Assembly (NCBI GenBank): GCA_044350895.1
Contig: JBILGT010000002.1
Coordinates: forward strand, 36,554 to 100,553
Direction of reading: 5' to 3'
Source: Limisphaerales bacterium
GTDB lineage: Bacteria; Patescibacteriota; Microgenomatia; UBA1400; PJMF01
DNA: 64,000 bases
Part shown: positions 1 to 64,000 of the stretch, piece by piece
How positions within the stretch are numbered: the first letter of the stretch is position 1
How the letters are laid out: every line of letters begins with the position of its first letter
The notes under the pieces: model-generated
What the model saw: the letters and a program-made list of their open reading frames with translations, nothing else
Told to the model about the DNA's origin: nothing
Database searches by the model: none
Program-made: the position numbers and the translations under genes

Positions 1-1
1 A

Positions 2-994
2 CTTGCCTCGTACGACCTCGCTGAGAATAATGCTCACTTTGTACTATACCGTCCACAGTCCGGAGGCGATGAATTTACACTTTCAATAACTGGACCGGAC
101 GAAATTCTCAAGAAAATCAAAGCAGAGTTTCCAGAAAGAATTCGGCATATGGAGTATGAAGGCATTTCCGAGGTAATTGGAGCTGAGTGTGGAAGTGCGC
201 TTTTTACCCATGCGGAGCAACAGACATTTGCCCAAGGGGCATTATCTGAGGACAATGGGATCAACCTTGCTCTTGAGCAAAAAGTAAAAGAGCTTGAAAA
301 TAATCTTGCTTTAGAAGATAAAGATGTCAAAAATTTATATGGACTTGGTCGCTTTGATAAATTGTCATATCTGTACCAACTTTTGCAACTTGTATGCCTA
401 AAACAACTGAGTGATCAAAAAGTTCAGGAGATTTTGAAAGAACTGGTGAAAGCTGATAGTGATGTAGCAAAATTATTGCAACCCGCCGCTGAAACAGTAA
501 CCACTAGTAACAGAGATGCAATTAGTGATAATGGTCTTATAGATTTTTCAGTAGTTGTCGAGGATTTGATAGCACAGTCTGTCGAAATGCTTTCACATCC
601 TATATCTAAAATTGATAATTTAGTTGCTGCACTAGAAGACCAGCCATTTGATAGAACCACTAAGGGACTTAGTAAAGAGTCGCATCACAAGATTAGCGCT
701 GCATTCAGAACTATTCATCAATCATTGGCGGAGAACTTTGGAAGCCGCAGAATGACAACAGCGGGACAAACATGTTTTGGTTATATAACTAGACGTTGCG
801 AGCGCGTTGAGACTAGAATTGATGATTCTAATCGGCTCAGTTTACGTGATTTAGTTTTCTTGGGACTTCTTTCACAAGGCACATTAGCAAAACTTCAAGA
901 ATATGTGTTGGAATTAACAAATGCCATTGGTAAAGATGCCCTCGGAAAACATTCAGGTGCAGATACATTGGTAAAGTACGCATTCGGCGCTTAA
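2..994 (+). CDS. hypothetical protein (5' end truncated by window start)
   Basis: Frame 2 is open from the window start through the annotated ORF 149..994, so the gene continues upstream. No recognisable motif. Confidence 0.45.
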   Translation, partial: LASYDLAENNAHFVLYRPQSGGDEFTLSITGPDEILKKIKAEFPERIRHMEYEGISEVIGAECGSALFTHAEQQTFAQGALSEDNGINLALEQKVKELENNLALEDKDVKNLYGLGRFDKLSYLYQLLQLVCLKQLSDQKVQEILKELVKADSDVAKLLQPAAETVTTSNRDAISDNGLIDFSVVVEDLIAQSVEMLSHPISKIDNLVAALEDQPFDRTTKGLSKESHHKISAAFRTIHQSLAENFGSRRMTTAGQTCFGYITRRCERVETRIDDSNRLSLRDLVFLGLLSQGTLAKLQEYVLELTNAIGKDALGKHSGADTLVKYAFGA

Positions 995-1002
995 TTTATT
1001 AC

Positions 1003-2784
1003 CTACTGTTTGTACTCCACATTAAAAAATGCAAAGCCACTTTGAGGAATTCTCAGATAGCCTGGTGCGCGAAGATTAAATGTTGATTTGAACTCTTCAC
1101 CAGAAATTGCGATTGAGCCACGGTTTGTCTGGAACGTAACAGTCGCTGTTTGCCCATTTCCGCCATGTGAAACACTCACCCCACTAATACTTGTCACCGC
1201 TCCACCCGAGCCATTAGCAAAATTACGGAGTTCTTCTTTAGAATATGGATTGCCACTGCCGCCACCAATATTACACTCATTAATTGTCGTTGGCACAATT
1301 CTTCCAGAGTCAGCTCCGTTTGGATTTTTGCGAACAATCCAGGCATTAATAATGTCAGCCATTTCTTCTTGTGAAAGCCAAGGATGGTTTCGACCACAGT
1401 TGGCACCACTACTAGAATACCCATTGCGGTACCATGATTTATAGAACCACGGACTTTTGGCAATACTTTCCCAGGCTCGGTTAGACCAATCGCCACTTCC
1501 TGATTTGTCTTGAGTATCCCAACCACTCTTTTTGGAATATCCCCCGTGTGTGGAAGCGTACTGGGTTGAAACAGGATTACCACCACCGTCTACGAGCACC
1601 CACCCTTTTGTTTCGTTAACGGCACTTTCCCATGCGCCACCCTTTTTACTATTCTTGAAAACTTGGCAACTTTCTGTTGTACAAATTGTTCGCTGCCCAT
1701 TGTTCGTATATTTAATGGCAAAAGTTCGAGCTGCGATTGCTTGAGCTTTGAGAGCGTTAATATTCCAGCTTCCTGGCATTTCATAAATTCCTTGTAGGTA
1801 TCGATCTTCAAATGAAATTTTTCCAACACCTTGCACATCAATGTCACCCATTTCGCTGTAGTCTTTTTTGATTGTGGCATCAGGATAATATGCTTTCAAA
1901 ATATCTTCCACAGACTGCCCAGCATCAGCACGGGCCTTTGCGCCGTATTGGCTCATACCATTTCGGTGCGTATATGCTCCAAAACTAAAAACTGCAAACG
2001 AATTACTTGGTGCTTGAGATTTGAAAGCAATCGATGCATTAAAATCATCAGCCAGTGGAACTTCTCCGACTGAAGTAATTGAAGTACCGGAACGTGCGGA
2101 AAGAATTGCTTCCTGTTTGGCATTAAGTTCAGCAATTTTGCCCGTTAACTCTTTTTGGTATGCCTTAGCCTTATTAATCTCAGCAGTAAAGAAGTCTGCT
2201 TGAGCATCAAGTTGCTTTTCCAACCCAGCCAAAGTGACTTGCCGTTGCTCCAAAGCCTTTTTATCAGATTCCAGTTTTGAGATATCTTGACCGACAGTAT
2301 TAATGAGGTTCTGGTTCTTCTCACGAAGACTTGAGTGATAGGTCAGACCTTTAGTGAGATCAGCTGCGTCATCGCTGCTAAACACAACGAGGAGCGGTGA
2401 AACAACCCGAAGCTGTTTATACTGGCTACGCACTCTTTCTGAAAGAAGCGTGTAGTACACACCTAGCTCAGTTTCTCGTTTTTCAATGTCTGTGGCGAGC
2501 AAGGCGGCATCTTTTTTGGCCTTTGCAATGCCTGATCTCGCACTAGTAATTCGCGATTCTAGGGTTGTAACTTCTTTCTCAAGCGGTTTTGTAGCATCTT
2601 CAGAAAGTTTTTTTAGGTTTTCTAGGTCCTGAATATCCTTCTCTAACTGCTCGATTTCATCGAGTGCTTGAACTGAAAAATGCATTGATTCAACAAAGTA
2701 TTTACCACATAAAGAAAAGGTGCTAAATATGAAAAAAAGCAACAACACAAAACGGGCAGTACGTGTTCGAAAGCGAGGCATCAA
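1003..2784 (-). CDS. SpoIID/LytB-domain protein with N-terminal membrane anchor and long coiled-coil region
   Basis: C-terminal half carries the SpoIID/LytB signature region '...EMPGSWNINALKAQAIAARTFAIKYT...'. The N-terminus is hydrophobic (MMPRFRTRTARFVLLLFFIFSTF), followed by heptad-like Q/E/K/L-rich sequence. Confidence 0.65.
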   Translation of the reverse strand: MMPRFRTRTARFVLLLFFIFSTFSLCGKYFVESMHFSVQALDEIEQLEKDIQDLENLKKLSEDATKPLEKEVTTLESRITSARSGIAKAKKDAALLATDIEKRETELGVYYTLLSERVRSQYKQLRVVSPLLVVFSSDDAADLTKGLTYHSSLREKNQNLINTVGQDISKLESDKKALEQRQVTLAGLEKQLDAQADFFTAEINKAKAYQKELTGKIAELNAKQEAILSARSGTSITSVGEVPLADDFNASIAFKSQAPSNSFAVFSFGAYTHRNGMSQYGAKARADAGQSVEDILKAYYPDATIKKDYSEMGDIDVQGVGKISFEDRYLQGIYEMPGSWNINALKAQAIAARTFAIKYTNNGQRTICTTESCQVFKNSKKGGAWESAVNETKGWVLVDGGGNPVSTQYASTHGGYSKKSGWDTQDKSGSGDWSNRAWESIAKSPWFYKSWYRNGYSSSGANCGRNHPWLSQEEMADIINAWIVRKNPNGADSGRIVPTTINECNIGGGSGNPYSKEELRNFANGSGGAVTSISGVSVSHGGNGQTATVTFQTNRGSIAISGEEFKSTFNLRAPGYLRIPQSGFAFFNVEYKQ

Positions 2785-2911
2785 TGCCTGTAGTGTAACA
2801 GAAAATGTCCCCTATTTCCTTTCTTTTCTTAAATGAGGTAAAATACACTGTAGAAGCATCCTGAAAACGAACTCCAAGACAATTGGTGTTTTTTGTTGCT
2901 AGTAAAAAGAT

Positions 2912-4207
2912 ATGAAAAGAATACACAAATTTATAGTGAGTGCTAGTCTTTTCTTTGTTTTGATCCTCCAAAGCTTTATACAACCCCACACTGTCCGCGC
3001 AGCTGAGGCATGTCCTGGTACAACTGAAGGTTTTGGTGTTGAGCTACCACCCTATACCACAGACCTAAAACATACCGTTAAATTTGATACAACAAATTGG
3101 AGTAAAGATTACAAATATTTTATTGTGATTCGTTCAAGAGAATATGTTCCAGATATTGGTACTCGCAATGTAGAAGCAGATTCACCAGCATTTAAATTAG
3201 GAGCCGACACGTCTGTTTCAGATAGTGATGGGAAAGTTACTCTCACAGGTTCCCAATTAACATACGAAATAACATCAAGTTGGGCACTGCAAAATCGCAA
3301 TAATTCTTATGATTATCAAGATAAACATTATGTAGAAATCCATCGATACGCAACTGTTGCGATTGGCAACACCTGGAACTACTTCTGTAGCGGAGGAACG
3401 TACACCACTTCACCAGGCATCAAAGGCTGCAAGATTACTGTTTACCAGAATCGCTCTGATCAAGGTGGACAAGCATGTTATCTAGGCGGCAGCAATAGTT
3501 GTATTCAAACAAGTAGCAGTGAACAGGTGAATGTTCGGGTTGATAATTTAAAATACTCTGACGGCAAGGTTGTGGATGGTCTTGAAGTAAGCTTTGTGTT
3601 TGGGCAACCTGGCATGGGGGTAGCACCCGACTCTTTCCAAACAATCAGGAATGGTTCTGCTGCCGGTGCGTTTTACCCAAATGGGAGAGGCACCTTTAGT
3701 ATTCAACTGAGAATGCGTCGCTGGGGCATCAACTATGATATTCCAGGATGTTACAGAGAAATCGAAGTTGAAGAAGTCTGTAATGATAAATGCAACAAAA
3801 CTGAGACAAGTACTGATAGTACTGAGAATCTTGATATAGTTTCTGTTTTTCAAATTTGTTCTCAAATTAGTAACACTGAACTTAAGGCAAAATGTGAGGA
3901 GTGTGCCGGTGGCCCAGATGGTCGTAAGGGTGTTTGGACGGCGGTGGGGTGTATTGAACGCGATCCACAAAATATAGTGCAGCGCTTTATTGAGATTGGG
4001 CTAGGTGTAGGAGGCGGTATCTGCTTACTAATGACACTGGCCGCAGGCTTTATGATTACCACTTCTCAAGGTGATCCGAAACAGTTCAACGAAGCTAAAG
4101 ACATGATTACTTCAGCAATTGTTGGATTATTGTTTATAATTTTCTCAGTGTTCATTTTACAATTTATAGGTGTGACAGTCCTGCAAATTCCAGGATTTGG
4201 AAGCTAA
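2912..4207 (+). CDS. secreted protein with large N-terminal extracellular domain fused to a C-terminal VirB2/TrbC-like pilin-type two-helix domain
   Basis: Signal peptide (MKRIHKFIVSASLFFVLILQSFIQPHTVRA). The C-terminus '...GLGVGGGICLLMTLAAGFMITTSQGDPKQFNEAKDMITSAIVGLLFIIFSVFILQF...' has the same TM1-(G/S)GDxxK...A(K/R)(N/D)-xxxSAIxGL-TM2 architecture as the pilin array at 9.6-14.4 kb. Confidence 0.5.
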   Translation: MKRIHKFIVSASLFFVLILQSFIQPHTVRAAEACPGTTEGFGVELPPYTTDLKHTVKFDTTNWSKDYKYFIVIRSREYVPDIGTRNVEADSPAFKLGADTSVSDSDGKVTLTGSQLTYEITSSWALQNRNNSYDYQDKHYVEIHRYATVAIGNTWNYFCSGGTYTTSPGIKGCKITVYQNRSDQGGQACYLGGSNSCIQTSSSEQVNVRVDNLKYSDGKVVDGLEVSFVFGQPGMGVAPDSFQTIRNGSAAGAFYPNGRGTFSIQLRMRRWGINYDIPGCYREIEVEEVCNDKCNKTETSTDSTENLDIVSVFQICSQISNTELKAKCEECAGGPDGRKGVWTAVGCIERDPQNIVQRFIEIGLGVGGGICLLMTLAAGFMITTSQGDPKQFNEAKDMITSAIVGLLFIIFSVFILQFIGVTVLQIPGFGS

Positions 4208-4217
4208 TCATATATCT

Positions 4218-5534
4218 ATGAACAAATTACGACTCTTTATCTTCACCACACTGATATTTTTGTTTACGTTCTTTATTCAAACTACTACCGTGCATGCTGC
4301 GATAGGTGCTGACTGTGGCAATCATGGAAGATGTGGGGGTACATCAGATGGTTGTGGTGCAAACGAAATTTGTATTGATGCTACCGTCTGGGATACACAA
4401 GGTGGTAAGTGTGAAGCGTCAAACGGACGCTGTGAGAATCGAGATGATTCAAGGAATGAAGTCTGCGGCTATACTGATGGTCTCCTGCATGGCACAGATC
4501 AATGGTGTGGAGCCCGCGGCGGCTGCGCCACAGGATACCTGTGTAATAGCACTTCTAAAAAATGTGAGCTTAATAATGGGGATACTGCTGGAGGCGCCGT
4601 TGGCTCAGCATGTGCAAATATCCAGGAAGTATATGATAGCCAGTGTGGCTACTGGACTTCCAATCAATGTGGCGCAGCTGGCGTTTGTCAGACCGGGTAT
4701 CGCTGCGTTGCTGTGACCTCAATCATTAGCCGAACTGGCTATGCCTGTAGACCAGATCCCACAGATGAACCCAATAAATGTCCAGGGTCTCCTACACAAC
4801 CTGCAGTTGCATTGAGCTGTGGTGAATCTTCTGACAACCCAAATGCAACGTGCAGTTGTTCAGGCACTGGTGCTGGACTTGTTGACTTGGCCTACGGCAA
4901 AAAGTGTTGTGGCTGGAAACTAAATGGTGGAGCTGACTGTGGTGCAACAAGCCCCACTACCCCCCTCCTGTGTGGCCAAACTTCTGCAAATAGTACGGCA
5001 ACCTGTGGTTGTACAGGAGCAACTCTCACTCGGAATACCAATGTCGACGCAACAACAGAACGCAATCAAATGTACTGTTGTGGGTGGATAAACGGCAAAA
5101 GTTGCGGAAGTACCAAACCAGCCACCCCAGTAGATCCAGCAAATCCTGTTGATCCTACAGATCCTGGAACAGGTGGTGCTGATGACACGACAACTTTAGA
5201 TATTTTTGCAGGTCCGAATTCTGAAGACTTTAAACTACTCAATCCTATTGCAAACTTCAGTACTGATGCCGCAGCGCGAGCTTCATTTACCTCTCCTGGT
5301 GGAATTATTTCGCGGGTGCTTCTCTTTGCATTTCCAATTGCAGGATTAATCCTGTTTGTAATGCTAGTCATTGCAGGATTCCAGATTGTAGCTGGGGCAG
5401 CATCAAGTGGCAGTAAATCAATTGATGCTGGTAAACAACGTGCCAGCAATGCACTCCTTGGCTTTGTGCTACTCTTCGTTGCCTACTGGGTAATGCAGAT
5501 TATTGAAACAATTTTTGGAATTACGATTCTCTAA
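4218..5534 (+). CDS. cysteine-rich secreted modular protein, Pro-rich linker, C-terminal VirB2/TrbC-like pilin-type domain
   Basis: Probable start at 4218 (MNKLRLFIFTTLIFLFTFFIQTTTVHA signal peptide) rather than the track start 4197. Repeated CG..G.C..GY.C and C.C.G.G....CCGW modules, a PxDPxNP linker, and C-terminal '...FPIAGLILFVMLVIAGFQIVAGAASSGSKSIDAGKQRASNALLGFVLLFVAYWVMQI...'. Confidence 0.5.
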   Translation: MNKLRLFIFTTLIFLFTFFIQTTTVHAAIGADCGNHGRCGGTSDGCGANEICIDATVWDTQGGKCEASNGRCENRDDSRNEVCGYTDGLLHGTDQWCGARGGCATGYLCNSTSKKCELNNGDTAGGAVGSACANIQEVYDSQCGYWTSNQCGAAGVCQTGYRCVAVTSIISRTGYACRPDPTDEPNKCPGSPTQPAVALSCGESSDNPNATCSCSGTGAGLVDLAYGKKCCGWKLNGGADCGATSPTTPLLCGQTSANSTATCGCTGATLTRNTNVDATTERNQMYCCGWINGKSCGSTKPATPVDPANPVDPTDPGTGGADDTTTLDIFAGPNSEDFKLLNPIANFSTDAAARASFTSPGGIISRVLLFAFPIAGLILFVMLVIAGFQIVAGAASSGSKSIDAGKQRASNALLGFVLLFVAYWVMQIIETIFGITIL

Positions 5535-5559
5535 AATTTATCAGAAAAAGTTTTATAGT

Positions 5560-6273
5560 TTACTTGCCGAATCTTCGTTTGCGTGATGCATATTCTTCTA
5601 AAAGTTCGTCAAACTTCTCAGGGGTAAATTCTGGAAAATAAAATTTTGGGAATGCTAACTCAGCATACTCACTTTGCCAAAGCAAAAATCCAGAGCTGCG
5701 GTGCTCACCACTCGTGCGAATAATGAAGTCTGGATCAGGGATACCTACTGTATCAAGTGCTTGTTCAACTTCTTCTTTTGTAATTGGTTTTGTTGTAGTC
5801 GTTACCCCTGACGCTTCGCGTGCTGCAACCAAACTATTTACGGTTCTTAAAAGCTCATCTCTTCCACCGTAGTTCATTGCAAAAATGACGGTGATACCAG
5901 TATTATCTTTGGTCAGATCAATTCCCCGCTGTATTCGTTCCTGGATCTCAGAATCAAATTTAGAGATATCACCAATTGTTTTTACACGGACATTTTTTTC
6001 GTGGAACTTTGGTACAAATACATCAAAAACTTCTTTGAAAAGATCAAGCAAGTATTCAACTTCACGTTTGTCACGCTGCCAATTTTCAGTACTAAAAATC
6101 CAAAATGTTATATAGCGAACACCTCTAGCATGAGCGTGATCAACGAGTGGCTCAAAAACAGCATCTACAGCTCGTCTGTGGCCCAACAAAACCTCCAGTT
6201 TATGCTCTCTCGCCCAACGTCGGTTGCCATCACAAATAATTGCTACATGTTCTGGAAGTGTGTTGTCAGACAT
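5560..6273 (-). CDS. uppS: isoprenyl transferase (undecaprenyl diphosphate synthase)
   Basis: 'HVAIICDGNRRWAREH...' and the rest of the cis-prenyltransferase family signature. 237 aa is the typical length. Confidence 0.9.
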   Translation of the reverse strand: MSDNTLPEHVAIICDGNRRWAREHKLEVLLGHRRAVDAVFEPLVDHAHARGVRYITFWIFSTENWQRDKREVEYLLDLFKEVFDVFVPKFHEKNVRVKTIGDISKFDSEIQERIQRGIDLTKDNTGITVIFAMNYGGRDELLRTVNSLVAAREASGVTTTTKPITKEEVEQALDTVGIPDPDFIIRTSGEHRSSGFLLWQSEYAELAFPKFYFPEFTPEKFDELLEEYASRKRRFGK

Positions 6274-6275
6274 AG

Positions 6276-7079
6276 TTACTTTGTAATTGCAGTTCCTACT
6301 ACAGTATCACCAATAAGAGAGTGAAATAATGCATCTTTTTTTAGGCCTGAGATAATGCCCACCTGCATTCCTGCAGCAGCAAGTTTCATTGATTCTTCAA
6401 TTTTATGTGCCATGCCACCAGTTACATCAAATCCTTTTGTGACTCCAATTAGCTTTTCCACTTCTCTGATATTTTCTTCAGTGATGTGCGGAATTACTGC
6501 GCCAGATGCATCAAGTACACCCGCCACTTCAGTGACATGAATAATTTTCTGAATACTGTATTTATCTGAATCAATAAAGTGCTCAGCAATGTATCCTAGT
6601 ATTTTTTCAGTAGACCAAATTGTACATCCTTTAGTACTATCCACTAATACATCTCCACCTGTAATTGGGACCATGCCTTTTGCCAGATATTCCTCAAGGA
6701 CATCGCCACACCAGTGTTTGGCTTTGTCTGAATCAGTTACCATGGAATTACTGAAGTAAAAACTTACTGCGGGGATTGAGTGTGCCAAGAACTCTTGCAC
6801 CACAATTCGATTGAGTTGTGCAGCACTATCTTGAGTTACCGCCATACCCATTCTACTGTCTTCATTGATGAATCCATCCATTGTCTTGTAACGCAGTGCA
6901 GGTGCATGTGCGAAACTACCTTGACCATGTCCCACAATATACAAACCACCAGTTTGATGTTGGGCACGAACAATTTCAGTCACGAGCTGTTTGAGGACAT
7001 CTGCTCGTACCATCATCGGAACTTCTTTATTTGTGATGATTGAGCCACCGAGTTTGATGAGTGTAAGTTTTTGTTTCAT
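6276..7079 (-). CDS. ipk: isopentenyl phosphate kinase (amino-acid kinase family)
   Basis: N-terminal 'LIKLGGS', internal 'VGHGQGSFAHAP', C-terminal 'DVTGGMAHKIEE', all as in archaeal IPK. 267 aa. 4-bp overlap with uppS. Confidence 0.7.
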   Translation of the reverse strand: MKQKLTLIKLGGSIITNKEVPMMVRADVLKQLVTEIVRAQHQTGGLYIVGHGQGSFAHAPALRYKTMDGFINEDSRMGMAVTQDSAAQLNRIVVQEFLAHSIPAVSFYFSNSMVTDSDKAKHWCGDVLEEYLAKGMVPITGGDVLVDSTKGCTIWSTEKILGYIAEHFIDSDKYSIQKIIHVTEVAGVLDASGAVIPHITEENIREVEKLIGVTKGFDVTGGMAHKIEESMKLAAAGMQVGIISGLKKDALFHSLIGDTVVGTAITK

Positions 7080-7621
7080 TCAGTTGCTCCTTGTTGTAAT
7101 AATCCTTCGGCAAGAATTCTTTGTGCAGCAATATACACATATGGACGTAAAATTTTTGGACCTTCTGTCTCAAGAAAATCTGGTAATGCGATGGTTGCAA
7201 TAGTGATACTTGGGTACTTATTTTTCAAATACACCAGCTCCGCTTCTGTCAAAGTTACTTTATGACCTACAGCATCAAAGACAACGGTTCCAGGTTTGTT
7301 GACTTTACGTTGCTCCACCCGAACTATAGGGAGACCATTGCTTATTCGATTCAGGGTGAGAGGTAAACCACGCTCCTCAAAACTTTCACGAACAATTGTA
7401 GTCCTCATATCAGCATGTTCACCATCCTCTACACCGCCACCAATCATGCAAAACATTCCTGCTAGCAAACTCACCCATTCTGAGAAAAGTTCAGAATTTG
7501 GAATTCTCTCCTGTTTTCCGGCATCTTCAGGATGAACCCCAAAAAAAATTGTGCCGTCATTAGTTGGATTCATCAGCCAAGCATATGCTCCCAAATGTAT
7601 TTTTTCTGTGGAATTAGACAT
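7076..7621 (-). CDS. Nudix hydrolase
   Basis: Nudix box-like 'GGGVEDGEHADMRTTIVRESFEERGL'. 4-bp overlap with ipk and 2 bp from idi, so operonic. Confidence 0.5.
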   Translation of the reverse strand: MSNSTEKIHLGAYAWLMNPTNDGTIFFGVHPEDAGKQERIPNSELFSEWVSLLAGMFCMIGGGVEDGEHADMRTTIVRESFEERGLPLTLNRISNGLPIVRVEQRKVNKPGTVVFDAVGHKVTLTEAELVYLKNKYPSITIATIALPDFLETEGPKILRPYVYIAAQRILAEGLLQQGATE

Positions 7622-7622
7622 A

Positions 7623-8216
7623 TTATTTTTCTCCTAAGTTTTTAGACAATTTCAGTAATAGGTCATTTCTCTCTAGCATAATCACAAACCAGGGCGCCCA
7701 GTCTTTACTCACTGCTCTATCACACACTTTTTCCCAGCTCACCCACTCAATTGCAGCAACTTCATCAGGATTCGGCGCAACAGTTCCCTCAAACCACCCC
7801 ATAAATACTTGATCAATTTCGTTTTCACTAAACTCATCGTTACATCGTACTTGGTACTGAAACTTCTCAACTGGGTGCAACTCAATTGGCTTTCCATTTT
7901 CATCATTTGTAATACCTAATTCAGCTTCCAATCTTCGCCGAGCGCAGGCTTCATAACTTTCATCTGGCCACACATTCCCACAAGCAGTATTTGCCCACTG
8001 TAATGTACCCACAATTTTTTTGGCACTTCTCTGCTGAATAAGCAGTTCATACTCGCCCGAAGCATTTTCTCTAAACATGAAAACAGAAATTGCCCGGTGC
8101 AGTTTTCCTTCGCCTCGATGCGCCTCAAGTTTATCCATTGATCCAATCACCACATCGTCAGAGGTCACCAAAGTTACAAGATCAGTTTGTGGAATTTGAT
8201 TAGACAAGTTGTTCAT
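7623..8216 (-). CDS. idi: isopentenyl-diphosphate delta-isomerase, type 1 (Nudix fold)
   Basis: 'LHRAISVFMFRE...ELLIQQRSAKK...WANTACGNVWPDESYEACARRRLEAELGI' matches the type-1 IDI pattern (HRAFSVF...QQR...NTCCSHP...E.E). Confidence 0.75.
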   Translation of the reverse strand: MNNLSNQIPQTDLVTLVTSDDVVIGSMDKLEAHRGEGKLHRAISVFMFRENASGEYELLIQQRSAKKIVGTLQWANTACGNVWPDESYEACARRRLEAELGITNDENGKPIELHPVEKFQYQVRCNDEFSENEIDQVFMGWFEGTVAPNPDEVAAIEWVSWEKVCDRAVSKDWAPWFVIMLERNDLLLKLSKNLGEK

Positions 8217-8463
8217 GTTCCTCTGCTTGATCTACTAAAATAAATAGCGCAGGAAGCAACAATCCTGCTTCAGGTAGTGACGCTTTCGCTTTTGGTATTT
8301 CTTTTCGTTTTACCAATTGATCAGTAGATAACTTATAATTACCAGGATATCCACCCCATAACAATTGTTCTTTATTTCTCCAACATGACCGTTCGATTGA
8401 CATACATAGTATTAGTCGCAAAAGCATAGCAAAATCATGCACTCAAAAATAAATTGAGAGAGG

Positions 8464-8802
8464 TTACTCGGAAAAAGCTATCCAGAAGCGGATCAATAAG
8501 TAAAACAATAAAATTTGCCAATATACACAAAAAAGCACCAACCAATTTGCAAAAAATGGGATCAGATCACAACCAAAAAAGCTGGTAGTTTGACAAGAAA
8601 AAATAAACCGGACTGCTGGCACAACCAGAAAAAACCAGACAATTTTTGCCAAAACATACACGGCCACTGGCAAGAAAGTCATCCAGGCAAATACTCTCTC
8701 TCGAGTCAGCGACTGCATTGTTTGATATGGGTGCAGTAACAGACCACCAGTGATCTGTGCAACAGAGTATATGAATGAAGCAAGGAACGCGCGGTTGTTC
8801 AT
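8464..8802 (-). CDS. small polytopic membrane protein (3-4 TM), function unknown
   Basis: Hydrophobic throughout. 4-bp overlap with the upstream 71-aa ORF, so it is the third gene of the sigma-factor operon. Confidence 0.35.
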   Translation of the reverse strand: MNNRAFLASFIYSVAQITGGLLLHPYQTMQSLTRERVFAWMTFLPVAVYVLAKIVWFFLVVPAVRFIFSCQTTSFFGCDLIPFFANWLVLFCVYWQILLFYLLIRFWIAFSE

Positions 8803-9014
8803 AATTTGATCCAGTTCAATGCTTCAAGACCAAATGCTGTTAAACCAGAGAGTACGGCGAGTACTTGCCAAGGATAGTTGCCTACAAATGCCGCAATGGA
8901 ATCAAGTTTATCGGGAAGGACTTTATTTGAGTGGAGTCGCGCCTGCATCTGGGCTTCAAACTGCAGCTTTGATAAAAAATCCATTTTTTGTGGTTCTTCA
9001 ACGGGTTGATCCAT
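8799..9014 (-). CDS. small single-pass membrane protein; candidate anti-sigma factor
   Basis: Immediately downstream of the ECF-like sigma gene (stop/start 4 bp apart). Has a cytoplasmic N-terminus and a C-terminal TM 'WQVLAVLSGLTAFGLEALNWI'. The assignment is by position only. Confidence 0.3.
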   Translation of the reverse strand: MDQPVEEPQKMDFLSKLQFEAQMQARLHSNKVLPDKLDSIAAFVGNYPWQVLAVLSGLTAFGLEALNWIKL

Positions 9015-9017
9015 AAA

Positions 9018-9602
9018 TTATGTGCTCTCTTGCTCCAAATATAGTAATCTAAATTGCTCACGTGCTCTGAATAACTCAGATTCCACTGATTTTACAGTTT
9101 TCCCCAGTTCAGTGGCAATTTGTGCCACTTTCTGGCTATCAACGTACTTTTTGAGCAAAAGTTCTCGAGAATATTCATTCATTTTTTTGAGTGCAACTAG
9201 GACACGAGCTGAAACTTCATGAGAATCTTCCACAGGACTTGAGAGCAACAGATGTGATAAAGCAGTGGTTTGAATTGCCTTTTTGGCATACATTTTTCGA
9301 TAAAAGTCAGCAACTTCATGTTTTGCGATAGCAGACATCCACGTCCAGAGACTCGCACTACCGTTATACAGGGACAAATTTTTTAGACAGTTTAAGAAAG
9401 TCTGCTGTGTCATTTCTTCAGCATCTTGGCTATTTTCCACTCTACTTTGAATGAATCTGAGGATTTTTTTATGAAAATGGTTAAACCAGTACTCGACGGC
9501 ATCTCGATCACCGAGTTTCAAAAGCTCTACTAGTTGCATTTCACTTTGTTGGTTCATACTACAGGAAGTATACTTTATTCTAGCTACACCGTATAATATC
9601 AT
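9018..9602 (-). CDS. RNA polymerase sigma factor, sigma-70/ECF family
   Basis: Region-2-like 'DAEEMTQQTFLNCLKNL' and a region-4 HTH 'SQKVAQIATELGKTVKSVESELFRAREQFR'. The likely true start is the internal Met at 9557 (MNQQSEMQLVELLK...). Confidence 0.65.
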   Translation of the reverse strand: MILYGVARIKYTSCSMNQQSEMQLVELLKLGDRDAVEYWFNHFHKKILRFIQSRVENSQDAEEMTQQTFLNCLKNLSLYNGSASLWTWMSAIAKHEVADFYRKMYAKKAIQTTALSHLLLSSPVEDSHEVSARVLVALKKMNEYSRELLLKKYVDSQKVAQIATELGKTVKSVESELFRAREQFRLLYLEQEST

Positions 9603-9606
9603 CCAT

Positions 9607-9966
9607 ATGTTTTTTCTAGTACAAAAAGTATATGCTGCAGGCTGCTCAGATCTAGACTATGGTTCTCCCGAACTTAATTTAGGCAGAGTGCTTTGCTTGA
9701 GCGACAGCACAGCTGTTGAAGATGTCTATAAAGATCCAGCATTTCTTGTCAACTTAATTGTTAGCAATTTATTTGTTTTTGCTGGAATAATAATTTTTCT
9801 TCTTATTTTTTACGCTGGATTTAAATTTATCTCTCAAGGAACTAAGGGCAAAGAGGAAGCAAAAGGGATCATTACTGCCGCTGTGACTGGCTTAGTATTG
9901 ATGTTTGCAGCATATTGGGTCCTCCAGATTGTAAAAACATTAACGGGGACTGACGTTGCACTCTAA
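9607..9966 (+). CDS. VirB2/TrbC-like pilin-type small membrane protein, paralog 1
   Basis: TM1 (LVNLIVSNLFVFAGIIIFLLIFYAGF), loop 'SQGTKGKEEAKG', TM2 (IITAAVTGLVLMFAAYWVLQIV). A TATAAT lies 12 bp upstream. Confidence 0.5.
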   Translation: MFFLVQKVYAAGCSDLDYGSPELNLGRVLCLSDSTAVEDVYKDPAFLVNLIVSNLFVFAGIIIFLLIFYAGFKFISQGTKGKEEAKGIITAAVTGLVLMFAAYWVLQIVKTLTGTDVAL

Positions 9967-9969
9967 ATT

Positions 9970-10419
9970 ATGAAAACAAATATAGTACTCAAAACTATTA
10001 GCTATATCTATCTTTTTGCTGTTATTATCAGTGCATTTTTCTGTATCCCAGGCCTCACCTTCGCACAAACTGCTGAAGACTTAGGGGTTGGAACAATTGC
10101 AGCCCCTCCTGGCGTGGATAAATATAATGCTGCCGCACAAGCGCAAGGTGCCGATATTGCGATCGTTTACTTTATGTCGAACATGATCAAGCTCTTTACG
10201 GTAGTTGCTGGAATCTGGGTAATTTTGAATGGCATTCTTGCAGGCTACTACTTTGTGCAATCAAGTGGAGACGCAGGCACCTATGAAAAAGCCCGTAATC
10301 AAATTACTCAAAGTGCCATTGGTCTTGCAATGATTGTACTTTCATATATGTTTACTGGGCTTGTTGGTTTACTTTTCTTTGGAGATGCGGGTATATTCTT
10401 AAATCCAAGGTTAAAATAG
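9970..10419 (+). CDS. VirB2/TrbC-like pilin-type small membrane protein, paralog 2
   Basis: Signal peptide plus 'VVAGIWVILNGILAGYYFVQSSGDAGTYEKARNQITQSAIGLAMIVLSYMFTGLVGLLFFGDAG'. Confidence 0.55.
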   Translation: MKTNIVLKTISYIYLFAVIISAFFCIPGLTFAQTAEDLGVGTIAAPPGVDKYNAAAQAQGADIAIVYFMSNMIKLFTVVAGIWVILNGILAGYYFVQSSGDAGTYEKARNQITQSAIGLAMIVLSYMFTGLVGLLFFGDAGIFLNPRLK

Positions 10420-10420
10420 T

Positions 10421-10969
10421 ATGAAACAGTTTATACTCAGCATCGTTGTTGCACTCTCAGTGCTATTCTTCGTCCCTACAGTGGCGCAAGCACAATCATG
10501 TCCTAGCAACCGGACTTGTAGTGGCGGTTGTACCGCTGTGGGCCAATGTGTTGGAAACAAACGATGTGTTAGTGTACAAGGCGTTATTTACCCTGGAACA
10601 GTTGATTGTGGTTCTGCCCAACTTGGCGGAGTTAAGCCACCTCCAGCTATTACTAGTTTTAATTTTCAAACTGGCTCTGCATCAGGCAATGGCATCATCC
10701 TCTTTTTATCTAGATTGATCAATCTTTTTGTCATAGTGTGTGGAATCTGGACAATGTTTAACTTTTTATATTCTGGATACATTCTAATTTCTTCTCAGTC
10801 AGATACTAAAAATCAAAGTGAAATAAAAGATAAATTAACAATGACAGCCATTGGCTTGGCTATTATTGCCGGAGCATACATAATCGCTGGACTAATCGGT
10901 CTTATTTTCTTTGGAGATGCGGGATATATTCTCAATCCGCAGCTCGTCAGCGCACTTGATAGAGGGTAA
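10421..10969 (+). CDS. VirB2/TrbC-like pilin-type small membrane protein, paralog 3 (with Cys-rich N-terminal extension)
   Basis: Signal peptide, a CPSNRTCSGGCTAVGQCVGNKRC module, then the shared two-helix domain ending 'IGLIFFGDAGYILNPQL' (same C-terminal tail as paralog 2). Confidence 0.55.
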   Translation: MKQFILSIVVALSVLFFVPTVAQAQSCPSNRTCSGGCTAVGQCVGNKRCVSVQGVIYPGTVDCGSAQLGGVKPPPAITSFNFQTGSASGNGIILFLSRLINLFVIVCGIWTMFNFLYSGYILISSQSDTKNQSEIKDKLTMTAIGLAIIAGAYIIAGLIGLIFFGDAGYILNPQLVSALDRG

Positions 10970-11025
10970 TATGGCTGGAAGATAGACTTTCTTCTGTCAT
11001 ATGGGTATAATTACAGGCGTACATT

Positions 11026-11406
11026 ATGATGATATACATAGCACAAAAACTTACCCAGTTCGGTTCTGGTTTTGCACCAGTTGTTGATACTGCATGGACA
11101 GATGGCTCAGATACAGAAGCAGGGGTACTTACCAATTTAGAAGCATTCATTTCACAAATCTTGGGACTGATTACAGTAATTGGTAGTTTGTTCTTTGTTA
11201 TCAACTTTCTCATGGCTGCCTTGAGCTGGATCACCGCAGCAGGTGACAGCGGCAAAATTCAAAAAGCTCGCGACCAGATGATTCAATCTACGTTGGGACT
11301 TGTTATTATGGTAGGCTCTTATGCAATAATTGGACTTATTGGATCAGTGGTTGGTATCGATATCTTACAACCAGGCCAAGCATTAAAGATGTTGATCCCA
11401 AGGTAA
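11026..11406 (+). CDS. VirB2/TrbC-like pilin-type small membrane protein, paralog 4
   Basis: 'WITAAGDSGKIQKARDQMIQSTLGLVIMVGSYAIIGLIG'. Confidence 0.55.
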   Translation: MMIYIAQKLTQFGSGFAPVVDTAWTDGSDTEAGVLTNLEAFISQILGLITVIGSLFFVINFLMAALSWITAAGDSGKIQKARDQMIQSTLGLVIMVGSYAIIGLIGSVVGIDILQPGQALKMLIPR

Positions 11407-11411
11407 ATTTA

Positions 11412-11840
11412 ATGTCATTAAACAAGTTACAAAAGACCATCTCATCAGTTACAACAACTACAGCACTTTTAGTGAGTAGTTCTACTTTGGCACTCGCTCA
11501 AACAGGCATAACCAATCCAGCAATTGGCATTTATGGTAAAGACCCAAATGCGGCCAAGGCCGGCACTTCATTTGCGGGGTATGTCGCTATCATGTGGAAA
11601 GCTATGATTTCAATTGGAGCATTACTAGTTCTCTTATACTTTGTATGGGGTGCAATCGATTGGATAACAGCCGCTGGAGATAAAGGTAAAATGGAAGGTG
11701 CCCGCAATAAAATGCTCAATGCCTTTATTGGTTTACTGCTATTGGTCAGCTCATACACCATAATTGCATTCGTTGGCTGGCTATTCTTTGGAACTGAATT
11801 CAACATCTTACAACCAATATTTATATTTAATAATCCATAA
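11412..11840 (+). CDS. VirB2/TrbC-like pilin-type small membrane protein, paralog 5
   Basis: Signal peptide plus 'WITAAGDKGKMEGARNKMLNAFIGLLLLVSSY'. Confidence 0.55.
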   Translation: MSLNKLQKTISSVTTTTALLVSSSTLALAQTGITNPAIGIYGKDPNAAKAGTSFAGYVAIMWKAMISIGALLVLLYFVWGAIDWITAAGDKGKMEGARNKMLNAFIGLLLLVSSYTIIAFVGWLFFGTEFNILQPIFIFNNP

Positions 11841-11845
11841 TATTT

Positions 11846-12187
11846 ATGCCAACACCAACAAAAATAGACTTACAAGGAGGCGCAATCCTCGCACAAATTC
11901 CAGGCACTGAGAACATGGAATCGCCAAATGCCGGCTTTGCCCGTCTTATTGGGAATATTCTTGCCGCAGTCATGGTTGTTTCATTACTCCTTGTTCTCTA
12001 CTTTTTAGTAGTTGGTGCAATTGAGTGGATTACGGCAGCTGGCGATAAAGGTAAAATTGATTCAGCACGTAACAAAATGACAAATGCTGTTATCGGCATC
12101 ATAGTTTTATCTTCCGTTACCGCACTATTTGCAGCTGTACAATATTTCTTAGGTGTCAATGTACTTACATTTTCATTTACCCCGTAA
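11846..12187 (+). CDS. VirB2/TrbC-like pilin-type small membrane protein, paralog 6
   Basis: 'WITAAGDKGKIDSARNKMTNAVIGIIVLSS'. Confidence 0.55.
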   Translation: MPTPTKIDLQGGAILAQIPGTENMESPNAGFARLIGNILAAVMVVSLLLVLYFLVVGAIEWITAAGDKGKIDSARNKMTNAVIGIIVLSSVTALFAAVQYFLGVNVLTFSFTP

Positions 12188-12325
12188 GGAGCGATTGATT
12201 CGCATACTTTAGAGTCTGGGTAAATCAAACTGGTACTTGCAAGCACTAAAAGTATATTGCTAAGCTATTACTTGACGGAGAGCATATAATATAATCTAGT
12301 GTAAGATACACTTACAAGGAGCAAG

Positions 12326-12739
12326 ATGATTGGTAAATTAAACACGGCATTAGTAGCCAGTACAGTAACTGGATTTTTAAGTGCACCAATTGCATTTGCA
12401 GTGGAACCTACTTCAGGAGTTACTTCAGCAGTTGGCACAGTCACAGCAGGAACTGGATGGGCAGATAACATCGGTGGTTTAATCACTAGTGTCTTAACTA
12501 TCGTCATGGTTGTTGCTATCCTACTCGTCTTACTCTACCTCATCATGGGTGGTATCGAATGGATCACATCTGGTGGTGATAAAGGTAAAACTGAAGGTGC
12601 TCGTAACAAAATTACCTCAGCTATCATTGGTATCATCATCTTGGCAGCAGCTTATGCGCTCGTCCAACTTGTCGCCTACGTATTAGGATTTGCAAGTCTG
12701 AACGCAGCTCTCGAATCATTACCTAGAATCGGTACGTAA
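12326..12739 (+). CDS. VirB2/TrbC-like pilin-type small membrane protein, paralog 7
   Basis: AAGGAG RBS 8 bp upstream of the ATG and a TATAAT around 12286. Signal peptide plus 'WITSGGDKGKTEGARNKITSAIIGIIILAAAYALVQLVAYVLGFASLNAAL'. Confidence 0.6.
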   Translation: MIGKLNTALVASTVTGFLSAPIAFAVEPTSGVTSAVGTVTAGTGWADNIGGLITSVLTIVMVVAILLVLLYLIMGGIEWITSGGDKGKTEGARNKITSAIIGIIILAAAYALVQLVAYVLGFASLNAALESLPRIGT

Positions 12740-13179
12740 TAACAATAATAATGAATTTAATTAAAAGGAGTTACATGTTAAATAAAATTCAAAAAGCAGC
12801 AGCAGCAACTGCGGGAGTCGCAGCCAGCTTACTAACCACTGCAGTAGCATACGCTAAAGATACCAGTGCTATAGGCACAGTCACACCAGGTACAGGTTGG
12901 GCAGATAACATCGGTGTTTTAATCACCAGTGTCCTCACCATCGTCATGGTTGTTGCTATCTTGCTCGTCTTACTTTACCTCATCATGGGTGGTATCGAAT
13001 GGATCACATCTGGTGGTGACAAAGGTAAAACTGAAGGTGCTCGTAACAAAATTACTTCAGCTATCATCGGTATTATCATCTTGGCCGCATCATATGCACT
13101 CGTCCAACTTGTCGCCTACGTCTTAGGATTTGCAAGTCTTAATGCCGCCCTGCTCTCATTGCCTCAAATCGGTAAGTAA
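12433..13179 (+). repeat. tandem duplication (~300 bp units, ~440 bp period) of pilin-type gene bodies
   Basis: 12461-12739 and 12901-13179 align base-for-base with only scattered substitutions (e.g. gcagataacatcggtg[g/t]tttaatcac...). Confidence 0.8.
12751..13179 (+). CDS. VirB2/TrbC-like pilin-type small membrane protein, paralog 8 (near-identical tandem copy of paralog 7)
   Basis: The probable true start is 12775 (AAAGGAG RBS just upstream; MLNKIQKAAAATAGVAASLLTTAVAYA signal peptide). The mature domain is about 90% identical at DNA level to paralog 7. Confidence 0.6.
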   Translation: MNLIKRSYMLNKIQKAAAATAGVAASLLTTAVAYAKDTSAIGTVTPGTGWADNIGVLITSVLTIVMVVAILLVLLYLIMGGIEWITSGGDKGKTEGARNKITSAIIGIIILAASYALVQLVAYVLGFASLNAALLSLPQIGK

Positions 13180-13202
13180 TATTTTTAAAATTAGAATTTC
13201 AG

Positions 13203-13230
13203 AAACCCCCATCTTGTATGGGGGTTTTTG
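13203..13230 (+). terminator. rho-independent terminator after pilin paralog 8
   Basis: AAACCCCCA-tcttgta-TGGGGGTTT followed by a T-run. Confidence 0.7.
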
Positions 13231-13266
13231 GTATATTAGGTGTGTTTGTTACACATTTGACCCACT

Positions 13267-13821
13267 TTGATGTATAATGTAAGTCTAATGAAAAAAGCCG
13301 TTATATCACTTGTATTAGTACTCATATTTAATTTTTTAGCTGTATTTAGCAATCCCATAGTATTCGCAGCAGACGAGGTAAAATTAGTCAAAGATGGTAG
13401 TACCTACTATCTGAGTACTGAAGGTTCTGCATCCACCACGCGCAGTGGACAAACCTATCGTCTTGTTCCTGTTGAGCAAACCGCCGCAACCAGTGCTGCA
13501 AAAACAGCATCTCGTTCAGCAGTTGTTCCGCCTCCTGGATATGTAGGTAATATTGGAGAGCTTATCAGCTTCTTACTTAAGTTGGTAATGATTGTGGCAA
13601 TTTTACTTATTCTTCTCGCCTTTATCACCGCTGGTTTTGAGTGGATTACATCTGGAGGTGACAAAGGTAAAACTGAAAGTGCCCGAAACCGCATTGTCGC
13701 AGCTTTTGTTGGTGTACTCATCTTATCTGCCGCATACGCATTAACACTACTCGTTGCCTATGTTCTTGGTTTTGATAGTATTGATGATGTTTTTGGCAGC
13801 ATTAAGCGAATTAATCCATAG
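13267..13821 (+). CDS. VirB2/TrbC-like pilin-type small membrane protein, paralog 9
   Basis: Probable start 13288 (MKKAVISLVLVLIFNFLAVFSNPIVFA). 'WITSGGDKGKTESARNRIVAAFVGVLILSAAYALTLLVAYVLGF'. Confidence 0.55.
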   Translation: MMYNVSLMKKAVISLVLVLIFNFLAVFSNPIVFAADEVKLVKDGSTYYLSTEGSASTTRSGQTYRLVPVEQTAATSAAKTASRSAVVPPPGYVGNIGELISFLLKLVMIVAILLILLAFITAGFEWITSGGDKGKTESARNRIVAAFVGVLILSAAYALTLLVAYVLGFDSIDDVFGSIKRINP

Positions 13822-13844
13822 GTCACAAACTCTACATTCACTTC

Positions 13845-14372
13845 TTGCTGTTCTATCAGGTATACTATAGAGATTCAAAATCTATGCGCCGTAACACATT
13901 TACCTATCAAGTAATTTCATTTTTTAGAGCTGCAATCTTCAGTGTCGCACTACTTGCAAACGTCGCTGGCCCAGTCTACGCCCAAACCCAGGCTTGGTCA
14001 GGTGTGTGTGTCGGCCCAGCTCAGATTAATGCAGCAACGAAAGCCAATGATGTTGCTACTATCCAAGGCGTTCAGTGTCTACTTGCCAATGTATTTACTG
14101 TGATCATAACAATCGTCGGTCTGGCAGGATTTGTCATGTTTATTGTAGGTGCCTTTAGATATTTGGTTTCTGGCTCAAATAGCAAGGGTATTGAAGCCGC
14201 CAAAAATACCATTCAATACATGGTGATCGGCATTATTGTAACGCTCAGTGGTTTCATCATTCTGAATATGATTTCTTCATTCACCGGAATCGACGTCATT
14301 ACTCGATTTGTTATTCCAAGTTCAGATCGTGGTACTTCTGCAGATGACTATCCAATTCCAGTTGGAATGTAA
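13845..14372 (+). CDS. VirB2/TrbC-like pilin-type small membrane protein, paralog 10 (divergent)
   Basis: Probable start 13884 (MRRNTF...signal peptide). 'IVGLAGFVMFIVGAFRYLVSGSNSKGIEAAKNTIQYMVIGIIVTLSGFIILNMI'. Confidence 0.45.
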   Translation: MLFYQVYYRDSKSMRRNTFTYQVISFFRAAIFSVALLANVAGPVYAQTQAWSGVCVGPAQINAATKANDVATIQGVQCLLANVFTVIITIVGLAGFVMFIVGAFRYLVSGSNSKGIEAAKNTIQYMVIGIIVTLSGFIILNMISSFTGIDVITRFVIPSSDRGTSADDYPIPVGM

Positions 14373-14459
14373 TGCTTGTCGATTCTCCCCGACAAAATTA
14401 TAAATTACAGCACAGCATTCTCTTTCAGCTAAACCTCATGAATTAGGTATAATACAACT

Positions 14460-17400
14460 ATGATCAAACTCACGGGTATGAGGTTGTTTTTTTTGTGTGT
14501 GAGTTTTGTCGTGGGATTAATTAGCAGCGCCACATTAGTCTACGCGCAATCCAGCAATTTTGCTTCCTTCAAAGAAGATCTCGACTTTGTCCGTTCTCAA
14601 AGTGCTGCGGTACTTCTCTTTACACCACTTGGCTCCAACCCTGATCCTAACTTCAAAAAGCATGCGCTCAGCATGCAGCAAGTTCAAACACTCTGTGGTC
14701 AAACCGGAGACTGCGGAAACCTCGGTATTAACTTTGCCACAATGTTTAAGAAAGGTCAGTACGACAAGCTCAAGCAACTTAATATGCACTGGGCACTCGA
14801 AATCGCAGAGAAAGGTCGTGAAGCCAATGCTGCATCCGCCATTAATGAAAATCCCGATGCTCGAATTATTGTCCGTATTGGTGTAGCTGGTAATTCTGGA
14901 GGATTTGCTGACTACAACGGGAATGCAGCAGATTATATCGAGTTTCTTAAAAATCTTTCTGGTCAGGTGGGTGGCAAAGAATTTTACGCCATTGCAGGTC
15001 CAAATGAGCCAGATATCGAAAAGTGGATTGATCCCAATTGTGGAAGTGCACCGGGAGTTGAGTCAGCAGATTCACAGAAATTTTTTGATTGTGTGGGGCC
15101 AAAATTAACGCAGTATATGAACGCTGTGTGCGCCGCCAATCTCCCCAGTAATATCAAACTCCTCACTCCTGCTTTCAACATGACTTCATATAGCTTCCCC
15201 GGAATTGTCGCAGCCATGGAAAAATCAGGGGCAAACTGGAAGTGTTTCGCAGATCGCCAAACTGGTTTTGCAGGCAACCTCTACCCTGCCGGAAAAGCCA
15301 TGAAAGCATACTGGAATGATGACTACACAGGAAAAACAATTCAATTTTTACAGAGCAAAGGTTTGAAGGTATATATAACTGAGACAGGACCACACACTGC
15401 AATCAGCGCCCAAGATGTAAATGCTACAGCCCATGATTTTAGCGAGTTCTACATCCACCCAATCAAAGGAATTACTGGAGGTGATAAAAATATCATTCGT
15501 GATGATTTGGTTCGGCAAGGCTATGAAGCACGCTGTGCGGCCCCTGGATTTAATATTGAACTAGGTCAAGATGGCATTGAATGGATGGAAAAATATCTTA
15601 AATGTCGCGATGATGGCAAATGTAATGATGGAGATGTTGGCGATGGAGCTTCTTTTGGAGGAGAGACCATTCAACAATTTACAGCCACAATGAATGAGCA
15701 TACCTCCATTGGTCAAAGAGTGCTTTCAATTCTATCAATCGACTATCGAGACTCACTGATCCCTGTTTTTAGAGATGTTGACCAAGTCCCACAACTGAAA
15801 CGGTCACTTGAGGATTATTTTGGCTACAGAGAACCCGCCAACGACCAATATAACCTTGCTGAACTTAGATCTTCAGCTATAAATTCACTCCTCACAACCA
15901 ACCAACGATGCACCCAATCTGCTATCTCACTCTTACAAAGAGACGAAATGTGTAAAAAGCTACAAGATCCGACTAAATGTGCGCTGTACGAATCAAAAGT
16001 GCCTGAGACCCAACTTACCGTAAAACAACTTCTAGATGCATACAATGCTTATGCAGGAATTTCCACTGACCATGACGCCACGTGCTCAAAAATAACTGGA
16101 GGAGCTGATACAGAACTGCGTCGTGGAATGCTTAATCTGCCACTGCAAATTGATAACGCGTATCGCCTCGCATTTCTCGTTACCACAATCAGAACTAGAG
16201 TTCCGCTGGCTGGAGATATGATGAACTTGTTCCAACATCCACACCGTGGAGAACTCAATGAAGCCCCCGATCCTGCCCACGTCGTAATTGTGACAGCATT
16301 TAAAATACCTGATATCACAACAAATAAAGGCACAATTGACACACAAGGTGAACCAAAAAGCGGTCATACAGACTTCAATGACCCAGCTATGTTGACTCGC
16401 GATGTACTTATCCCAAGTACCATCAAACAAGAACTCGACAGGAGAGGTGATCTTGAACGTAAGAGATTACTCAATATGGGTCAAGTGATTGCAGACCAGG
16501 ATCAAGATGATAAAACAATGGAAATTGCCTGTCGCATCAAAGGTGTTGGTGGACAACAATGTCTCGATCCTTTAACTAGTGCGCTGGTGGATATTATCAA
16601 CGCACAATCACTCATTGAGACTGAGAATGAACAACTTATTGAAAAAGCTGTCGGGACAGATGTCTATACTGCTGTAGAAAAAGAACAGATGTTCAAACTC
16701 AACTGTGACGATGCTCCAACTGAAGAACCCACCTATATATTTGATCCAGGTGAGCTACAGCCACTCAACAATGCCGGCCGCGTATTCAAAACTGACTTTG
16801 GCGTAGCGATTTTGGAAAATCTTTTCACCGATGAATCACACATGAGACCAGGAACTTTTGAGTATGATCCTACCTATGCTGATACTGAGAGTAATAAAAA
16901 ATCAGCCCCCGGTGGTTTCCACTGGGGACTTAAGTCAGTTTTCCATGTCACTAGTGACAACACGTTTGGACCAACAGATACCAGCCGTTCTGTGAAACAT
17001 TTCATCGTCTACCCTGAAGGGTACGACCTTAAAACTGTTGAAGCGGTTATGTCGGGCACATTCTTTACGACACAACAAATTGTGGCATTGAGGGATAAGG
17101 CTCTTGATTATCAACGATTCATGATTAAAGACGACAAAATTTTATTTGATGGCGGCGAAATTTCCCACTCATTTACCGACTATACAGTGGAATACGATGA
17201 GGGCTATTGCGATACAACCTACTATAATTCTGCTGGAGAACTCAAACGTACACCTCCTTGTCCCACAGGTTCATTCGGCTTCAGACTTTTTGCCAGTAAA
17301 GATCCCACTTCAGCAGGAATTCTGGGAGGTAGACTTGGATTTTGGATGCACACCATTCAGCTCACCCTGCAACGAGCAGAAGCACTCACCCACAAATATC

Positions 17401-18686
17401 TTGAGAATTGTACTAGTACTGAAGATTTCTTGCTAGATCAATGCGGAGGCTCTTCAAGTAGCCAAGTAGGTAGTGATGAAGACAAAGATGATGACTTTGA
17501 TAAGCTCCAGCCATTCCCAATCACCTACTGGAATGGCAGCGAAGTCACATTCAGACCACCAAATCGAGAAATGTGGGATGCAATTATCAGTGCTTCAAGT
17601 CAGCATGGTTGCGATCCGTGGCTCGTACTCGCCACTGCTCATGCTGAAAGTGCCAACTTTGTAAATGAATCTTCACCAGGTAGTAATGGCGAGCAAGGAC
17701 TCTTTGGGTTTACCCCTGCTGAATGGGAGAAATGGAAAACTGAGAACAATTCACCTGCCAATGCAGATCACCACATGTCTCGTTGTGACTACTGGCAGCC
17801 TACATCCTTTTCTGCCCGCACACTTGATTTCAGCTCCCCCACCAACATCCGCTCTGCTGTAGATTCTGCGTGTCGCAGAATCCTTTGGACTGGGGCGCAA
17901 AGGCAAAGCAGCACGCAACAAAAGTTTTTGTACGATTTCAGTAGCTCAAACAAAGCTTACAAGAGTAACCCTTGGAATGGAGTAACTCCTGATGCTGAGA
18001 TCTGGACTAACAGTACTAATCAAGCAGACTATGTCTTCCGTTTATGGCAAGAGCTTTTGACAAAAACCGGCAATACTCCAAAATCACAACCTACTGGATA
18101 TCCATATGCTACTTGTATGGGAGAAGCACCAAAACCGACTGTCATAGACACCAACGCAGACGCAGCCGACTACAAAGGTCGCACTACTCTTCCAGCCACC
18201 GGACAAGCAACATACTATAGTGCTGGGGTGATGAACCAAGTGCTCAACTATCGTGAAGGTGGAGAGATTAATCCAAATCTCGTGGATACTTGTGAAATTG
18301 CATCCACCGGGGCACTCAAAGCACAGTTTGATCAAATGCAGGCTGAAGCAGATCGCAATGGCACTGGTAAATTTGTGGGTTGTGCAGCAATGCTGCGTTT
18401 GGGTGATGTACGATTCAGAGATAATAAGGATAAGAATGACGTTCGGGTCGTATGGATTCAGCGGCCACCAGGAGCTCCTTCAGATATTCCAGAAGTGATT
18501 GGGCCAATTGCAATTATTGACGTGGCGGCATCTCAGGACTATGCACGGTTGCGCGCAAAGGGTTGGATTATTGACTTAGACTTCCACACCTTCCGCAGAT
18601 TATTTGAGTGGCAAGGCAGTTGGAGACGTCCACAAGAAGGCATTAGAGTGTGTGACACAAGAGATCAGTGTTTACTTGGAAGTTAA
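14460..18686 (+). CDS. giant secreted multidomain hydrolase: clan GH-A glycosidase-like domain + lytic transglycosylase (SLT, VirB1-like) + C-terminal 3D/DPBB-like domain
   Basis: Signal peptide (MIKLTGMRLFFLCVSFVVGLISSATLVYAQ). 'AIAGPNEPD' (GH-A acid/base NEP) and 'VYITETGPH' (nucleophile TExG) in the N-terminal third. SLT catalytic region 'LVLATAHAESANF...GEQGLFGFTPAEW'. 'GQATYYSAGVMNQV...GEINP' near the C-terminus resembles 3D/RlpA-like DPBB. Confidence 0.65.
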   Translation: MIKLTGMRLFFLCVSFVVGLISSATLVYAQSSNFASFKEDLDFVRSQSAAVLLFTPLGSNPDPNFKKHALSMQQVQTLCGQTGDCGNLGINFATMFKKGQYDKLKQLNMHWALEIAEKGREANAASAINENPDARIIVRIGVAGNSGGFADYNGNAADYIEFLKNLSGQVGGKEFYAIAGPNEPDIEKWIDPNCGSAPGVESADSQKFFDCVGPKLTQYMNAVCAANLPSNIKLLTPAFNMTSYSFPGIVAAMEKSGANWKCFADRQTGFAGNLYPAGKAMKAYWNDDYTGKTIQFLQSKGLKVYITETGPHTAISAQDVNATAHDFSEFYIHPIKGITGGDKNIIRDDLVRQGYEARCAAPGFNIELGQDGIEWMEKYLKCRDDGKCNDGDVGDGASFGGETIQQFTATMNEHTSIGQRVLSILSIDYRDSLIPVFRDVDQVPQLKRSLEDYFGYREPANDQYNLAELRSSAINSLLTTNQRCTQSAISLLQRDEMCKKLQDPTKCALYESKVPETQLTVKQLLDAYNAYAGISTDHDATCSKITGGADTELRRGMLNLPLQIDNAYRLAFLVTTIRTRVPLAGDMMNLFQHPHRGELNEAPDPAHVVIVTAFKIPDITTNKGTIDTQGEPKSGHTDFNDPAMLTRDVLIPSTIKQELDRRGDLERKRLLNMGQVIADQDQDDKTMEIACRIKGVGGQQCLDPLTSALVDIINAQSLIETENEQLIEKAVGTDVYTAVEKEQMFKLNCDDAPTEEPTYIFDPGELQPLNNAGRVFKTDFGVAILENLFTDESHMRPGTFEYDPTYADTESNKKSAPGGFHWGLKSVFHVTSDNTFGPTDTSRSVKHFIVYPEGYDLKTVEAVMSGTFFTTQQIVALRDKALDYQRFMIKDDKILFDGGEISHSFTDYTVEYDEGYCDTTYYNSAGELKRTPPCPTGSFGFRLFASKDPTSAGILGGRLGFWMHTIQLTLQRAEALTHKYLENCTSTEDFLLDQCGGSSSSQVGSDEDKDDDFDKLQPFPITYWNGSEVTFRPPNREMWDAIISASSQHGCDPWLVLATAHAESANFVNESSPGSNGEQGLFGFTPAEWEKWKTENNSPANADHHMSRCDYWQPTSFSARTLDFSSPTNIRSAVDSACRRILWTGAQRQSSTQQKFLYDFSSSNKAYKSNPWNGVTPDAEIWTNSTNQADYVFRLWQELLTKTGNTPKSQPTGYPYATCMGEAPKPTVIDTNADAADYKGRTTLPATGQATYYSAGVMNQVLNYREGGEINPNLVDTCEIASTGALKAQFDQMQAEADRNGTGKFVGCAAMLRLGDVRFRDNKDKNDVRVVWIQRPPGAPSDIPEVIGPIAIIDVAASQDYARLRAKGWIIDLDFHTFRRLFEWQGSWRRPQEGIRVCDTRDQCLLGS

Positions 18687-18702
18687 TTAAAATTTCAATT
18701 AA

Positions 18703-19614
18703 TTAGATTCGCTTACTTGGTGAGAACTCTGGTGGTGGTGAAATACTATTCTTTTTGTTAGCTGGCTTCACAATTTTTGACTTATTGTTTTTTTCAGGTT
18801 CACGAAGCCCCCCTTCAACGGTGAAACCAATATCTGTTTCCACTGGAGTCGCCTTTTCCTGACTGTTTTTCTTAAAGTTTCGACGCGCACCAAATCGTAT
18901 AAGTTGCGCCACTACTTCAAAAGTTTCAGCAGAAGTTGTTACTGAACTTAAGTTCTGAGTACTGTTTTCAATCCCAGCTAATAAATTTGTAGCCACTTCA
19001 CTTTCAATGGATATTCCCAAATTCTGCAGTAGTTGGGCAATTACTTCACTACTGGAACTCACTGAGCCTGAATCGATTTTCACTGTCCCAAACGATGTCG
19101 TAAAGTTGTTAATAGAAACAAGTGAAGCAGTTTTGAATAAGTCCTCATATCCAAAGTAGAGTTGTTCCAAACTTTCGAGATCAGTTACACCCACTAAAAA
19201 AACTGCATCTGCGACTGCGCCAGTATATGTGAATTCAACTTGTGATGCATCAAGCGGTGGGAACCCTGCTTTTGGCTTGATGGTCAAATAAAATTTGCCC
19301 GTATCCTCACCAATGTGATAACTCACCTTATCCACTTGTTCTGGAGAATATGCAAAACTTATTCCCAGATTTTGATTTCCCATATCGATTTGCGTTTGCT
19401 CAATACCAATCAATGAGGCATCTGTTCTCTCCTCTATTTGCGGCGAAACGAGCCGCACCGACTTTTGTGCAGCAGAAAATGCTAAATACAAACTAGCCGC
19501 AACTGCACGATGATCAAATGATGTTTGTGAAGGGTGAATAACCAGAATTGTACTGGCAGAATCAAGTATGTTTTTAAGTTGTGACAACTGTGTTTCATCG
19601 AGCATAGAATTCAA
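18703..19614 (-). CDS. DHH-family phosphoesterase-like protein (degenerate motifs)
   Basis: 'ILVIHPSQTSFDHRA' where NrnA-type proteins have 'IxxHxxPDGDA'. 'TVEGG' near the C-terminus resembles the DHHA1 GGH region. Weak. Confidence 0.3.
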   Translation of the reverse strand: MNSMLDETQLSQLKNILDSASTILVIHPSQTSFDHRAVAASLYLAFSAAQKSVRLVSPQIEERTDASLIGIEQTQIDMGNQNLGISFAYSPEQVDKVSYHIGEDTGKFYLTIKPKAGFPPLDASQVEFTYTGAVADAVFLVGVTDLESLEQLYFGYEDLFKTASLVSINNFTTSFGTVKIDSGSVSSSSEVIAQLLQNLGISIESEVATNLLAGIENSTQNLSSVTTSAETFEVVAQLIRFGARRNFKKNSQEKATPVETDIGFTVEGGLREPEKNNKSKIVKPANKKNSISPPPEFSPSKRI

Positions 19615-19728
19615 TCCCTATAACTATGTATATTTGTTATCACACTATACCAATCGTTGTCTACATACAAAAAAAATTCCCAAGTTACTTTACCCTTTGC
19701 ATCATACTTTTGGTATACTACACACATC

Positions 19729-21426
19729 ATGTTGAAACGGATACTTCTGACCGTGTTTTCTTTGTTTGTGCTCAACACAAGTATTGTGAGTGCTCAAGGT
19801 ACAGCACCTACCCCAACTCCTGGTGCTGATGCAGACAACAATGGGTACGTTGATAACCCATACAGTTATAATATAACCACCGATGAGTATGCCTCATATA
19901 AAAAAGCCACTCAAAATTGTGAGACCCCTTCCCTAGAATGTTTGGTCAAGTACACTACTCGCTTTGCAGCTATGGAGTGGGCACTCGATATCGCCTATGG
20001 TCAAAAAATTGCTGACAACGGGCGCAGTGGCGGCGTCTTTGCAGGAGTAATGGGACTTGTAAATGAGATGTACAAGAATCCTGCGGCACACACAGCTACC
20101 TATGTGGCTGACGTGATGCACACAGCTGGTTTTGCTCCAAAAGCATATGCGCAAGGTCTGGGTTTTGCGTCCCTTGATCCAATTTTGAACTTATGGAAAG
20201 TGTTCAGAAATGTAGCGTACTTCTTCTTCATTATCATTTTCATTTTCTTAGGCTTTATGATTATGCTGCGCAAAAAGATCAGTGGACAGGCAGCAGTCAC
20301 TGCTCAGCAAGCAATTCCATCAGTCATTATTAGTTTGATTCTCGTCACTTTTTCCTATGCCATTGCTGGTTTCATGATTGATTTAATGTATGTACTGATG
20401 TTCCTTATTGTGGGCGTATTTGAAGGAATAACATCGAGTATCGAAGTGGCTGGACAACAAATGACTGGCGCGACCCTAGTTAACCTCAACTTTATTGGAT
20501 TGTTCGCATTTCTTTTTAAAGCAAATACTGATGCCCAGGCAATTGGAACTAACATAAACATTTCATCAAGTATTATTGAAGCAGCGGCAGATAGCTCTAA
20601 TGTGGCAACATACTTAGGTGGTGTTATCGGTGGATTGACACTCACCTTGATCATCACGGTTGCTGTTTTAATTGGTTCTGTCAGATTATTCTTTGAATTA
20701 CTCAAATCATATGCATCCATTATTATGTATGTTGTCACTAGTCCATTAGTATTAATGTTTGGAGCACTTCCTGGTAACGATGTATTTGGGAAATGGATCA
20801 AAGGAATTATTGGAAACCTTCTTGCCTTCCCCACAGTTTTATTAGTGTTGATAATTTTCATTGAATTTACCCATCAAGGTGGTAGCGCTGGCGGCGCAAC
20901 TGCAGGATTCATGCCACCATTTTTAATTGGAAATGGCAGTGCTGCAAACATGATTGGGCCACTACTGGGTCTTGCTATTATCTTAGGACTTCCAGACATT
21001 GTGAAAGAAGTTAAAAAAGCGGCAGGTGCTGGAGAAGGTGGAATTGGCAGCATGCTTGCTGGCTTTGCTACAAGTAATTTGAAGTCAGGAATTAGATACT
21101 CGCCGATTACAGGGCGCGCGGCTGGATATATTGGCGGTGCTGGAGAAGGAATAGCTAGAGCGGCGTATAACGGTGACTTCTTGACTAGACCAGGTGTTGC
21201 TTGGGACAAAATCAAAGGTTATGCTGGAGTACGAGGTGGGCAAGGTGCTGACTTCGGAAAGAGATTCGCGTCTGGTGCAGAACAGGTTTTTGAAAACAAA
21301 TGGATGGATCCTAATGCCTGGGAAAATGTCATTTTGTCTCAAGGTAGAGAGAAAAAAGCTGCAGAAATCAAGGCGCGTCTTGAAAAACTTGACAAACTCG
21401 GTCGTACCCCAGGCAGAAGATCTTAA
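19729..21426 (+). CDS. VirB6/TrbL-like polytopic membrane protein with Gly-rich C-terminal tail
   Basis: Probable start 19729 (MLKRILLTVFSLFVLNTSIVSAQ). About 130 aa extracellular, then about 8 TM helices and a G/A-rich cytoplasmic tail. The topology matches VirB6; there is no sequence-specific motif. Confidence 0.45.
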   Translation: MLKRILLTVFSLFVLNTSIVSAQGTAPTPTPGADADNNGYVDNPYSYNITTDEYASYKKATQNCETPSLECLVKYTTRFAAMEWALDIAYGQKIADNGRSGGVFAGVMGLVNEMYKNPAAHTATYVADVMHTAGFAPKAYAQGLGFASLDPILNLWKVFRNVAYFFFIIIFIFLGFMIMLRKKISGQAAVTAQQAIPSVIISLILVTFSYAIAGFMIDLMYVLMFLIVGVFEGITSSIEVAGQQMTGATLVNLNFIGLFAFLFKANTDAQAIGTNINISSSIIEAAADSSNVATYLGGVIGGLTLTLIITVAVLIGSVRLFFELLKSYASIIMYVVTSPLVLMFGALPGNDVFGKWIKGIIGNLLAFPTVLLVLIIFIEFTHQGGSAGGATAGFMPPFLIGNGSAANMIGPLLGLAIILGLPDIVKEVKKAAGAGEGGIGSMLAGFATSNLKSGIRYSPITGRAAGYIGGAGEGIARAAYNGDFLTRPGVAWDKIKGYAGVRGGQGADFGKRFASGAEQVFENKWMDPNAWENVILSQGREKKAAEIKARLEKLDKLGRTPGRRS

Positions 21427-21514
21427 TCTAGTTCTCAATTAAAAAAATTCACGAATATTATTAAGAAGCTGACATTTTCATCTTTTACTCTAGTACTTAG
21501 AGGGTCAAATAGGT

Positions 21515-24500
21515 CTAGTGTTTAACCTCAGCCTTACCAGAAGCATCTTTCTCTACTGCATGCTCGTGTTCGTATGGTGGTTTAAATTCCCCTTCAGAAT
21601 ATAGAGGGATAGCTCGTTTAATGCTGTGAGAAAGATCATCATCTTCTTCTGTTTCAATTTCCCATAACTTACGCATATAGAACATCTTATATCTATCACG
21701 AGGTCCTGCGATACAATAAGGTGGTGCGTTTCGCAAATCACCACCCATCAATCTTACAATTTCCTCGACTACATATCCAGGCAAACCACCAACTAGAACA
21801 TATTTGCTCATAAGTTCTCTATATAATGAATTTACTTTATGCCGTAAATGCCCGGATTCATAATTATGCAAAAGATCTGTAATATACGCACAAGTCAGTG
21901 GCGCAAATAACAATTGATGCTTTCCAGGAACCAATTTTGCCTTGCCCATATAATCCTTAATCCAAACTCTTAATAGTCCTTCAACTGCACCCTTATCCAT
22001 ATCAGGATCCATTGGTTTTTCAAATGCATCAAACAGTCCTTCTAGTTGGGTGCTGGCAATTTCGAATTGAACGGCAGAGAAATTGGGTGATTCATGTCCA
22101 CCAAAAAGAATATTTTGACCAAACATTGCATCCAACTGGGCAAGTCTATACTCTTTTTCATCCTTAAATTTTTTGTCCTTATACTTTTTATTAGCTTCCT
22201 TTAATTTTCTGTAATTAAAGTAGCCTTGGTGCTTAAATTCCTCTACGAAATCATTGACAGCTGTATTAAAGGCTGACTCTGTTATTCTTCCAGAAGTTAT
22301 ATCAGCAATTAACTGCCGTTTGCGCGCTTCTAGTTCCATTACTTGAGACGTCATTTCAGGCAATAATGGGAAGATTGGTTGATCAAGGTCAATGATAGCT
22401 CCTTCAAACAAACGTTTTTCTCTAGCTGGTGTCAAAGCATGAAGTGCCTCAGCATCATCTTTACCATGAAGATGCAGGTGCAGATCCAAATGATGTCTCG
22501 GCATAAATAACTTGCGAGCTTCGGTTATCCAAAGTGGTAATTTATCGTGCTTCATAAGTTCCTGCGCTGAGAACCTGGGGGCTGGTGGCAAATTACTAAA
22601 CCGTGTAAATAAATACAATTCAAAAAGGTCATGTACTTCTTCAGCACTACGAGCTTTATTAAGCCAGTTGTCATCAAAACTTTGAGCCACAAGTGCAATA
22701 AACTGATCTCGATCCACGAATTGGAAAATTCTCATGAACCTGGCTCTTGAGAGCCGATCATATCTAGTTGCATTGTATAAGTCCAAGGAGAATCTATTGG
22801 AGTAAGCGGATTCATCTTTACGAAGTGTTTCACCTGGAGAGAATCCATGACCACGAGTAGTACCACGACCTAAATATGGTTGATATCCAACAGATTTTGC
22901 ACCAAATGCTTTATAATAATTTAGGAGTGCAAGTCTTCTAAATATTGGTATGTCAGCAAAAACAAGTTTAATAATTGATGTAAAATCATCAGCAACGTGT
23001 TCATTAAGTACTCCATATGCAAATGGTTGATCCAACTTAGCTATTTTACTCAGCCGAGTTTGGAACTCATGGTCAGGCTCCCCTTGAATTCTTACTACCT
23101 GACTTCCACCCACGACACGATATGCTTGTTCTACTGGATTTTCATCCATAATTTCATCAATGCGCGATTGATAATCTGCTGTGGTTTCACCTTGGCGTTG
23201 TGGGACTAGCTTTACGACTGCAGCTCTATCGCCAGCTTGTATTGCATCTCTCGTTTTTCTCAATCTCTCCTGATAGTCAGGGTGAGTTTCCCTTTGGATC
23301 ATCCTAATATTGCCTGAATGATCAGCTAATCTGGCTCTTGTGGCATTTGTTGGATTTCCTGCGGCATCAATTATTTGGTCATGTATAGCTTCTACTAAAT
23401 GGCCTTTACCGACACCACCGAACTTTTCATTATCCTTAATTCGTGAAGTAATAAATCGCCACATAGCAATGGCGCGGACATCAACAGCAACACCATTTTC
23501 AAAATCCTTAATACCAACTGGTCGATTTGGATCTTTAAAATATAGCATTGCAAGTGTTTGCGGAGTACCGCCATTACCAGCAAACGGTTTAATCATATGA
23601 TTTAAGTTATGTGCCCAATCTTTACTACGGGATGTTCCATCAATGGCAGCGGCAGTAGTAGCAACACCATCCTTCAAAAGACTTTGTTGGTAATAATCTT
23701 CGACTTCACCTAAGCCAGCTTCATACCGATTTTTTAGCGCTTTAAAACGATCACTATCATATATAGCTGTTTGATCCATTAGCTCACTTACGACTTCTTG
23801 AATTGACATTGTCTGAGGATCCAGAGGTGTCAAAAGTTCTCTGGTGTGTTGTTGAATTAGTTGCTGTGCTCTTCTTTCAAACGCATCAATAACTCGATCT
23901 TCTTCTCCAACACCAGTTCTATTAAGGACGCCCGCTGTTTGTAATCTGTTGTATTCGGTGATGAGATTATCTCTTAGTTGTTTAAGCTCAGGCATCGACA
24001 TGCCCTCTTTCATCATTGCTTGTCTACTTTCTGGAATCTCAGCAACTAATCCTTCCCAGACTACTAGCTCCTTAGAGAAGTCAATTTTAAATTTCTCAAC
24101 ATTTCTAGTTTGAGTAAAACGATCAACCAGAGCCTGAATTTCACCTATTCTTTCAACCAAAGCGCGTCTACGATCAGTAATGACATCTCTTTGCTGTTGA
24201 TTGTTTCTGTTATATCCAAGTGCCGTAGTAGGTAAATTTGTGACAGCTTGATCAAAATTGGTCAGAACCGTAGTAGCATCTTGCAAAGCTTGCTGTGCTG
24301 CTATATCAGTTGTAATACCTGAAAGGTCTTGATTTACAACTGTTTCAGCAGCAACGGCCCATGGTTCAGTAGCAATTTGTTTCTGCCAAGTATTAAATGC
24401 GGTTTCTTGGAGGTTCTCTATTTGCTGAAGTATTCTCTGCTGTAAGGTTTCAGCTCGTCTGATGAGCCCCTGTGCGATGAGATAATCTCCCGTAGCAGGA

Positions 24501-26197
24501 TCAAATGTTCGTAAATCCATACGTTGGAGAATATTGACGTAGTATTCAAGCAGCTGTTGAACCGTATAGTTCTCTTCCTTTCCAGCAACATCAACGGGAC
24601 GAATTGTATTTCGGGGATCATATGAGGCATTAGCTAAGGCTGTTTCAACTGCGGTAATTTCTTGTTCAAAGTCAGTCACTAGCTTATTGGTTTTAGCATA
24701 ATATGCCGCTTCTGGGGATGTGGCTGGGTTCACAGTGGCTTGAGCAGGTCGTGCTTCAGGTATCAGGCGACGCATGCGATTAATTCTATTTTCAATATTC
24801 GTCATCCCTTGACTTATTATAGTTCGGTCGTCTGAAGATAATTTCAAGCCTAAAACATCCTCTGCTTCAAGCATTATATTTGATTCATACTCAGTGATAA
24901 TTGCATTGATCTCATTTATTTGATCTTGATTTATAGTAGCTGGAGTAAGTTGGGCTGCAAGGATGGCTTTAGCAGCTTGATTCAAATCTTGAAGCCTTTG
25001 TGAAACCTCTAAAAATCTTTGTCGTTCAGCTGGTTGGGTAACGTCTACAAATTGTGCGGCATTGATTTTATTTTCAAGATGAGATAAACGTTGGAGCATT
25101 GAAAGTAGATTGCGCATCACATTTATATCTTGTTCGTCACTTATTAGTCCTTCTAATCCTTGTCCCAGTACTTCAAGTACATAGAAAGCATTTCTATACT
25201 CTATCCCACCATTTACAGAACCAGCAAATATTAAGATTTCAGCATATGGGTTAAAATCAGGGCTATTTAAAGCTTGTTCTAATTCATCCATTATTAATCC
25301 ATAACGAGTCACTTCTGACGATCTACTTAGTCGACGAACTATTTCATAGATCTGATCCCGTAGATCTTCAAGCAAGTGAAGCATTTCATTAAGTTCACGT
25401 AATATATTGGGATCACTGGCTACAATGTTTAACTGGTCTTGTATCCCTTGTTCCAACTCAATAAGCACATTAAAAGTATTTTGGTACCCCATTGGACGAG
25501 TGTTGGCAGCATCTGCTGGAACCTGGATGACATCATATGGATTGTAACCTGGATTGGTTAAGGCTGTATCTAAAGCATCTATCACCAACTTGTACCGTTG
25601 CCGCTGTAAAGCTCGTTCGCGCTCTCCATCATCTCCTGGGTCACCATCGGGAGCTGCAGCTAATTCAGCAGCCCAATCAGCTGCAAAATTTTCTTCCGAT
25701 TCTCCTTCTTGCTGTTCAGTCAAGCTTGCTCTGCGAATACCAGCCAAGAGATCTCTATACCGTTTTACAAGATCAGGACGTGCTACAAAATTGGCGATAT
25801 GTAGTCGACACATGTTATTGAGGTCCTGCAAAAATACTTCTGCATTATGTGCATTAGTAATGTCACCCGCATTTAGTGCTTCTTCTCCAAGTTCTAGCGC
25901 GCGGTCGCAAATCCAAAAAATTGCATCCAAAATTTGTTTCTGTAAGTCGGCTTTAGTTTCTTCAAATACATTAAATTCGCCTAAAGTTTGCGGTTGATAC
26001 TCAGATATTTCTTGATATCTTCTCGTTAAATCAGTAACAATACCCATGGAAGCGCTAATATTTGCTACATCCATAGCTCCAACCACAGTCGAAACTCTGT
26101 TTAAATCACGATCAAGAGCTTTCTGAAGCTCTTCAAGTGACTGGCTGTATTGCTCAACCTCTTTTACCATACAGCGAATTATACTATTTTTCTTCAC
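21515..26197 (-). CDS. giant (1560 aa) cytoplasmic coiled-coil-rich protein, no recognisable catalytic motif
   Basis: Uninterrupted ORF, no signal peptide or TM, Q/E/L-rich heptad-like stretches, and a globular C-terminal ~500 aa without known motifs. Confidence 0.6.
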   Translation of the reverse strand: MKKNSIIRCMVKEVEQYSQSLEELQKALDRDLNRVSTVVGAMDVANISASMGIVTDLTRRYQEISEYQPQTLGEFNVFEETKADLQKQILDAIFWICDRALELGEEALNAGDITNAHNAEVFLQDLNNMCRLHIANFVARPDLVKRYRDLLAGIRRASLTEQQEGESEENFAADWAAELAAAPDGDPGDDGERERALQRQRYKLVIDALDTALTNPGYNPYDVIQVPADAANTRPMGYQNTFNVLIELEQGIQDQLNIVASDPNILRELNEMLHLLEDLRDQIYEIVRRLSRSSEVTRYGLIMDELEQALNSPDFNPYAEILIFAGSVNGGIEYRNAFYVLEVLGQGLEGLISDEQDINVMRNLLSMLQRLSHLENKINAAQFVDVTQPAERQRFLEVSQRLQDLNQAAKAILAAQLTPATINQDQINEINAIITEYESNIMLEAEDVLGLKLSSDDRTIISQGMTNIENRINRMRRLIPEARPAQATVNPATSPEAAYYAKTNKLVTDFEQEITAVETALANASYDPRNTIRPVDVAGKEENYTVQQLLEYYVNILQRMDLRTFDPATGDYLIAQGLIRRAETLQQRILQQIENLQETAFNTWQKQIATEPWAVAAETVVNQDLSGITTDIAAQQALQDATTVLTNFDQAVTNLPTTALGYNRNNQQQRDVITDRRRALVERIGEIQALVDRFTQTRNVEKFKIDFSKELVVWEGLVAEIPESRQAMMKEGMSMPELKQLRDNLITEYNRLQTAGVLNRTGVGEEDRVIDAFERRAQQLIQQHTRELLTPLDPQTMSIQEVVSELMDQTAIYDSDRFKALKNRYEAGLGEVEDYYQQSLLKDGVATTAAAIDGTSRSKDWAHNLNHMIKPFAGNGGTPQTLAMLYFKDPNRPVGIKDFENGVAVDVRAIAMWRFITSRIKDNEKFGGVGKGHLVEAIHDQIIDAAGNPTNATRARLADHSGNIRMIQRETHPDYQERLRKTRDAIQAGDRAAVVKLVPQRQGETTADYQSRIDEIMDENPVEQAYRVVGGSQVVRIQGEPDHEFQTRLSKIAKLDQPFAYGVLNEHVADDFTSIIKLVFADIPIFRRLALLNYYKAFGAKSVGYQPYLGRGTTRGHGFSPGETLRKDESAYSNRFSLDLYNATRYDRLSRARFMRIFQFVDRDQFIALVAQSFDDNWLNKARSAEEVHDLFELYLFTRFSNLPPAPRFSAQELMKHDKLPLWITEARKLFMPRHHLDLHLHLHGKDDAEALHALTPAREKRLFEGAIIDLDQPIFPLLPEMTSQVMELEARKRQLIADITSGRITESAFNTAVNDFVEEFKHQGYFNYRKLKEANKKYKDKKFKDEKEYRLAQLDAMFGQNILFGGHESPNFSAVQFEIASTQLEGLFDAFEKPMDPDMDKGAVEGLLRVWIKDYMGKAKLVPGKHQLLFAPLTCAYITDLLHNYESGHLRHKVNSLYRELMSKYVLVGGLPGYVVEEIVRLMGGDLRNAPPYCIAGPRDRYKMFYMRKLWEIETEEDDDLSHSIKRAIPLYSEGEFKPPYEHEHAVEKDASGKAEVKH

Positions 26198-26231
26198 ATA
26201 AAACGAGCTTGTTTAGGTACAATACCGTTCT

Positions 26232-26627
26232 ATGACTTCGCAACTCCACTCGCTATGGTTCTCAAGCACTGTTTTGCATGGTGATAAATCTGGCCGCCAG
26301 ATAGGTTTTCCCACAATAAACCTTGATCCCAAGGCTATGCCGCTAGGTTCTGAAGAAGGTGTGTATGCATCTGAAGTCAGAGTAGCTGACAAAATATATG
26401 TTGGAGCACTTTATTTTGGTCCTCGCAGCGTCAAAAATGAGGTTTTTAATGTGCTTGAAATCCACATCCTCAATTTTTCACAAGAAATTTACGGACAGAC
26501 AGTTTCATTTAAGGTTGGTACATTTATTCGTCCAGTGATACACTTCACAAAACTTTCAGAACTTAAAACACAACTTGCTGAAGATATTGCAGCAATACAA
26601 AAGGATGAAACGCTACATGCAAAATAA
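26232..26627 (+). CDS. riboflavin kinase (monofunctional flavokinase domain)
   Basis: 'LHGDKSGRQIGFPTINL...EGVYASEVRV...GALYFGPRSV...LEIHILNFSQEIYGQTVSFK...IRPV.HFTKLSELKTQLAEDI' matches the bacterial/eukaryotic flavokinase pattern (GRxLGFPTAN...GVY...). Confidence 0.7.
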   Translation: MTSQLHSLWFSSTVLHGDKSGRQIGFPTINLDPKAMPLGSEEGVYASEVRVADKIYVGALYFGPRSVKNEVFNVLEIHILNFSQEIYGQTVSFKVGTFIRPVIHFTKLSELKTQLAEDIAAIQKDETLHAK

Positions 26628-27534
26628 ATTTTCAAAAACACAATTGGTCGGACCGGCACTTATTGCTGTTGCGGCAATCCTTTGGGCATTGGATGGTGTA
26701 CTACGCAGAAGTCTTTTTGCGCTGCCACCAATCGTAATTGTGTTTTATGAGCACCTAATTGGGAGCATCATTTTACTGCCACTTTTGTGGAAACAGCTCA
26801 CCACTGAAGCAATCACCCGCAAAAGTCTCATGCTCGCATCAGGAATTGCCTTGTTGAGTGGACTACTTGGCACGCTCTGGTTCACCACAGCTCTGGTTAA
26901 AGTCAATTTTATTTCGTTTAGTGTCGTCTTTTTACTACAAAAACTACAACCTATTTTTGCAACTTCAGCAGCTGTCGTGCTCCTCAAAGAGAAAGTTTCC
27001 CGAACGTACGTCATGTGGGCGGGACTCGCGATGCTTGCTGCGTTTTTTGTAACGTTTAAAAATGGCTATGTCAGCTTGGCCACTGGAGAAGGCACAATTG
27101 TTGCTGCGCTCTACGCTATAGGTGCTGCGGCCGCCTGGGGATCGTCAACTGCCCTCTCAAAACTGCTCCTTAAAGAACATTCAACTGGTATGGCAACAGG
27201 ACTTCGATTCTTTCTCACCACAATATTTGGATTTATCGCTGTACTACTCTTTACTCAGCCTAATCAAATTATGTTGGTAGATGGCTCTCAAATCCTCCGC
27301 TTTGCAGTAATCGCGCTTTCTACGGGTATGGTAGCACTGTACATCTACTACAAGGGTTTACAGCGCACCCAAGCTAAAATTGCCACCATTATTGAATTAA
27401 TTTTTCCTATGTTGGCTGTTTCGATTGACGCAGTGGTGTACAAATCATTTTTGGCTCCCACTCAAATTATTGCTGCGCTCGTGTTGCTCTTTGCAATCTA
27501 TAAAGCTTCACAACTCAACGCCCAAAAGCAGTAG
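26617..27534 (+). CDS. EamA/DMT-family transporter (10 TM)
   Basis: Two tandem 5-TM halves. Start chosen at 26617 (AAGGA 10 nt upstream) to minimise overlap with the riboflavin kinase gene; the track start is 26575. Confidence 0.65.
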   Translation: MQNKFSKTQLVGPALIAVAAILWALDGVLRRSLFALPPIVIVFYEHLIGSIILLPLLWKQLTTEAITRKSLMLASGIALLSGLLGTLWFTTALVKVNFISFSVVFLLQKLQPIFATSAAVVLLKEKVSRTYVMWAGLAMLAAFFVTFKNGYVSLATGEGTIVAALYAIGAAAAWGSSTALSKLLLKEHSTGMATGLRFFLTTIFGFIAVLLFTQPNQIMLVDGSQILRFAVIALSTGMVALYIYYKGLQRTQAKIATIIELIFPMLAVSIDAVVYKSFLAPTQIIAALVLLFAIYKASQLNAQKQ

Positions 27535-27605
27535 TTTGAGTCAACTAGTACTACCACTAATACTTCACTACACAGAATGCGGGTGTTCCAGGTATAATTA
27601 TCGGT

Positions 27606-30600
27606 ATGGCATCCGATACTCAACCTCGGCAGATTGTTTTTGTGGCTGGAACTACTACTTCAGTAGATGAGTATCCTGTTGATGTAGACCACATAAAACA
27701 AATTGGTTTTTACTCCTCTGATGATTTTATTCAGTTTAAAGATCTCTTTTTAGAGCTCATCAATTCTCTCCATCTTAATGATCAAGGTATTTACGAACTA
27801 TATCCCGGTCAAGAAATCAAACAGATTCGCATTACATATCAAAAGGATGGCGGAAATTTTCAAAAAGTTTCACTTCGCACTACCGATGGATTACCTGGTG
27901 ACCCAGGAATACCAGAAAAACGGGAACGACTTTTCTTCTGTGACTTTGTCTATATTTCACTCGGCATCGCCAAAATCCTTCGAAAGAACTATCCCAAATC
28001 TACTGAAACACTGAAAGACTATACCGACAGCTTCGATATTGAGAAACAAATTAAAGAATGGGGAGCTGCTGGAGAGAAGCAGTATCTTTCCCAACGAGCA
28101 CTGCAGTGGGAAACTCCAGCAATCAAAGAGTTGCTTACTGAAATTTTTACGGCGTTTCAAGATATCACTGTAGAACTTAAAAAAGAGCCTGTCCAAGAAC
28201 CACCAGCTGAGGAATCAGGTGAACGACGCGCTACAGAAGCTGATGCTCTACTTGTCTTACCAGAAGTTTTGACTGCAGGAGTCACTCCAACTGTAGATGG
28301 TGGTGGCGATACAGCTGATACTACTAGCACACCTACTAGCACAAGAACTGAATCAATTGAAGATGAATCAAGCTACGTAACAGCGCGACAATTTGTTTTG
28401 GGGTTTGCGAGAACAACATTGATTGACGATGTCTTGAGGCGCAGTGGTCTAGATCCTGATTCTTTACCGCCTGAACTTCGAGGGCGATATGATGAGCTCT
28501 TCAGAATTCTTGAAACAGAACTAACTATTGTGCTGAGAAATCTTTCTGATGAAGAACGAGAACGACTTGCTTCTGGCGATGTGAGTCAAAAAATTTCCGT
28601 CTACTATTTACTACTCCGCCAATTATCAGGTAGTCCATCAGCACGTTTTTATGAGTTGTTTGTAGAATTTTATGAAACAGAAGTCACACATCTAGTTGAG
28701 AACCAACAAACAGAAGCGGCCCAACAACTTGTGACCGCAGTAACTGCCCAGTTTAGCGAAGTAGCACAAGAAATTCCTGAGCTTCAAAGAATTCATGATA
28801 ATTTACTAGCCTGGGAGCGTGAAATTTTGAGTGCAGCTCCAGTTGCAGCAACAACTGCTGAGACTGATGATGAAATCGAAACACCAGCTACTATTGTAGA
28901 AGCAACTGATGAAGTTGAAATACAGATCTCTCGCCTCCCCGATCCGCCAGTTATCATTCCAACGTTCCAAGCGCAAGTCAGTGCGCTTCCTCAAGTCCAA
29001 CAACTTACACAAAACGAGCAGGCCAGCATCCCCAATCGTTCTGGCCACGTTATTTGGGGAGCAATGGCTGAACTATTTTCAGAGGAAGATCTTCGTCGAA
29101 ATAATATTCCACCAGAGCTTTTTAACGCTGTTTCTCAGACTGCTTATGAATACCTCAATGGACTTTCTGCGCAGGAACTTAAAAAACTTGCAAAATCACC
29201 AAGTAGTTTAATTCGTCATATAAAAAATGTTTCTGTCAGACTACAAACTGATGCTGTTTTTAGTGAAACATACGGACAATACAAGTTATCCTATGCTACA
29301 CCAGCAATTAATCGTACCGAGCGAATTGAAGTTGAGACACAGTGGGCTTCTGAGAATTTGAAATACGAACTTTTCAGTGCCCACGACATTACGACATCAT
29401 TACTCAACCAATCTGCAAAATTAACCAGTGAGTATCGTGATGTTGAACAGAATCTTGAAGCAAAAGTTTATGGTATTTTCCTTACATTTAGTACTGATTA
29501 TCTCCAACTTTTATACTTCAATCCCAACGAGCGACGTACCTTAATCATTCGAATACAAAACACACTCAATGCTGATCCTCAGTTTTTAAGAGAATTAAGT
29601 GAGTTTTACAACGAACTAATTGTCTATTTTGCTGAACAACAAAGACTTGAGGAACGTGAAGACCTTGTTGAGAGTTTAAAAAGTACTAATCACTCATTTT
29701 TACAAGAAGAAGGCACTTTTCGCTATATTGTCAGTGATGTTCAACTATCAGATTCACACAAATTATTTATTGAGCAGTTAAAAAAGAGCTTAAACACTGA
29801 CTCCCCGCCAATCTTGCAAAACACTGCAAATGTGCTCGACGCCCTGATCATTGCACATGGAATCGAAGAAACTAACCGTCTTATTCAAGGGGTAAGTCCA
29901 CAACTACTAGAAATGACGTTTGGATTACCCACAGGGATCATTACTGATGACAACCATCGGTCGATTAGAGAAATTTTGGGTAACTACATAACTGTTCGTG
30001 TTTTCAACCTTGCACCAGGTGAAATTGCCGATCACAGAGCCCTATTAGTACCAGGTCAGACTACTATTCCTACAAATGCCACTAGTTTGCAGAAACACTT
30101 GGGACCAGTACATAATCTTGCAAAAATAATTACTGAAGATGGTTCTGAAAAAACGACTCTTGCACTACAAGGCGGAGTTAAGAAAAGAATTGATGCATTA
30201 GAAAAGGTTTTGGGACAAAAGTGGAGAAACTTAGGACTTGAGGAACGTGCAGCAGTTTACTTGTACTTTGATAAACCGTTTGATGCTTCACTTAAGCAAC
30301 GTCTAAAAAGTAAGTCAGCAGATTTGGAAGCTGACAAGCATATTTTAGGCGTCTTCATAGAATTTGCAGGTTTTAACGATCGATTATTGCCAGAGCTTGT
30401 CACTGATGCTCGGCTTAATGGATTTCAAAGATTAACTGGTGGAATCCCTGTTGAGACTAAATCGGGTGATGATATTACTGAGTTTTACAAAATCACCCGT
30501 CAAGCTGAAATACTTGAGCTTGAAGTTTCACTACTCGTACTAGACGAACTTTCAGCATTAGAGCGGGAACAACTTGCAGCACAGTACCAGATGTCTGCTG

Positions 30601-32447
30601 CGCAGCTTGAAGCTGCTTACCTCACCGCAATCACTACCAATCAAGGAATGCACTCACTTCCCGGGCCAGATGAGATCACACAAGTTGGAGGTGATCAACA
30701 ACCCGCCCAGCCTGGACAAAACTTGCCTGAGAGTACTACCAGAAGCCCACTCAGAGAGCGACTGAAAAATGGACTCAGAAAAAAAGCCACAGGAGAAATA
30801 ACTAAGAGACTTGGTGCAGCAACTGCCGAAAAAGCCCTTTTTGGTCTTGGAGGCAAACTGGCTGGTTTGGCATCTGGGGTTGGTGCTGCAATTGCTGCAG
30901 CTGCATTGATTAAGGACGTTCTCACTGAACTTTGGAATAACGAGGGCTTACGAAATCTACTCGCTGGGGCATTAACTGTCGGTTCAGCAATTTTGCTTAA
31001 TATTCTTGGAAATGTGGCGGGACTTTTAACTTTTGCTGCAATAAGTTTTGTGGGAGGATTTTCTATCCCCGCTCTCTTAGCTGGATTAGCTGCTGGTCAA
31101 GCAGCAGCCATGGCAGCACCTTGGGCACGCTGGTTTTCACAACCACGCACACCACCAAACCCATTTGGTTTCTCAACTGGTAGTGAGCAGTCAGCATCAG
31201 GAACTCCATCATTAGCTCAAATGCGTGGAAAAGCTCCTGGGGCGACTCCCCAATCGTCCATTTCACCTACTCCAGAATCAACCACAGCGACTGCAAATAG
31301 TGGAGTAACACCAGATGGTTCAAATGCTTCTGTTTCTGCTACAACCCAATATAGTACAACTTCAACAACAGCCGCTACTGCTTCTGGATTGTCTCAACTT
31401 GCTGCTATACCTATTGCTATTCTGGCTCCAACAATGGGAATTTTCACCGTTTTCATATCAACAATATTGGTTGTCACTGTTATTGCAGGAGCATTTTTAG
31501 TACCAGTTCCTACAAAACCAAATTCTCGCAAGGTAATTGATGGACTTGGACAACAGTCCAGTTCCAAATACGTCACTATCACAAAAACTCCTTCAATTGG
31601 AGCTACAAAAGGAGAAATTCAAAATAGAACAGATGTTCCTGTTACGTACACAATTACTGTTGAACCAAAGCCAGGATATTCAATAAAAGTTACTGGCGTA
31701 AAAGATGAATTTTCTGGAATTGGTGGGCAAACAACAGACCTGCAATCAAAACTTGATTTTTCAAAATTCCCCAGTGAACCAATCAAGGACTCTTCATTTT
31801 CAACAAGCTATACGGTCAATACAGGCACCAATTTGATTGATGCACTTATAATGAATGCTGTTACAGCAACCTTTGATGTATACGATTACACTGGGTACGT
31901 AATTGAAACGGGTGAAACATATACCGCAACAGCAACTATTTATATTGGTAATCCAAAAGTAGGCTGTTGGCCAACTAGTGGTGGTGTATGGCAACTGCCT
32001 GGTGGTAGCTTCAGTCATAGCAGATTGGATGCATACGACATTGGAAATGAAATTGGAACTCCTGTGTATGCGCCATTCCCTGGAGAAGTATGTGATAAAG
32101 GATATGACACTGCAGCAAGCGGTGGATATGGGCTCCACGCCAGTTTGAAGTTCAACCTAGGTGGCGGAGATCTCGTCCTATTTTTTGGTCACTTTGTTAA
32201 AAGTCCAAAAGATTTAATTGAAGGACTTGATGCCCGCGGATGTAAGACTGTTAATGCTGGAACACTCATAGGACTGATGGATGACACAGGTTTTTCCACA
32301 GCATCTCACTTACATTACGAACTGAGACCAAATACAATTGGGGTGAAGCTCAAAGATTTGCATCCAGATGGTCAACAGGTTATTAATTCATTCAACAGTG
32401 GAAAAAGGCCAGTGATCGTCCGAGACTGTTTTGGAGGAACAAAATAA
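27606..32447 (+). CDS. giant (1613 aa) membrane protein: large cytoplasmic N-terminal region, Gly/Ala-zipper TM segments, extracellular C-terminal M23 (LytM) peptidase domain
   Basis: C-terminus 'HSRLDAYDIGNEIGTPVYAPFPGEV...GGYGLHASLKF...GTLIGLMDDTGFSTASHLHYELRP' is the M23 signature (HxxxD...HxH). TM cluster 'GLASGVGAAIAAAAL...ALTVGSAILLNILGNVAGLLTFAAISFVGGFSIPALLAGLAAGQAAAMAA' and 'IAILAPTMGIFTVFISTILVVTVIAGAFLV'. Confidence 0.65.
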   Translation: MASDTQPRQIVFVAGTTTSVDEYPVDVDHIKQIGFYSSDDFIQFKDLFLELINSLHLNDQGIYELYPGQEIKQIRITYQKDGGNFQKVSLRTTDGLPGDPGIPEKRERLFFCDFVYISLGIAKILRKNYPKSTETLKDYTDSFDIEKQIKEWGAAGEKQYLSQRALQWETPAIKELLTEIFTAFQDITVELKKEPVQEPPAEESGERRATEADALLVLPEVLTAGVTPTVDGGGDTADTTSTPTSTRTESIEDESSYVTARQFVLGFARTTLIDDVLRRSGLDPDSLPPELRGRYDELFRILETELTIVLRNLSDEERERLASGDVSQKISVYYLLLRQLSGSPSARFYELFVEFYETEVTHLVENQQTEAAQQLVTAVTAQFSEVAQEIPELQRIHDNLLAWEREILSAAPVAATTAETDDEIETPATIVEATDEVEIQISRLPDPPVIIPTFQAQVSALPQVQQLTQNEQASIPNRSGHVIWGAMAELFSEEDLRRNNIPPELFNAVSQTAYEYLNGLSAQELKKLAKSPSSLIRHIKNVSVRLQTDAVFSETYGQYKLSYATPAINRTERIEVETQWASENLKYELFSAHDITTSLLNQSAKLTSEYRDVEQNLEAKVYGIFLTFSTDYLQLLYFNPNERRTLIIRIQNTLNADPQFLRELSEFYNELIVYFAEQQRLEEREDLVESLKSTNHSFLQEEGTFRYIVSDVQLSDSHKLFIEQLKKSLNTDSPPILQNTANVLDALIIAHGIEETNRLIQGVSPQLLEMTFGLPTGIITDDNHRSIREILGNYITVRVFNLAPGEIADHRALLVPGQTTIPTNATSLQKHLGPVHNLAKIITEDGSEKTTLALQGGVKKRIDALEKVLGQKWRNLGLEERAAVYLYFDKPFDASLKQRLKSKSADLEADKHILGVFIEFAGFNDRLLPELVTDARLNGFQRLTGGIPVETKSGDDITEFYKITRQAEILELEVSLLVLDELSALEREQLAAQYQMSAAQLEAAYLTAITTNQGMHSLPGPDEITQVGGDQQPAQPGQNLPESTTRSPLRERLKNGLRKKATGEITKRLGAATAEKALFGLGGKLAGLASGVGAAIAAAALIKDVLTELWNNEGLRNLLAGALTVGSAILLNILGNVAGLLTFAAISFVGGFSIPALLAGLAAGQAAAMAAPWARWFSQPRTPPNPFGFSTGSEQSASGTPSLAQMRGKAPGATPQSSISPTPESTTATANSGVTPDGSNASVSATTQYSTTSTTAATASGLSQLAAIPIAILAPTMGIFTVFISTILVVTVIAGAFLVPVPTKPNSRKVIDGLGQQSSSKYVTITKTPSIGATKGEIQNRTDVPVTYTITVEPKPGYSIKVTGVKDEFSGIGGQTTDLQSKLDFSKFPSEPIKDSSFSTSYTVNTGTNLIDALIMNAVTATFDVYDYTGYVIETGETYTATATIYIGNPKVGCWPTSGGVWQLPGGSFSHSRLDAYDIGNEIGTPVYAPFPGEVCDKGYDTAASGGYGLHASLKFNLGGGDLVLFFGHFVKSPKDLIEGLDARGCKTVNAGTLIGLMDDTGFSTASHLHYELRPNTIGVKLKDLHPDGQQVINSFNSGKRPVIVRDCFGGTK

Positions 32448-33451
32448 TGGAATACGTTATTCAAGAGCAACCCACTCAACAGTCCCCCAAATGGCTTCCA
32501 CGACTGGTTGTTATTGGCGTCATTGTCCTGGCTGTAGGATACTTGTTTCGTTGGCTCACTCCAGACGCCGCCCCCGCTCAGCCACTTTCTCAGTCGAACT
32601 ACGATAATTCACAAAGCACTTTTGAAAATATGGTGTTCACGGGTACTGCACCAGCAATTCCCAGCAAACTACCTGTTGCAACAGCAACTGAAGTGAAGCG
32701 AGTTAATCAGGAAGTGGAACTCACTCTTATTTCCAAACACCGACTGCAAGGTTTTGAAAAGTATACTGGAATCTGGATTGGACCTGAATACAACCTCACC
32801 CGAACAAGTAGTCCTGAACTATACGTTTTAACAAAAAAAGCCGTGGAAGATGCCACAGCTCTCGAAAGTGGTATTTCCACTGAGCAAGCGGTACGAAGTG
32901 CCACCAATTATGTATCAGAAGTTTTTAAGAATGAAAAGTTCGTTTCATTTCCCGATAGAATCCGTTATTTTGAAATTGGTGATCATCCACATCCTGAAAT
33001 AACAGAATCAGAAGAAAATGCAAATACTATCGAAATTTCTTTTGGCTATAAATACGGTCCCTACCCTGTTTTTTTTGACAAGGACTATACTTTTCCCGTC
33101 ACAATCATTGTTAATTCTGAATATGAGATACAAAAGATGACATTCCAACCATATTTTATGCAGTTTCAAGAAGGTCAAAACTTTTCAACGGTTACTATTC
33201 AGCAAGCACTCGGGAACATTATGGATGGAAAAGGAGCGCTCATTAAAAGTACCTACGACGGACACGGAAACCCATTATTGAGTGACATAACTAAAGGCAG
33301 TTTAAGTACTGTCTATGTTGAATATCGAGTTGATTCCGATTCAAAAACACTACTGCCCTACTATCGCTTTACTGGTCAACTGGAAAATAACGAAGGAATC
33401 ACCTTTTATGGTGAAGTGGTAACGCCAGCCATTCAAACAGAACAACAGTAA
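32447..33451 (+). CDS. membrane-anchored (N-terminal TM) extracytoplasmic protein; candidate VirB8/TcpC-like component
   Basis: ATG overlaps the stop of the upstream gene. TM 'LPRLVVIGVIVLAVGYLF', then a ~290-aa soluble domain. The assignment is by size, topology and position only. Confidence 0.35.
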   Translation: MEYVIQEQPTQQSPKWLPRLVVIGVIVLAVGYLFRWLTPDAAPAQPLSQSNYDNSQSTFENMVFTGTAPAIPSKLPVATATEVKRVNQEVELTLISKHRLQGFEKYTGIWIGPEYNLTRTSSPELYVLTKKAVEDATALESGISTEQAVRSATNYVSEVFKNEKFVSFPDRIRYFEIGDHPHPEITESEENANTIEISFGYKYGPYPVFFDKDYTFPVTIIVNSEYEIQKMTFQPYFMQFQEGQNFSTVTIQQALGNIMDGKGALIKSTYDGHGNPLLSDITKGSLSTVYVEYRVDSDSKTLLPYYRFTGQLENNEGITFYGEVVTPAIQTEQQ

Positions 33452-33493
33452 ATCATGATAAGATACTAAAGAAAAGAATCGTGAACTTCATGT

Positions 33494-34684
33494 TTGCCCA
33501 TCATGAAAGAACATCCAATACCACAAGATATTACTAGCTATCGCTTTCACATTGTTGGAAGCATGACACTCAAACAATTTGGTGAAGTTGCAGGTGGTGT
33601 TGTTATCTGTTTTATACTCTATCAGACAAATCTTCCCGCAATCATCAAATGGCCACTCATTGCTATCCTTTTTGGAGGCGGACTTGCTGCAGCTTTTGTT
33701 CCTATTGAAGAGCGTCCCTTAAGTCACTGGATTGCAACATTTTTTAGTATTCTCTATAAACCAACACAATTTTTCTGGAAACGTGCCTACAACATTCCTG
33801 CTCCGTTTTTGTTTAAAGGTAATAGTGATAATATGCTGCAAATGCAGGAGCTCGACCTTACTCCTGCGCGACGGCAACGAATTAAAGAATTTATTTCTTC
33901 AACAGGAACAACCGAAACTGTCGGTGAGTTTACTAACGAAGAGCAATCTCGCATGTCCGATATTCTCAATATTTTCCAGACTCAAACAACGATTGGAGTT
34001 CGAGAAGAACATACTGAAGTCATTCATAAACCGAATCTCACTGTTCGAGTACGAAGCATGCGGCAATTTGAAATTCCTAGTGAAGAAGTTGAAAAAGAAC
34101 ATTTTACAGTAAATTCGCTTGATAGTGTAGAAAATTTGGACTCTACAATTGTTTTACAAACTGACGAACCTACAAGTAGCTCATACAAAAAGAACAGCTA
34201 CCTCGAGTCACAACAAGTTGCACAGGGGCTTGAAATTCCCGAAATTCAACCTGTTGATCTTGGCATAAAGAACACTCCAGAAGAAGTATCAGCACTGATT
34301 CAACAACAAAACATCAATCCTACAGAACGTGCATACCTAGAAGACACACAGCCACATTTCAAAATAGAAAGTGCTTCTGAATCTGTTCATTTTAACAATC
34401 AGCTTCCCTTTCCCAGTCAACCAACTGTTGCAAATAAACTGGTCGGTATGGTTCTCACTCCAAATAATGATTTGGTCCCAGGAGCAATTGTAGAGATAAA
34501 AACTGCAAATGGACACGTATCAAGAGCAGTAAAAACTAATGCATTGGGACAGTTTTTCATTACTACACCGCTTAATAATGGCGACTACGTTGTGTCAGTA
34601 GAAAAAGAAGGACAGACATTTAGACCAGTTTCAATTCAATTAGTTGGTAAAATCGTAGAACCTTTGGAAATCCGGAGTAGCTAA
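33494..34684 (+). CDS. two-TM N-terminal domain protein (VirB3/PrgI-like topology) with C-terminal carboxypeptidase-regulatory/transthyretin-like beta-sandwich
   Basis: N-terminal hairpin 'GGVVICFILYQTNLPAIIKWPLIAILFGGGLAAAFV'. C-terminal 'GMVLTPNNDLVPGAIVEIKTANGHVSRAVKTNALGQFFITTPLNNGDYVVSVEKEG' resembles a CarbopepD_reg-like fold. Confidence 0.4.
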   Translation: MPIMKEHPIPQDITSYRFHIVGSMTLKQFGEVAGGVVICFILYQTNLPAIIKWPLIAILFGGGLAAAFVPIEERPLSHWIATFFSILYKPTQFFWKRAYNIPAPFLFKGNSDNMLQMQELDLTPARRQRIKEFISSTGTTETVGEFTNEEQSRMSDILNIFQTQTTIGVREEHTEVIHKPNLTVRVRSMRQFEIPSEEVEKEHFTVNSLDSVENLDSTIVLQTDEPTSSSYKKNSYLESQQVAQGLEIPEIQPVDLGIKNTPEEVSALIQQQNINPTERAYLEDTQPHFKIESASESVHFNNQLPFPSQPTVANKLVGMVLTPNNDLVPGAIVEIKTANGHVSRAVKTNALGQFFITTPLNNGDYVVSVEKEGQTFRPVSIQLVGKIVEPLEIRSS

Positions 34685-35923
34685 TTGCGACAGCTTCCAA
34701 AAGAAGCTACCATTAAAAAGCAACATATGGCAGATATTATTCAATCAACAACACAACAATTCTTGGATATTTACGATATCACCAACAACTTTGTGGTAAT
34801 GAAAGACGGCACTGTATCGACAATATTAACTGTTGATGCAATGAATTTTGGTCTTTTAGCAGAAGAAGAACAAGATGCCATCATGTACGCCTACGCAGGA
34901 CTGCTCAACTCACTCAACTACTCTGTTCAAATCATTATTAACTCTAGAACAAAAGACGTTACGTCATACTTAAAAGTGCTGCAGGAACAGGAAACTACTG
35001 CAGAGACCGAGACACTCCGTCGGCGCATCAGAATGTACCGGGAGTTTGTCGGCAACTTAATTCATGAAAGAAATGTTTTGGATAAAAAGTTCTATGTTGT
35101 CATTCCTGCCGCAGCCGTTGAAATGGGATTTTTAGCTCCAGCAAGTGTGTTACCTGGAAAAACCAATGCGTTTGATATCAGTTCAATTGAGCGTTCTGTC
35201 ATAATTGAAAAAGCTAGAAATCTGCTTGACCCTAAGCGAGACCACCTCATTGCGCAGTTTGCACGTATTGGATTGTTTTCAAGACAGCTTTCAACGCAGG
35301 AAATTATTCAACTGTTCTATGTTCGATACAACCCAGAAGCGGTTGAAGGTCAGCAAATTGGTGAAAGTAGTAGTTATACCACTCCGCTTGTAAAAGCGAG
35401 TATACAGGGAAATTTTATGAATACCCCGACACAAACGGTACCACAACCTCAAGCTATACCTGAGGTGCAAGCTTCGCTTGACCCAGTTGTCACACAATCA
35501 ATGCCAGAGATGAGCATGCAACCAGCACATCTTGAACCAGTTCCAGAAATTCATATTGCTGCTGTTGCTCCTGAAACTGTTGCAGCTCCATTTACACCTA
35601 CAGAACCACCGGCTGCACCAGTCATGCCACCAATGGCAACTATGCCGCAAATGTCTCAACCACCAGCAATTGAGACACCCATTTCTCCAGTAGTTTCACA
35701 ACCACCAGTGGTAAATACACCACCTATGCAAACTATTGAGATTCCAGCTGCAACTCCACCTGTACCAGAGAACACACTAGCCAGCACTGGAAGTCTCCCG
35801 TCCGAAGCTGAAGTACAAGCTGATTTAAATACAACACTACAGTCTCTGGGGACCACACCAGATATAACCAGTGTTCCACCAACCCAACCAGCGGCTGATC
35901 TGCCACCGCTGCCAGAGATTTAA
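34685..35923 (+). CDS. protein with VirB4-N-terminal-like domain followed by Pro/Thr/Gln-rich low-complexity tail
   Basis: 'FLDIYDITNNFVVMKDGTVSTILTVDAMNFGLLAEEEQDAIMYAYAGLLNSLNYSVQIIINS' resembles the CagE/TrbE/VirB4 N-terminal domain. The C-terminal 190 aa are PxxP-rich. Start is adjacent to the stop of the upstream gene. Confidence 0.4.
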   Translation: MRQLPKEATIKKQHMADIIQSTTQQFLDIYDITNNFVVMKDGTVSTILTVDAMNFGLLAEEEQDAIMYAYAGLLNSLNYSVQIIINSRTKDVTSYLKVLQEQETTAETETLRRRIRMYREFVGNLIHERNVLDKKFYVVIPAAAVEMGFLAPASVLPGKTNAFDISSIERSVIIEKARNLLDPKRDHLIAQFARIGLFSRQLSTQEIIQLFYVRYNPEAVEGQQIGESSSYTTPLVKASIQGNFMNTPTQTVPQPQAIPEVQASLDPVVTQSMPEMSMQPAHLEPVPEIHIAAVAPETVAAPFTPTEPPAAPVMPPMATMPQMSQPPAIETPISPVVSQPPVVNTPPMQTIEIPAATPPVPENTLASTGSLPSEAEVQADLNTTLQSLGTTPDITSVPPTQPAADLPPLPEI

Positions 35924-35984
35924 AATGACTTTTTTAATAAAGCCACTTTTACTCTGAGGTAAAATACAAGTACAATAGAAACCA

Positions 35985-38048
35985 ATGCCCAGTTTATCGT
36001 CGTTACTTCCAACGCTTCCGTTTCCATTTGGCCAAAAGAAAAAGCCTGAGAATTCGCCATCACCAGAGGAGCTGCAGGAACAGAAAAACTTGGAAAAGTT
36101 ACAACAGTTTTCTCGAGGCCTAGTTACTATCCAAGATATCATTGCTCCTGAAGCTATTGAGGTTGATTTTACGTATCAGAAAATCAACTCTACCTATACT
36201 AGAACTCTGTTTGTAGCTGGCTATCCCCGAACTGTCCCAGCCAACTGGCTCGCGCCACTCATCAACTACCCACATCAGATTACAACTTCAATGTTTATCT
36301 TTCCGGTAGATTCAGCTGAGATTCTCGATAACCTCAAACGCAAAATCACTGAAATGGAAGCTGAAATTCAATCAGATTTACGTGCAGGTAAGATTTCAAA
36401 CATTAATACCGAAGTTAAACTAGAAGACGCACGATTCATTCGCGAAGAACTAGCAAAAGGTGCGGAGCGGTTTTATCAATTTGGTCTGTATGTCACTATT
36501 CAAGCCAAAGATAAAGAAGAACTCGATAAGATCACTAAAAGCATTCAATCAACACTCGGTTCTCTCTTAATCGTATCCAAGAAAGCTACGCTGCAAATGG
36601 ATGAGGGATTTAAGACAACGTTACCAATGGGAGTTGATAAGTTGCTCGTCACTCGAAATATGGATACCACGTCACTCGCAACAACATTCCCGTTTACTTC
36701 ATCTGAACTTACGATGGAAACAGGCATTATGTACGGCATTAATGAGCATAATGACTCGCTCGTTATCTTTGACCGTTTCAAGATGGAAAACGCCAACATG
36801 GTTATCTTTGCTAAGTCAGGTGCTGGAAAATCTTACACCGTCAAACTAGAGATTTTGCGCCAGCTTATGTTTGGTGCTGAAGTGATTGTTATGGACCCTG
36901 AACATGAGTATGAAGATATGTCTGTAGCCGTAGCTGGAACGTACATTAATTTTACTTTTAATTCTGAAACAAAGATCAACCCTTTTGACCTCGCCAATCT
37001 CTATGAGGAAGGTGAAAATGAACTTGGGCAAAAAATTATTTCATTACATGGTCTTCTCAAAGTTATGTTGGGTGATATGACACCACAACAAGATGCTTTA
37101 CTCGACCGCGCCTTGGTAGCAGCTTATAAAGCTAAAGGCATTACTCCAGATCCAGCAACACAAGTCAACGAACCACCACTCATGGAAGATGTCTATAAAG
37201 CTTTGATTGGTATGGAAAATCGAGATGCTGATGATATTTCAGCCAGACTAGAAAAATTTATCACAGGTTCATTCCGAGGAATTTTCGATCAAAAATCAAA
37301 CATTGATATTAAAAGCCAATTAACGGTCTTTTCAGTTAAAGAAATGGAAGAAGAGATGCGTCCAATTGCGATGTACATCATCTTGGACTTTATCTGGACT
37401 CGTATTCGCAAAGACCTCAAGAAGCGCCTTCTTATTATTGATGAGGCCTGGTACTTTATGAAGCATCCTGATTCAGCTTCATTTATCTACTCAATGGTAA
37501 AGCGTGCTCGTAAATATTACTTGGGTATTACCACCATCACGCAAGATGTTGAAGACTTTTTGCACACAGATTACGGTAAAGCAATTGTGACAAACGCTTC
37601 CATCCAGTTTTTGATGAAGCAGTCTACAGCGTCAATTCCGGTTCTTGCAGAAACGTTCTATCTTTCACAAGGTGAACGACAACTGCTCGTCACAGCAGAT
37701 GTTGGTGAAGGAATTTTCTTTGCAGGGCAAAATCACGTTGCGCTTCGTGTTGTGGCTAGTGAAGAAGAACACACCTTAATTACAACCAACCCTGAAGAAG
37801 TACTACAAAACCGCCGTGTTGCAGAACAAACCAGAATTCAAGCTGCAACTGATTTGGCTGAGAAAAAACCATCATATCCGATGCCACCACGACAGCCTGC
37901 TCAAAGAGAACCAGCTGCACAAGCTGCAATGCCTGCCGTCTTAGTCAAAACAGCTGATACAACTTCTGCTGCTGCGACTGGTCGACCACAGTACATGCCA
38001 GATTCAATTGATAATTACAAACCACCTTCTAAACCAATCAAACAATAG
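35985..38048 (+). CDS. virB4: type IV secretion ATPase VirB4 (Gram-positive TcpF/PrgJ/TraE-like)
   Basis: N-terminal 'IAPEAIEVDFTYQKINSTYTRTLFVAGYPRTVPANWLAPL...SMFIFP', Walker A 'FAKSGAGKSYT', Walker B 'LLIIDEAWYFM'. 687 aa. Confidence 0.8.
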   Translation: MPSLSSLLPTLPFPFGQKKKPENSPSPEELQEQKNLEKLQQFSRGLVTIQDIIAPEAIEVDFTYQKINSTYTRTLFVAGYPRTVPANWLAPLINYPHQITTSMFIFPVDSAEILDNLKRKITEMEAEIQSDLRAGKISNINTEVKLEDARFIREELAKGAERFYQFGLYVTIQAKDKEELDKITKSIQSTLGSLLIVSKKATLQMDEGFKTTLPMGVDKLLVTRNMDTTSLATTFPFTSSELTMETGIMYGINEHNDSLVIFDRFKMENANMVIFAKSGAGKSYTVKLEILRQLMFGAEVIVMDPEHEYEDMSVAVAGTYINFTFNSETKINPFDLANLYEEGENELGQKIISLHGLLKVMLGDMTPQQDALLDRALVAAYKAKGITPDPATQVNEPPLMEDVYKALIGMENRDADDISARLEKFITGSFRGIFDQKSNIDIKSQLTVFSVKEMEEEMRPIAMYIILDFIWTRIRKDLKKRLLIIDEAWYFMKHPDSASFIYSMVKRARKYYLGITTITQDVEDFLHTDYGKAIVTNASIQFLMKQSTASIPVLAETFYLSQGERQLLVTADVGEGIFFAGQNHVALRVVASEEEHTLITTNPEEVLQNRRVAEQTRIQAATDLAEKKPSYPMPPRQPAQREPAAQAAMPAVLVKTADTTSAAATGRPQYMPDSIDNYKPPSKPIKQ

Positions 38049-38151
38049 CTTTTCCTACTTGCGTGCTGTGTAAAACACTGTGTATAACTATGTGACTCGT
38101 CTAACGATTTAAGTAATCTGGGTCTAATTTTTCTCTGGAGATGTTCTTTTT

Positions 38152-39675
38152 ATGCAGCAATCAACACTTTCTAATGAAGAAGTTTCTACAATTTGGCAAC
38201 AGTACTGCAACTTACTCCAAAAAGAGATGTCTTCTGCAGTTTACAACACGTGGATTCTCTCAAATCCCATTACAGAAATTGAGGTTATAGATGACACAAA
38301 AGCCGTTGTCACCATTACTAGTCCAACAGCTTTCCACTCCACAAACCTCAAAAAGAACTTACATATGCAAGTCAAACAAGCATTAGATGTTCTTCTACAA
38401 AGAAATTGTGAAGTTTCATATTTAGTGGGTGATCCACAAAAGAAACGAGAAACTCCAAAAGAACCTGCTACAGGATTCACACAAGTGGTTTCAGCTTCGT
38501 TTACACAGCAACAGTTTGCAGCTACTTCTACTCCACCGGCATTTGCCAATCACACACAAAACCAATCCCCGCGGGTTGAAGATTTATTTTCTGAGAATAC
38601 GATGATGAATGCAGCAGAAGAACGTATTCAAATGCAAGCGCGCGGCATTGGTTTGAGAATTGATTACACCTTTGCCACGTTTGCAGTCTCCACCACCAAC
38701 GAAATGGCACATGCAGCAGCTACAGCAGTATCAAACAGACCAGGTCAGTCATACAATCCACTCTTTCTATATGGTGGTGTGGGTGTCGGCAAAACGCATC
38801 TCATGCACGCGATTGGCCATAATATTTTGAGAGCAAATCCGAATGCCAAGATTATCTACTGTACTGGTGAAGAGTTTACCAATGACATTGTGCATGCCAT
38901 TCAAACAAAAAAGGCTAGCCACTTCAAAGATCGCTATAGATCAGCAAATGTTTTATTAATTGACGATATTCAGTTTATTGCTGGTAAAAACGCTGTCCAA
39001 GAAGAGTTTTTTCACACATTTAACGCACTTACCAAGCAATTTAGCCAAATAGTGCTTACTTCAGATCGGCCACCTCACGAAATAACATTACTTGAGGATC
39101 GGCTGAGATCACGCTTTGAAGCTGGACTGATGATTGATATTCAACAACCATCATTTGAATTAAGAACAGCAATAGTCCTAGTAAAAGCCAAAGCACAACA
39201 AATCGCAATCACCATAGATCTTGCAAAAGTGATTGCTTCAAAAGTCGAGAGTGCCCGAAAGATAGAAGGCATTATCACGAGTATTCGATCCGAAATTGAA
39301 CTTAAACACCGAGAGCTCAACCTAGAATTGATTGAAGATATTCTGCAAGTAGAAGTCGAAGTTAAACGACCTCGGATAAAAGTTGCTCCTGCTGATGTCA
39401 TTAAAACTGTGGCTAATCACTATCACGTTAAGCAGTCATCATTAAAAGGTTCAAGTAGGCTTAAAAGTCTTGTTACAGCGCGTCATATCGCGATGTATTT
39501 ACTCAAAAAAGAGCTTTCTTTACCACTCACCGAAATCGGTCGTTGGTTTGCAAGTCGTGACCACACTAGTGTGTTACATGCAGTGAAAAAAGTCGAAAAA
39601 GATATGGCGCTCAGTGATGAATTGCGTCAGGATGTGTCAGCACTCCAGATGACATTGGCTGCGATTTCAAAATAA
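38152..39675 (+). CDS. dnaA: chromosomal replication initiator DnaA
   Basis: Walker A 'LFLYGGVGVGKTHLMHAIG', 'LLIDDIQFIAGKNAVQEEFFHTFNAL', C-terminal domain IV 'TARHIAMYLLKKELSLPLTEIGRWFASRDHTSVLHAVKKVE'. Confidence 0.92.
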   Translation: MQQSTLSNEEVSTIWQQYCNLLQKEMSSAVYNTWILSNPITEIEVIDDTKAVVTITSPTAFHSTNLKKNLHMQVKQALDVLLQRNCEVSYLVGDPQKKRETPKEPATGFTQVVSASFTQQQFAATSTPPAFANHTQNQSPRVEDLFSENTMMNAAEERIQMQARGIGLRIDYTFATFAVSTTNEMAHAAATAVSNRPGQSYNPLFLYGGVGVGKTHLMHAIGHNILRANPNAKIIYCTGEEFTNDIVHAIQTKKASHFKDRYRSANVLLIDDIQFIAGKNAVQEEFFHTFNALTKQFSQIVLTSDRPPHEITLLEDRLRSRFEAGLMIDIQQPSFELRTAIVLVKAKAQQIAITIDLAKVIASKVESARKIEGIITSIRSEIELKHRELNLELIEDILQVEVEVKRPRIKVAPADVIKTVANHYHVKQSSLKGSSRLKSLVTARHIAMYLLKKELSLPLTEIGRWFASRDHTSVLHAVKKVEKDMALSDELRQDVSALQMTLAAISK

Positions 39676-39943
39676 CCCAGGAGTTTTTCACACCTGTTGA
39701 AAACTTTGTGAATAACTTATGCATAACCTAGTGGACAGAATGTGCATGATTTTTACTGAATGTGTGCAACAGAAAGTTACTCACACAGCTGGACACAGCA
39801 ATTCACATTAGTTATTAACATTCACAAGCGGCGTGAGTTCACATATAATCCACAGTATTGCAACCAGATCAGAAAGCCGTCCTTTTCAACAAAGCGCAAC
39901 TAGCCTACTATTACTACAACTAAATTTATATATATAAAGTTTT
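39676..39943. promoter_or_regulatory. candidate oriC (dnaA-dnaN intergenic): degenerate DnaA boxes plus AT-rich unwinding element
   Basis: TGTGAATAA (39707-39715) and TAATCCACA (39846-39854) are each one mismatch from TTATCCACA/TGTGGATAA. AT-run 'taaatttatatatataaagttttat' at ~39920-39945. An additional TGTGTATAA lies upstream of dnaA at 38079-38087. Confidence 0.5.
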
Positions 39944-41053
39944 ATGCAAATTGTCGTATTACAAGAAAATTTACAGCACGCACTTAACTATATTCAAAAG
40001 GCAATTCCCGCTAAAGCACAGCTTCCCGTACTCTCTTCCATTCTCATAACAACAACAGAATCAACCTGTACTATTGGAGCAACTGATTTGTACTTTGGGG
40101 TGAGAGCTACAATGCCAGCTCAAATTGAAACTTCCGGAACAGTCGCTGTACCTGGTAAAGAGTTTAGAGAGATAATTGGTTCGCTTCCAGCTGGTGAAAT
40201 TAAACTAAGTTTTACTGCAAGTACCTTGACAATAGTTGCAGGGAGAACGACCTGTACACTCCAGTGTCAAGAAAGTGATGAGTATCCCCCATTCCCTCAA
40301 GTCACCGGTGAAGTTGCAACACTATCCACCAAAATCCTCGAAACGATTTCCCAAGTGGTCCTCTATAGTGCGTCAAACGATCAAGCTCGTCCATTACTCA
40401 CAGGAGTTCTCTTCAATTTAACCGCAGAATCCACCCGAGTTGTCACAACTGACGGATTTAGATTATCAATTGCTGATTTTTCACCAATGCCTGGACAACA
40501 ACCGATTCAATTCATACTGCCCGTTCGTGCCGTCAGTGAAGTTTGTCGTATAGCTGCCCAACTAAAGAGTGAAACTGTTGTTTTCACTGTTTCAAGTGAG
40601 TTGAAGCAGGTTTTTATTACCTTTGATGGCATTGAAGTATATGCCCGAGTTCTAGAAGGTGACTATCCCCCATATGAAAAGATAGTCCCTGCTCTCTTTA
40701 CAACAGAAGTGGTTCTATCTAGTGATGAACTACTTGAACAGGTAAAACGAGCTACAATCTTTTCAAGAGACACATCAAGTATTGTGCAACTCGAAATTAC
40801 TCCTGAAAAAGTAGTCGTAAAGGCAGCCTCTTCAACACTCGGTAACTATTCAGGTGAAGTGGGTAATGCGCAAATCACCGGAAGCGGTGGTACTATCGCA
40901 TTTAAATCAAAGTATATTCTCGACTTTTTACAAGCTGCTAAGCAAACTGAAGTCTGGTTTGGCATGAGTGATAGTTTAAAACCAGCGATGTTTCAGTCAA
41001 AAGAACTAAATGGATATAGATATGTAGTTATGCCATTCCGTGTAACGACATAG
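39944..41053 (+). CDS. dnaN: DNA polymerase III beta sliding clamp
   Basis: '[35 protein letters not shown]', position immediately after dnaA, 369 aa, three-domain length. Confidence 0.9.
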
Positions 41054-41076
41054 TCTGCTATAATACCTTTTCTGTT

Positions 41077-41214
41077 ATGACAAAACGTACCTGGAACCCA
41101 AAAAAGAAAAAACGAGCTCGTAAACACGGCTTCTTAAAACGCATGCTATCAGTTGGTGGCAGAAACGTTTTAAAGCGTCGTCGTGCAAAAGGTCGTCAAC
41201 GACTTGCTGTCTAA
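41077..41214 (+). CDS. rpmH: 50S ribosomal protein L34
   Basis: Translated by hand: [45 protein letters not shown]. Below the ORF-track size cutoff. Confidence 0.85.
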
Positions 41215-41220
41215 ATAGTA

Positions 41221-41553
41221 ATGCTTGCAAAACAATTTAACTTTAAGCTTCGTTCAGATAGAGAGTTTTTCTCCAACGCTTCCAAAACTCGATTACATCC
41301 GTTTACTGTATTCTTGCAAGAAGTACCTAGTTCTTTTGCTATTACTATTCTCGTACCAAAGCGCGTAGTTGCGCTTGCTACAAAAAGAAATAGAATAAAA
41401 AGGCTTTTGTATCAGGAATTACAGAAGCATCTGGATGCTTTACAAGAACTGCATCTGCACTGTGTAATTGTTCTACAATCTCAAATTCCAGATCAAAAAG
41501 TGAGCATAGCTGTTGATAAATTAAAAATGTATCTAACAGCGGTACGGGCATGA
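41221..41553 (+). CDS. rnpA: RNase P protein component
   Basis: Position after rpmH. 'KRNRIKRLLYQ' RNR-type motif. Confidence 0.75.
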   Translation: MLAKQFNFKLRSDREFFSNASKTRLHPFTVFLQEVPSSFAITILVPKRVVALATKRNRIKRLLYQELQKHLDALQELHLHCVIVLQSQIPDQKVSIAVDKLKMYLTAVRA

Positions 41554-41741
41554 AATTACTAGAAAAACTATATATAATTAGTAAAACAGTACGATATATA
41601 TTTCTTTTTTCTGTATTTGGTGTTGTTAGTAAATGTAAACATACACCTACTTGTGGACACTACTTTGTCCAAACAATAAGAAAAGAAGGAATTTTACAAG
41701 GAATATATAAGGGAGTACCACGTATAATAGCCTGTTACTGA
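41550..41741 (+). CDS. yidD: membrane protein insertion efficiency factor YidD
   Basis: 'CKHTPTCGHYFVQTIRKEGILQGIYKGVPRIIAC' matches the C.F.PSCS.Y....G...G......RI.RC pattern. 4-bp overlap with rnpA. Confidence 0.75.
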   Translation: MKLLEKLYIISKTVRYIFLFSVFGVVSKCKHTPTCGHYFVQTIRKEGILQGIYKGVPRIIACY

Positions 41742-41754
41742 GGAGCAATACCGT

Positions 41755-42519
41755 ATGCAACCAATTATTGATGTCATATCAAACTTTATACTTTTTCTCT
41801 ATCAGCTTACTGGCAATTTAGGTGCTGCGTTAATCCTCTTCACACTAGCCATTAGGTCAGTTCTCTTCCCACTCACTCTTTCTTCACTGAAAGCTGGCAA
41901 TAACATCAAAAAATTACAACCAGAATTAAAAGAATTACAGAAAAAACATAAGGGCGATAAAACTGCTATGCAGCAAGCCCAAATGGATTTGTATAAAAAA
42001 TATAATGTAAATCCCCTAGCCGGCTGTTTACCACAGTTACTACAAATTGGTGTGCTCATTGTTTTATACCAAGTATTAGTAGAGTTTTTAGCTCAATCAG
42101 AAATTCACGGAATTCAAATTAATCCATCATTTTTGTGGCTACAACTCAATCACCCAGATCCAACCTACATTTTGCCGGTTCTAGCTGGTGTCACTCAATT
42201 AATACTTTCTCTCATGATTGCTCCTGGTGCCGAAAAGACTGATGAAGTTCCAAACCAGAGTAAAAAGAAAAAGGTTCAAGAAGAAAACAAAAAAGAAGAA
42301 GATTTTGCTGAAATGGCGCAATCTATGCAGCAGCAGATGATTTTTATTATGCCTGTAATGACTGGTATACTAGCACTTCAGTTTCCAGCTGGTTTGTCAC
42401 TGTACTGGGTAATCACTACCCTCTTTAGCATTGGACAACAGTGGTATGTTTCTGGCTGGGGTGGCTTAGTCATGTACTTACAAAGAATACAAAATGTAAT
42501 GACACAAAAACGTGTTTGA
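41755..42519 (+). CDS. yidC: membrane protein insertase YidC (short Gram-positive type)
   Basis: 'RSVLFPLTLSSLKAGNNIKKLQPELKELQKKHKGDKTAMQQAQMDLYKKYNVNPLAGCLPQLLQIGVLIVLY'. Conserved rnpA-yidD-yidC-jag order. Confidence 0.85.
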   Translation: MQPIIDVISNFILFLYQLTGNLGAALILFTLAIRSVLFPLTLSSLKAGNNIKKLQPELKELQKKHKGDKTAMQQAQMDLYKKYNVNPLAGCLPQLLQIGVLIVLYQVLVEFLAQSEIHGIQINPSFLWLQLNHPDPTYILPVLAGVTQLILSLMIAPGAEKTDEVPNQSKKKKVQEENKKEEDFAEMAQSMQQQMIFIMPVMTGILALQFPAGLSLYWVITTLFSIGQQWYVSGWGGLVMYLQRIQNVMTQKRV

Positions 42520-42997
42520 AGAAAGGAATAGTATGACAATTGATACATTTGTTCGCAATTTATGTGAACACTGTGGAGTTGATTCAGAAGTTTTAGAAGT
42601 TTCTGTTGAAGATTCTTCAGAAATGATGATGATAACCATTTCACTTCCAGAAGAAGATTCTGGTCGTTTTATTGGTTTTCATGGAGAAACACTTGAGTCA
42701 ATTCAACGAGTGCTTCGGGTGATCTTCTCTGAAGAATATCCTGAAAAGAAAATTGTGCTCAATATTAATGAGTACCGCCAAGAGCGTGAACGTAAATTAC
42801 AAGAATTGACAAAAAATGTGGCGGAGCGTGTTCTCGAAACAGGCCAAACCTACACATTCCAGTCTTATTTACCTGCACATGAGCGTTTTGTTATTCACTC
42901 AACTCTAGGTGAGCTTCCAGAAAATGAAAAGCTTGAAAGCGTCTCAACTGGTGAAGGCAAAGAACGAAGATTGAGTATTCGCATGAAAGCGGAATAA
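42512..42997 (+). CDS. khpB: Jag/KhpB (KH + R3H RNA-binding protein)
   Basis: Overlaps the yidC stop. The R3H-like C-terminus is 'ERFVIHSTLGELPENEKLESVSTGEGKERRLSI'. Confidence 0.7.
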   Translation: MFEERNSMTIDTFVRNLCEHCGVDSEVLEVSVEDSSEMMMITISLPEEDSGRFIGFHGETLESIQRVLRVIFSEEYPEKKIVLNINEYRQERERKLQELTKNVAERVLETGQTYTFQSYLPAHERFVIHSTLGELPENEKLESVSTGEGKERRLSIRMKAE

Positions 42998-43000
42998 TCT

Positions 43001-43417
43001 ATGGATATTCAGATATTCACTGATGGTGGTTCACGAGGAAATCCCGGTCCTGCAGCAATTGGTGTTGTCGTCAGATCAGCTGATGAAGCAACGCTTTTTG
43101 AAGTTGGGAAAACCATTGGTGTCGGAACCAACAACGAAGCTGAGTACCAAGCATTTCTACTTTCACTAGAATGGCTAAAATCCCAAACAACTGTGTCTCA
43201 AATTACTTCAGTTACCTGGAAACTTGATTCCAAGCTTGTTGTAGAACAACTCAACAAAAAATGGAAAATCAAAGAGCCACGAATGCTACAGTACGCGCAA
43301 AATTGCTGGAAAGACTTGAGTGCTCTGACTCATAAATATGTGATCACACATATTCCTAGAGAACTCAATTCCCAGGCAGATGCGCTTGCTAATCAAGCCT
43401 TAGATACACAAGTATAG
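43001..43417 (+). CDS. rnhA: ribonuclease HI
   Basis: 'IFTDGGSRGNPGPAAIGVVV...NNEAEYQAFLLSLEWL...ITHIPRELNSQADALANQAL'. Confidence 0.85.
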   Translation: MDIQIFTDGGSRGNPGPAAIGVVVRSADEATLFEVGKTIGVGTNNEAEYQAFLLSLEWLKSQTTVSQITSVTWKLDSKLVVEQLNKKWKIKEPRMLQYAQNCWKDLSALTHKYVITHIPRELNSQADALANQALDTQV

Positions 43418-43472
43418 ATTGTTTGACCTATACGTATCCAAAATTCTTTCTTAGAATAGAACGGGTATACGT

Positions 43473-46400
43473 ATGGCACTGAATCAATTTACTACTGAAT
43501 TTTTCGAAACAGACATAACCATTGTTGTTTTAGACACAACAAATATTTTTGCCGAGCATTTTCAGACAATTCTTGAAAGTAAAAATTTGCAGGTTTCCAT
43601 TTTTGGAGCTGAACCAGATCTCATTGCTACCAAAACTGATCTACTTTCCACCGCGTATAAAATAATTCTCTGTCTCTCACCCGCTGCTTATCCTGATTCT
43701 TTTGAAGAACTACTGCAATCATTACAACCATTTCAAGAAAAATTGGTTGTAGTAATGCCAATTATTAGTGGAACTCAACTGCAAGTTCCTGGAGAAATTC
43801 CTTTTTTCACTGAGTTTTTAAGTTCTCAAAGGAAGGTGTTGTCAATTTGTAATGATATTTTGCCTCAGTCAGCTTTTATTTTTGGTCAAGACCTGATAGT
43901 TCAGCCTGGAGAAGGACTACTTCTAGACTTGTTTTCACAGCAAATCCAAAAGGGATTTGTGTTTGCTCCTACTGTTTCTTTTTCACCACACACACTTCCT
44001 GCTTTTATTGAAGCTGCCACAGAACAACTATTTCAAGCATACAGAACGAGTACTGTAATTCGAGGTCGAACCAAGGCTGCTTTAAAAATAGCTCAAAAAA
44101 TCAGTCACCAATATGAAGGTTACTATTTTTGCGATGTTGCGCTCCAACCAGTGGATGCCGTTGAAGTTGAAACAATCCCTTTCACTGTCAAAGAAGTGGT
44201 TGTATCAGAAGAAGATGACGCTGTAACAGCTTGGTATACCAAACAACTTCCTTCACCAGAACAGCCCCCGTTTTTTAATGCCGCACAACTATCATTTTTA
44301 GGAACCCACCAAGAAACAGATATCCCAAACACACAATTACCGCCTGCAAACTATCCTTATCAAGACGTGACTTTGGAAGAAATGCCATCTCTAGAACCAG
44401 AAGTTCCAGACGAACTTCTCCCAGCTATGCCAGAAGAAATCGGACTAAGAACACAAGATATTCCTCAAGTAGCACTTACCCCACCGGAAAACGAAACGGC
44501 GATGCCATTCTCTAATACGCCAATTAAAATTCAAAAAATTGATTTTAATGTCAGTTCAGAAATTCAGCGTATTTTTGCCGAAACACGCCAAGAAAAAAAG
44601 ACTGAACGAGTTACTTCTCTCGTCAAAGCTCAAACACGTATTAAAAAAAAGTCAAAAAAAAGAACAACACTTTTTTATGGTGGACTAGCATTTACTGGTA
44701 TGGGATTGGGTGTGTTACTACTCATGACTGTTTTTATGATGAGTTTTTACCTACTCAAGAACTCGCTGCTTTCAGTTATGGCAGCTACAACGAGAAATGA
44801 ACCAATCGCCGCGTCACAGTGGAGTCGGCTGAAAGGTTTTACTAGACTGGTTGCTGCTCAAACCACTAGTTATAAAGCCATTGTAAGTTTGCCACAAATT
44901 GAAGAAGCAGAACACGCAGTCACTGTCAGTAGAAAATTAAGTGAACTTTCCCAGAATCTTTCGGTGAGAGATGAAGACCTTAAAAGCTTAGTTTTAACTG
45001 TATTAGGTAGTCATACTGGTAACATAGACGAACTAGCCGAAAATGTGGGTCGTGAATCACTCACAGCGCACGAAAACCTTGAAACAATAGAAAACGAATT
45101 GAGTCAGATAGAATTTTCAGATTCAGGTTCTGTAGATGAGTTGGTAGCAACATATCAAAAGCAAGTTGAAGACCTTAAAAAACAATCCTTTGTTCAACAA
45201 CAACTCCAGCCCATCCTGCACCCGGTTTTTGGACAGTCACAAAAAAGAACATATGCAGTTCTCTTCCAGAACAACCAAGAATTACGACCAACGGGTGGCT
45301 TCATTGAGGCAGTGGCATTGCTCACTTTCGACAAGGGATCACTCATAGATCACAGTATCTATACATCCTACGAAGTTCATAAGAAATTGCCTGGTGAAGT
45401 CACCGCTCCGGCTGAACTTACAAAGGCAACTGGCGAAAAGGTATATTTCTTCCATGATTCAAACTGGAATCCAGATTTTCCTAAAGCAGCAGATCAAGTT
45501 AAGTGGTTTGTTGAAAAAGGGTTTAACACCAAAATTGATGGCGTTATTGCTGTAGATTTATATGGCATTCAGAATATTCTCGAATCAACTGGACCACTAG
45601 ATCTGCCTGAATACAATGAAGTTATTACCAGTAAAAATCTACTTGAACGAATGGAGTTTCATTCTGAAGTGGTGCTGGTTGAATCAGCTAAAAACCAGGA
45701 CTATCGTAAGTTACTCTTCTCTCGTCTCCTTGAAAAGGTACTTGCTCTCCCCGCTGAAAAAGTTGCTTCGTTCTTAACTGCACTTCAAACCTCTTTCTCA
45801 CAAAAAGATGCGCTTATTGCACTTTCTAATCAAGATGAACAGCAGCCGTTTCAGAGCCTTGGCTGGAGTGGAGCTCAAATTGTGCCACGCTGCCCAAGTG
45901 AGTTCTCTGGCAGTTCTTGTCTGGTTGACCCATTTATGCAGGTGGAAGCAAATGTTGGTGTAAATAAAGCAAACTACTACTTAAAAAGGAGTATAGATCA
46001 TACTATTTCACTGTCCTCTACCCTTGCTGCTCACCGAAGAACTATCAACTTTGAAAATACCGCGCAACTTGATGCTTGGCCAAAAGGTCCATATAAAAAC
46101 TACATGAGATTTTACTTACCTGCCACCGCTTCCAAACCCACAATTATGGTGGGTGGTGCTCCCCTAGCTGATGCACAAATTACAAAAACTCAGGAAAATG
46201 GACAGACAGTACTTGGTTTTATGGTTGAAGTCCCTATTCAATCCAAAAAACAAGTTGTGCTCGAATACTCAATTCCGCTCACCACCACAAGTGAGGCTGA
46301 CTTTTCATATCTGTTCTTCAATAACAAGCAACCAGGCACAGGTGAAACACCATTCCTCTTGAGAATACTCCCTGCCCCATCTCTACGCCCACAACTAATT

Positions 46401-46496
46401 GCTCCTCAAGCATCTGTAGCTGCTGATGGCATTGTTTTCACCAAACCAAGTGATGAAACAAGCATCTATGGTATCCAATTTAGTCAAGCAAACTAA
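43473..46496 (+). CDS. large membrane protein with C-terminal DUF4012-like extracytoplasmic domain
   Basis: Cytoplasmic ~400 aa, TM 'LFYGGLAFTGMGLGVLLLMTVFMMSFYLL', then 'FQNNQELRPTGGFIEAVALLTFDKG...VIAVDLYGIQNILESTGPLDLPEY' (DUF4012 hallmark N.ELRPTGGF.G). Confidence 0.55.
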   Translation: MALNQFTTEFFETDITIVVLDTTNIFAEHFQTILESKNLQVSIFGAEPDLIATKTDLLSTAYKIILCLSPAAYPDSFEELLQSLQPFQEKLVVVMPIISGTQLQVPGEIPFFTEFLSSQRKVLSICNDILPQSAFIFGQDLIVQPGEGLLLDLFSQQIQKGFVFAPTVSFSPHTLPAFIEAATEQLFQAYRTSTVIRGRTKAALKIAQKISHQYEGYYFCDVALQPVDAVEVETIPFTVKEVVVSEEDDAVTAWYTKQLPSPEQPPFFNAAQLSFLGTHQETDIPNTQLPPANYPYQDVTLEEMPSLEPEVPDELLPAMPEEIGLRTQDIPQVALTPPENETAMPFSNTPIKIQKIDFNVSSEIQRIFAETRQEKKTERVTSLVKAQTRIKKKSKKRTTLFYGGLAFTGMGLGVLLLMTVFMMSFYLLKNSLLSVMAATTRNEPIAASQWSRLKGFTRLVAAQTTSYKAIVSLPQIEEAEHAVTVSRKLSELSQNLSVRDEDLKSLVLTVLGSHTGNIDELAENVGRESLTAHENLETIENELSQIEFSDSGSVDELVATYQKQVEDLKKQSFVQQQLQPILHPVFGQSQKRTYAVLFQNNQELRPTGGFIEAVALLTFDKGSLIDHSIYTSYEVHKKLPGEVTAPAELTKATGEKVYFFHDSNWNPDFPKAADQVKWFVEKGFNTKIDGVIAVDLYGIQNILESTGPLDLPEYNEVITSKNLLERMEFHSEVVLVESAKNQDYRKLLFSRLLEKVLALPAEKVASFLTALQTSFSQKDALIALSNQDEQQPFQSLGWSGAQIVPRCPSEFSGSSCLVDPFMQVEANVGVNKANYYLKRSIDHTISLSSTLAAHRRTINFENTAQLDAWPKGPYKNYMRFYLPATASKPTIMVGGAPLADAQITKTQENGQTVLGFMVEVPIQSKKQVVLEYSIPLTTTSEADFSYLFFNNKQPGTGETPFLLRILPAPSLRPQLIAPQASVAADGIVFTKPSDETSIYGIQFSQAN

Positions 46497-46581
46497 AATA
46501 AAACTGATATAATTGATCATCTGGCTTGTGCAAAACAAGAAAGTATATTAGTAAATACATATTTATTACACATCAAAACAT

Positions 46582-47262
46582 ATGACAAACTCACAAAAGG
46601 CAATTCTCCACGTGCGCGAAAGATCTATTACTGGAAAGAAAAGTAAACAACTGCATCAACAGGGCTTTATTCCTGCTAACGTATTTGGCTTAAATCAAGA
46701 ATCTGAATCAATCGAATTACAAACAGCAGTCTTTAAAAAACTCCTGGAAGTGCAGGGCGACACTACGCTTTTGTACTTACAAGTTGGAGCAGATAAACAA
46801 ATTCCTACCTTGATTGGTGAAATCCAATACAACCCAGTTACTGATGAGCCAATTCACGTTTCCTTCAAGAGAGTTAACCTTAAAGTCAAAGTTACTTCCG
46901 AAATTTCTGTTGAAACAGTTGGTACTTTTGAAGTTCCAGATGCAACAGTCGTTCTTACTCGTAATATGCTTGAAATTGAAGCATTACCTGCTGACTTACC
47001 AGAAATGTTTGAAGTTGATATCTCTGGTCTAACTGAAGTAGGGCAGACATTGCATCTTTCAGATGTGGCATTTGATCGAGATAAAATCACTGTTCTTTTA
47101 TCTGAAGAAGAATTAGAAGCTCCAATCGTTATCGTCCAAAAGGTTGAAAAAGAAGTTGAAGAAACTCCTGCAGAGACCACTGAAGGTGCTGAAACACCAG
47201 CCGGAGAAGCTGCACCAGCTGCTGAAGGTGAAACACCAGCAACTGAAGAGAAAAAAGAATAG
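46582..47262 (+). CDS. rplY: 50S ribosomal protein L25 / general stress protein Ctc
   Basis: 'ILHVRERSITGKKSKQLHQQGFIPANVFG...IELQ...LLYLQV...IPTLIGEIQYNPVTDEPIHVSFKRV' plus an acidic C-terminal tail. Confidence 0.85.
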   Translation: MTNSQKAILHVRERSITGKKSKQLHQQGFIPANVFGLNQESESIELQTAVFKKLLEVQGDTTLLYLQVGADKQIPTLIGEIQYNPVTDEPIHVSFKRVNLKVKVTSEISVETVGTFEVPDATVVLTRNMLEIEALPADLPEMFEVDISGLTEVGQTLHLSDVAFDRDKITVLLSEEELEAPIVIVQKVEKEVEETPAETTEGAETPAGEAAPAAEGETPATEEKKE

Positions 47263-47288
47263 TTTTACTCAAGTAAAATTAAAAATTA

Positions 47289-47315
47289 AAGACCTCCCAC
47301 AAGGAGGTCTTTTTA
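47289..47315. terminator. rho-independent (possibly bidirectional) terminator
   Basis: AGACCTCC-cacaa-GGAGGTCT followed by TTTTT, between convergent rplY (+) and the 47411..47860 ORF (-). Confidence 0.65.
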
Positions 47316-47410
47316 GTTGTCATTCCTACAAATAGGGGAGTCTAAATTAATATGAAATGCGCAAATTGCATGAGATTAGAATTTACTGCTGAAGAAAAGT
47401 AGGTCTAAGA

Positions 47411-47860
47411 TTATTTTGTAGAATTTGTCGAAAAAATCTCGTTGTTAGGATCGAGTTTTTGAGCTTCTTCCCAATAAATGTATGAGTCTTTCTGGTTGTG
47501 AATAGCTCGCTCCAAAAGTGAAACGTTAATCAATATATCTCGATGTTCAGGTTGTATTTGTAGTATTCTTTGGTATTCATCAAGTTTTTTTTCAAGATCG
47601 TTCCGAGTGAAAACAATGTTCTCGTGGGGTGTTTTAGTTTGCAGTTCTACTTGAGTAATCTGTTGTTCATAAATACGAGCCTGAACAGTTTTAATGTTTA
47701 ATCCCACACCGCATAAAATAAGTAAAAAGAGAATAAAACTCCAGAGAACTGGCAGGATATGAATGACGTAGTAGGAACTGAGATCAAGAAAAAAGAAAAA
47801 TAAATACAAAATAAGACGGGCACGCAGAATCACAGAAGACATTCTGTAAATTATACCCAC
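47411..47860 (-). CDS. small membrane protein, unknown function
   Basis: Two hydrophobic helices at the N-terminus and a soluble C-terminal ~90 aa. Confidence 0.35.
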   Translation of the reverse strand: MGIIYRMSSVILRARLILYLFFFFLDLSSYYVIHILPVLWSFILFLLILCGVGLNIKTVQARIYEQQITQVELQTKTPHENIVFTRNDLEKKLDEYQRILQIQPEHRDILINVSLLERAIHNQKDSYIYWEEAQKLDPNNEIFSTNSTK

Positions 47861-47879
47861 AAATCAGGGGACTGTGTAG

Positions 47880-50138
47880 TTAAGAGTTTTTAGGCCACTG
47901 TGAAGTGATTAATAGAGTAGGGGAATCAACAATTTCTTGTCGTATTTCCTGCCAGATTTTTTCGGTCACAAACGGCATAAAAGGATGTAACATCTTGAGG
48001 AAAGTTAGCAACCCTTCTTTGAGCATCTCAAGCGAAATCTTACCTTGTTTTTGTTTTTCAATACACTCGTCACAGAACCAGTGCCAGAACTCGTTGTACA
48101 GTACGTCAGCGGCCAGACCAAGTTTGCGCTGTTGGAGGTGATTTGTTACTTCTTCCACAATTCTTGTCAATTTTTCCATGAAAATAGCATCATCTGAAGC
48201 AGTTGAAAGCTCTGGCTGCTTTTCTTGAGACTGCATAGAAATAAACCGAGCAGCATTCCAAACCTTATTAGAAAAATTACGCATTGCTTTAAAGTCTTGC
48301 TCAGCCACAGATTTATCTTGTCCAGGTGTAGATCTGATGACGAGTGCCATACGGAGCGCATCAGCACCAAATTTTTCTACTATCTCAAGTGGGTTGATGA
48401 CATTTCCTTTGCTCTTACTCATCTTTTGACCTTTTGAATCTCGAACAAGTCCATGCAAATATACCTCTGCAAATGGAGATTTTCCTGTTAAGTAAATGCC
48501 CATGATCATCATGCGCATCACCCAAAACGGCAAAATATCGTAGCCAGTTTCCATGACAGTAGTGGGGTAGAAGTTTTTAAAGTCATCGGGCTTGTTGGTT
48601 TTTAACGTTACCACAGGCCATTGTGCTGAAGAAAACCACGTGTCAAAGGTGTCTGTTTCAGGTAGATATAACTTCTTGTCGGAAGGACGCTCTGGCGAGA
48701 TAGAGTAGGGGACTGAAATGTCAGCAAAAAGTTGTTGCAATCCTGCCTCAATTTCCTCAAGGGAATACTCGTTTAAAAGATCCCTTAAAACCCCTTGCTT
48801 GAGTTCTTTATTTGGTGTCACAAAAGAAATTGTTATAGACGATTCATAACCGCTGACTTCATACCAAACAGGAATGCGAATTCCCCACACAATTTGACGA
48901 CTGATATTCCAATCTTGGAGATTCTCGAGCCAGTGGCGAAGAATCTTTTCTCGACCAACTCCATGCACAATAGTTTCTCCAGAATCAAGCGCTTTGAGCG
49001 CAGCTTTTGTTAAACTCTTCTTATCTTCGTTCACTTTAATAAAGAATTGGGGGAGTGGTAATGGTTCTAAAACGCGACCACAGCGATAGCAAGTTCCAAT
49101 TCTGTTCTGATATTTGTCATCAATTCTGTCGATTAAGCCTTTTTCTTGCAGATCTGCTACAACCATTTCTCGGGCAGCTTTTGCACTCATTCCTGCATAC
49201 TTGCCAGCCTCTGCAGTCATTTTTCCGCGACGGTCAACAGCAATTATCAGGGGAAGTTTGTGCTTCTTTCCAACTGCAAAGTCATTGAAGTCATGAGCGG
49301 GAGTTAGTTTTACAATTCCCGTTCCAAATTCAGGATCAACAAACTCATCAGCAATAATTTCCATTTCGGCATCAGTGAGCGGATTTAAGACTTTTTTACC
49401 AATTAAATGCTGCGTCTTTTTATTGTTGGGATGAACTGCCAAATGTGTGTCAGCCCAAATAGGTTCTGGCCGCGTTGTGGCAAGTGTAATAAATTCGGTC
49501 GAATTTTCAGCCATACGGTATTTGACATAGAAAAGTGAAGATGTCTGGTCAACGTGATTTACCTCAAGTTCTGAAAACGACGTTCCGCAGTGCACACAAA
49601 AATTAACAAGGCGCATATCACGATAAACAAGTTTATCTGCAGCAAGTTTTTTAAATGTTTCAGTCACATACGTCACTACGTCGTCATCGAGTGTAAAGGT
49701 AAATCGGCTCCAGTCAGCGCTGGCACCCAATTTCTTAATTTGATCCACAGCAATACCAGAATTTTCTTGTACATAGTCCCAAATTTGCTTGTAAAGTGTT
49801 TGTCTGTCAAAATTAAAACGCGATTTATCAATCTTTTTTAACTTTTTTTCAAACACAAATTGTGTTTCAATGCCTGCGTGATCTGTGCCTGGAACCCAGA
49901 GTGTTGTATCACCCATCATTCTATGAAAGCGTGTCATGACGTCTTCCAATGAAACGAACATTGCATGACCGATATGCAATGGATCATTAGCGTTTGGTGG
50001 CGGCATAATGATTGTAAATGATTTGTTTGATCCGTCTTTTTTTGAACTTAACTGTGTATCGGGATTAAAAGCATCAGCTGTTTCCCAGAGTGAATACATT
50101 TCATTTTCAGATTGTGTGTGATCGTAGCGTGCTTCCAT
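47880..50138 (-). CDS. valS: valine--tRNA ligase (short form lacking C-terminal coiled-coil)
   Basis: 'MPPPNANDPLHIGHAM', 'WVPGTDHAGIETQ', 'LATTRPEP', 'KLTPAHDFNDFAVGKKHKLP', 'KMSKSKGN' all parallel E. coli ValRS. 752 aa. Confidence 0.85.
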   Translation of the reverse strand: MEARYDHTQSENEMYSLWETADAFNPDTQLSSKKDGSNKSFTIIMPPPNANDPLHIGHAMFVSLEDVMTRFHRMMGDTTLWVPGTDHAGIETQFVFEKKLKKIDKSRFNFDRQTLYKQIWDYVQENSGIAVDQIKKLGASADWSRFTFTLDDDVVTYVTETFKKLAADKLVYRDMRLVNFCVHCGTSFSELEVNHVDQTSSLFYVKYRMAENSTEFITLATTRPEPIWADTHLAVHPNNKKTQHLIGKKVLNPLTDAEMEIIADEFVDPEFGTGIVKLTPAHDFNDFAVGKKHKLPLIIAVDRRGKMTAEAGKYAGMSAKAAREMVVADLQEKGLIDRIDDKYQNRIGTCYRCGRVLEPLPLPQFFIKVNEDKKSLTKAALKALDSGETIVHGVGREKILRHWLENLQDWNISRQIVWGIRIPVWYEVSGYESSITISFVTPNKELKQGVLRDLLNEYSLEEIEAGLQQLFADISVPYSISPERPSDKKLYLPETDTFDTWFSSAQWPVVTLKTNKPDDFKNFYPTTVMETGYDILPFWVMRMMIMGIYLTGKSPFAEVYLHGLVRDSKGQKMSKSKGNVINPLEIVEKFGADALRMALVIRSTPGQDKSVAEQDFKAMRNFSNKVWNAARFISMQSQEKQPELSTASDDAIFMEKLTRIVEEVTNHLQQRKLGLAADVLYNEFWHWFCDECIEKQKQGKISLEMLKEGLLTFLKMLHPFMPFVTEKIWQEIRQEIVDSPTLLITSQWPKNS

Positions 50139-50235
50139 AGTGAGACTAATTATAACACTCGAGATAGGCGGTCTTAAAAGCTTTTATTGAAAATTATCTT
50201 AAAAGATGTAGTCTACATGTATAAGGAATACCGCT

Positions 50236-50988
50236 ATGTTATGGTTCTTTGGGATTATCTTTTTTATTTTGCTCATTTCTCTTCGTCAAGTAAATCAGTA
50301 TGAACGTGGTGTTCGCTATACCATGGGTAGATTCACTGGCCTTGTCGGTCCGGGCTGGCGAGTAGTTGTTCCTATTTTTCAAACCATGACAAAGGTCGAC
50401 ATTCGTACTCGTGCCATGGACGTCCCAAAGCAAGAAACAATTACCAAAGATAACGTATCCTGCAAAATGAACGCTGTGATTTACTTTAAAATTGTTGATG
50501 CTTCTCGCGCAATTAATGAAGTGGAAAACGTAATTTGGGCAGTTTCCCAGCTGGCTCAAACCACCATGCGTCGTATTGCTGGTGAAGTGACATTGGATGA
50601 ACTGCTCTCAAATCGCGAAAAAATCGCCGCTCAAATTCTACAAATTGTGGATGTCACCACCGAACAGTGGGGTGTCACAGTAGAAACTGTGGAGCTCAAA
50701 GACATTGAATTGCCAGAAAATATGGTGCGAACCATGGCCAAAACAGCTGAAGCAGAGCGTGAAAAGCGCGCAACTATCATCAACTCAGAAGGAGAAGTGG
50801 TAGCTGCTCAAAACCTGTCTCAAGCTGCAGCCATGATGGCTCAAACACCAGGTGCTTTGCACTTACGTACACTTAATTCGATCAATGATATTAGTTCTGA
50901 TCAATCCAACACTGTGGTCTTTGCAGTACCTGTCGAAATACTGCGAGCAATAGATGGAATTACTCAATATATGGGTCAGAAGAAGTAG
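50236..50988 (+). CDS. SPFH/band-7 (stomatin/prohibitin-like) membrane protein
   Basis: N-terminal TM then 'QYERGVRYTMGRFTGLVGPGWRVVVPIFQTMTKVDIRTRAMDVPKQETITKDNVSCKMNAVIYFKIVD'. Confidence 0.8.
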   Translation: MLWFFGIIFFILLISLRQVNQYERGVRYTMGRFTGLVGPGWRVVVPIFQTMTKVDIRTRAMDVPKQETITKDNVSCKMNAVIYFKIVDASRAINEVENVIWAVSQLAQTTMRRIAGEVTLDELLSNREKIAAQILQIVDVTTEQWGVTVETVELKDIELPENMVRTMAKTAEAEREKRATIINSEGEVVAAQNLSQAAAMMAQTPGALHLRTLNSINDISSDQSNTVVFAVPVEILRAIDGITQYMGQKK

Positions 50989-51492
50989 TTAGCGTTTGTT
51001 TTTACGCAGTGCCTGAATAAGCGACCTCAGCTCATCATAGAGTATGAGCACTGTGGGTGTGATGATGCAGAGAATAAATCCCCAGGGTGATTTTATAAAC
51101 CGAATGATATATCCAAACTTGGGTATCACTCCAATCACTTTGCCAATTACTTTTTCTTCAGTTATGACTTCTACGTCTGCAGTTTGATTGGCATCACCTT
51201 TTGTTACAAATTTTCCTGGATTTTTGGACTGCACTTCTTGAATACGGTGGGTGACTGTTCTGTCGTTTTCATCTTTGAAAGTAACCACATCTGCTTTTAT
51301 ATACTCAGGCTGTTTCTTAATGATGATGGCATCTCCAGTCATGATGCTTGGTTCCATTGAGCCAGATTGAACAACGTAGGTGCGCCAGGGGACAGTGTTG
51401 CGAAACCAGCTTACCAACTTGTAGCTAATAAATCCAAAAAACAAGGCAATCACAATGTAGACCACAATGTGTTTGAACGTAGTTTTTTTCAT
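50989..51492 (-). CDS. sipW: SipW-type (archaeal/ER-type S26B) signal peptidase I
   Basis: 'VVQSGSMEPSIMTGDAIIIKK' and 'TVTHRI', with both N- and C-terminal TM anchors. 167 aa. Confidence 0.75.
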   Translation of the reverse strand: MKKTTFKHIVVYIVIALFFGFISYKLVSWFRNTVPWRTYVVQSGSMEPSIMTGDAIIIKKQPEYIKADVVTFKDENDRTVTHRIQEVQSKNPGKFVTKGDANQTADVEVITEEKVIGKVIGVIPKFGYIIRFIKSPWGFILCIITPTVLILYDELRSLIQALRKNKR

Positions 51493-51497
51493 GAAGT

Positions 51498-52163
51498 TTA
51501 TCTACCAGGAAGAATCTGTCGTAGGTTAAATGTAATATCAAATGACGTACTATCACTTTGCACTTCATTGCCAAAATCTTTTCCTTCAGTGGTCCAATCA
51601 ATACTGACAGTAACGCTCTGCCCTGGTGGAATTGTCACTTTTCCAGCATTTGCTTTCCAGAGTGCTTCATACTGAGCTCCGTTTTCTGCTGAAAGGTCAC
51701 TCGTGAAAATTGTCCGTTCTTGATTGTTTTCCTTGAGCTTGATGACTGTTTGAATATTTTTGCCCAGCTCACCCAAATTTTCACCTGGATTGGCGCATGT
51801 AGTATCTTCAAGAGCTTCTGGCTCATTGCAGTCATTCTCAAAATTTTTAACATTGGAAAGCGCAAAACTAAATTCGCCCGGTAAACTTCCTACATTATTA
51901 ATCACCCAAGATTTACCACCAGAAACTACGTTTTGTGCACCAACGCCACTTACTTGTAGACTCTCGGCTTGTTGATTGTTAATTCCTTCAACAGTCATGT
52001 CTAGCGTACCAACTACAAAACTACTCTGGGCTGATTGTTCGCGGTCCACAAAAAGCGCTTGCGTCGTCATCAGTCCAATGACGCCTACAAGTGAAATCAG
52101 AAATAAGCTTTTGAGCAGTCCAAGTTTTCGCAGCATGGTTGTGGGTTGTTGTAATCTTCTCAT
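51498..52163 (-). CDS. TasA/camelysin-family protein with SipW-cognate signal peptide
   Basis: 'TTQALFVDREQSAQSSFVVGTLDMTVEG' (pattern AxF.D.E.S..N.F..GTLD). C-terminus '...DSTSFDITFNLRQ'. Confidence 0.6.
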   Translation of the reverse strand: MRRLQQPTTMLRKLGLLKSLFLISLVGVIGLMTTQALFVDREQSAQSSFVVGTLDMTVEGINNQQAESLQVSGVGAQNVVSGGKSWVINNVGSLPGEFSFALSNVKNFENDCNEPEALEDTTCANPGENLGELGKNIQTVIKLKENNQERTIFTSDLSAENGAQYEALWKANAGKVTIPPGQSVTVSIDWTTEGKDFGNEVQSDSTSFDITFNLRQILPGR

Positions 52164-52170
52164 ACTTTAC

Positions 52171-52746
52171 CTATTCCGCCCAAGCACCAGAAGTTACTGT
52201 GTTCTGTAGTGTCTCGGTATCTGTAAAATGACTTTCTGGACTTTGACTGACAAATGAAATATTAAATGCACAGGTTTGGTTTTTTAGTGCTACATCTTTA
52301 TTATTGAACTTCACAACAAAGACAAGATCTTCCCATTTTTCTTGATCAGATAACTCACCAGAAAATGAGAGATTCATGAGATTTCCTGAATAGACAGGAC
52401 TCCAATCTTGCATAATAACCCCTTCGAGACTTTGACAGAATGTATCTGAACCAGCTGTTTTTTGAACGCTGACAGAGTAGGGGAATTCAAGTTTTCCACT
52501 ATTCTTAATTCTCACTGTTTCTACCTGGAATCCACTGGGAATCATTCCAGTGACTGAGAAGAGGAGAGATTTGGAGAGCTCGTTGGCAGTGTCGTTGGTG
52601 GAGAAATCTAATGTTGTTGCTTCAAATCTATTGTTATGAACATCTTCCTGATCAAACAAATCAGCATCAGTGAATTGGGTGTACGCGGAAAACACTGCTA
52701 TTAAAAACAAGCTGAGTTTAAATAGAAGTCCGAATGTTGGTCTCAT
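52171..52746 (-). CDS. TasA/camelysin-like protein (divergent) with SipW-cognate-like signal peptide
   Basis: 'AYTQFTDADLFDQEDVHNNRFEATTLDFS'. C-terminus '...CAFNISFVSQ'. Confidence 0.5.
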   Translation of the reverse strand: MRPTFGLLFKLSLFLIAVFSAYTQFTDADLFDQEDVHNNRFEATTLDFSTNDTANELSKSLLFSVTGMIPSGFQVETVRIKNSGKLEFPYSVSVQKTAGSDTFCQSLEGVIMQDWSPVYSGNLMNLSFSGELSDQEKWEDLVFVVKFNNKDVALKNQTCAFNISFVSQSPESHFTDTETLQNTVTSGAWAE

Positions 52747-52748
52747 GT

Positions 52749-53252
52749 TTAGGACTGAGTATTGTCATGCTTTTTTGGTTTTTCTTTAAAAATTTCACTA
52801 CCCACGATCAAGATGAGTGGAATGGCGATAAGTAAAAACATACCAAATGGCTGCTGACTGTGAACGAGCAGATATCCAGCTTTTGGAATTCTAAACTGGT
52901 ATTTTCCTACGATATTTTGTTGCGTGATTGGATCTGGGTCGGTGGCTTGGTTGTTATCACCTTTGGTGGTGAGCTTGCCCTCATCATCACTCAAAATACG
53001 GTGAGTGACGGTTCTATTAGCAGCATCGTGGAACGTCACAATGTCATCTTTTTGATACGCATTTTGTGGTTTGATAAAAATAACATCCCCAGTCATGATT
53101 GTGGGCTCCATTGAACCTGACTGGACGATAAAACTTCTGAGTGGGAGTGGACTTGATTTGCTATTTGAAGCAGTTGTTGCAAAGCTAACGAGCACAAATG
53201 CAACGTAAAAAATCCAGAAAATACTACTGATAAATTGAAATGCTTTTTCCAT
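52749..53252 (-). CDS. sipW: SipW-type signal peptidase I (second copy)
   Basis: 'IVQSGSMEPTIMTGDVIFIKP' and 'TVTHRI'. 167 aa, same architecture as the copy at 50989..51492. Confidence 0.75.
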   Translation of the reverse strand: MEKAFQFISSIFWIFYVAFVLVSFATTASNSKSSPLPLRSFIVQSGSMEPTIMTGDVIFIKPQNAYQKDDIVTFHDAANRTVTHRILSDDEGKLTTKGDNNQATDPDPITQQNIVGKYQFRIPKAGYLLVHSQQPFGMFLLIAIPLILIVGSEIFKEKPKKHDNTQS

Positions 53253-53331
53253 ATTATTTCTTTAAAACGCTAATACGGAGGGCTTTCACCCTCCGTATGC
53301 TTAGTACTCGTCGATCCACTCCTCAACTAAG

Positions 53332-53970
53332 TTAAGAAGGGTTTACTTGTGTCAAATCAAATTGTGCTTGGAAACTTAATCCATCACTTTGGATTTCGTT
53401 GCCATAGGTAGCTGGGTCGTTTGCCCAGTTCATTTTGACTTTAACTGTTGCTCCAGCAGGAACTGCTACTGTGCCAGCGTTAGTATTCCACTGTGTAGCA
53501 TATTGGCCTTGATTTGAAGTTGCCAATGTTGAGGTTACAACAGCATCTTCTTCATCATAGTTACCATCGTTGTCGGTATCAATTTTGACAACAGCTGTGG
53601 TAGCTGCACCTAGTTCACCGAGTGCATCTGCTGCACAAGCTGGCTCTGTCACTAATTCTGGCTCATTACAACCATTCTCAGTGTTGGTAATACTGTTAAG
53701 ACGGAATGTGAGATTGCCTGGAACAGTACCAGCGTTTCGAATTGTCCATTCCTTTTCACCGGTCACAGTGCCATCTACACCGATGTTATCAACATTGATA
53801 CTTTCAAATGCAGTGCCGTTTTGGCCATCTACAGTCATATCCAATGTTCCAGCAGCAAATGTGTTTGAAGCTGAAGTCTCTGTATCACTGAAGAGAGCTT
53901 GGGTAAGTGCGTAACCGCCTCCGATGAGTGCTGAGACGATGATGAGAAAGAGCAGGGCTTTCTTTTTCAT
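53332..53970 (-). CDS. TasA/camelysin-family protein with canonical SipW-cognate signal peptide
   Basis: 'ALTQALFSDTETSASNTFAAGTLDMTVDG'. C-terminus '...DGLSFQAQFDLTQ'. First gene after a ~245 bp AT-rich promoter region. Confidence 0.7.
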   Translation of the reverse strand: MKKKALLFLIIVSALIGGGYALTQALFSDTETSASNTFAAGTLDMTVDGQNGTAFESINVDNIGVDGTVTGEKEWTIRNAGTVPGNLTFRLNSITNTENGCNEPELVTEPACAADALGELGAATTAVVKIDTDNDGNYDEEDAVVTSTLATSNQGQYATQWNTNAGTVAVPAGATVKVKMNWANDPATYGNEIQSDGLSFQAQFDLTQVNPS

Positions 53971-54215
53971 TGATGAACCTTTCTTTTTATAATATGTACA
54001 TATTTATTTTTTTATGGACGAAATACTACACATTTTAAGTGTAGATAAAGTCCAATAAATATGCATTTTTGATTGACCGATCAGCTCAACTAATCTGGAT
54101 TTTCAAAAAATGGCATATTTATATTCATTTATAAAAATAAATAAAATAAATCACTTACTACAATACTTATAATTGAAATAGGTAGTCAACTAGATACAAA
54201 TAGCTATTAACTAGA

Positions 54216-55346
54216 TCATTTGCCTTCTGATGGGTGTTTTTTGCGTCTACGTTTGATGATGAAAAATATAAAAAGCACTAGTAATAGTATAATACAAAAA
54301 TGTATGTAAAATGTGCGTAGCATGAATCTATTATTCGCCTTTTGTGTGGGGTTATCCACAGAACTATCTACTTCAGTTTGAGCGCCGAGTACTTTCCCTT
54401 CATTTTTTTGACCAATTACTTCTTCTGTATTACTAAGATTCCCATGATTTTGATTTTCCTTGGGTGTGGGAGGTACTTTTTTTCGTTCCAAGATAACTTG
54501 CTTCGATGTTGGCCCAATGGCGCATCCTGAGCGAGCAGTAATACTGAAAAAGTAGTTTTTCTGTGGTGATAATCCTTGGGGTGAATACTCGGTTGTGTTC
54601 CCGACATCAATGGTGGGGTAGAGCAACTCGCCATCGGTAGTTCCAAAAGTGAGCTGATAGTTTGTTGCATTTGGCAGCGAGTTCCATCTCAGTTTTGTAG
54701 TAGTGAGATTATTGGGGTTTGGAATACTTGTAAGGTTGAGAGTTCCTTTTGGTGGTGTGTTGCTGCAAGGTTGAGGTGTTGGTGCTCCTGGATTCTGTGA
54801 TGGCTTTTGAGAGGGAAGAGGTGCGGGTTCTTTGATAGATTCATCACAACTAAAGCTGAGGTCAAAATCAACAGTTGCAGTGCTCCCTTGGTACTCATTC
54901 CCTGCTGATTTATTAAATAGTACATTCCAACTGTATTCACGCATTGTCGCTGCATTGAGTGTATCAATGTACAGTGGAGTTTCTGTTGTGAGTAACTTTC
55001 TTAGTGGAAAAGCGGTCAGTGGGGTATCTTTGGAAGTAACAGACAGTGTTAACTCATCCGACAAATCACTCTCTGAGTATGAACCGCTATGACGGGCTCG
55101 TACTCCCAGTTCGCAACCTTCGTCTTTTCGCTGATTATGAATACTCACTATTCTGTTGACGCTTTCGCCAGGAACCATATTGTCCGCAGTAAAGAATGGA
55201 GCATCAGAAGTAGAACTTTCACAAGCACCCTTCTGAGTACAGCGAATCACAATGTGCTGTTGGTCTGAAATAGCAAAAACACGATTGGGAACGGCTAGGA
55301 AAATAACACAACAACACAGAACAGTGGAAAAAAAACGCCAAAACAT
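54216..55346 (-). CDS. cell-surface protein: TasA-like N-terminal domain + fibronectin type III domain + C-terminal TM anchor with basic tail
   Basis: Signal peptide. The N-terminal domain ends 'TATVDFDLSFSCDES', like the TasA-like C-termini. FN3-like 'LTTTKLRWNSLPNATNYQLTFGT...YFFSITARS'. C-terminus 'FYIHFCIILLLVLFIFFIIKRRRKKHPSEGK'. Confidence 0.5.
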   Translation of the reverse strand: MFWRFFSTVLCCCVIFLAVPNRVFAISDQQHIVIRCTQKGACESSTSDAPFFTADNMVPGESVNRIVSIHNQRKDEGCELGVRARHSGSYSESDLSDELTLSVTSKDTPLTAFPLRKLLTTETPLYIDTLNAATMREYSWNVLFNKSAGNEYQGSTATVDFDLSFSCDESIKEPAPLPSQKPSQNPGAPTPQPCSNTPPKGTLNLTSIPNPNNLTTTKLRWNSLPNATNYQLTFGTTDGELLYPTIDVGNTTEYSPQGLSPQKNYFFSITARSGCAIGPTSKQVILERKKVPPTPKENQNHGNLSNTEEVIGQKNEGKVLGAQTEVDSSVDNPTQKANNRFMLRTFYIHFCIILLLVLFIFFIIKRRRKKHPSEGK

Positions 55347-55373
55347 GGTGCCAGTATACTCGATTCTAAAAGG

Positions 55374-57212
55374 TTATATACCTTTGAGGTATTTCGCAGA
55401 CCAAGGTCTGTAGTTGGATTTATATTCTTCTTCACGAATTACTTTTCCATTTTTATCTTTAACTATATTTTTGAAGCTTGCTTGTATTCCTGCTGCTGCC
55501 CAGTCTACTTGTACTGTTTTACCAGGAGGGAGACTTGGATCGGGAATATATACTGGGGGTGGGGCAGCCTGGAAATTCCATGTTTTATGATCTACGATTT
55601 CTGCGGTTCTGCCATCAGAAGTTCCGTATAGTTCAAAGAACATATAGAGGTTTTTACTGTCAGCCTCTCCATATACTAAAATATGATGTCCTGTATCATT
55701 TTTAAATCTGAAGTCGGTCTCCCCTGAATATACGGTGGCATCAATTCCTGGCTTGCGATCTAGCTCGTAGTAACTTACGCGGTAACTATGTGGCAGTCTT
55801 CTCGTCACTGGTAGTCCAGCATTTAATACTGATCTAAATAGTGTTGTACTAACCTGACACACGCCGCCGCCATCTCCTAGAACTGTTCTGTTTCCTTGAA
55901 TAACGTAGGCAGATTTAAAGCCAGTTGCTCCAGAGACCTCTCCGAGATGTTTGTTAAAGGAGTACTCTTCGCCAGGTTTGATAATGTCGAGAGAAATTCG
56001 TGATGCTGCCAATCCAACATTGTGAACGCGATTGGGAATGCTATGCGCGTAATAACTTTCTCCAAACCCAATCCGCTCGGCTACTCCAATATCATTGGTT
56101 TGTGAGAGTGACTTCTTGGGCGGTAGCTCAGCTAAAATTAATTTCTTTTCAAATTCAAGTTTCTTGTCATCAGTATTAGTAGTAATTTCGTTCAAAATAG
56201 CAGTGAGTTCTTTAAGGTTCTCAGCTCTGTTGAGTGTCAGTCCATTTTTTGGCGGAATAAATTTTTTGACAGTACTGGTTGCAGCATCATACTCAAATAC
56301 TGGTTCCTGTGGGGGGCGGTTCACTTGTTTCTCCCAAGTTTCAAAGAGTATCGTTGTTTGTTTTTGATTGATTCCTGTAGGCAGTGCTAAAAGACTGACC
56401 AGTTGCTTATCTGAAAGGGTAAGTGGAACGCCTTCTTTGGTAAATTTGACTGTTTTGCCTACAAATTTTTTACCACGCTCAAGACTAGGGTCAACCTGGT
56501 CTGCCGTAAGCACTGCACCGACACTAGCCACGGGTGCTGAAAGCTCAAATACACCGCTTTGGATGTTTTCCAATAGTTTTTCTTTTGTCTTATCAACGTC
56601 AACGGCTCGTCCAATTTCTCCGGTGTCAACAGTCAAAGATGCGGTTGCACCGCTTGTTTTTAAAATGAGCGCAGGTTCAATAGGAGGAACAGCAACTTTA
56701 TCTTGAAGATTCGATATAAATGTCTCCAATTTTTCAGGACGGTATGAAATACGTAGTGAGATGTGTTGTGGTGTAAAGTATCGACGTAACACCGTGTAGA
56801 CGCGCCAGTGAAGCTGAGTTGTTTCTGGTATTTTAACCAATGTATTGACTGCTTCAGCAGTTTCATAATTGGCACCCAAGTTTGTTGAGCTAGTTGCTAC
56901 CAAAATATCGTCTACTCGAAGTGTTACTGTGTGAGCTGGAGGAGTGGTGAACTGCTCAGTCAGGATCTTTTTCGCCTCTGAAACTTCAACATTCCCAAGT
57001 GGTACGCCTTCTATAGTAGTAACTAGTGGAAGATGCGATTTGGCATTAAAGTAAACTAGTAGTAAAATACCGCTGATGATGCAGCTAAAACCAGCAAAAG
57101 CTAAGCCAATTGTTGTTGCTTTTGCAGTTTTGGTAGAAAGAATAGTAAAATAAGGTTTGTATTCCGACATACATGCTCTGCTTGTGTTATCATGTAGTAA
57201 GACTACTAACAC
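55374..57212 (-). CDS. VanW-family protein with N-terminal membrane anchor
   Basis: 'GEEYSFNKHLGEVSGATGFKSAYVIQGNRTVLGDGGGVCQVSTTLFRSVLNAGLPVTRRLPHSYRVSYY' is VanW-domain-like. Confidence 0.65.
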   Translation of the reverse strand: MLVVLLHDNTSRACMSEYKPYFTILSTKTAKATTIGLAFAGFSCIISGILLLVYFNAKSHLPLVTTIEGVPLGNVEVSEAKKILTEQFTTPPAHTVTLRVDDILVATSSTNLGANYETAEAVNTLVKIPETTQLHWRVYTVLRRYFTPQHISLRISYRPEKLETFISNLQDKVAVPPIEPALILKTSGATASLTVDTGEIGRAVDVDKTKEKLLENIQSGVFELSAPVASVGAVLTADQVDPSLERGKKFVGKTVKFTKEGVPLTLSDKQLVSLLALPTGINQKQTTILFETWEKQVNRPPQEPVFEYDAATSTVKKFIPPKNGLTLNRAENLKELTAILNEITTNTDDKKLEFEKKLILAELPPKKSLSQTNDIGVAERIGFGESYYAHSIPNRVHNVGLAASRISLDIIKPGEEYSFNKHLGEVSGATGFKSAYVIQGNRTVLGDGGGVCQVSTTLFRSVLNAGLPVTRRLPHSYRVSYYELDRKPGIDATVYSGETDFRFKNDTGHHILVYGEADSKNLYMFFELYGTSDGRTAEIVDHKTWNFQAAPPPVYIPDPSLPPGKTVQVDWAAAGIQASFKNIVKDKNGKVIREEEYKSNYRPWSAKYLKGI

Positions 57213-57230
57213 AAATAGCGTTGTTTACTA

Positions 57231-59336
57231 TTGTGTCAGAATACCCCGTATCATACCAGCAGTAGTCACCGTATGCCCGCTCCATTACCGAAACCTGCCA
57301 CACCACCAGCTCCTAAACCAGTTGCTCCTGCAAACATGGCACCTCCTGCAATACCTCCACAGCAACCACCACAAGTTTCTGGTGTAAAAAATGTGAGTCC
57401 TACTAGTCCTGTTGCAGGCCGTACTTCAATTCCTCCTGCTCGACCAGTTGTTCAACAGCCACCAGCTGTGGTAAAACCACCTCAGCCAGCTGCTCCTGTT
57501 GTCACTCAACCCACTACTGTTCCAACTCCAGTTGCACCTTCAATGCAATCTCAAGCTCAGAAGCAAGTTTTTCCCACAAACATGGCCCCTCCAGCTATAC
57601 CACAACAACAATCACCACAGATTTTGGCACAACGTCCACCAGCTGCACCTGGAACTATTCCTACTCCAGCTGGATCACGACTGCCAGTACGACCAGTTGC
57701 TCCTGGAGCGCCCCAGCAACCAGTGAGAATTCAACAGCCACCGCAAACATTAACAGCACTTTCTTCAATGGCAAGTAATCGCCTCCCAACTGGTGCAGGT
57801 ACTCAAGGACCAACTACTCCTCAGACACCACCACCAAGTAAAGGAGGAACAAAAGCTACTCCCGAAATGCCACAGAAACCTACTGTGACCGCAACGCCAC
57901 AAGCTCCCAAATCTCCTCAATTTGTTGAAACTAAAAAATCACCACTCAGATTTTTGCCAATAATTGGTGGTGTGATTCTCTTACTCTTTATCTTGGGCTT
58001 TGTTGCATTTAGATATCTCGGATTAGGTGGTAGTTCAACCTCAAGTGTTAGTAATTCTGGTACAACCCCAACTGGAGGTCAAACAGGCGGTGTTTCTGGT
58101 GGAACAACTTCAGGAACATCTGGACAAGCCGCACAACCTACAACTAAGAAAGTGACATTAGAATATTGGGGTTTGTGGGAACCATCTGAAACTATGGACT
58201 CTATTATTAAGGATTACGAGACAGCAAATCCTGGTACTACTATTAAATACAATAAACAGTCACATAAAGACTACAGAACTAGATTGCAAAATGCTTTGAC
58301 TTCAGAAAATGGTCCCGATATCTTCAGATTCCATGCTTCATGGGTGCCTATGCTGAAGCAGAATTTGGCTCCACTGCCATCCTCAGTTATGTCGGCCAAT
58401 GAATATCAATCCACCTTCTATCCTGTGGCGGTCAGTCAGCTTCAAGTGAATGGTCAACTTGTAGGTATTCCACTTATGTATGATGGAATTGTTCTGTTTT
58501 ATAACACCGATGTATTCCAAACAGCAGTGCTTGAACCACCAAAAACTTGGTCGGATTTACGTAACGCAGCAACAAAGCTTACGGTAAAAGAGGGAAGTAC
58601 TATCAAGAGAGCGGGTGTTGCTCTGGGTAATACTTCAAATGTTGAGCACTTTTCAGATGTACTTGCGGTATTGATGCTCCAAAACGGGGCAGACTTAACC
58701 AAGCCGAACTCTGCTGAAGTTCGCGATGCACTATTGTTCTATACCAACTTTATTAAAACAGATGATGTCTGGGATCCCGCACTGCCTACATCAACAGTTG
58801 CTTTTGCACGAGGTGATGTCGCGATGATGTTCGCTCCTTCCTGGAGAGCTCACGAAATTAAGTTAATGAATCCAAATCTTAAGTTTTCTACAGCGCCACT
58901 TCCACAGCTTTCTGATAAACGTGTAGCTTGGGGAACGTATTGGGCAGAAGGTGTGAACCCTAAGAGTAGTAACAAAGATGAGTCCTGGAAGTTTACAAAA
59001 TATTTAAGTTCCAAAGACGTACAGCAGAAACTATTTGCTTCACAATCTCAGACTCGTACGTTTGGAGAGCTGTATTCACGTCGTGATTTGGCAGATGTTA
59101 TGGCAAAAGATCCCCTGCTGAGTGCATTTGCTCAAGATGCACCATATGCACAGAGTTGGTATCTAAATTCATATACCCATGATGCTGGTGTAAATGATCA
59201 GTTAATTCAATACTACAGAGATGCAATTAACAGTCTCCTTGAAGGCAAACAGATGGAAGATGTTCAAAAAACACTTGATCAAGGTGTGTCTCAAGTTATT
59301 CGCCAATACGGCATTACTGCACAGCCCGCCAAGTAG
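57231..59336 (+). CDS. membrane-anchored ABC-transporter substrate-binding protein (family 1, sugar-type) with long Pro-rich repetitive N-terminal region
   Basis: ~230-aa P/A/Q-rich region containing a repeat (NMAPPAIPPQQPPQ / NMAPPAIPQQQSPQ), TM 'LPIIGGVILLLFILGFVAF', then 'KKVTLEYWGLWEP...'. The SBP fold runs to the C-terminus. Confidence 0.6.
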   Translation: MCQNTPYHTSSSHRMPAPLPKPATPPAPKPVAPANMAPPAIPPQQPPQVSGVKNVSPTSPVAGRTSIPPARPVVQQPPAVVKPPQPAAPVVTQPTTVPTPVAPSMQSQAQKQVFPTNMAPPAIPQQQSPQILAQRPPAAPGTIPTPAGSRLPVRPVAPGAPQQPVRIQQPPQTLTALSSMASNRLPTGAGTQGPTTPQTPPPSKGGTKATPEMPQKPTVTATPQAPKSPQFVETKKSPLRFLPIIGGVILLLFILGFVAFRYLGLGGSSTSSVSNSGTTPTGGQTGGVSGGTTSGTSGQAAQPTTKKVTLEYWGLWEPSETMDSIIKDYETANPGTTIKYNKQSHKDYRTRLQNALTSENGPDIFRFHASWVPMLKQNLAPLPSSVMSANEYQSTFYPVAVSQLQVNGQLVGIPLMYDGIVLFYNTDVFQTAVLEPPKTWSDLRNAATKLTVKEGSTIKRAGVALGNTSNVEHFSDVLAVLMLQNGADLTKPNSAEVRDALLFYTNFIKTDDVWDPALPTSTVAFARGDVAMMFAPSWRAHEIKLMNPNLKFSTAPLPQLSDKRVAWGTYWAEGVNPKSSNKDESWKFTKYLSSKDVQQKLFASQSQTRTFGELYSRRDLADVMAKDPLLSAFAQDAPYAQSWYLNSYTHDAGVNDQLIQYYRDAINSLLEGKQMEDVQKTLDQGVSQVIRQYGITAQPAK

Positions 59337-59389
59337 CATGCCACTTTTCCCAAAGCGAGATGCTCGTGTTCTGAGTATAATCCAGCTAC

Positions 59390-60265
59390 ATGAAATCACT
59401 TGAATATAGACTATTCCTGACGCTCGCCTATACAGCGCAATTCTCATACCCACTTTCCGCAGTGCAACTATTTAAACGTTGTGTTGGTAAGAAGCAAATA
59501 ACAGTGTCTGAATTTATAGCAACACTTGAGCACATGATTGATGCCCAACGAATTAGATACTCAAATGGTTACTTTTTCCTACCTGGAAATGAACATCACA
59601 TTCAGATTCGCGAGCGACGAATGTTGGCATCCCAAAAAAAATATGGGGAATTAAAAATTCTGCTAAAGTTTTTACAAAAAATCCCCTGGGTGATTGGAGT
59701 GGCAATCACTGGTTCAGCCGCTATGCAAAATGCTGAGTCTGAAGATGATATCGATATTTTGCTCGTGACGATGAATAATCGGTTGTGGTTGGTACGACCG
59801 CTTGTGATCTTTTTTGCTTTTTTGCAAGGAAAGCGAAGAACCTGGTCAAGTGAAGAAGAGAATAGCTGGTGTTTTAATTTGTGGTTAGAACCTCGCACCC
59901 TTGCGCAACCAAAGCCAAGTCACTCGTTGTATGTGGCATATGAAGTTTGCCAGACTGACTGGGTACTTAATAGATCCCACACAAAAGAGATTTTCTTTGC
60001 AATAAACAGCTGGGTACAACACTACTTGCCGCAATATTATCCAAAACCTTCAATCATTTCAATTCCGCAACAGCACCCAACGGTTACCTTGTTCTCAGTA
60101 TTACTCACAATACTTAACTACATTGCCTATGGGGTACAGCGAGTGTATATGCATGCTCATATGACTCGTGAGCGAGTCTCACTTGGGGCTGCGTTTTTTC
60201 ACCCTCGAGACACTCAGTCGATGATTTCTCGAGGTATGCGTGATATAGTTGGTAAACTCACATAA
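59390..60265 (+). CDS. nucleotidyltransferase-fold (Pol-beta superfamily) protein
   Basis: 'VIGVAITGSAAMQNAESEDDIDILLV' matches the GS-x(9-13)-DxD motif. Confidence 0.4.
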   Translation: MKSLEYRLFLTLAYTAQFSYPLSAVQLFKRCVGKKQITVSEFIATLEHMIDAQRIRYSNGYFFLPGNEHHIQIRERRMLASQKKYGELKILLKFLQKIPWVIGVAITGSAAMQNAESEDDIDILLVTMNNRLWLVRPLVIFFAFLQGKRRTWSSEEENSWCFNLWLEPRTLAQPKPSHSLYVAYEVCQTDWVLNRSHTKEIFFAINSWVQHYLPQYYPKPSIISIPQQHPTVTLFSVLLTILNYIAYGVQRVYMHAHMTRERVSLGAAFFHPRDTQSMISRGMRDIVGKLT

Positions 60266-60283
60266 TTACTCTCAGGAAATTGC

Positions 60284-60724
60284 ATGCCCAAAGATATAGT
60301 TTTAGCGACAGGTGTTTTTGATATCTTGCATGACGAACATCGTAGCTTTTTGCGAAAAGCAAAAGCCTTGGGAGGAAAACTGATAGTTGGTATTGAATCT
60401 GATGTTCGCGTTCGACAACTGAAAGGGCCAACTCGTCCCATTCATCCACAATCACTTAGAAAAGAAAATCTAGAAAAACTTGGCTTCATTGATGAAGTTT
60501 TTGTGCTACCCGATGCATTTAGTGAAAAAGAGCAGCATCGAGCATTACTAGCAACAATTCATCCTACGATTTTAGCTGTTTCTGAAAACACACCATTTAT
60601 TGAGTCCAAGCAACAGTTGATGCAAGAAATTGGTGGTAGAGTAGTGATAGTACATAAACACAACCCTGCTATTTCAACATCAAAAATACTAGCAGAACAT
60701 GCTGCTCAAAATACAGCTCCATAA
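60284..60724 (+). CDS. cytidylyltransferase-fold nucleotidyltransferase, RibL-like (archaeal-type FAD synthase candidate)
   Basis: 'IVLATGVFDILHDEHRSFLRKAKALGGKLIVGIESDVRVRQLKGPTRPIHPQSLRKENLEKLGFIDEV' resembles RibL/GCT-family proteins (TGTFDILHPGH...). The H.GH motif is here HDEH. Confidence 0.5.
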   Translation: MPKDIVLATGVFDILHDEHRSFLRKAKALGGKLIVGIESDVRVRQLKGPTRPIHPQSLRKENLEKLGFIDEVFVLPDAFSEKEQHRALLATIHPTILAVSENTPFIESKQQLMQEIGGRVVIVHKHNPAISTSKILAEHAAQNTAP

Positions 60725-60727
60725 TCT

Positions 60728-62110
60728 ATGGCAAAAACAAAAACACAATACGTCTGTCAAAACTGTGGTCAGTCATATCCTCGCTGGACTGGTCAGTGTC
60801 CCAGCTGTAGCCAATGGAACACGTTGGTTGAGGAAGTAGTCGAATCCAAAAAAGCTGGCCTTCGTCCTGTCGCAACACCCGCTGTGGGTATGACTTTTAC
60901 TCAAGTCGACCGCGTAAAAGACGTAAAATCACGGTTTCCCACCGGCATTGGAGAGTTAGACCGTGTTTTGGGCGGAGAAAAAGAGAAGTTGGGAATGGTG
61001 GCTGGTGCTGTGATGCTGATTGGTGGAGAACCAGGAATTGGAAAATCAACACTCCTCACACAAGTTGTGTTGGAGCGATTGCTCACAACTGCAAAAGATG
61101 CTCACATTCAGCCAATTATCTATGTTTGTGGCGAGGAAAGCCCAAGTCAAATAACGCTACGTATCAATAGAATACTTGAACAAGAAACAAAAAAATTTGG
61201 CAACAGAAATATCCTTGATAATCTTATTTTTATCCCTAATACCGACGTTGACCAGGTGGTTGCTGCTTTAGAAACAGCCAAGCCGCAACTGGCTATCATC
61301 GACAGTATTCAGACAATGACAACACAAGACTTGACTGGAGTTTCAGGAAGTGTCGGACAAGTTCGTGAATCAACGGAGCGCTTAACACATGCTGCGAAGC
61401 GCGGTAACTTTCCATTGTTCTTAGTGGGGCATGTTACCAAAGAGGGGGAGCTTGCAGGGCCAAAGGTGCTTGAACACATTGTTGATGCAGTTTTAGAATT
61501 AAGTGGCGAAAGAACAAACGATTTGAGAATAGTAAGAGCTATTAAAAACCGCTTTGGTGCAACCGATGAAGTGGGTGTGCTGCAACTTGGGGAGTCCGGT
61601 TTTATTTCTGTTGCCAACCCAAGTAGTTTATTCCTTGAACATCAAACACAACCCGTTGCAGGTTCAGCCACAGTCTGTGTTTTAGAAGGAACAAGGCCAC
61701 TATTACTTGAGGTACAAGCGCTTGCTGTTCGTTCACAACTGGCAATGCCACGTCGTGTAGGTAGAGGAGTAGAACTTACCCGCATCCAAGTTATTTCCGC
61801 AATATTACAGAAATATTGCCGCATGCCTTTGGATGGCTATGATTTGTTCATTAACCTAGCTGGGGGATTCAGCACAAAAGAGCCGGGTCTAGACCTTGGT
61901 ATGGCGCTGGCAATAGCAAGCTCACTTAAAAATAAGTCGTTACCACCTCAGACAGTCTGCATTGGTGAAGTGGGTCTACTCGGGGAAATACGGCAGGTTA
62001 ATCTCTTAGATAGGCGGATAAAAGAGAGTAATAGGCTTGGATTTAATACTGTTATATCAAAGAATACGCACAAAACGATACAACAAATTATTCAACAGTT
62101 CGGGTTGTAG
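60728..62110 (+). CDS. radA: DNA repair protein RadA/Sms
   Basis: N-terminal C4 zinc ribbon (CQNCGQSYPRWTGQCPSCSQWN), 'GIGELDRVLGGE', Walker A 'GGEPGIGKST', Lon-like C-terminal domain. Confidence 0.9.
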   Translation: MAKTKTQYVCQNCGQSYPRWTGQCPSCSQWNTLVEEVVESKKAGLRPVATPAVGMTFTQVDRVKDVKSRFPTGIGELDRVLGGEKEKLGMVAGAVMLIGGEPGIGKSTLLTQVVLERLLTTAKDAHIQPIIYVCGEESPSQITLRINRILEQETKKFGNRNILDNLIFIPNTDVDQVVAALETAKPQLAIIDSIQTMTTQDLTGVSGSVGQVRESTERLTHAAKRGNFPLFLVGHVTKEGELAGPKVLEHIVDAVLELSGERTNDLRIVRAIKNRFGATDEVGVLQLGESGFISVANPSSLFLEHQTQPVAGSATVCVLEGTRPLLLEVQALAVRSQLAMPRRVGRGVELTRIQVISAILQKYCRMPLDGYDLFINLAGGFSTKEPGLDLGMALAIASSLKNKSLPPQTVCIGEVGLLGEIRQVNLLDRRIKESNRLGFNTVISKNTHKTIQQIIQQFGL

Positions 62111-62203
62111 TCACCTTAAAATTATTGGATTGAATGCGGCAATAATCGCCAAAAATCTCAATACGAATGAAACACGAACGTTTAATTATCTCTTTGGAGG
62201 AGT

Positions 62204-63898
62204 TTATTTTTTGGAACGAGCGTAGCGCTCACTACTGGCTTTGACGACTTTATCTTTATTCATATTGCTACTCTTAGCGAGTGGCAATGTCTCAGCCGGG
62301 AAGGGATCACAAATTTGATTATCGATAGAAAGTTTGCTGATAATTTGATGACGGTTGAGTGAAACCAAGTCGTCAGGAGTGAACTGGCTGCCAAATTCTT
62401 TACTAAATACATTAGAATCTTCTGCGCCAAGAACAAAACTCAAAATACTTCCGCAGTTGCCAAAGATTGCTTTCTGCACATCTTCAGGAATCTGGGCAAT
62501 ATATTGGTTGGCAAGAATAAGATTGAGTCGATATTTTCGAGCTTCAGAAAGAATTTTGCTAAATGATTCTGTAGCAAAGTTTTGGAACTCATCGACATAT
62601 AAATAGAAGTCTCGGCGTTGCTCTTCAGGGGTATTAACCCGAGCCATTGCCGCCAACTGAATTTTTGTAATTAACATTGCACCAAGCAGTGTGGCATTAT
62701 CTTCACCGAGTTTTCCTTGCGAAAGGTTAACAAGAATAATCTTTCCTTGATCCATAGCTTCTTCAATACTGAATGAACTTTTTCGAGCATTAACAACATC
62801 TCGAACGAGTGGAGAGGAAACAAACTGACCAACTTTATTTAAAATTGGAGCGATTGCTTCATTTCGTTGCTTTTCCTGCATTGGATCAAACTCATTGACC
62901 CAGAAATTTTTGAGAATTGGGTCATCTAGTTTTTCAACTATTTTTGAACGGAAGTTTGCATCAGTAAGCATGTCGACAATATCCGACATACGTGCAGTTT
63001 CACTTTTAAGTAATGTCAACAGCGCATTTCTTAAAATATATTCCAAGCGTGGTCCCCATGAATATGCATAGAGTTTCTTGAATACTGAAACGATTCCTGA
63101 AGCTATTAACTCTCGGTGGACGACGTTATTTCCCTCAAAAAGGTTGAGTTTGACGGTGCGCTCAGTGTCGCTGGGGTCAAAGTAAATTGTGTCGTTAATA
63201 CGATGAGAGGGAATGTAGTTTAAAAGAATATCAATCAAATCACCATGGGGATCAATAACACATAACCCCTCGTTGTTCTTTAAATCATTGATTGCCATGT
63301 TGGCAAGTAGCGTAGACTTACCGGTTCCTGTTTTTCCAATCACATACATGTGTCGGCGACGATCTTTTCGACTTAATCCATATACAGTGGGTTTGTTTTT
63401 GTAGAGTGCTCGAGCAAAAACATTAATCTCACGCTTTGCTTCAGGTGTCATATCGGCAGTGACAATAGGTAAGTCTTCAGGTGGTTCTCCCATCAATTTT
63501 TTACCCCACGCAATATTCATAATGCCAGCCAATGTCTGGTTGGGAAGGTGAAAGAGAGTGGCAAGTTCAAGTAAACTAAAATGTTGAGAACTCTTCAAAA
63601 AAGTCTCACGTTTCTTCATTGCTCGCAAAAAATGTTTGGGTAATATTCGTATTTTAGTGAGTTGAAGCGTATTGCTTTCACTATTGGTAAATGTTTGAAA
63701 TGAATGTCCAATTGTCTCAAGAAGCAGCTTGCTTCTTTCTGGAGAATCAGAACTGACTGCTAGTCTAATTATTCCAGCAAGTGATTGATGGGCTGTTTTT
63801 TTATCGATAAGTGATTGTTGTGGGTGGGGAGTTGTGCTCGTGCTAATTCCTGATTTCCATCGCTGATCTTCTTGCGAGACAGTATATTGCAATACCAC
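62204..63898 (-). CDS. soluble TraD/TrwB/VirD4-like P-loop ATPase (coupling-protein family)
   Basis: Walker A 'VIGKTGTGKST', 'GLCVIDPHGDLID' (compare TrwB '...IVDPNGDM'), Walker B/'YLYVDEFQNF'. No TM segments within the window; the N-terminus may extend beyond the window end. Confidence 0.5.
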   Translation of the reverse strand: MVLQYTVSQEDQRWKSGISTSTTPHPQQSLIDKKTAHQSLAGIIRLAVSSDSPERSKLLLETIGHSFQTFTNSESNTLQLTKIRILPKHFLRAMKKRETFLKSSQHFSLLELATLFHLPNQTLAGIMNIAWGKKLMGEPPEDLPIVTADMTPEAKREINVFARALYKNKPTVYGLSRKDRRRHMYVIGKTGTGKSTLLANMAINDLKNNEGLCVIDPHGDLIDILLNYIPSHRINDTIYFDPSDTERTVKLNLFEGNNVVHRELIASGIVSVFKKLYAYSWGPRLEYILRNALLTLLKSETARMSDIVDMLTDANFRSKIVEKLDDPILKNFWVNEFDPMQEKQRNEAIAPILNKVGQFVSSPLVRDVVNARKSSFSIEEAMDQGKIILVNLSQGKLGEDNATLLGAMLITKIQLAAMARVNTPEEQRRDFYLYVDEFQNFATESFSKILSEARKYRLNLILANQYIAQIPEDVQKAIFGNCGSILSFVLGAEDSNVFSKEFGSQFTPDDLVSLNRHQIISKLSIDNQICDPFPAETLPLAKSSNMNKDKVVKASSERYARSKK

Positions 63899-64000
63899 TT
63901 TGTCAAATTCACCAAGTTGAGAAAGCGTGGAGAGAAGTGGTAGTAATGCGTCAGTAGAACTAAAGTCAGCGTAGGTTTTAAGAGGAAAATAGTCTCGATT

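Follow-up and report, generated by a model that had tools for sequence, protein, structure and literature searches.

What does the relaxase-less T4SS of Patescibacteria move, and could a large soluble protein encoded within one such locus be part of the answer? In the portions of the literature available to us, the T4SS of CPR bacteria is reported to be essential, to operate without a relaxase and to have an unknown substrate (PMC10633639, PMC12102498, PMC12857230); its requirement for epibiotic growth comes from one species tested, Southlakia epibionticum ML1, and excerpts of reviews still list both cargo and transport direction as unknown (PMC10633639, PMC12857230). The locus considered here lies in a window of 64,000 nucleotides, by which we mean the whole stretch of DNA analysed, and resembles the Patescibacteria systems as described in parts of two publications in its VirB4, TrsD, PrgI, VirB6-like, M23 hydrolase and VirB2-like pilin genes and in its origin-proximal position (PMC10633639, PMC12102498). 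Embedded in it is a gene for a protein of 1560 residues that had been singled out, in the original prediction, as an intact cytoplasmic coiled-coil protein with a C-terminal globular region.

The intactness of the gene was borne out, as 1560 codons (4.7 kb) are read without interruption (Table 1). The true start may be the ATG at 26170 (M10) and not the GTG at 26197, because a TATAAT box (26183-26178) is located 7 nt upstream of that ATG; no enrichment of promoters or terminators was seen. The protein is soluble, given that a Kyte-Doolittle scan detected no stretch resembling a TM segment or a signal peptide either in it or in 28 relatives, and a motif scan found no Walker A, Walker B-like, HExxH or CxxC motif; on both counts the earlier reading stands. 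Searches of NCBIfam, PHROGs and PDB sequences yielded no matches, Pfam returned only a hit to DUF6827 below threshold (16.1 bits against a cutoff of 26.9), and PADLOC returned only LmuB (E 0.0011), without a qualifying stretch and with nothing significant. Homology to housekeeping proteins such as SMC or chaperones, which would have spoken against the original prediction, was not detected in these comparisons.

Table 1. Features of the gene, its product and the surrounding locus (window positions; aa, residues of the 1560-residue protein).
Feature	Positions	Strand	Remarks
ORF of the protein	21515..26197	minus	1560 aa + stop, uninterrupted, soluble
Possible alternative start ATG (Met10) with TATAAT -10-like box	26168..26183	minus	read from sequence
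N-terminal variable helical region (aa 1-774)	23876..26197	minus	alignable among close relatives only
Repeat R1 (aa 199-291)	25325..25603	minus	motif NPGYNPY
Repeat R2 (aa 296-388)	25034..25312	minus	motif SPDFNPY
Repeat R3 (aa 506-597)	24407..24682	minus	modelled as helix, beta-hairpin, helices; pLDDT 65-87
Conserved family core (aa 775-1547)	21557..23875	minus	all-alpha; AF2 pLDDT 85.6, pTM 0.83
Loop TTRGHGF (aa 1113-1119)	22841..22861	minus	T1114, R1115, H1117, G1118 invariant
Inter-helix loop GKAKLVPGKH (aa 1418-1427)	21917..21946	minus	
C-terminal tail (aa 1530-1560)	21518..21610	minus	IPLY..PPYEHEHAVEKDAS..KH; disordered in model
Nine VirB2-like T4SS_pilin paralogues	9970..14372	plus	array
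g1408	14460..18686	plus	signal peptide + very large ectodomain; fast-evolving, syntenic
g303	18703..19614	minus	soluble, conserved, degenerate DHH/DHHA1-like
g589	19657..21426	plus	signal peptide + ~8 TM segments; position expected for VirB6-like channel protein
Riboflavin kinase + EamA transporter	26232..27534	plus	lineage-variable cargo at divergent junction
M23 giant, 1613 aa	27606..32447	plus	~1080 aa N-terminal, TM cluster, then C-terminal M23 peptidase domain
g334 (bitopic), PrgI/VirB3-like, TrsD-like, VirB4 ATPase	32447..38048	plus	dnaA, dnaN next
VirD4-type coupling protein (T4CP)	62204..63898	minus	TrwB_AAD_bind, TraG-D_C domains

Several established identities were considered and rejected. 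An SMC/Rad50/MukB-type ATPase is incompatible with the lack of Walker A/B-like motifs and of Pfam or NCBIfam SMC matches, and with a heptad-like portion of only ~105 aa, the LmuB hit being the sole related signal; a T4CP, with the lack of a P-loop, a TM segment and a Pfam match, the genuine T4CP being a separate gene (62204-63898). No HUH, Rep_trans, PD-(D/E)XK or tyrosine-recombinase-like domain of a conjugative (MOB) relaxase was detected by profile or fold, and in polymorphic toxins the conserved end is the N-terminal one, the opposite of the arrangement in this family.

The relatives of the protein comprise only 27 clusters among 1.84 billion representative proteins, and range from 650 to 1560 aa in length; homologues align with the protein end to end. 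No significant matches to the family were obtained in viral contigs or, by tblastn, in plasmids, no paralogue is present in the window, and an Rfam search of the window gave no significant match. Genome contigs searched with a four-sequence profile yielded nothing, whereas a search with profile A3 recovered members of the family. The accessible portions of two papers on Patescibacteria T4SSs make no mention of it (Wang 2023, PMC10633639; Quinonero-Coronel 2025, PMC12102498). This is a rare family that lacks annotation and has an orphan fold, and the protein defines a new protein family.

With respect to genomic context, the gene occupies an identical slot in all related loci for which the flanking sequence suffices, distant Patescibacteria included (L001-L003, L008-L013, L015-L017; partial in L004-L007, L014 and L018), so that the placement in a T4SS-like locus noted from the window alone extends to a positional orthologue in all of these. 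The shared order is VirB4-TrsD-PrgI-g334-M23 giant-(cargo)-target (opposite strand)-VirB6-like-g303-g1408-pilin array, where the target is the gene discussed here; in loci with sufficient flank it systematically co-localises with the VirB4, VirB6-like and pilin genes, and it always lies between g589 and the M23 giant, convergent with the VirB6-like g589. Because its strand is opposite to that of the machine operons in every locus, it forms a separate transcription unit; the 88-nt convergent spacer between it and g589 contains no terminator-like structure (z = 0.07). Among the neighbours, g303 is missing the DHH and DxD motifs, the N-terminal ~1080 aa of the M23 giant have no signal peptide, and the cargo at the divergent junction differs among genomes, with a MetK-like gene in L011. 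A conserved immunity-like partner gene beside the target was not found.

The protein diverges far more than the machinery that surrounds it. Its identity to counterparts in distant loci is 21-30% (0.04-0.06 bits per residue), against 81-82% for VirB4, 50-65% for TrsD, 37-50% for g303 and 36-45% for g589 in the same loci; where VirB4 retains 81%, the protein retains 22-25%. Comparably low values were obtained for g1408 and the M23 giant. The protein thus keeps the pace of the surface-exposed giants, not that of the cytoplasmic parts of the machine. Between close relatives its dN is 0.26, compared with 0.04-0.10 for the neighbours. The rate is heterogeneous along the chain: dN/dS is ~0.17 for the whole protein, drops to 0.11 within the core and reaches ~0.35 in the region matching the N-terminal aa 1-774 (relative pair P0004/P0003), values that indicate purifying selection.

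For the C-terminal region, where structure prediction had been proposed, AF2 returned an all-alpha model of high confidence. The region is indeed globular, and the ~500 aa first assigned to it have to be extended to ~775 aa. Neither sequence nor fold relatives of the core were found in the libraries searched (PDB and BFVD for folds), and the confidently modelled fold is, at the level of the model, new relative to both; an earlier model from a four-sequence alignment was poor (pLDDT 49.5) and was left out of the fold search. Over 18 diverse members of the family, the invariant residues of the TTRGHGF loop are followed by the likewise invariant D1128, Y1141, R1145 and Y1146, and in the second loop, GKAKLVPGKH, the invariant positions are G1418, K1421, L1422, P1424, G1425 and H1427.

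The N-terminal half is helical and contains three repeats of ~93 aa, which were recovered by motif-anchored alignment and an HMM; blastp self-comparison reported no internal repeats. The HMM scores are circular, because the HMM was built from the same copies, and the similarity of R1 and R2 is directly visible in the alignment. R3 is the one repeat that was modelled, and close homologues carry a single copy. As to the coiled-coil description, a crude heptad scan found only ~105 residues in canonical windows free of P and G (1-39, 264-298 and 352-382), and therefore the term coiled-coil protein appears overstated. The AF2 helices, in a low-confidence model, are numerous, at most 55 aa long and broken by loops and beta-hairpins. 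The scarcity of heptad stretches, the lack of a P-loop partner domain and the globular all-alpha core leave little support for the stalk or cytoskeletal roles that had also been suggested.

A further conserved element is the extreme C-terminus. Each of the 27 members whose C-terminal end is intact (27/27) carries a recognisable form of the family motif IP[FL]..G ... [AS]P[WY]x[WYH]x2-4[VA]x[KE]DT[ST], ending no more than 12 residues from the C-terminus, and a strict regular expression matched 20 of these 27 tails and nothing else in 24,984 residues. The final 13 residues of the protein have pLDDT below 50. The composition is neither Arg-rich, as in the VirB/D4 type, nor marked by a Glu block, as in the Dot/Icm type, and the net charge varies across the family from -8 to +4. 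The VirD4-type T4CP gene lies 36 kb away, inside the window, and its product may be the receptor that the tail binds; in the part of the literature available, the T4CP of S. epibionticum ML1 is reported to be non-essential.

A protein that is soluble, fast-evolving, fixed in position, of orphan fold and equipped with a family-wide tail motif is therefore a concrete candidate for T4SS cargo or for a cytoplasmic receptor. We tentatively propose, with a probability of about 0.4, that it is a dedicated client of the Patescibacteria T4SS, its likeliest role being that of an effector or substrate moved by the system, with a logic like that of CagA. Under this proposal, the protein, having no Sec signal, would be synthesised in the cytoplasm, and its conserved C-terminal peptide, disordered in the model ([AS]P[WY]x[WYH]..KDT[ST]-COOH), would dock it on a T4SS ATPase, either the VirD4-type coupling protein or VirB4/TrsD. 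It would then be exported toward the host cell by the T4SS and the pilus apparatus, where the ~775-aa core could act, perhaps via the loops TTRxHG...D...Y..RY and GKAKLxPGxH, and the fast-changing N-terminal helical repeats would fit lineage-specific targets. Of the three roles originally considered, effector or substrate has the most indirect support, from fast evolution, the disordered tail, separate transcription and the presence of a T4CP. The strict slot, the lack of TM segments and of a signal peptide, purifying selection and the tail motif also count for a client, as do the published accounts of an essential CPR T4SS that has no relaxase and no known substrate. Against it, the conserved part far exceeds what a secretion signal needs, the tail resembles neither familiar type and varies in charge, a cytoplasmic adaptor would be just as likely to carry a docking peptide, and weak constraint on a helical scaffold can also produce fast evolution. 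The cultured model S. epibionticum ML1 counts against it too, with a T4SS cluster that shows no obvious counterpart and a T4CP reported to be dispensable.

The main alternative, possible although somewhat less probable, is that the protein stays in the epibiont and supports the T4SS from the cytoplasm, as an accessory or a platform. It might receive or adapt substrates, serve as a scaffold during assembly or form a gate, with its C-terminal peptide on the VirB4/TrsD or T4CP ring; such a role might be analogous to that of the DotL adaptor complex or the VirD4 all-alpha domain. Strict synteny with the machine genes, solubility without a TM segment, a conserved all-alpha core of large size whose polar loops are invariant, a short linear motif of the kind found in docking peptides and purifying selection are all compatible with it. 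However, dN is 3-6 times that of the machine parts that such a protein would have to contact, transcription is separate and in the opposite direction, and the N-terminal half shows extreme variation in both sequence and length (650 to 1560 aa across the family). Moreover, the T4SS cluster of S. epibionticum ML1 (SEML1_0004-0019) has another gene order and, by order, size and annotation, no evident counterpart; the protein is thus not universal to CPR T4SSs, and the ML1 system apparently works without it.

It is unlikely that the protein serves a purpose unrelated to secretion, cytoskeletal, nucleoid-associated or in cell division, and owes its place to origin-proximal synteny. The locus does adjoin dnaA and dnaN, housekeeping cargo (riboflavin kinase and EamA, or the MetK-like gene) is found at the same junction, and no functional domain connects the protein to secretion. 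Yet that cargo varies by genome while the gene stays convergent with g589, the family is confined to this T4SS layout and missing from the plasmids and viral contigs searched, and 22% identity where VirB4 has 81% would be unusual for a housekeeping protein.

Conceivably, though with little probability, the protein is a new translocated pilot or processing enzyme, its orphan all-alpha fold forming an active site from both invariant loops, which would be recognised through a new type of C-terminal T4SS signal (PWxW..KDTS) and would carry or act on nucleic acid or envelope substrates of the host; if true, this would explain what the essential, relaxase-less T4SS moves. Slimmer still are the chances of a non-canonical DNA- or nucleic-acid-processing pilot that substitutes for the relaxase, with an active site built from invariant Tyr, Arg, His and Lys side chains (among them Y1061, Y1141, Y1146, R1115, H1117, R1145, R1228, K1421 and H1427; the invariant tyrosines by themselves do not show nicking), even though CPR T4SS loci are described, in the sources available, as having no known relaxase, a T4CP is present, and the protein shares with relaxases its large size, solubility and signal-like C-terminal tail. 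A decaying pseudogene or spurious ORF, to which nothing but the absence of annotation points, is refuted by the intact frame, end-to-end homologues, dN/dS of ~0.17 and a confident AF2 core, in agreement with the original prediction.

The candidacy of the protein as cargo or receptor holds for at least one large sub-lineage of Patescibacteria T4SSs, and the tail motif could serve to seek further clients of the same system.

Several known systems offer parallels. The T4SS coupling adaptors (DotL-DotM-DotN-IcmSW and the VirD4 all-alpha domain) are likewise cytoplasmic, helical, T4SS-associated and free of enzymatic motifs; known adaptors are small, however, and the searches revealed no similarity to them in sequence or fold. 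In type VII secretion, the substrates (Esx, LXG) engage the FtsK-like ATPase EccC/EssC through a C-terminal peptide. They resemble the protein in being all-alpha, in lacking a signal peptide and in carrying a short conserved C-terminal motif that, in monoderm bacteria, docks on an ATPase of the FtsK/VirB4 superfamily, but they are only ~100-600 aa long (against 650-1560 aa), use other secretion machinery and have WXG or YxxxD/E motifs, which the protein lacks. The X-Tfe effectors of Xanthomonas and Stenotrophomonas are interbacterial T4SS clients whose C-terminal XVIPCD is recognised by VirD4, and share the combination of a variable N-terminal part with a conserved C-terminal element. The XVIPCD, however, spans ~120 aa and follows recognisable toxins with immunity genes, whereas the present family combines a conserved orphan core of ~775 aa with a short tail and has no conserved immunity-like partner. 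CagA of Helicobacter pylori, to which neither sequence nor fold similarity was found, is a dedicated T4SS effector encoded inside its T4SS locus, the cag pathogenicity island, and, like the protein described here, exceeds 1000 aa, is soluble, has no Sec signal and adopts a largely alpha-helical fold without relatives.

The 1560-aa protein studied here, hereafter the target, is a conserved, soluble, positionally constant component of one widespread Patescibacteria T4SS locus layout and, judging from its predicted structure, has an orphan fold; its gene evolves rapidly and under purifying selection, and the protein closes with a short linear C-terminal motif that is conserved and disordered. In the window, a Patescibacteria T4SS region adjoins dnaA and dnaN, and the original prediction of a T4SS-like locus around the target proved correct, with VirB4, a TrsD-like protein, a PrgI/VirB3-like protein, g589 in the VirB6 position and a pilin array surrounding it. 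The gene order runs from the pilins through g1408, g303, g589, the target, riboflavin kinase, EamA and a 1613-aa M23 giant to g334, the PrgI/VirB3-like gene, the TrsD-like gene, virB4, dnaA and dnaN. A VirD4-type coupling protein is encoded ~24 kb from virB4, so that the T4SS of this genome has a coupling protein nearby and none inside the cluster. A search of the whole 64-kb window with Rfam produced no family reaching its gathering score, and no rRNA or tRNA.

Features of the T4SS region and repeats of the target (nucleotide positions in the window unless marked aa)
Feature	Position	Strand	Description
431-aa protein	2912-4207	plus	T4SS_pilin domain at C-terminus
445-aa protein	4197-5534	plus	T4SS_pilin domain at C-terminus
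VirB2-like pilin genes	9970-14372	plus	nine, in tandem
g1408			secreted
g303	18703-19614	minus	soluble, degenerate DHH-like protein
g589			signal peptide and ~8 TM segments (crude scans); VirB6-like position
Target ORF	21515-26197	minus	1560 codons, uninterrupted; GTG start
M23 giant	27606-32447	plus	TM cluster aa 1084-1299; M23 domain aa 1476-1577
VirD4-type coupling protein	62204-63898	minus	564 aa; TrwB_AAD_bind E 7e-12, TraG-D_C E 2e-7
Repeat R1	aa 199-291		target N-terminal region
Repeat R2	aa 296-388		target N-terminal region
Repeat R3	aa 506-597		target N-terminal region

Related loci, among them MAGs labelled Candidatus Pacebacteria and 'uncultured Patescibacteria', were obtained by exact-protein look-ups and pattern scans, and the window proteins were then mapped onto them. 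Wherever a locus has sufficient flank (L001-L003, L008-L013 and L015-L017; L004-L007, L014 and L018 are partial), a homologue of the target is placed between g589 and the M23 giant, convergent with g589 and opposite in strand to both machine operons. The interval from the M23 giant to the target differs in content, with riboflavin kinase and EamA in the window, a MetK-like gene in L011, genes for 552-650-aa proteins in L009 and L010 and nothing at all in L012, which argues that the position of the target is fixed and that the housekeeping genes have been inserted. Unrelated cargo, differing from genome to genome, accumulates at the divergent junction of the two T4SS sub-clusters (26198-27605 in the window), and in L009, L011 and L013 a gene for a 174-295-aa protein lies just upstream of the target homologue, on the same strand.

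Several neighbouring proteins merit description in their own right. The g303 protein shows weak, consistent similarity to DHH/DHHA1 phosphoesterases (RecJ-like 8ioo, E 3e-4; NrnA; TM1595; Mn-PPase), lacks the DHH and DxD motifs and carries a basic C-terminal tail; its gene, with 37-60% identity between loci, ranks among the best-conserved of the locus and always lies on the opposite strand, as the target does. The nine pilin paralogues match those of the distant loci L009 and L015 one to one by best hit (e.g., pil9, pil8, pil7/6, pil5, pil4 and pil3), and the array is therefore old and conserved in order rather than a recent amplification. The genes for the 431-aa and 445-aa proteins lie ~4.5 kb upstream of this array, and their products may be pilins whose N-termini are greatly extended. 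The M23 giant, which evolves as fast as the target, may be a membrane-spanning protein whose cytoplasmic domain is large, because its first ~1080 residues, which lack a signal peptide (crude scan), are followed by the TM cluster and then by the M23 domain.

The reading frame of the target is intact throughout, as originally predicted, and the accompanying claims of no signal peptide or TM segment and no NTP-binding or catalytic motif also held: a crude in-house scan detected no hydrophobic N-terminus and called no TM segment (Kyte-Doolittle maximum over 19 residues 1.46; cutoff 1.6), and searches for Walker A, Walker B-like, HExxH and CxxC motifs were negative. The start codon is uncertain, being either the GTG, only 34 nt from the start of the divergent riboflavin-kinase gene, or an in-frame ATG at 26170 (Met10); a TATAAT box 7 nt upstream of this ATG suggests a near-leaderless transcript from Met10 (26168-26197, minus strand). 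An identical protein, cut by the contig end, is present in a JGI metagenome (P0001, locus L019).

Pfam returned for the target DUF6827 alone, below threshold (16.1 bits; cutoff 26.9), and PADLOC a trivial match to LmuB; NCBIfam, PHROGs and a PDB sequence search up to E = 1 gave no match. When HMMER was run exhaustively with a four-sequence profile against 1.84 billion representative proteins, only 27 clusters were recovered at E <= 1e-3, and no relative was found in viral contigs or, by tblastn, in 72,556 plasmids. Family members, 650-1544 aa in length where complete, all lack TM segments by the same crude scan; no Pfam family is common to the 18 aligned members, and the family profile has no match among PDB sequences up to E = 10.

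The description of the target as a coiled-coil protein with a ~500-aa C-terminal region fared less well. A crude register scan found only three heptad-like stretches free of proline and glycine, summing to ~105 aa, with Q, E and L only moderately enriched, and the part alignable across the family is larger, comprising aa 775-1547 in four blocks. The 774 residues before it are helical, and within them lie three repeats of ~93 aa that share the motif ..L..AL.NP.[FY][ND]P..; close homologues have a single copy of the repeat. AF2 renders the third repeat as a helix, a beta-hairpin and further helices (pLDDT 65-87), the rest of that model being poor. The core model, built from an 18-sequence family alignment, is confident (mean pLDDT 85.6, pTM 0.83) and consists of 39 helices with strands nearly absent, a predicted fold that is an orphan relative to PDB and BFVD. 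Although members share only 21-47% identity, 24 core columns are invariant, including T1114, R1115, H1117 and G1118, all in one 20-residue loop (TTRGHGF), followed by D1128, Y1141, R1145, Y1146 and R1228, and then by G1418, K1421, L1422, P1424, G1425 and H1427, which lie in GKAKLVPGKH, a tight loop between helices.

All family members whose C-terminus is intact end in IP[FL]..G ... [AS]P[WY]x[WYH]x2-4[VA]x[KE]DT[ST] and 0-12 further residues, which in the target reads PPYEHEHAVEKDASGKAEVKH. A regular expression kept strict on purpose picks out 20 of the 27 tails, the other seven being one-residue variants, and has no match elsewhere in the 24,984 residues of family proteins. The final 13 residues have pLDDT < 50 in the AF2 model. 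Among members, net charge in the last 25 residues ranges from -8 to +4, so that the tail fits neither the Arg-rich signals of the VirB/D4 type nor, in any obvious way, a Glu block. We infer that the motif would dock on a conserved partner, for which an ATPase of the FtsK/VirB4 superfamily (the coupling protein or VirB4/TrsD) is the most plausible candidate.

Few genes of the locus change as fast as the target, and its divergence is mostly at the N-terminus. Against distant loci it retains 21-30% identity in partial alignments (0.04-0.06 bits per residue), compared with 81-82% for VirB4, 50-65% for TrsD, 37-50% for g303 and 36-45% for g589; equal divergence is seen only in the two envelope-exposed giants, g1408 and M23, and the ranking is unchanged among closer relatives. 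Between two close relatives, P0004 and P0003, amino-acid identity is 64% versus 84-90% for four neighbouring genes, and dN is 0.26 versus 0.04-0.10. The corresponding dN/dS of 0.17 (0.35 in the N-terminal region, 0.11 in the core), all rough values because dS (1.2-1.7) is near saturation, indicates that the target is functional and constrained.

We favour, at a probability of about 0.4, the reading that the target is a dedicated T4SS client or effector, because its rate profile is like that of host-facing proteins and unlike that of cytoplasmic machine parts, its gene is a separate transcription unit, a Sec signal is absent, the combination of a variable N-terminus with a conserved C-terminal end is the layout of T4SS clients, and a coupling protein is present. 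The main rival, a cytoplasmic adaptor or platform that stays in the cell, would account equally well for the docking peptide and for the size and conservation of the core; it is possible, if rather unlikely, being a poorer fit to the rate data and the hypervariable length. A function unrelated to secretion is improbable given the fixed position amid variable cargo and the restriction of the family to such T4SS loci. The lack of relaxases in Patescibacteria T4SSs might suggest a relaxase-like pilot protein, which we regard as very improbable, with neither a catalytic signature nor the fold to support it.

In Southlakia epibionticum ML1, the T4SS cluster SEML1_0006-0019 is essential and resembles Gram-positive conjugative systems but has pilins; within the cluster, neither a coupling protein nor a relaxase was recognisable (Wang et al., 2023; PMC10633639). 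A survey of 2,474 virB4 genes catalogued homologues of VirB1/2/3/4/6/8, TrsD and the coupling protein, and its synteny figure leaves neighbours without Pfam, NCBIfam or TIGRFAM homology in grey (Quinonero-Coronel et al., 2025; PMC12102498), while a 2025 FEMS review (PMC12857230) still treats the molecule moved by the Patescibacteria T4SS as speculative. The sections of these three accounts covered here contain no mention of the target family. Judged by sizes and annotations only, the ML1 cluster has a gene order unlike that of the window and no evident counterpart of the target. No sequence or fold similarity of the target to PDB entries, CagA included, was found, and the likeness that we draw is therefore an analogy and not a claim of membership: in logic, the closest analogue of the target would be CagA, a large, locus-encoded, fast-evolving T4SS effector with an orphan fold.

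Follow-up and report, generated by a model that had tools for sequence, protein, structure and literature searches.

Which protein of a patescibacterial T4SS cuts the cell wall, and is that wall its own or that of a host? The T4SSs of Patescibacteria are MPF_FATA-like, lie near dnaA and, in most classes, have no VirB1 with virB4 (PMC12102498). They also have no relaxase and are thought to export proteins; neither a substrate nor a wall-opening factor has been defined for them (PMC10633639, PMC12102498). In S. epibionticum, where the system is essential (PMC10633639), it includes a pilin array, and wall-hydrolase genes are linked to virB4 (PMC10633639, PMC12102498). For Microgenomatia, equivalents of VirB1 and VirB6 are reported to be lacking or scarce (PMC12102498). 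The locus described here bears on the question, as a conserved yet hyper-divergent giant protein that carries the putative wall-cutting activity of the T4SS heads its VirB4 operon.

Locus and gene order

The window, that is, the whole stretch of 64,000 nucleotides analysed, belongs to an ultra-small, Microgenomatia-type Patescibacterium and holds a chromosomal locus adjoining dnaA, at which the gene for the giant protein (hereafter the giant) is the first of a block consisting of the giant, p334, a PrgI-like protein, a TrsD-like protein, VirB4 and DnaA (Table 1). The T4SS encoded there is monoderm-type, MPF_FATA-like and oriC-proximal. This order is kept in >50 genomes: the dnaA-adjoining arrangement recurs in L001/L002 and in 52 species loci of GTDB (35 giants being full-length), and also on the independent contigs L056-L058. 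A preliminary description of the sequence had placed the giant upstream of a VirB4 module and linked it to Gram-positive-type T4SSs; the VirB4-like ATPase and the co-directional, conserved block that the giant heads bear out both points.

The gene model agrees with that description as well, in that the 1613-aa protein is encoded by a single ORF and is identical to the public gene call (P0001). The stop codon of the giant overlaps the start of p334 (TAATG), the genes from the giant to VirB4 run in the same direction and are at most 61 nt apart, and no intergenic plus-strand terminator is seen within the block of giant, p334, PrgI-like, TrsD-like and VirB4 genes. The top promoter-like site in 26.0-39.8 kb ends 8 nt before the ATG of the giant. 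Around the giant, GC content is uniform and the genes are those for riboflavin kinase, EamA, the T4SS, dnaA and dnaN, phage genes being absent; self-BLAST finds no internal repeats in the protein itself.

Table 1. Coordinates of the giant, its predicted parts and associated T4SS genes in the window
Feature	Residues (aa)	Positions	Strand	Remarks
T4SS-pilin (PF18895) array		9607..14372	+	10 genes; assigned to the same T4SS
p589		19657..21426	+	polytopic (~8 TM), N-terminal ectodomain; weak match to Mycoplasma ICE conjugal-transfer family
Sigma-70-like promoter match		27569..27598	+	TACACA-18-TATAAT, 10/12; consensus match only
Giant ORF	1-1613	27606..32447 (stop included)	+	ATG start, 1613 aa; no longer alternative
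Domain D1	22-193	27669..28184	+	alpha/beta, pLDDT 80-90; no family or fold match
Linker	194-250	28185..28355	+	acidic, T/S/P-rich, disordered
Domain D2	251-412	28356..28841	+	all-alpha, pLDDT about 80-90; homologous in 7/35 orthologues
Domains D3 + D4	450-803	28953..30014	+	all-alpha, pLDDT 76-88
Domain D5	860-1016	30183..30653	+	alpha, moderate confidence
K/R-rich juxtamembrane stretch	1046-1083	30741..30854	+	cytoplasmic by positive-inside rule
First Gly/Ala-rich TM cluster	1084-1176	30855..31133	+	18-aa segment + 56-aa uncharged block, probably 3 passes
Spacer	1177-1260	31134..31385	+	low-complexity, S/T/P-rich (51%)
Final uncharged hydrophobic block	1261-1303	31386..31514	+	1 or 2 passes; AF2: single helix 1278-1298
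Beta-sandwich stalk domain	1304-1452	31515..31961	+	pLDDT 80-90
M23 metallopeptidase domain	1453-1613	31962..32444	+	Pfam, PDB profile, Foldseek
M23 active-site codons	H1471, D1478, H1529	32016-18, 32037-39, 32190-92	+	
M23 active-site codons	H1568, H1570	32307-09, 32313-15	+	
p334, anchored partner		32447..33451	+	TM aa 20-38, then ~295-aa ectodomain
PrgI/VirB3-like membrane protein		33494..34684	+	with CarboxypepD_reg domain
TrsD-like protein		34685..35923	+	resembles VirB4 N-terminal domain
VirB4-like T4SS ATPase		35985..38048	+	P-loop_TraG 1.7e-21; followed by dnaA (38152) and dnaN (39944)

Relatives of the giant are few, amounting to only 72 among 1.84 billion representatives. A word-indexed search, in which generic M23 and low-complexity words were dominant, returned only 2 matches for the whole protein and 6 for the C-terminal family profile; the relatives were gathered by VirB4-anchored locus retrieval and an exhaustive HMMER search.

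The M23 domain and its stalk

That the giant ends in an M23 domain, as previously described, is upheld by Pfam Peptidase_M23 (PF01551), which matches aa 1476-1577 with 36.7 bits against a gathering cut-off of 28.7. The family profile also matches M23 crystal structures (9gy1, E=5e-13), and the AF2 model, which in its M23 part attains a pLDDT of only 56-68, retrieves by Foldseek ShyA, EnpA, lysostaphin, LytM and StM23 (E 1e-5 to 1e-3, probability 1.0) together with EnvC and DipM, whose LytM domains are degenerate. M23 is the sole hydrolase domain found in the giant of the window, in which neither SLT/lysozyme nor CHAP/NlpC was detected.

Lysostaphin, LytM, ShyA, EnpA and StM23 share with the giant their fold as well as D1478, H1529 and H1568-x-H1570 of the active site. 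Among 28 family members, D1478, H1529 and H1568 are invariant (28/28 each), H1570 is present in 27 and H1471 in 25. Of the HxxxD...HLH signature read earlier from the sequence, the HLH part (H1568/H1570) is therefore conserved, whereas HxxxD (H1471-SRL-D1475) is coincidental and the real Asp is D1478, which is invariant and aligns with the canonical Zn ligand Asp of lysostaphin and 9gy1, so that the motif becomes Hx6D. The canonical D-4 position is occupied by Leu, and H1471 lies 7 residues before D1478 rather than 4; over 43 family members this distance varies between 4 and 24, 7 being the most frequent value, and the canonical 4 occurs in only 2. Given such non-canonical spacing of the first Zn-ligand His, catalytic activity is not guaranteed. 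A wide separation of first His and Asp is also seen in M23A enzymes, LasA among them. The domain further departs from canonical M23 enzymes in four additional family-conserved Cys (C1454, C1496, C1546 and C1608), which probably form two disulfides, and in an N-terminal GCWPTxGxIxQxP extension that joins it to the beta-sandwich. The latter ends in a GNPxxGC junction common to M23-type and HExxH-type relatives.

Membrane segments and topology

The Gly/Ala TM helices of the preliminary description correspond to Gly/Ala-rich hydrophobic segments at three sites (aa 1085-1102, 1117-1172 and 1261-1303), the last of which ends in a family-conserved (S/G)AFLxxxP motif. They suggest 4 or 5 passes in the giant of the window (3-5 by the widest estimate), AF2 confidence being low in the TM regions, and giants of the L024-L032 clade have only 2 hydrophobic segments each. 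By crude rules, the number of passes is odd in 50 and even in 44 of the 94 family members. The K/R bias points to N-in in 77 of these and to the opposite in 9. Cys density per 100 aa is 1.37 in the C-terminal module versus 0.054 in the N-terminal part (25-fold; 94 members), and the Cys count of the C-terminal module is even in 95% of the 94 members; exported proteins of the organism are Cys-rich, and VirB4 and the TrsD-like protein are Cys-free.

An N-in/C-out arrangement with an extracytoplasmic M23 domain is favoured because of the Cys enrichment and even Cys count, the K/R bias, and the fact that all alternative tails (see below) are extracytoplasmic enzyme types. Cys depletion of the N-terminal part had been considered as evidence of export and was dropped, as Cys is equally missing from VirB4 and the TrsD-like protein, both of them cytoplasmic. 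Thus, the layout proposed earlier, a large cytoplasmic N-terminal region, TM helices and then an extracellular M23 domain, stands in its order, with a non-secreted N-terminal region, a TM cluster and M23 in succession; the outside position of M23 is favoured only indirectly, by Cys pairs and K/R bias, but pass-count parity, at 50 odd to 44 even, is divided over it.

The N-terminal region

The N-terminal 1,000 aa of the giant consist of predicted domains for which neither sequence nor structural relatives were found. In the AF2 model, they appear as separate globular domains with disordered linkers, not as a continuous coiled coil. D1 finds a jackhmmer match in none of the 35 orthologues, and D3/D4 form the conserved core of the region, aa 565-1080 being detected in 14 of the 35. 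Overall, the giant diverges far faster than its neighbours, with VirB4 at 71-86% identity versus a giant N-terminus that is mostly undetectable, and it is by far the fastest-evolving gene of the block. No paralogy was found between this region and a second, soluble giant of 1,560 aa that neighbours it.

Exchangeable tails and a co-varying partner

The C-terminal enzyme is not the same in all relatives. Among 36 positional orthologues, 26 have an M23 Pfam match, and the others include CHAP, NAGPA and an HExxH zincin, such that all tails are hydrolases; M23, HExxH and CHAP tails are seated on a common chassis of TM segments and beta-domain. Tail types are distributed patchily on the VirB4 tree, indicating recurrent swapping. 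The partner gene downstream follows the tail: all 32 M23 loci have a partner of 320-380 aa, all nine HExxH loci one of 193-216 aa, and both CHAP loci one of 234 aa (Fisher p=2.9e-9, a statistic that ignores kinship). The partner ectodomains are unrelated between tail types, only the TM anchor being common. The enzymatic tail and the downstream gene are hence swapped as a unit among relatives. For p334 itself, the family profile has no match in the PDB, and BLASTP finds no similarity to PrgL (VirB8-like).

The alternative tails keep their catalytic motifs, as HExxH...E is invariant in the HExxH tail and the Cys/His pair is intact in the CHAP tail. The HExxH module has only sub-threshold zincin matches (CapP, 0.011; myroilysin, 0.06) and would represent a new zincin family.

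Comparison with known systems

PrgK (pCF10), TraG (pIP501), CwlT (ICEBs1) and TcpG (pCW3) resemble the giant in being encoded in T4SS operons beside VirB3-like and VirB4 genes. These VirB1-like hydrolases of monoderms and the giant are alike membrane-anchored, with wall-hydrolase domains presumed to lie outside; PrgK also has a LytM/M23-type domain, and some rare orthologues of the giant have CHAP, as do PrgK and TraG. The architecture nevertheless differs. The VirB1-like proteins are 300-870 aa long and combine an N-terminal anchor with SLT/lysozyme plus CHAP/NlpC domains, whereas the giant has a novel N-terminus of ~1,080 aa, a central TM cluster (aa 1084-1303), a stalk and a single swappable tail. 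Homology to PrgK-type proteins, as suggested in the preliminary description, fails in profile comparison, the giant family profile A5 attaining an hhalign probability of 0.1% with PrgK of pCF10 and the giant the same 0.1% with PrgH of that plasmid. For Saccharibacteria (S. epibionticum), a peptidase and a lysozyme are described as having genes of their own downstream of virB4, in contrast to the upstream fusion with a modular tail seen here, a comparison made by description only.

Two other kinds of system share the combination of a chassis with an enzymatic end. Xanthomonas X-Tfe/X-Tfi pairs and polymorphic toxins, like the giant, have a variable C-terminal enzyme on a conserved chassis and a co-varying adjacent gene, and their modules include wall hydrolases, as the tails of the giant do. 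Unlike X-Tfe, the giant has no XVIPCD-type signal, is polytopic, and is encoded within the operon of core structural genes of a monoderm-type T4SS. In phages, the T5 Pb2 tape measure and cyanophage A4 gp28 (PDB 9k2v) also present a large helical N-terminus followed by an M23-type module, and hydrophobic segments thought to form a trans-envelope conduit (PMC12002296). However, the giant resembles the phage proteins only in the M23 module and differs in its chromosomal T4SS context and its globular, multi-domain N-terminus. The parallel with tape-measure proteins drawn in the preliminary description therefore holds for the M23 module alone (aa 1471-1574).

Candidate functions of the giant

The giant is best read as a dedicated membrane-tethered peptidoglycan endopeptidase of a chromosomal Microgenomatia T4SS, to which, judging from sequence and predicted structure, we give roughly even odds (a probability of about 0.5); on this reading, it would be a functional analogue of VirB1, PrgK, TraG and CwlT, although not a homolog. 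The ~1,080-aa acidic, multi-domain N-terminus would remain cytoplasmic, with the VirB4/TrsD platform as its probable docking site, and 3-5 Gly/Ala-rich helices would anchor the protein in the membrane. The S/T/P spacer and the beta-sandwich stalk may then project a disulfide-stabilised, Zn-dependent M23 domain outside the cell, where it would cleave the cross-linking peptides of peptidoglycan locally, at the machine itself, and open the wall for the T4SS or pilus, with the anchored p334 perhaps binding or controlling the enzyme. Against this reading stand the lack of PrgK similarity and the small size and N-terminal anchoring of known monoderm hydrolases, as well as the mixed TM parity, the non-canonical His spacing, the fast divergence, the tail swapping and the co-varying partner. 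The last three features are seen more typically in conflict systems than in housekeeping assembly factors.

It is from these features that the main rival draws its force, namely that tail and partner form a host-directed effector/immunity cassette, the tail degrading the wall or envelope proteins of the host bacterium at the contact site and p334 serving as the immunity protein. In addition to the patchily distributed tail on a conserved chassis, the partner ectodomain that changes with it at every locus (32/32, 9/9 and 2/2) and the rank of the giant as the fastest-evolving gene of the block, the even segment count in one clade would place N-terminus and tail on the same side, as for an exported substrate. 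Xanthomonas provides a precedent, since its antibacterial T4SS uses wall-hydrolase effectors together with immunity proteins. This antibacterial system is documented (PMC8740702), the relaxase-free T4SS of Patescibacteria is itself regarded as a protein exporter (PMC10633639, PMC12102498), and a combination of helical regions and M23 is known from phage ejection or tape-measure proteins (PMC12002296). On the other hand, effectors usually vary in presence and location, whereas the gene for the giant is never missing and always heads the operon of core structural genes; its K/R-rich juxtamembrane stretch and Cys-free N-terminus resemble those of cytoplasmic T4SS parts, a known T4SS secretion signal was not identified in it, and for p334 a structural (VirB8-like) or regulatory role is just as conceivable. 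The cassette is accordingly a possible reading that we hold only tentatively; under it, the giant would either be exposed at the surface of the epibiont or be translocated, its helices inserting in the target membrane in the manner of T5 Pb2 or podophage ejection proteins.

The remaining explanations carry far less weight. Were the M23 domain an inactive LytM-type domain, it would serve in regulation or as a scaffold, as do EnvC/NlpD and the LytM domain of PrgK, and not as an enzyme; the absence of canonical HxxxD with a His-Asp spacing of 4 to 24, the modest Pfam score and the Foldseek matches to the degenerate domains of EnvC and DipM are in line with this. Yet degenerate LytM factors lose the active-site residues, four of five of which are invariant or nearly so here, with H1471 kept in most members, LasA-type M23A enzymes tolerate a distant first His and Asp, and the alternative tails preserve their motifs, which makes inactivity improbable. 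Improbable, too, is an identification of the giant with the "missing" VirB6-like channel subunit, fused to a hydrolase. The reported scarcity of VirB6 in Microgenomatia (PMC12102498), the polytopic nature of the giant and its prgH-like placement ahead of the genes for the PrgI-like protein and VirB4 would suit such a role, but similarity to PrgH is wanting at the hhalign value given above, the Pfam search, TrbL/VirB6 included, yields no TrbL/VirB6 match at E<=1, and the giant has only 3-5 Gly/Ala-rich passes, where such a subunit would have at least 5-6; p589, with its ~8 TM segments and N-terminal ectodomain, is the better VirB6-like candidate. Finally, size, helical N-terminus, hydrophobic segments, C-terminal M23 and a match to phrog_10030 could recall a prophage tape-measure protein or phage remnant. 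The match covers only aa 1471-1574, however, the N-terminus is multi-domain rather than a continuous coiled coil, and the gene is flanked by housekeeping and T4SS genes, with a position kept in >50 genomes and uniform GC; a tape-measure protein or other phage remnant is very unlikely and, by the gene context, effectively refuted.

Significance

The joint exchange of an enzyme and the next gene leads to two hypotheses, a factor for assembly through the cell's own wall and a host-directed weapon with its immunity protein, and tail swapping may show how epibionts open a cell wall, be it their own or that of the host. If the effector/immunity hypothesis is true, the giant would be a host-breaching tool of Microgenomatia episymbionts, with the tail type tracking host wall chemistry; a correlation between the two could help to predict the hosts of uncultured CPR bacteria. 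New material includes ~1,000 aa of domains without structural relatives, the candidate zincin family with HExxH, and an M23 subfamily that is non-canonical in its variable His-Asp spacing and two probable disulfides.

A second cell-wall hydrolase had been proposed for the locus, an SLT enzyme at 14.4 kb, and this assignment does not hold. The 1408-aa protein encoded at 14460-18686 has no SLT or other match in Pfam (E<=5), PHROGs, NCBIfam or PDB sequences. It does carry a signal peptide and NEP...ETG motifs, the latter of which we take to suggest a clan GH-A glycosidase.

The giant protein and its M23 domain

The giant is encoded by a single unbroken ORF (ATG to TAA, 1613 aa) in a window of even GC content (about 0.38-0.45), and the database protein P0001, present in JGI and NCBI assemblies, is identical to it. 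In Pfam, residues 1476-1577 match Peptidase_M23, and the score of 36.7 bits exceeds the gathering threshold (28.7). A profile built from 17 full-length relatives matches the crystal structures of M23 enzymes, namely 9gy1 (E=5e-13), EnpA, NMB0315, Csd, ShyA, and lysostaphin, and the same enzymes are returned by Foldseek with an AlphaFold model of aa 1250-1613 (mean pLDDT 57.6; 56-68 in the M23 part and 80-90 in the preceding β-sandwich). Together with the Gly/Ala-rich hydrophobic segments, the ORF and these matches bear out the core of the preliminary description, that of a membrane protein with a C-terminal M23 domain encoded upstream of VirB4.

When 28 positional orthologues with an M23 domain are aligned, D1478, the second Asp of DAYDIG, is invariant and corresponds, with no gap, to the Asp that serves as Zn ligand in lysostaphin and 9gy1; H1471, seven residues before it, is conserved in 25 of the 28, H1529 and H1568 in all, and H1570 in 27. 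A clear HxxxD signature had been read from HSRLD, which pairs H1471 with D1475, but D1475 is not conserved, and the canonical position four residues before D1478 is occupied by Leu. In 43 family members, the His-Asp distance lies between 4 and 24 and is most often 7; only two members have the canonical spacing. With H1471, D1478, H1529, H1568, and H1570 conserved, no candidate active-site residue is missing from the M23 domain, although an insertion of variable length separates the first two ligands. These two ligands are likewise far apart in M23A enzymes such as LasA, so the variable spacing need not abolish activity.

N-terminal region and membrane topology

The AlphaFold model of the N-terminal region, which used 19 sequences (mean pLDDT 66), contains an α/β unit (aa 22-193) and four all-α units (aa 251-412, 450-700, 705-803, and 860-943) at pLDDT of about 75-90, separated by disordered acidic linkers; the region is not a continuous coiled coil. 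The giant lacks a signal peptide. Just before its first TM lies a stretch rich in K and R (aa 1046-1083); hydrophobic, charge-free, Gly/Ala-rich segments occupy aa 1085-1102, 1117-1172, and 1261-1303, and the TM cluster is followed by a spacer with 51% S/T/P, a final hydrophobic block of ~42 aa, the β-sandwich, and M23. The TM count is ambiguous: it is four or five passes in the giant, just two hydrophobic segments are present in one clade, and over the whole family crude rules yield 50 odd against 44 even counts. Where the last hydrophobic segment ends (aa ~1295-1303), almost every family member, of any tail type, has a conserved (S/G)AFLxxxP motif, a candidate membrane-exit signal, processing site, or interaction site.

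Among 94 members, the C-terminal module has 1.37 Cys per 100 aa and the N-terminal part 0.054; the Cys count is even in 95% of members, and C1454, C1496, C1546, and C1608 of the giant are all at conserved positions. Exported proteins of the same organism are Cys-rich, whereas VirB4 and TrsD lack Cys. Moreover, the 20 aa before the first TM contain on average 3.94 K+R versus 1.68 after the last TM, the N-side flank being richer in 77/94 members and the reverse holding in 9. These Cys statistics and the charge bias make it likely that the N-terminus is inside and the tail outside.

A divergent family with exchangeable tails

Scanning one genome of each GTDB species with VirB4 as the anchor gives 52 loci, which without exception come from Patescibacteria MAGs (Pacebacteria, Microgenomates, Woesebacteria) and have a common order of giant (1035-1611 aa), anchored protein (190-380 aa), PrgI-like protein (~390 aa), TrsD-like protein, VirB4, and DnaA. 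With aa 260-1459 as the query, the M23 domain being left out on purpose, an exhaustive HMMER search of 1.84 billion representatives recovers only 72 relatives, 18 of them at E<=1e-30 and nearly all 1,200-1,800 aa long. The giant is the fastest-evolving gene of the block: over the same 15 loci, identities are 68-86% for VirB4, 52-71% for DnaA, 50-76% for TrsD-like, and 38-60% for PrgI-like proteins, compared with 29-64% for M23, 30-46% for the β-domain, and 23-39% for p334, the anchored protein encoded directly downstream. For the first 1,080 aa, tblastn gives matches in just 3/15 loci (L004, 26% across 85% of the query; L005, 23% across 34%; L008, a short 3% stretch). Iterative searches of 35 orthologues find aa 565-1080 in 14, aa 260-565 in 7, and aa 1-260 in none.

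Tails are exchanged on a common chassis of TM region and β-sandwich. Pfam assigns M23 to 26 of 36 syntenic giants, CHAP to 1, and an extra NAGPA to 3. A further group carries a ~190-aa domain (L001:13448-14542 and relatives) with the pattern GNPxxGCFEF...LLC...YGGWAP...EYTLxHELGHIIDxRN...CxTYP...C...ExFAE, in which HExxH and the two downstream Glu (ExxxE) are invariant and four Cys are conserved; since its matches to CapP, myroilysin, and lethal-factor-like proteases are sub-threshold only, it seems to be an undescribed zincin family. Roughly 40 of the 72 representatives have M23 tails and 23 have HExxH tails, GNPxxGC being the common chassis junction for both, and the tails of P0072 and L040 are CHAP/NlpC-like. 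The tail types are intermixed on the VirB4 tree, where the HExxH-type L007 is the sister of the M23-type L008 and the HExxH-type L016 that of the M23-type L010/L012; this implies several independent exchanges. The giants of L005, L009, and L043 (1371-1419 aa) have an extra C-terminal extension of ~290 aa after M23; NAGPA (phosphodiester glycosidase) is found by Pfam in three members, presumably these, and if it sits in the extensions, a two-enzyme tail would result.

The next gene covaries exactly with the tail. It encodes a full-length homologue of p334 (320-380 aa) in 32/32 M23-type giants, a 193-216-aa protein in 9/9 HExxH-type giants (mutually homologous, two from independent contigs), and a 234-aa protein in 2/2 CHAP-type giants (50% identical to each other), while the partners of the variant tails L041 and L042 are singletons. 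The association has a Fisher p=2.9e-9, ignoring phylogeny. The partner types have only an N-terminal membrane anchor in common; the families have no sequence relatives in the PDB and no BLASTP similarity to PrgL. The giants form a small family restricted to Patescibacteria, in which the hydrolase tail can be exchanged and the anchored partner is exchanged along with it.

Gene neighbourhood and the T4SS

Features in and around the T4SS locus of the window
Feature	Position	Strand	Remarks
SpoIID-domain protein	1003-2784	-	PcsB-like coiled coil
Two T4SS-pilin-domain proteins	2912-5534	+	431 and 445 aa
ECF-type sigma-70 family gene	9018-9602	-	divergent from pilin array
Ten tandem T4SS-pilin genes	9607-14372	+	PF18895
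Cys-rich secreted protein	14460-18686	+	1408 aa
p589	19657-21426	+	polytopic
Second giant	21515-26197	-	1,560 aa, soluble
EamA transporter, riboflavin kinase			upstream of giant
Giant	27606-32447	+	1613 aa
(S/G)AFLxxxP of giant	31488-31514	+	
p334	32447-33451	+	one TM; start overlaps giant's stop
PrgI/VirB3-like protein		 	396 aa; downstream of giant
TrsD-like protein	34685-35923	+	412 aa; resembles VirB4 N-terminal domain
VirB4-like ATPase			after TrsD-like gene; then dnaA, dnaN, yidC
VanW/PG_binding_4 protein	55374-57212	-	
RadA-like gene	60728-62110		adjoins VirD4-like gene
VirD4-like coupling ATPase	62204-63898	-	TrwB_AAD_bind, TraG-D_C; about 24 kb from virB4

A coupling protein is often said to be missing from Patescibacteria T4SSs; here, a VirD4-like ATPase is encoded, and no relaxase is seen in the window. 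The gene set matches what has been published on these systems, which are MPF_FATA-like, lie close to dnaA in Microgenomatia, and have pilin arrays but no relaxase (PMC12102498). In S. epibionticum, the T4SS is essential (PMC10633639). The TrsD-like protein matches Mycoplasma/Clostridial VirB4 families at their N-terminal domain, so this domain seems to be a separate gene just upstream of the ATPase. VirB6 is reported to be 'scarce' in Microgenomatia, and VirB1 is mostly not associated with virB4 (PMC12102498). p589, with a signal-anchor-like N-terminus, a ~150-aa ectodomain, ~8 TM helices, and a weak NCBIfam match to the MMCAP2_0566 conjugal-transfer family of a Mycoplasma ICE (E=0.003), is a plausible candidate for the VirB6-like subunit. 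The second giant is acidic and helical, with visible internal repeats (...AL..P..NPY...), no TM, and no family match, and is unrelated to the N-terminus of the M23 giant (hhalign 0.3%); L001, L056, and L057 also have large minus-strand ORFs upstream of the giant.

Proposed function

The giant is a T4SS-operon-encoded, polytopic protein whose M23 domain has conserved, putatively catalytic residues. In the most economical mechanism, to which we assign a probability of about 0.5, it would act as a wall endopeptidase tethered to the membrane and built into the T4SS: the cytoplasmic domains would dock to the ATPase platform, the stalk would present the enzyme to peptidoglycan, and p334 would be a module-specific binding, regulatory, or inhibitory subunit. 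The giant would then be a functional but non-homologous analogue of VirB1, PrgK, TraG, and CwlT. The main rival, tentative and clearly less probable, takes giant and partner as an effector/immunity pair aimed at the host's envelope, a reading favoured by hyper-divergence, module swapping, and covariation of partner with tail; however, a free effector fits poorly with a giant that is always the first gene of the core operon and whose N-terminus looks cytoplasmic. It is improbable that the M23 domain is an inactive LytM-type regulator, and slightly more so that the giant is a VirB6 surrogate, a role for which p589 is the better candidate. Least probable by far is a phage tape measure, a parallel drawn in the preliminary description and refuted by gene context.

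T4SS-linked wall hydrolases are already a known kind, from which the giant differs in its size, novel N-terminal domains, central TM cluster, non-canonical M23 motif with probable disulfides, and tail/partner cassette. It is described neither in a dedicated survey of Patescibacteria T4SSs nor in reports found by targeted literature searches, and it offers a concrete candidate, open to testing, for a wall-active component of the enigmatic CPR T4SS.

Other wall- and pilus-related genes

An SLT enzyme had been placed at 14.4 kb, but the 1408-aa protein encoded there, directly after the pilin array, is not SLT by any library and has no match in any library searched. It has a signal peptide, 29 Cys, and the motifs GPNEPD...YITETGP, which we take to suggest a clan GH-A glycosidase. 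The SpoIID and VanW proteins indicate that more wall-active proteins are present in the window, away from the 14.4-kb site. The 431- and 445-aa proteins have a C-terminal T4SS-pilin domain and are very rich in Cys (13 and 30); they may be minor pilins or pilins of the pilus tip whose large heads are rich in disulfides.

What the first reader, a model, noticed from the sequence alone, without database searches (positions are those of the whole stretch)
38049..41053. Replication origin (dnaA, oriC, dnaN) directly abutting the T4SS-like locus; no relaxase or integrase seen
VirB4 ends about 100 bp before dnaA. Degenerate DnaA boxes (TGTGTATAA, TGTGAATAA, TAATCCACA) and an AT-rich tract flank dnaA. 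The window contains no relaxase, integrase, transposase or tRNA target, so the T4SS-like locus is core chromosomal rather than an integrative conjugative element. That argues for a role in host attachment, DNA uptake or protein delivery rather than self-transfer.
Basis: partly seen in the sequence, partly recalled or inferred. Interest (0 to 1): 0.55.

Follow-up and report, generated by a model that had tools for sequence, protein, structure and literature searches.

The report
Replication origin beside Patescibacteria T4SS
This stretch is the chromosome's replication-start region (dnaA, origin DNA, dnaN) of an ultra-small "candidate phyla radiation" bacterium, and it lies directly after a secretion-machine operon that is inherited vertically rather than carried on a mobile element; a 2025 paper already describes this arrangement.

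Summary
A VirB4-like ATPase gene ends at 38048. dnaA (38152-39675) and dnaN (39944-41053) follow, then rpmH-rnpA-yidD-yidC-jag.

The 268-bp dnaA-dnaN spacer is the densest DnaA-box cluster in the window: 10 boxes with up to 2 mismatches, against about 1.2 expected. It also holds a complete unwinding module: a box, a 13-nt spacer, six DnaA-trios (39905-39922, unique in 64 kb) and a 95% A+T tract ending at the dnaN ATG. This module recurs in 65 of 70 related genomes. DnaA boxes are 33-44 times enriched in both spacers across relatives.

The block from the T4SS genes through virB4, dnaA, dnaN, yidC and jag keeps the same order in all of about 75 species-level Patescibacteria genomes with enough sequence. 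VirB4 (median 84% identity) is better conserved than DnaA (57%).

No relaxase, integrase, transposase, tRNA or att-like repeat was found.

GC skew within the window does not place a switch at dnaA. It is confounded by codon bias and is inconclusive.

Quinonero-Coronel et al. 2025 (PMC12102498) already reported the relaxase-free, chromosomal Patescibacteria T4SS next to dnaA/dnaN. The finding is correct but already known. Only the detailed origin anatomy is added here.

The parts
35985..38048 (+). VirB4-like T4SS ATPase, last gene of the T4SS operon (context for the finding)
   Evidence: Pfam P-loop_TraG 1.7e-21, AAA_10, DUF87, weak CagE_TrbE_VirB. More than 8000 homologues; the best 120 listed are 75-93% identical, and those that carry source names are mostly labelled Patescibacteria.
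38049..38151 (.). virB4-dnaA spacer (103 bp). It holds two DnaA boxes on the minus strand: TTTTACACA at 38067-38075 and TTATACACA at 38079-38087. It is either the left box cluster of a bipartite oriC or a dnaA autoregulatory operator.
   Evidence: In relatives this spacer has 11.8 boxes/kb against 0.27/kb elsewhere. No sigma-70-like promoter or terminator was detected here.
38152..39675 (+). dnaA, replication initiator (507 aa)
   Evidence: Pfam Bac_DnaA 9.6e-66, Bac_DnaA_C 1.8e-23, DnaA_N 1.8e-5.
39676..39943 (.). dnaA-dnaN spacer, the predicted oriC (268 bp, 36.6% GC). Boxes with up to 2 mismatches start at 39684(+), 39695(-), 39707(-), 39717, 39741(-), 39777(+), 39812(+), 39846(+) and 39883(+).
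   Evidence: 10 boxes against about 1.2 expected. It is the densest 300-bp bin in the 64 kb. In 70 relatives it has 9.0 boxes/kb against 0.27/kb elsewhere.
39821..39849 (+). Promoter-like site TTCACA-17-TATAAT (11 of 12 matches), probably the dnaN promoter. It overlaps the box TAATCCACA.
   Evidence: This is a consensus match only.
39883..39891 (+). Trio-proximal DnaA box TTTTCAACA, followed by a 13-nt spacer AAGCGCAACTAGC (39892-39904)
   Evidence: The box-to-trio spacer is 4 nt in 29 relatives and 12-13 nt in 24. This is the tandem-box geometry described in PMC8287927.
39905..39922 (-). DnaA-trio array. The top strand reads CTA CTA TTA CTA CAA CTA, so the bottom strand reads 3'-GAT GAT AAT GAT GTT GAT-5'.
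   Evidence: It is the only such array in 64 kb, with 0.03 expected. 65 of 70 relatives have an array matching at least 4 of 6 trios, at a median of 52 nt before the dnaN ATG.
39923..39943 (.). AT-rich tract AATTTATATATATAAAGTTTT (95% A+T), the predicted DNA-unwinding element
   Evidence: An AT-rich tract follows the trios in the aligned relatives.
39944..41053 (+). dnaN, DNA polymerase III beta clamp (369 aa)
   Evidence: Pfam DNA_pol3_beta, _2 and _3.
41077..42997 (+). rpmH, rnpA, yidD, yidC, jag/KhpB: the classic origin-neighbourhood genes, here downstream of dnaN and co-oriented with it
   Evidence: Pfam. The order is conserved in relatives.
27606..35923 (+). Upstream T4SS operon genes. 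A 1613-aa protein with a polytopic segment and a C-terminal M23 peptidase (VirB1-like role). A 334-aa bitopic protein of unknown family. A 396-aa PrgI/VirB3-like protein. A 412-aa TrsD-like protein.
   Evidence: Pfam, NCBIfam TrsD / VirB4 N-terminal hits, hydropathy, synteny.
62204..63898 (-). VirD4/TrwB-like type IV coupling protein, 24 kb from virB4.
   Evidence: Pfam TrwB_AAD_bind 7e-12, TraG-D_C 1.8e-7.

Best explanation
Positions 38049-41053 are the chromosomal replication-origin locus of a Patescibacteria (CPR) bacterium of the Pacebacteria/Woesebacteria (Microgenomates) type.

Inferred mechanism. DnaA binds the cluster of degenerate boxes in the dnaA-dnaN spacer, and the two boxes upstream of dnaA. 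From the trio-proximal box at 39883-39891 it oligomerises onto the DnaA-trios at 39905-39922. It then melts the adjoining AT-rich tract at 39923-39943, where the helicase is loaded. This is the Bacillus-type 'basal unwinding system'.

The T4SS operon that ends 103 bp upstream is not part of a mobile element. It is a domesticated, vertically inherited system of monoderm-conjugation ancestry, fixed next to dnaA throughout this clade. It has no relaxase and presumably serves the epibiotic lifestyle, for example effector delivery or macromolecule uptake.

Shown here: gene identities, box, trio and AT-rich anatomy, their conservation, the synteny, and the absence of mobility genes in the window. 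Inferred: actual origin firing at this site, and the T4SS function.
For: The box cluster is significant against local composition and is the top cluster of the window. The trio array is unique in 64 kb.

Comparative evidence is strong. Boxes are enriched 33-fold in the dnaA-dnaN spacer and 44-fold in the virB4-dnaA spacer of 70-75 relatives. The layout of box, spacer, trios and AT-rich tract is present in 65 of 70, with spacers of 4 or 12-13 nt. This matches the published BUS definition: spacer up to 16 nt, at least 3 NAN trios, 3'-GAT-5' preferred (PMC8287927).

The gene order from the M23 protein to DUF4012 is conserved in all loci with enough sequence. The virB4-dnaA spacer is 65-290 bp in 75 of 77 loci. 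Median identity is 84% for VirB4 against 57% for DnaA and 42% for DnaN.

No tRNA, no mobility domains and no att-like repeats were found.

The literature agrees. PMC12102498 reports the same T4SS, the near absence of relaxases and the dnaA/dnaN/rnpA/rpmH neighbourhood in Microgenomatia and Paceibacteria. The T4SS is essential in Southlakia (PMC12857230 and PMC11665869).
Against: GC skew inside the window shows no sign change at dnaA. Raw skew is negative on both sides, and the cumulative minimum lies at about 57-59 kb.

A change-point fit on 4-fold degenerate sites finds a step in the expected direction but places it best at about 51-52 kb. Only 0.4% of gene-level bootstraps fall at 36-42 kb. 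This fit is confounded by very strong codon bias in the pilin genes (9.6-14.4 kb, + strand) and in the camelysin/signal-peptidase genes (51-57 kb, - strand).

Gene orientation does not switch at dnaA: about 70% of coding sequence to the left would be head-on to a leftward fork (tally from the gene map).

Origin activity is not demonstrated experimentally. The genome beyond the window was not searched for relaxases or integrases.
Confidence: 0.85

Rival explanations
1. The DnaA boxes around dnaA are only transcriptional operators, for dnaA autoregulation and the dnaN promoter. The true oriC would lie elsewhere, for example near the apparent skew step at about 51-52 kb or outside the window.
For: The in-window skew change point is not at dnaA. 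A strong promoter-like site overlaps boxes in the spacer. Origins separated from dnaA exist in other bacteria; PMC8287927 notes this for E. coli.
Against: The window has no other box cluster and no other trio array. An operator model does not explain a conserved array of at least 4 of 6 trios with fixed 4 or 13-nt spacing from a box, followed by an AT-rich tract, in 65 of 70 genomes. The skew signal is confounded by codon bias.
Confidence: 0.07
2. The T4SS block is a currently mobile or recently integrated conjugative element (ICE) that happened to insert beside dnaA. Its relaxase and integrase would lie just outside the window.
For: The VirB4 lineage derives from monoderm conjugation systems (PMC12102498). 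A VirD4-like coupling protein is present in the window. Sequence beyond the window was not examined.
Against: The same block in the same order abuts dnaA in about 75 species-level genomes whose DnaA is only 49-88% identical. VirB4 is more conserved than housekeeping genes. The window has no relaxase, integrase, transposase, tRNA or direct repeats. Relaxases are rare across the phylum.
Confidence: 0.02
3. The adjacency is functional rather than historical. The T4SS operon is kept next to oriC and dnaA for replication-associated gene dosage, or is transcriptionally coupled to dnaA by read-through from virB4. This would link initiator supply to the host-contact machinery.
For: The spacer is short and conserved (65-290 bp in 75 of 77 loci). 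No terminator-like or sigma-70-like promoter site lies in the 103-bp spacer. Gene dosage was proposed in PMC12102498.
Against: L045 carries a 444-aa gene on the opposite strand between virB4 and dnaA, and L032 carries an extra 278-aa gene there, so co-transcription is not obligatory. Slow-growing epibionts are unlikely to run overlapping replication rounds (own reasoning). The promoter scan does not cover non-canonical promoters.
Confidence: 0.12

Closest known systems
Patescibacteria-clade T4SS located next to dnaA/dnaN (Quinonero-Coronel et al. 2025, Microb Genom, PMC12102498)
   Same: It has a VirB4 of the Patescibacteria clade, a TrsD-like protein, a PrgI/VirB3-like protein, multiple VirB2-like pilin paralogs and a peptidoglycan hydrolase. 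The coupling protein is encoded far from virB4. There is no relaxase. dnaA, dnaN, rpmH and rnpA lie next to virB4, as reported for Microgenomatia and Paceibacteria.
   Different: Nothing essential differs. This window is one more instance. The paper used dnaA as a proxy for the origin and, in the sections read, did not describe the DnaA-box, trio and AT-rich anatomy or the relative conservation of VirB4 and DnaA.
Bacillus subtilis-type oriC with a basal unwinding system between dnaA and dnaN (Richardson et al. 2016; Pelliciari et al. 2021, PMC8287927)
   Same: DnaA-box clusters lie on both sides of dnaA. In the dnaA-dnaN spacer a box (tandem-box geometry) is followed by a short spacer, 3'-GAT-5' trios and an AT-rich tract just before dnaN.
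   Different: The boxes are more degenerate; the clade favours TTTTCCACA and TTATTCACA. The upstream cluster is tiny (2 boxes in 103 bp). rpmH-rnpA-yidC-jag lie downstream of dnaN instead of diverging upstream of dnaA. No functional data exist for any CPR origin.
Integrative conjugative elements of monoderms (MPF-FATA class, e.g. ICEBs1, Tn916, pCF10-type systems)
   Same: They share ancestry of VirB4, TrsD, PrgI, the cell-wall hydrolase and the VirD4-like coupling protein.
   Different: Here there is no relaxase, integrase, oriT or att sites. The position is fixed and vertically inherited. VirB2-like pilins are present, which is atypical for Gram-positive systems (PMC12857230). Sequence conservation is extreme.

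Membership tests
DnaA-dependent chromosomal origin (oriC) with basal unwinding system | Adjacent to dnaA (typical, not obligatory) | tested here: met
   dnaA is at 38152-39675 and dnaN at 39944-41053. The candidate oriC is the spacer between them.
DnaA-dependent chromosomal origin (oriC) with basal unwinding system | Cluster of DnaA boxes (TTATCCACA-like) beyond chance | tested here: met
   10 boxes with up to 2 mismatches in 268 bp against about 1.2 expected; no shuffle of 2000 reached the observed count under either scheme. It is the top bin of the window. Enrichment is 33-fold in the dnaA-dnaN spacer and 44-fold in the virB4-dnaA spacer of relatives.
DnaA-dependent chromosomal origin (oriC) with basal unwinding system | At least 3 DnaA-trios (NAN, preferably 3'-GAT-5') within 16 nt of a DnaA box | tested here: met
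   Six trios lie at 39905-39922, 13 nt after the box at 39883-39891. 65 of 70 relatives have an array; spacers are 4 or 12-13 nt. Criteria are from PMC8287927.
DnaA-dependent chromosomal origin (oriC) with basal unwinding system | AT-rich unwinding element next to the trios | tested here: met
   39923-39943 is 95% A+T. The same layout appears in relatives.
DnaA-dependent chromosomal origin (oriC) with basal unwinding system | GC-skew sign change (cumulative minimum) at the site | tested here: inconclusive
   Raw skew shows no switch at dnaA. The 4-fold-site step is in the right direction but fits best at about 51-52 kb and is confounded by codon bias. A whole genome is needed.
DnaA-dependent chromosomal origin (oriC) with basal unwinding system | Demonstrated initiation (marker frequency, DnaA binding or unwinding, autonomous replication) | not testable with these tools
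   No reads or experiments are available.
Integrative conjugative element | Relaxase (MOB) gene | tested here: not met
   No relaxase family was hit in any main ORF of at least 100 aa in the 64 kb (Pfam; NCBIfam). Sequence beyond the window is untested.
Integrative conjugative element | Integrase or recombinase, and att direct repeats or a tRNA target | tested here: not met
   No integrase or transposase domain (same calls), no tRNA, no flanking direct repeats.
Integrative conjugative element | Patchy, strain-variable presence at the site | tested here: not met
   The block is present in the same order next to dnaA in all of about 75 species-level genomes with enough sequence.
Patescibacteria-clade T4SS (PMC12102498) | VirB4 of the Patescibacteria clade | tested here: met
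   The best 120 listed homologues are 75-93% identical, and those with source names are mostly labelled Patescibacteria. No phylogeny was built here.
Patescibacteria-clade T4SS (PMC12102498) | TrsD-like and PrgI/VirB3-like proteins next to virB4 | tested here: met
   The 412-aa protein hits NCBIfam TrsD at 1.2e-6 and the VirB4 N-terminal region at 1.4e-7, both below the curated cut-offs. The 396-aa protein hits Pfam PrgI at 4.7e-4, below the gathering score. The orthologue in L081 is tagged TraC-like.
Patescibacteria-clade T4SS (PMC12102498) | Multiple VirB2-like pilin paralogs | tested here: met
   Ten tandem PF18895 genes at 9607-14372, plus two larger proteins with the same domain at 2912-5534.
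Patescibacteria-clade T4SS (PMC12102498) | Function in epibiotic growth (essential in Southlakia) | not testable with these tools
   Known only from the literature.

The most novel reading that the evidence does not exclude
The near-invariant arrangement of the T4SS operon reading into dnaA and oriC would be a functional coupling rather than a frozen accident. The arrangement is head-on to the leftward fork, has a 65-290 bp spacer and shows no detectable terminator. Under this reading, transcription of the essential host-contact T4SS reads into dnaA or the left DnaA-box cluster. Initiator supply and origin firing would then be tied to expression of the machine that obtains host material. The unusual conservation of VirB4 (84% median identity against 57% for DnaA) would reflect this central role.
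Probability: 0.08. Interest if true: 0.6.

Novelty: already known. Interest (0 to 1): 0.22.

Why it matters
The finding adds little beyond the published picture. Patescibacteria keep a domesticated, relaxase-free T4SS as a core gene set beside the replication origin. That system is essential in the one species tested, and its substrate is unknown.

Two things are added here. The first is a concrete, testable oriC model for an uncultivated CPR clade, with exact box, trio and AT-rich coordinates that recur in 65 of 70 genomes. This could help set genome start points, support coverage-based replication-rate estimates, and guide the design of replicating vectors. The second is the observation that VirB4 evolves more slowly than DnaA, DnaN or YidC, which underlines how central this machine is.

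Tried and rejected
(1) A window-wide DnaA-box count with up to 1 mismatch is not above chance (22 against 18.75). Only local clustering and comparative enrichment are informative.

(2) Raw GC skew, 4-fold-site skew, a likelihood change-point scan and a gene-level bootstrap do not localise a switch at dnaA. The best fit, at about 51-52 kb, coincides with strongly codon-biased genes on the minus strand. I treat this as inconclusive, not as evidence for another origin.

(3) Rfam found nothing in the window.

(4) I tried to identify the conserved 334-aa T4SS-operon protein with a 26-sequence profile against PDB sequences and Pfam. There was no credible hit. I did not attempt structure prediction, because locus-derived orthologues cannot be submitted and a further database search did not seem justified for a side question.

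(5) A literature search for a published whole-genome skew placing the origin at dnaA in this clade found nothing usable.

(6) Whole-genome skew on closed relatives (CP011212.1, BOKR01000001.1, BOKX01000001.1, the 1.37-Mb ENA contig) was not possible, because only 10-kb flanks can be fetched.

(7) The ICE hypothesis was rejected on synteny and on the absence of mobility genes.
Full report
**What is there**

The window is about 40% GC. From 26232 to 47262 all main genes lie on the + strand. Pfam identifies them in order:
- a flavokinase and an EamA transporter;
- a 1613-aa protein with a C-terminal M23 peptidase (27606-32447);
- a 334-aa protein of unknown family;
- a 396-aa PrgI-like protein;
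- a 412-aa protein;
- a VirB4-like ATPase (35985-38048);
- dnaA (38152-39675, all three DnaA domains) and dnaN (39944-41053, all three clamp domains);
- rpmH (41077-41214), rnpA, yidD, yidC, jag/KhpB, RNase H, a DUF4012 protein and ribosomal protein L25.

NCBIfam shows the 412-aa protein to be TrsD-like, related to the VirB4 N-terminal region.

Upstream lie ten tandem VirB2-like pilin genes (PF18895, 9607-14372) and two larger proteins with the same C-terminal domain (2912-5534). A VirD4/TrwB-like coupling protein sits at 62204-63898 on the minus strand.

**Check of the observation**

VirB4 ends at 38048 and dnaA starts at 38152, a 103-bp gap. The three quoted boxes are at 38079-38087, 39707-39715 and 39846-39854.

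Over the whole window, boxes with up to 1 mismatch are no more frequent than in shuffles (22 against 18.75). The clustering, however, is striking:
- The 300-bp bin starting at 39651 has 11 boxes with up to 2 mismatches, the maximum of the window. The runner-up has 6.
- The 268-bp dnaA-dnaN spacer has 10 such boxes against 1.1-1.3 expected from its own composition; no shuffle of 2000 reached that count under either scheme.
- The 103-bp virB4-dnaA spacer has 2 against 0.3 (p about 0.04).

**Origin anatomy**

The 3' end of the dnaA-dnaN spacer reads as follows:
- TTTTCAACA (39883-39891);
- a 13-nt spacer;
- CTA CTA TTA CTA CAA CTA (39905-39922);
- AATTTATATATATAAAGTTTT (39923-39943, 95% A+T);
- the dnaN ATG (39944).

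On the bottom strand the repeats read 3'-GAT GAT AAT GAT GTT GAT-5', which is the DnaA-trio motif. This is the only such array in 64 kb, with 0.03 expected.

The published definition of the basal unwinding system requires a DnaA box, a spacer of at most 16 nt (peak 10-13) and at least three NAN trios with 3'-GAT-5' preferred (PMC8287927). All of these are met.

A promoter-like TTCACA-17-TATAAT at 39821-39849 probably drives dnaN.

**Comparative evidence**

The VirB4-like protein has more than 8000 close homologues. The best 120 listed are 75-93% identical. Those that carry source names are mostly labelled Patescibacteria (Pacebacteria, Woesebacteria); a few carry other labels.

One scan of species-representative genomes returned 80 loci. 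A 1.37-Mb contig gave one more. tblastn with the window's proteins gave three results:
- The order M23 protein, 334-aa protein, PrgI-like, TrsD-like, VirB4, DnaA, DnaN, (rnpA), YidC, Jag, RNase H, DUF4012 is kept in every locus with enough sequence.
- The virB4-dnaA spacer is 65-290 bp in 75 of 77 loci. The dnaA-dnaN spacer is 216-574 bp.
- The two exceptions each carry one extra gene between virB4 and dnaA. In L045 it is on the opposite strand.

Across these genomes, DnaA boxes with up to 1 mismatch occur at 11.8/kb in the virB4-dnaA spacer and 9.0/kb in the dnaA-dnaN spacer, against 0.27/kb elsewhere. The favoured variants are TTTTCCACA (42 of 70 loci) and TTATTCACA (38 of 70).

A trio array matching at least 4 of 6 is present in 65 of 70 loci, at a median of 52 nt before the dnaN ATG, and is followed by an AT-rich tract. 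The distance from the nearest upstream box to the trios is 4 nt in 29 loci and 12-13 nt in 24. This is what tandem boxes plus a 4-nt spacer would give.

Non-coding DNA that has otherwise diverged completely keeps this architecture. That is the strongest available evidence that the spacer is the functional origin.

**Conservation of the T4SS**

In the same genomes, median identity to the window proteins is 84% for VirB4, 57% for DnaA, 42% for DnaN, 58% for YidC and 46% for Jag. The loci were ranked by VirB4 similarity, which biases this somewhat, but the gap is large. A T4SS ATPase that evolves more slowly than the replication initiator is not what a mobile element looks like.

**Mobility genes**

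The window has no tRNA and no Rfam match. No relaxase, integrase or transposase family was hit in any main ORF. No direct repeats bracket the block; the only real repeats are the pilin paralogs.

**GC skew**

- Raw skew is negative on both sides of dnaA, and the cumulative minimum is near 57-59 kb.
- At 4-fold degenerate sites the coding strand is strongly C-rich. After separating strand and side, the replication-type component is -0.13 to the left of dnaA and +0.05 to the right, which is the expected direction.
- A change-point scan puts the best step at about 51-52 kb (log-likelihood gain of 20, against 11 at 38-40 kb). A gene-level bootstrap agrees.
- That position coincides with a run of minus-strand genes with extreme codon bias, mirrored by the plus-strand pilin genes on the left. 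The simple model is therefore confounded.
- Gene orientation also does not switch at dnaA.

I regard skew as inconclusive at this scale. A whole genome is required.

**Comparison with what is known**

Quinonero-Coronel et al. 2025 (PMC12102498) surveyed Patescibacteria T4SSs and reported:
- a distinct VirB4 clade derived from monoderm conjugation systems;
- TrsD, PrgI/VirB3, VirB6 and multiple VirB2-like pilins;
- coupling proteins usually encoded far from virB4;
- only 109 relaxases in 103 genomes;
- dnaA, dnaN, rnpA and rpmH as common neighbours of virB4 in Microgenomatia and Paceibacteria.

[quoted passage not shown] The T4SS is essential for epibiotic growth of Southlakia epibionticum, while its coupling protein is not. 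The substrate is unknown; effector delivery or DNA/nucleotide uptake have been proposed.

**Verdict**

The novelty class is 'already known'.

The increment here has three parts:
- a base-resolution oriC model, conserved across the clade;
- the relative conservation of VirB4;
- the note that the T4SS operon and dnaA would be head-on to the leftward replication fork.

A functional coupling between T4SS transcription and dnaA/oriC cannot be excluded. The opposite-strand insertion in L045 weakens it, and I give it a low probability.

Noticed in passing
window 9607-14372 and 2912-5534: Ten tandem VirB2-like pilin paralogs (PF18895) lie at 9607-14372, with recent duplications (89% identity between 12434-12733 and 12874-13173). 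Two proteins of 431 and 445 aa carry the same pilin domain at their C-terminus. An ECF-type sigma factor (9018-9602, minus strand) diverges from the array.
   Followed up: partly
window 62204-63898 (-): A VirD4/TrwB-like coupling protein lies 24 kb from virB4, convergent with radA (60728-62110). A crude hydropathy scan finds no N-terminal membrane anchor, which is unusual for a coupling protein.
   Followed up: partly
window 35985-38048 versus 38152-41053; loci L001-L081: VirB4 is far better conserved (median 84% identity) than DnaA (57%), DnaN (42%), YidC (58%) or Jag (46%) in the same genomes. The other T4SS operon proteins are much less conserved (27-61%).
   Followed up: partly
window 32447-33451: A 334-aa protein is conserved in the T4SS operon. 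It has one N-terminal membrane helix and a roughly 290-aa outer domain (invariant Y293 and P304). Even a 26-sequence profile finds no Pfam or PDB sequence match. Its position and topology would suit a VirB8-like component, but this is untested.
   Followed up: partly
window 19657-21426: A 589-aa protein has about eight predicted membrane helices and a faint hit (E = 0.003) to a Mycoplasma ICE conjugal-transfer family (MMCAP2_0566). It is a possible VirB6-like channel subunit.
   Followed up: no
window 14460-18686 (+) and 21515-26197 (-): Two giant proteins (1408 aa with an N-terminal hydrophobic segment; 1560 aa) lie between the pilin array and the T4SS operon. Neither has a credible family hit.
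   Followed up: no
window 50989-53970 (-): A cassette of an S24/S26 signal-peptidase-like gene plus a camelysin/TasA-like (Peptidase_M73) gene is duplicated. It resembles the sipW-tasA fibre system of Bacillus. These genes have extreme codon bias, which distorts the local GC skew.
   Followed up: no
L045 2475-3809 (-) and L032 1985-2821 (+): Two related genomes carry a single extra gene (444 aa and 278 aa) between virB4 and dnaA. The adjacency is therefore not absolute, and co-transcription is not obligatory.
   Followed up: partly
L062 (CP011212.1, 48762-70732): A complete 853-kb genome titled 'candidate division TM6 bacterium GW2011_GWF2_28_16' carries the same T4SS-dnaA block, with VirB4 82% identical. 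Local GC is 34.7%, against the 28% implied by the name. The record's taxonomic label, or the title as shown, may not fit.
   Followed up: no
window 41077-42997: rpmH-rnpA-yidD-yidC-jag lie downstream of dnaN and are co-oriented with it. In Firmicutes they are upstream of dnaA and divergent. The T4SS operon occupies the upstream position and would be head-on to the leftward fork.
   Followed up: partly
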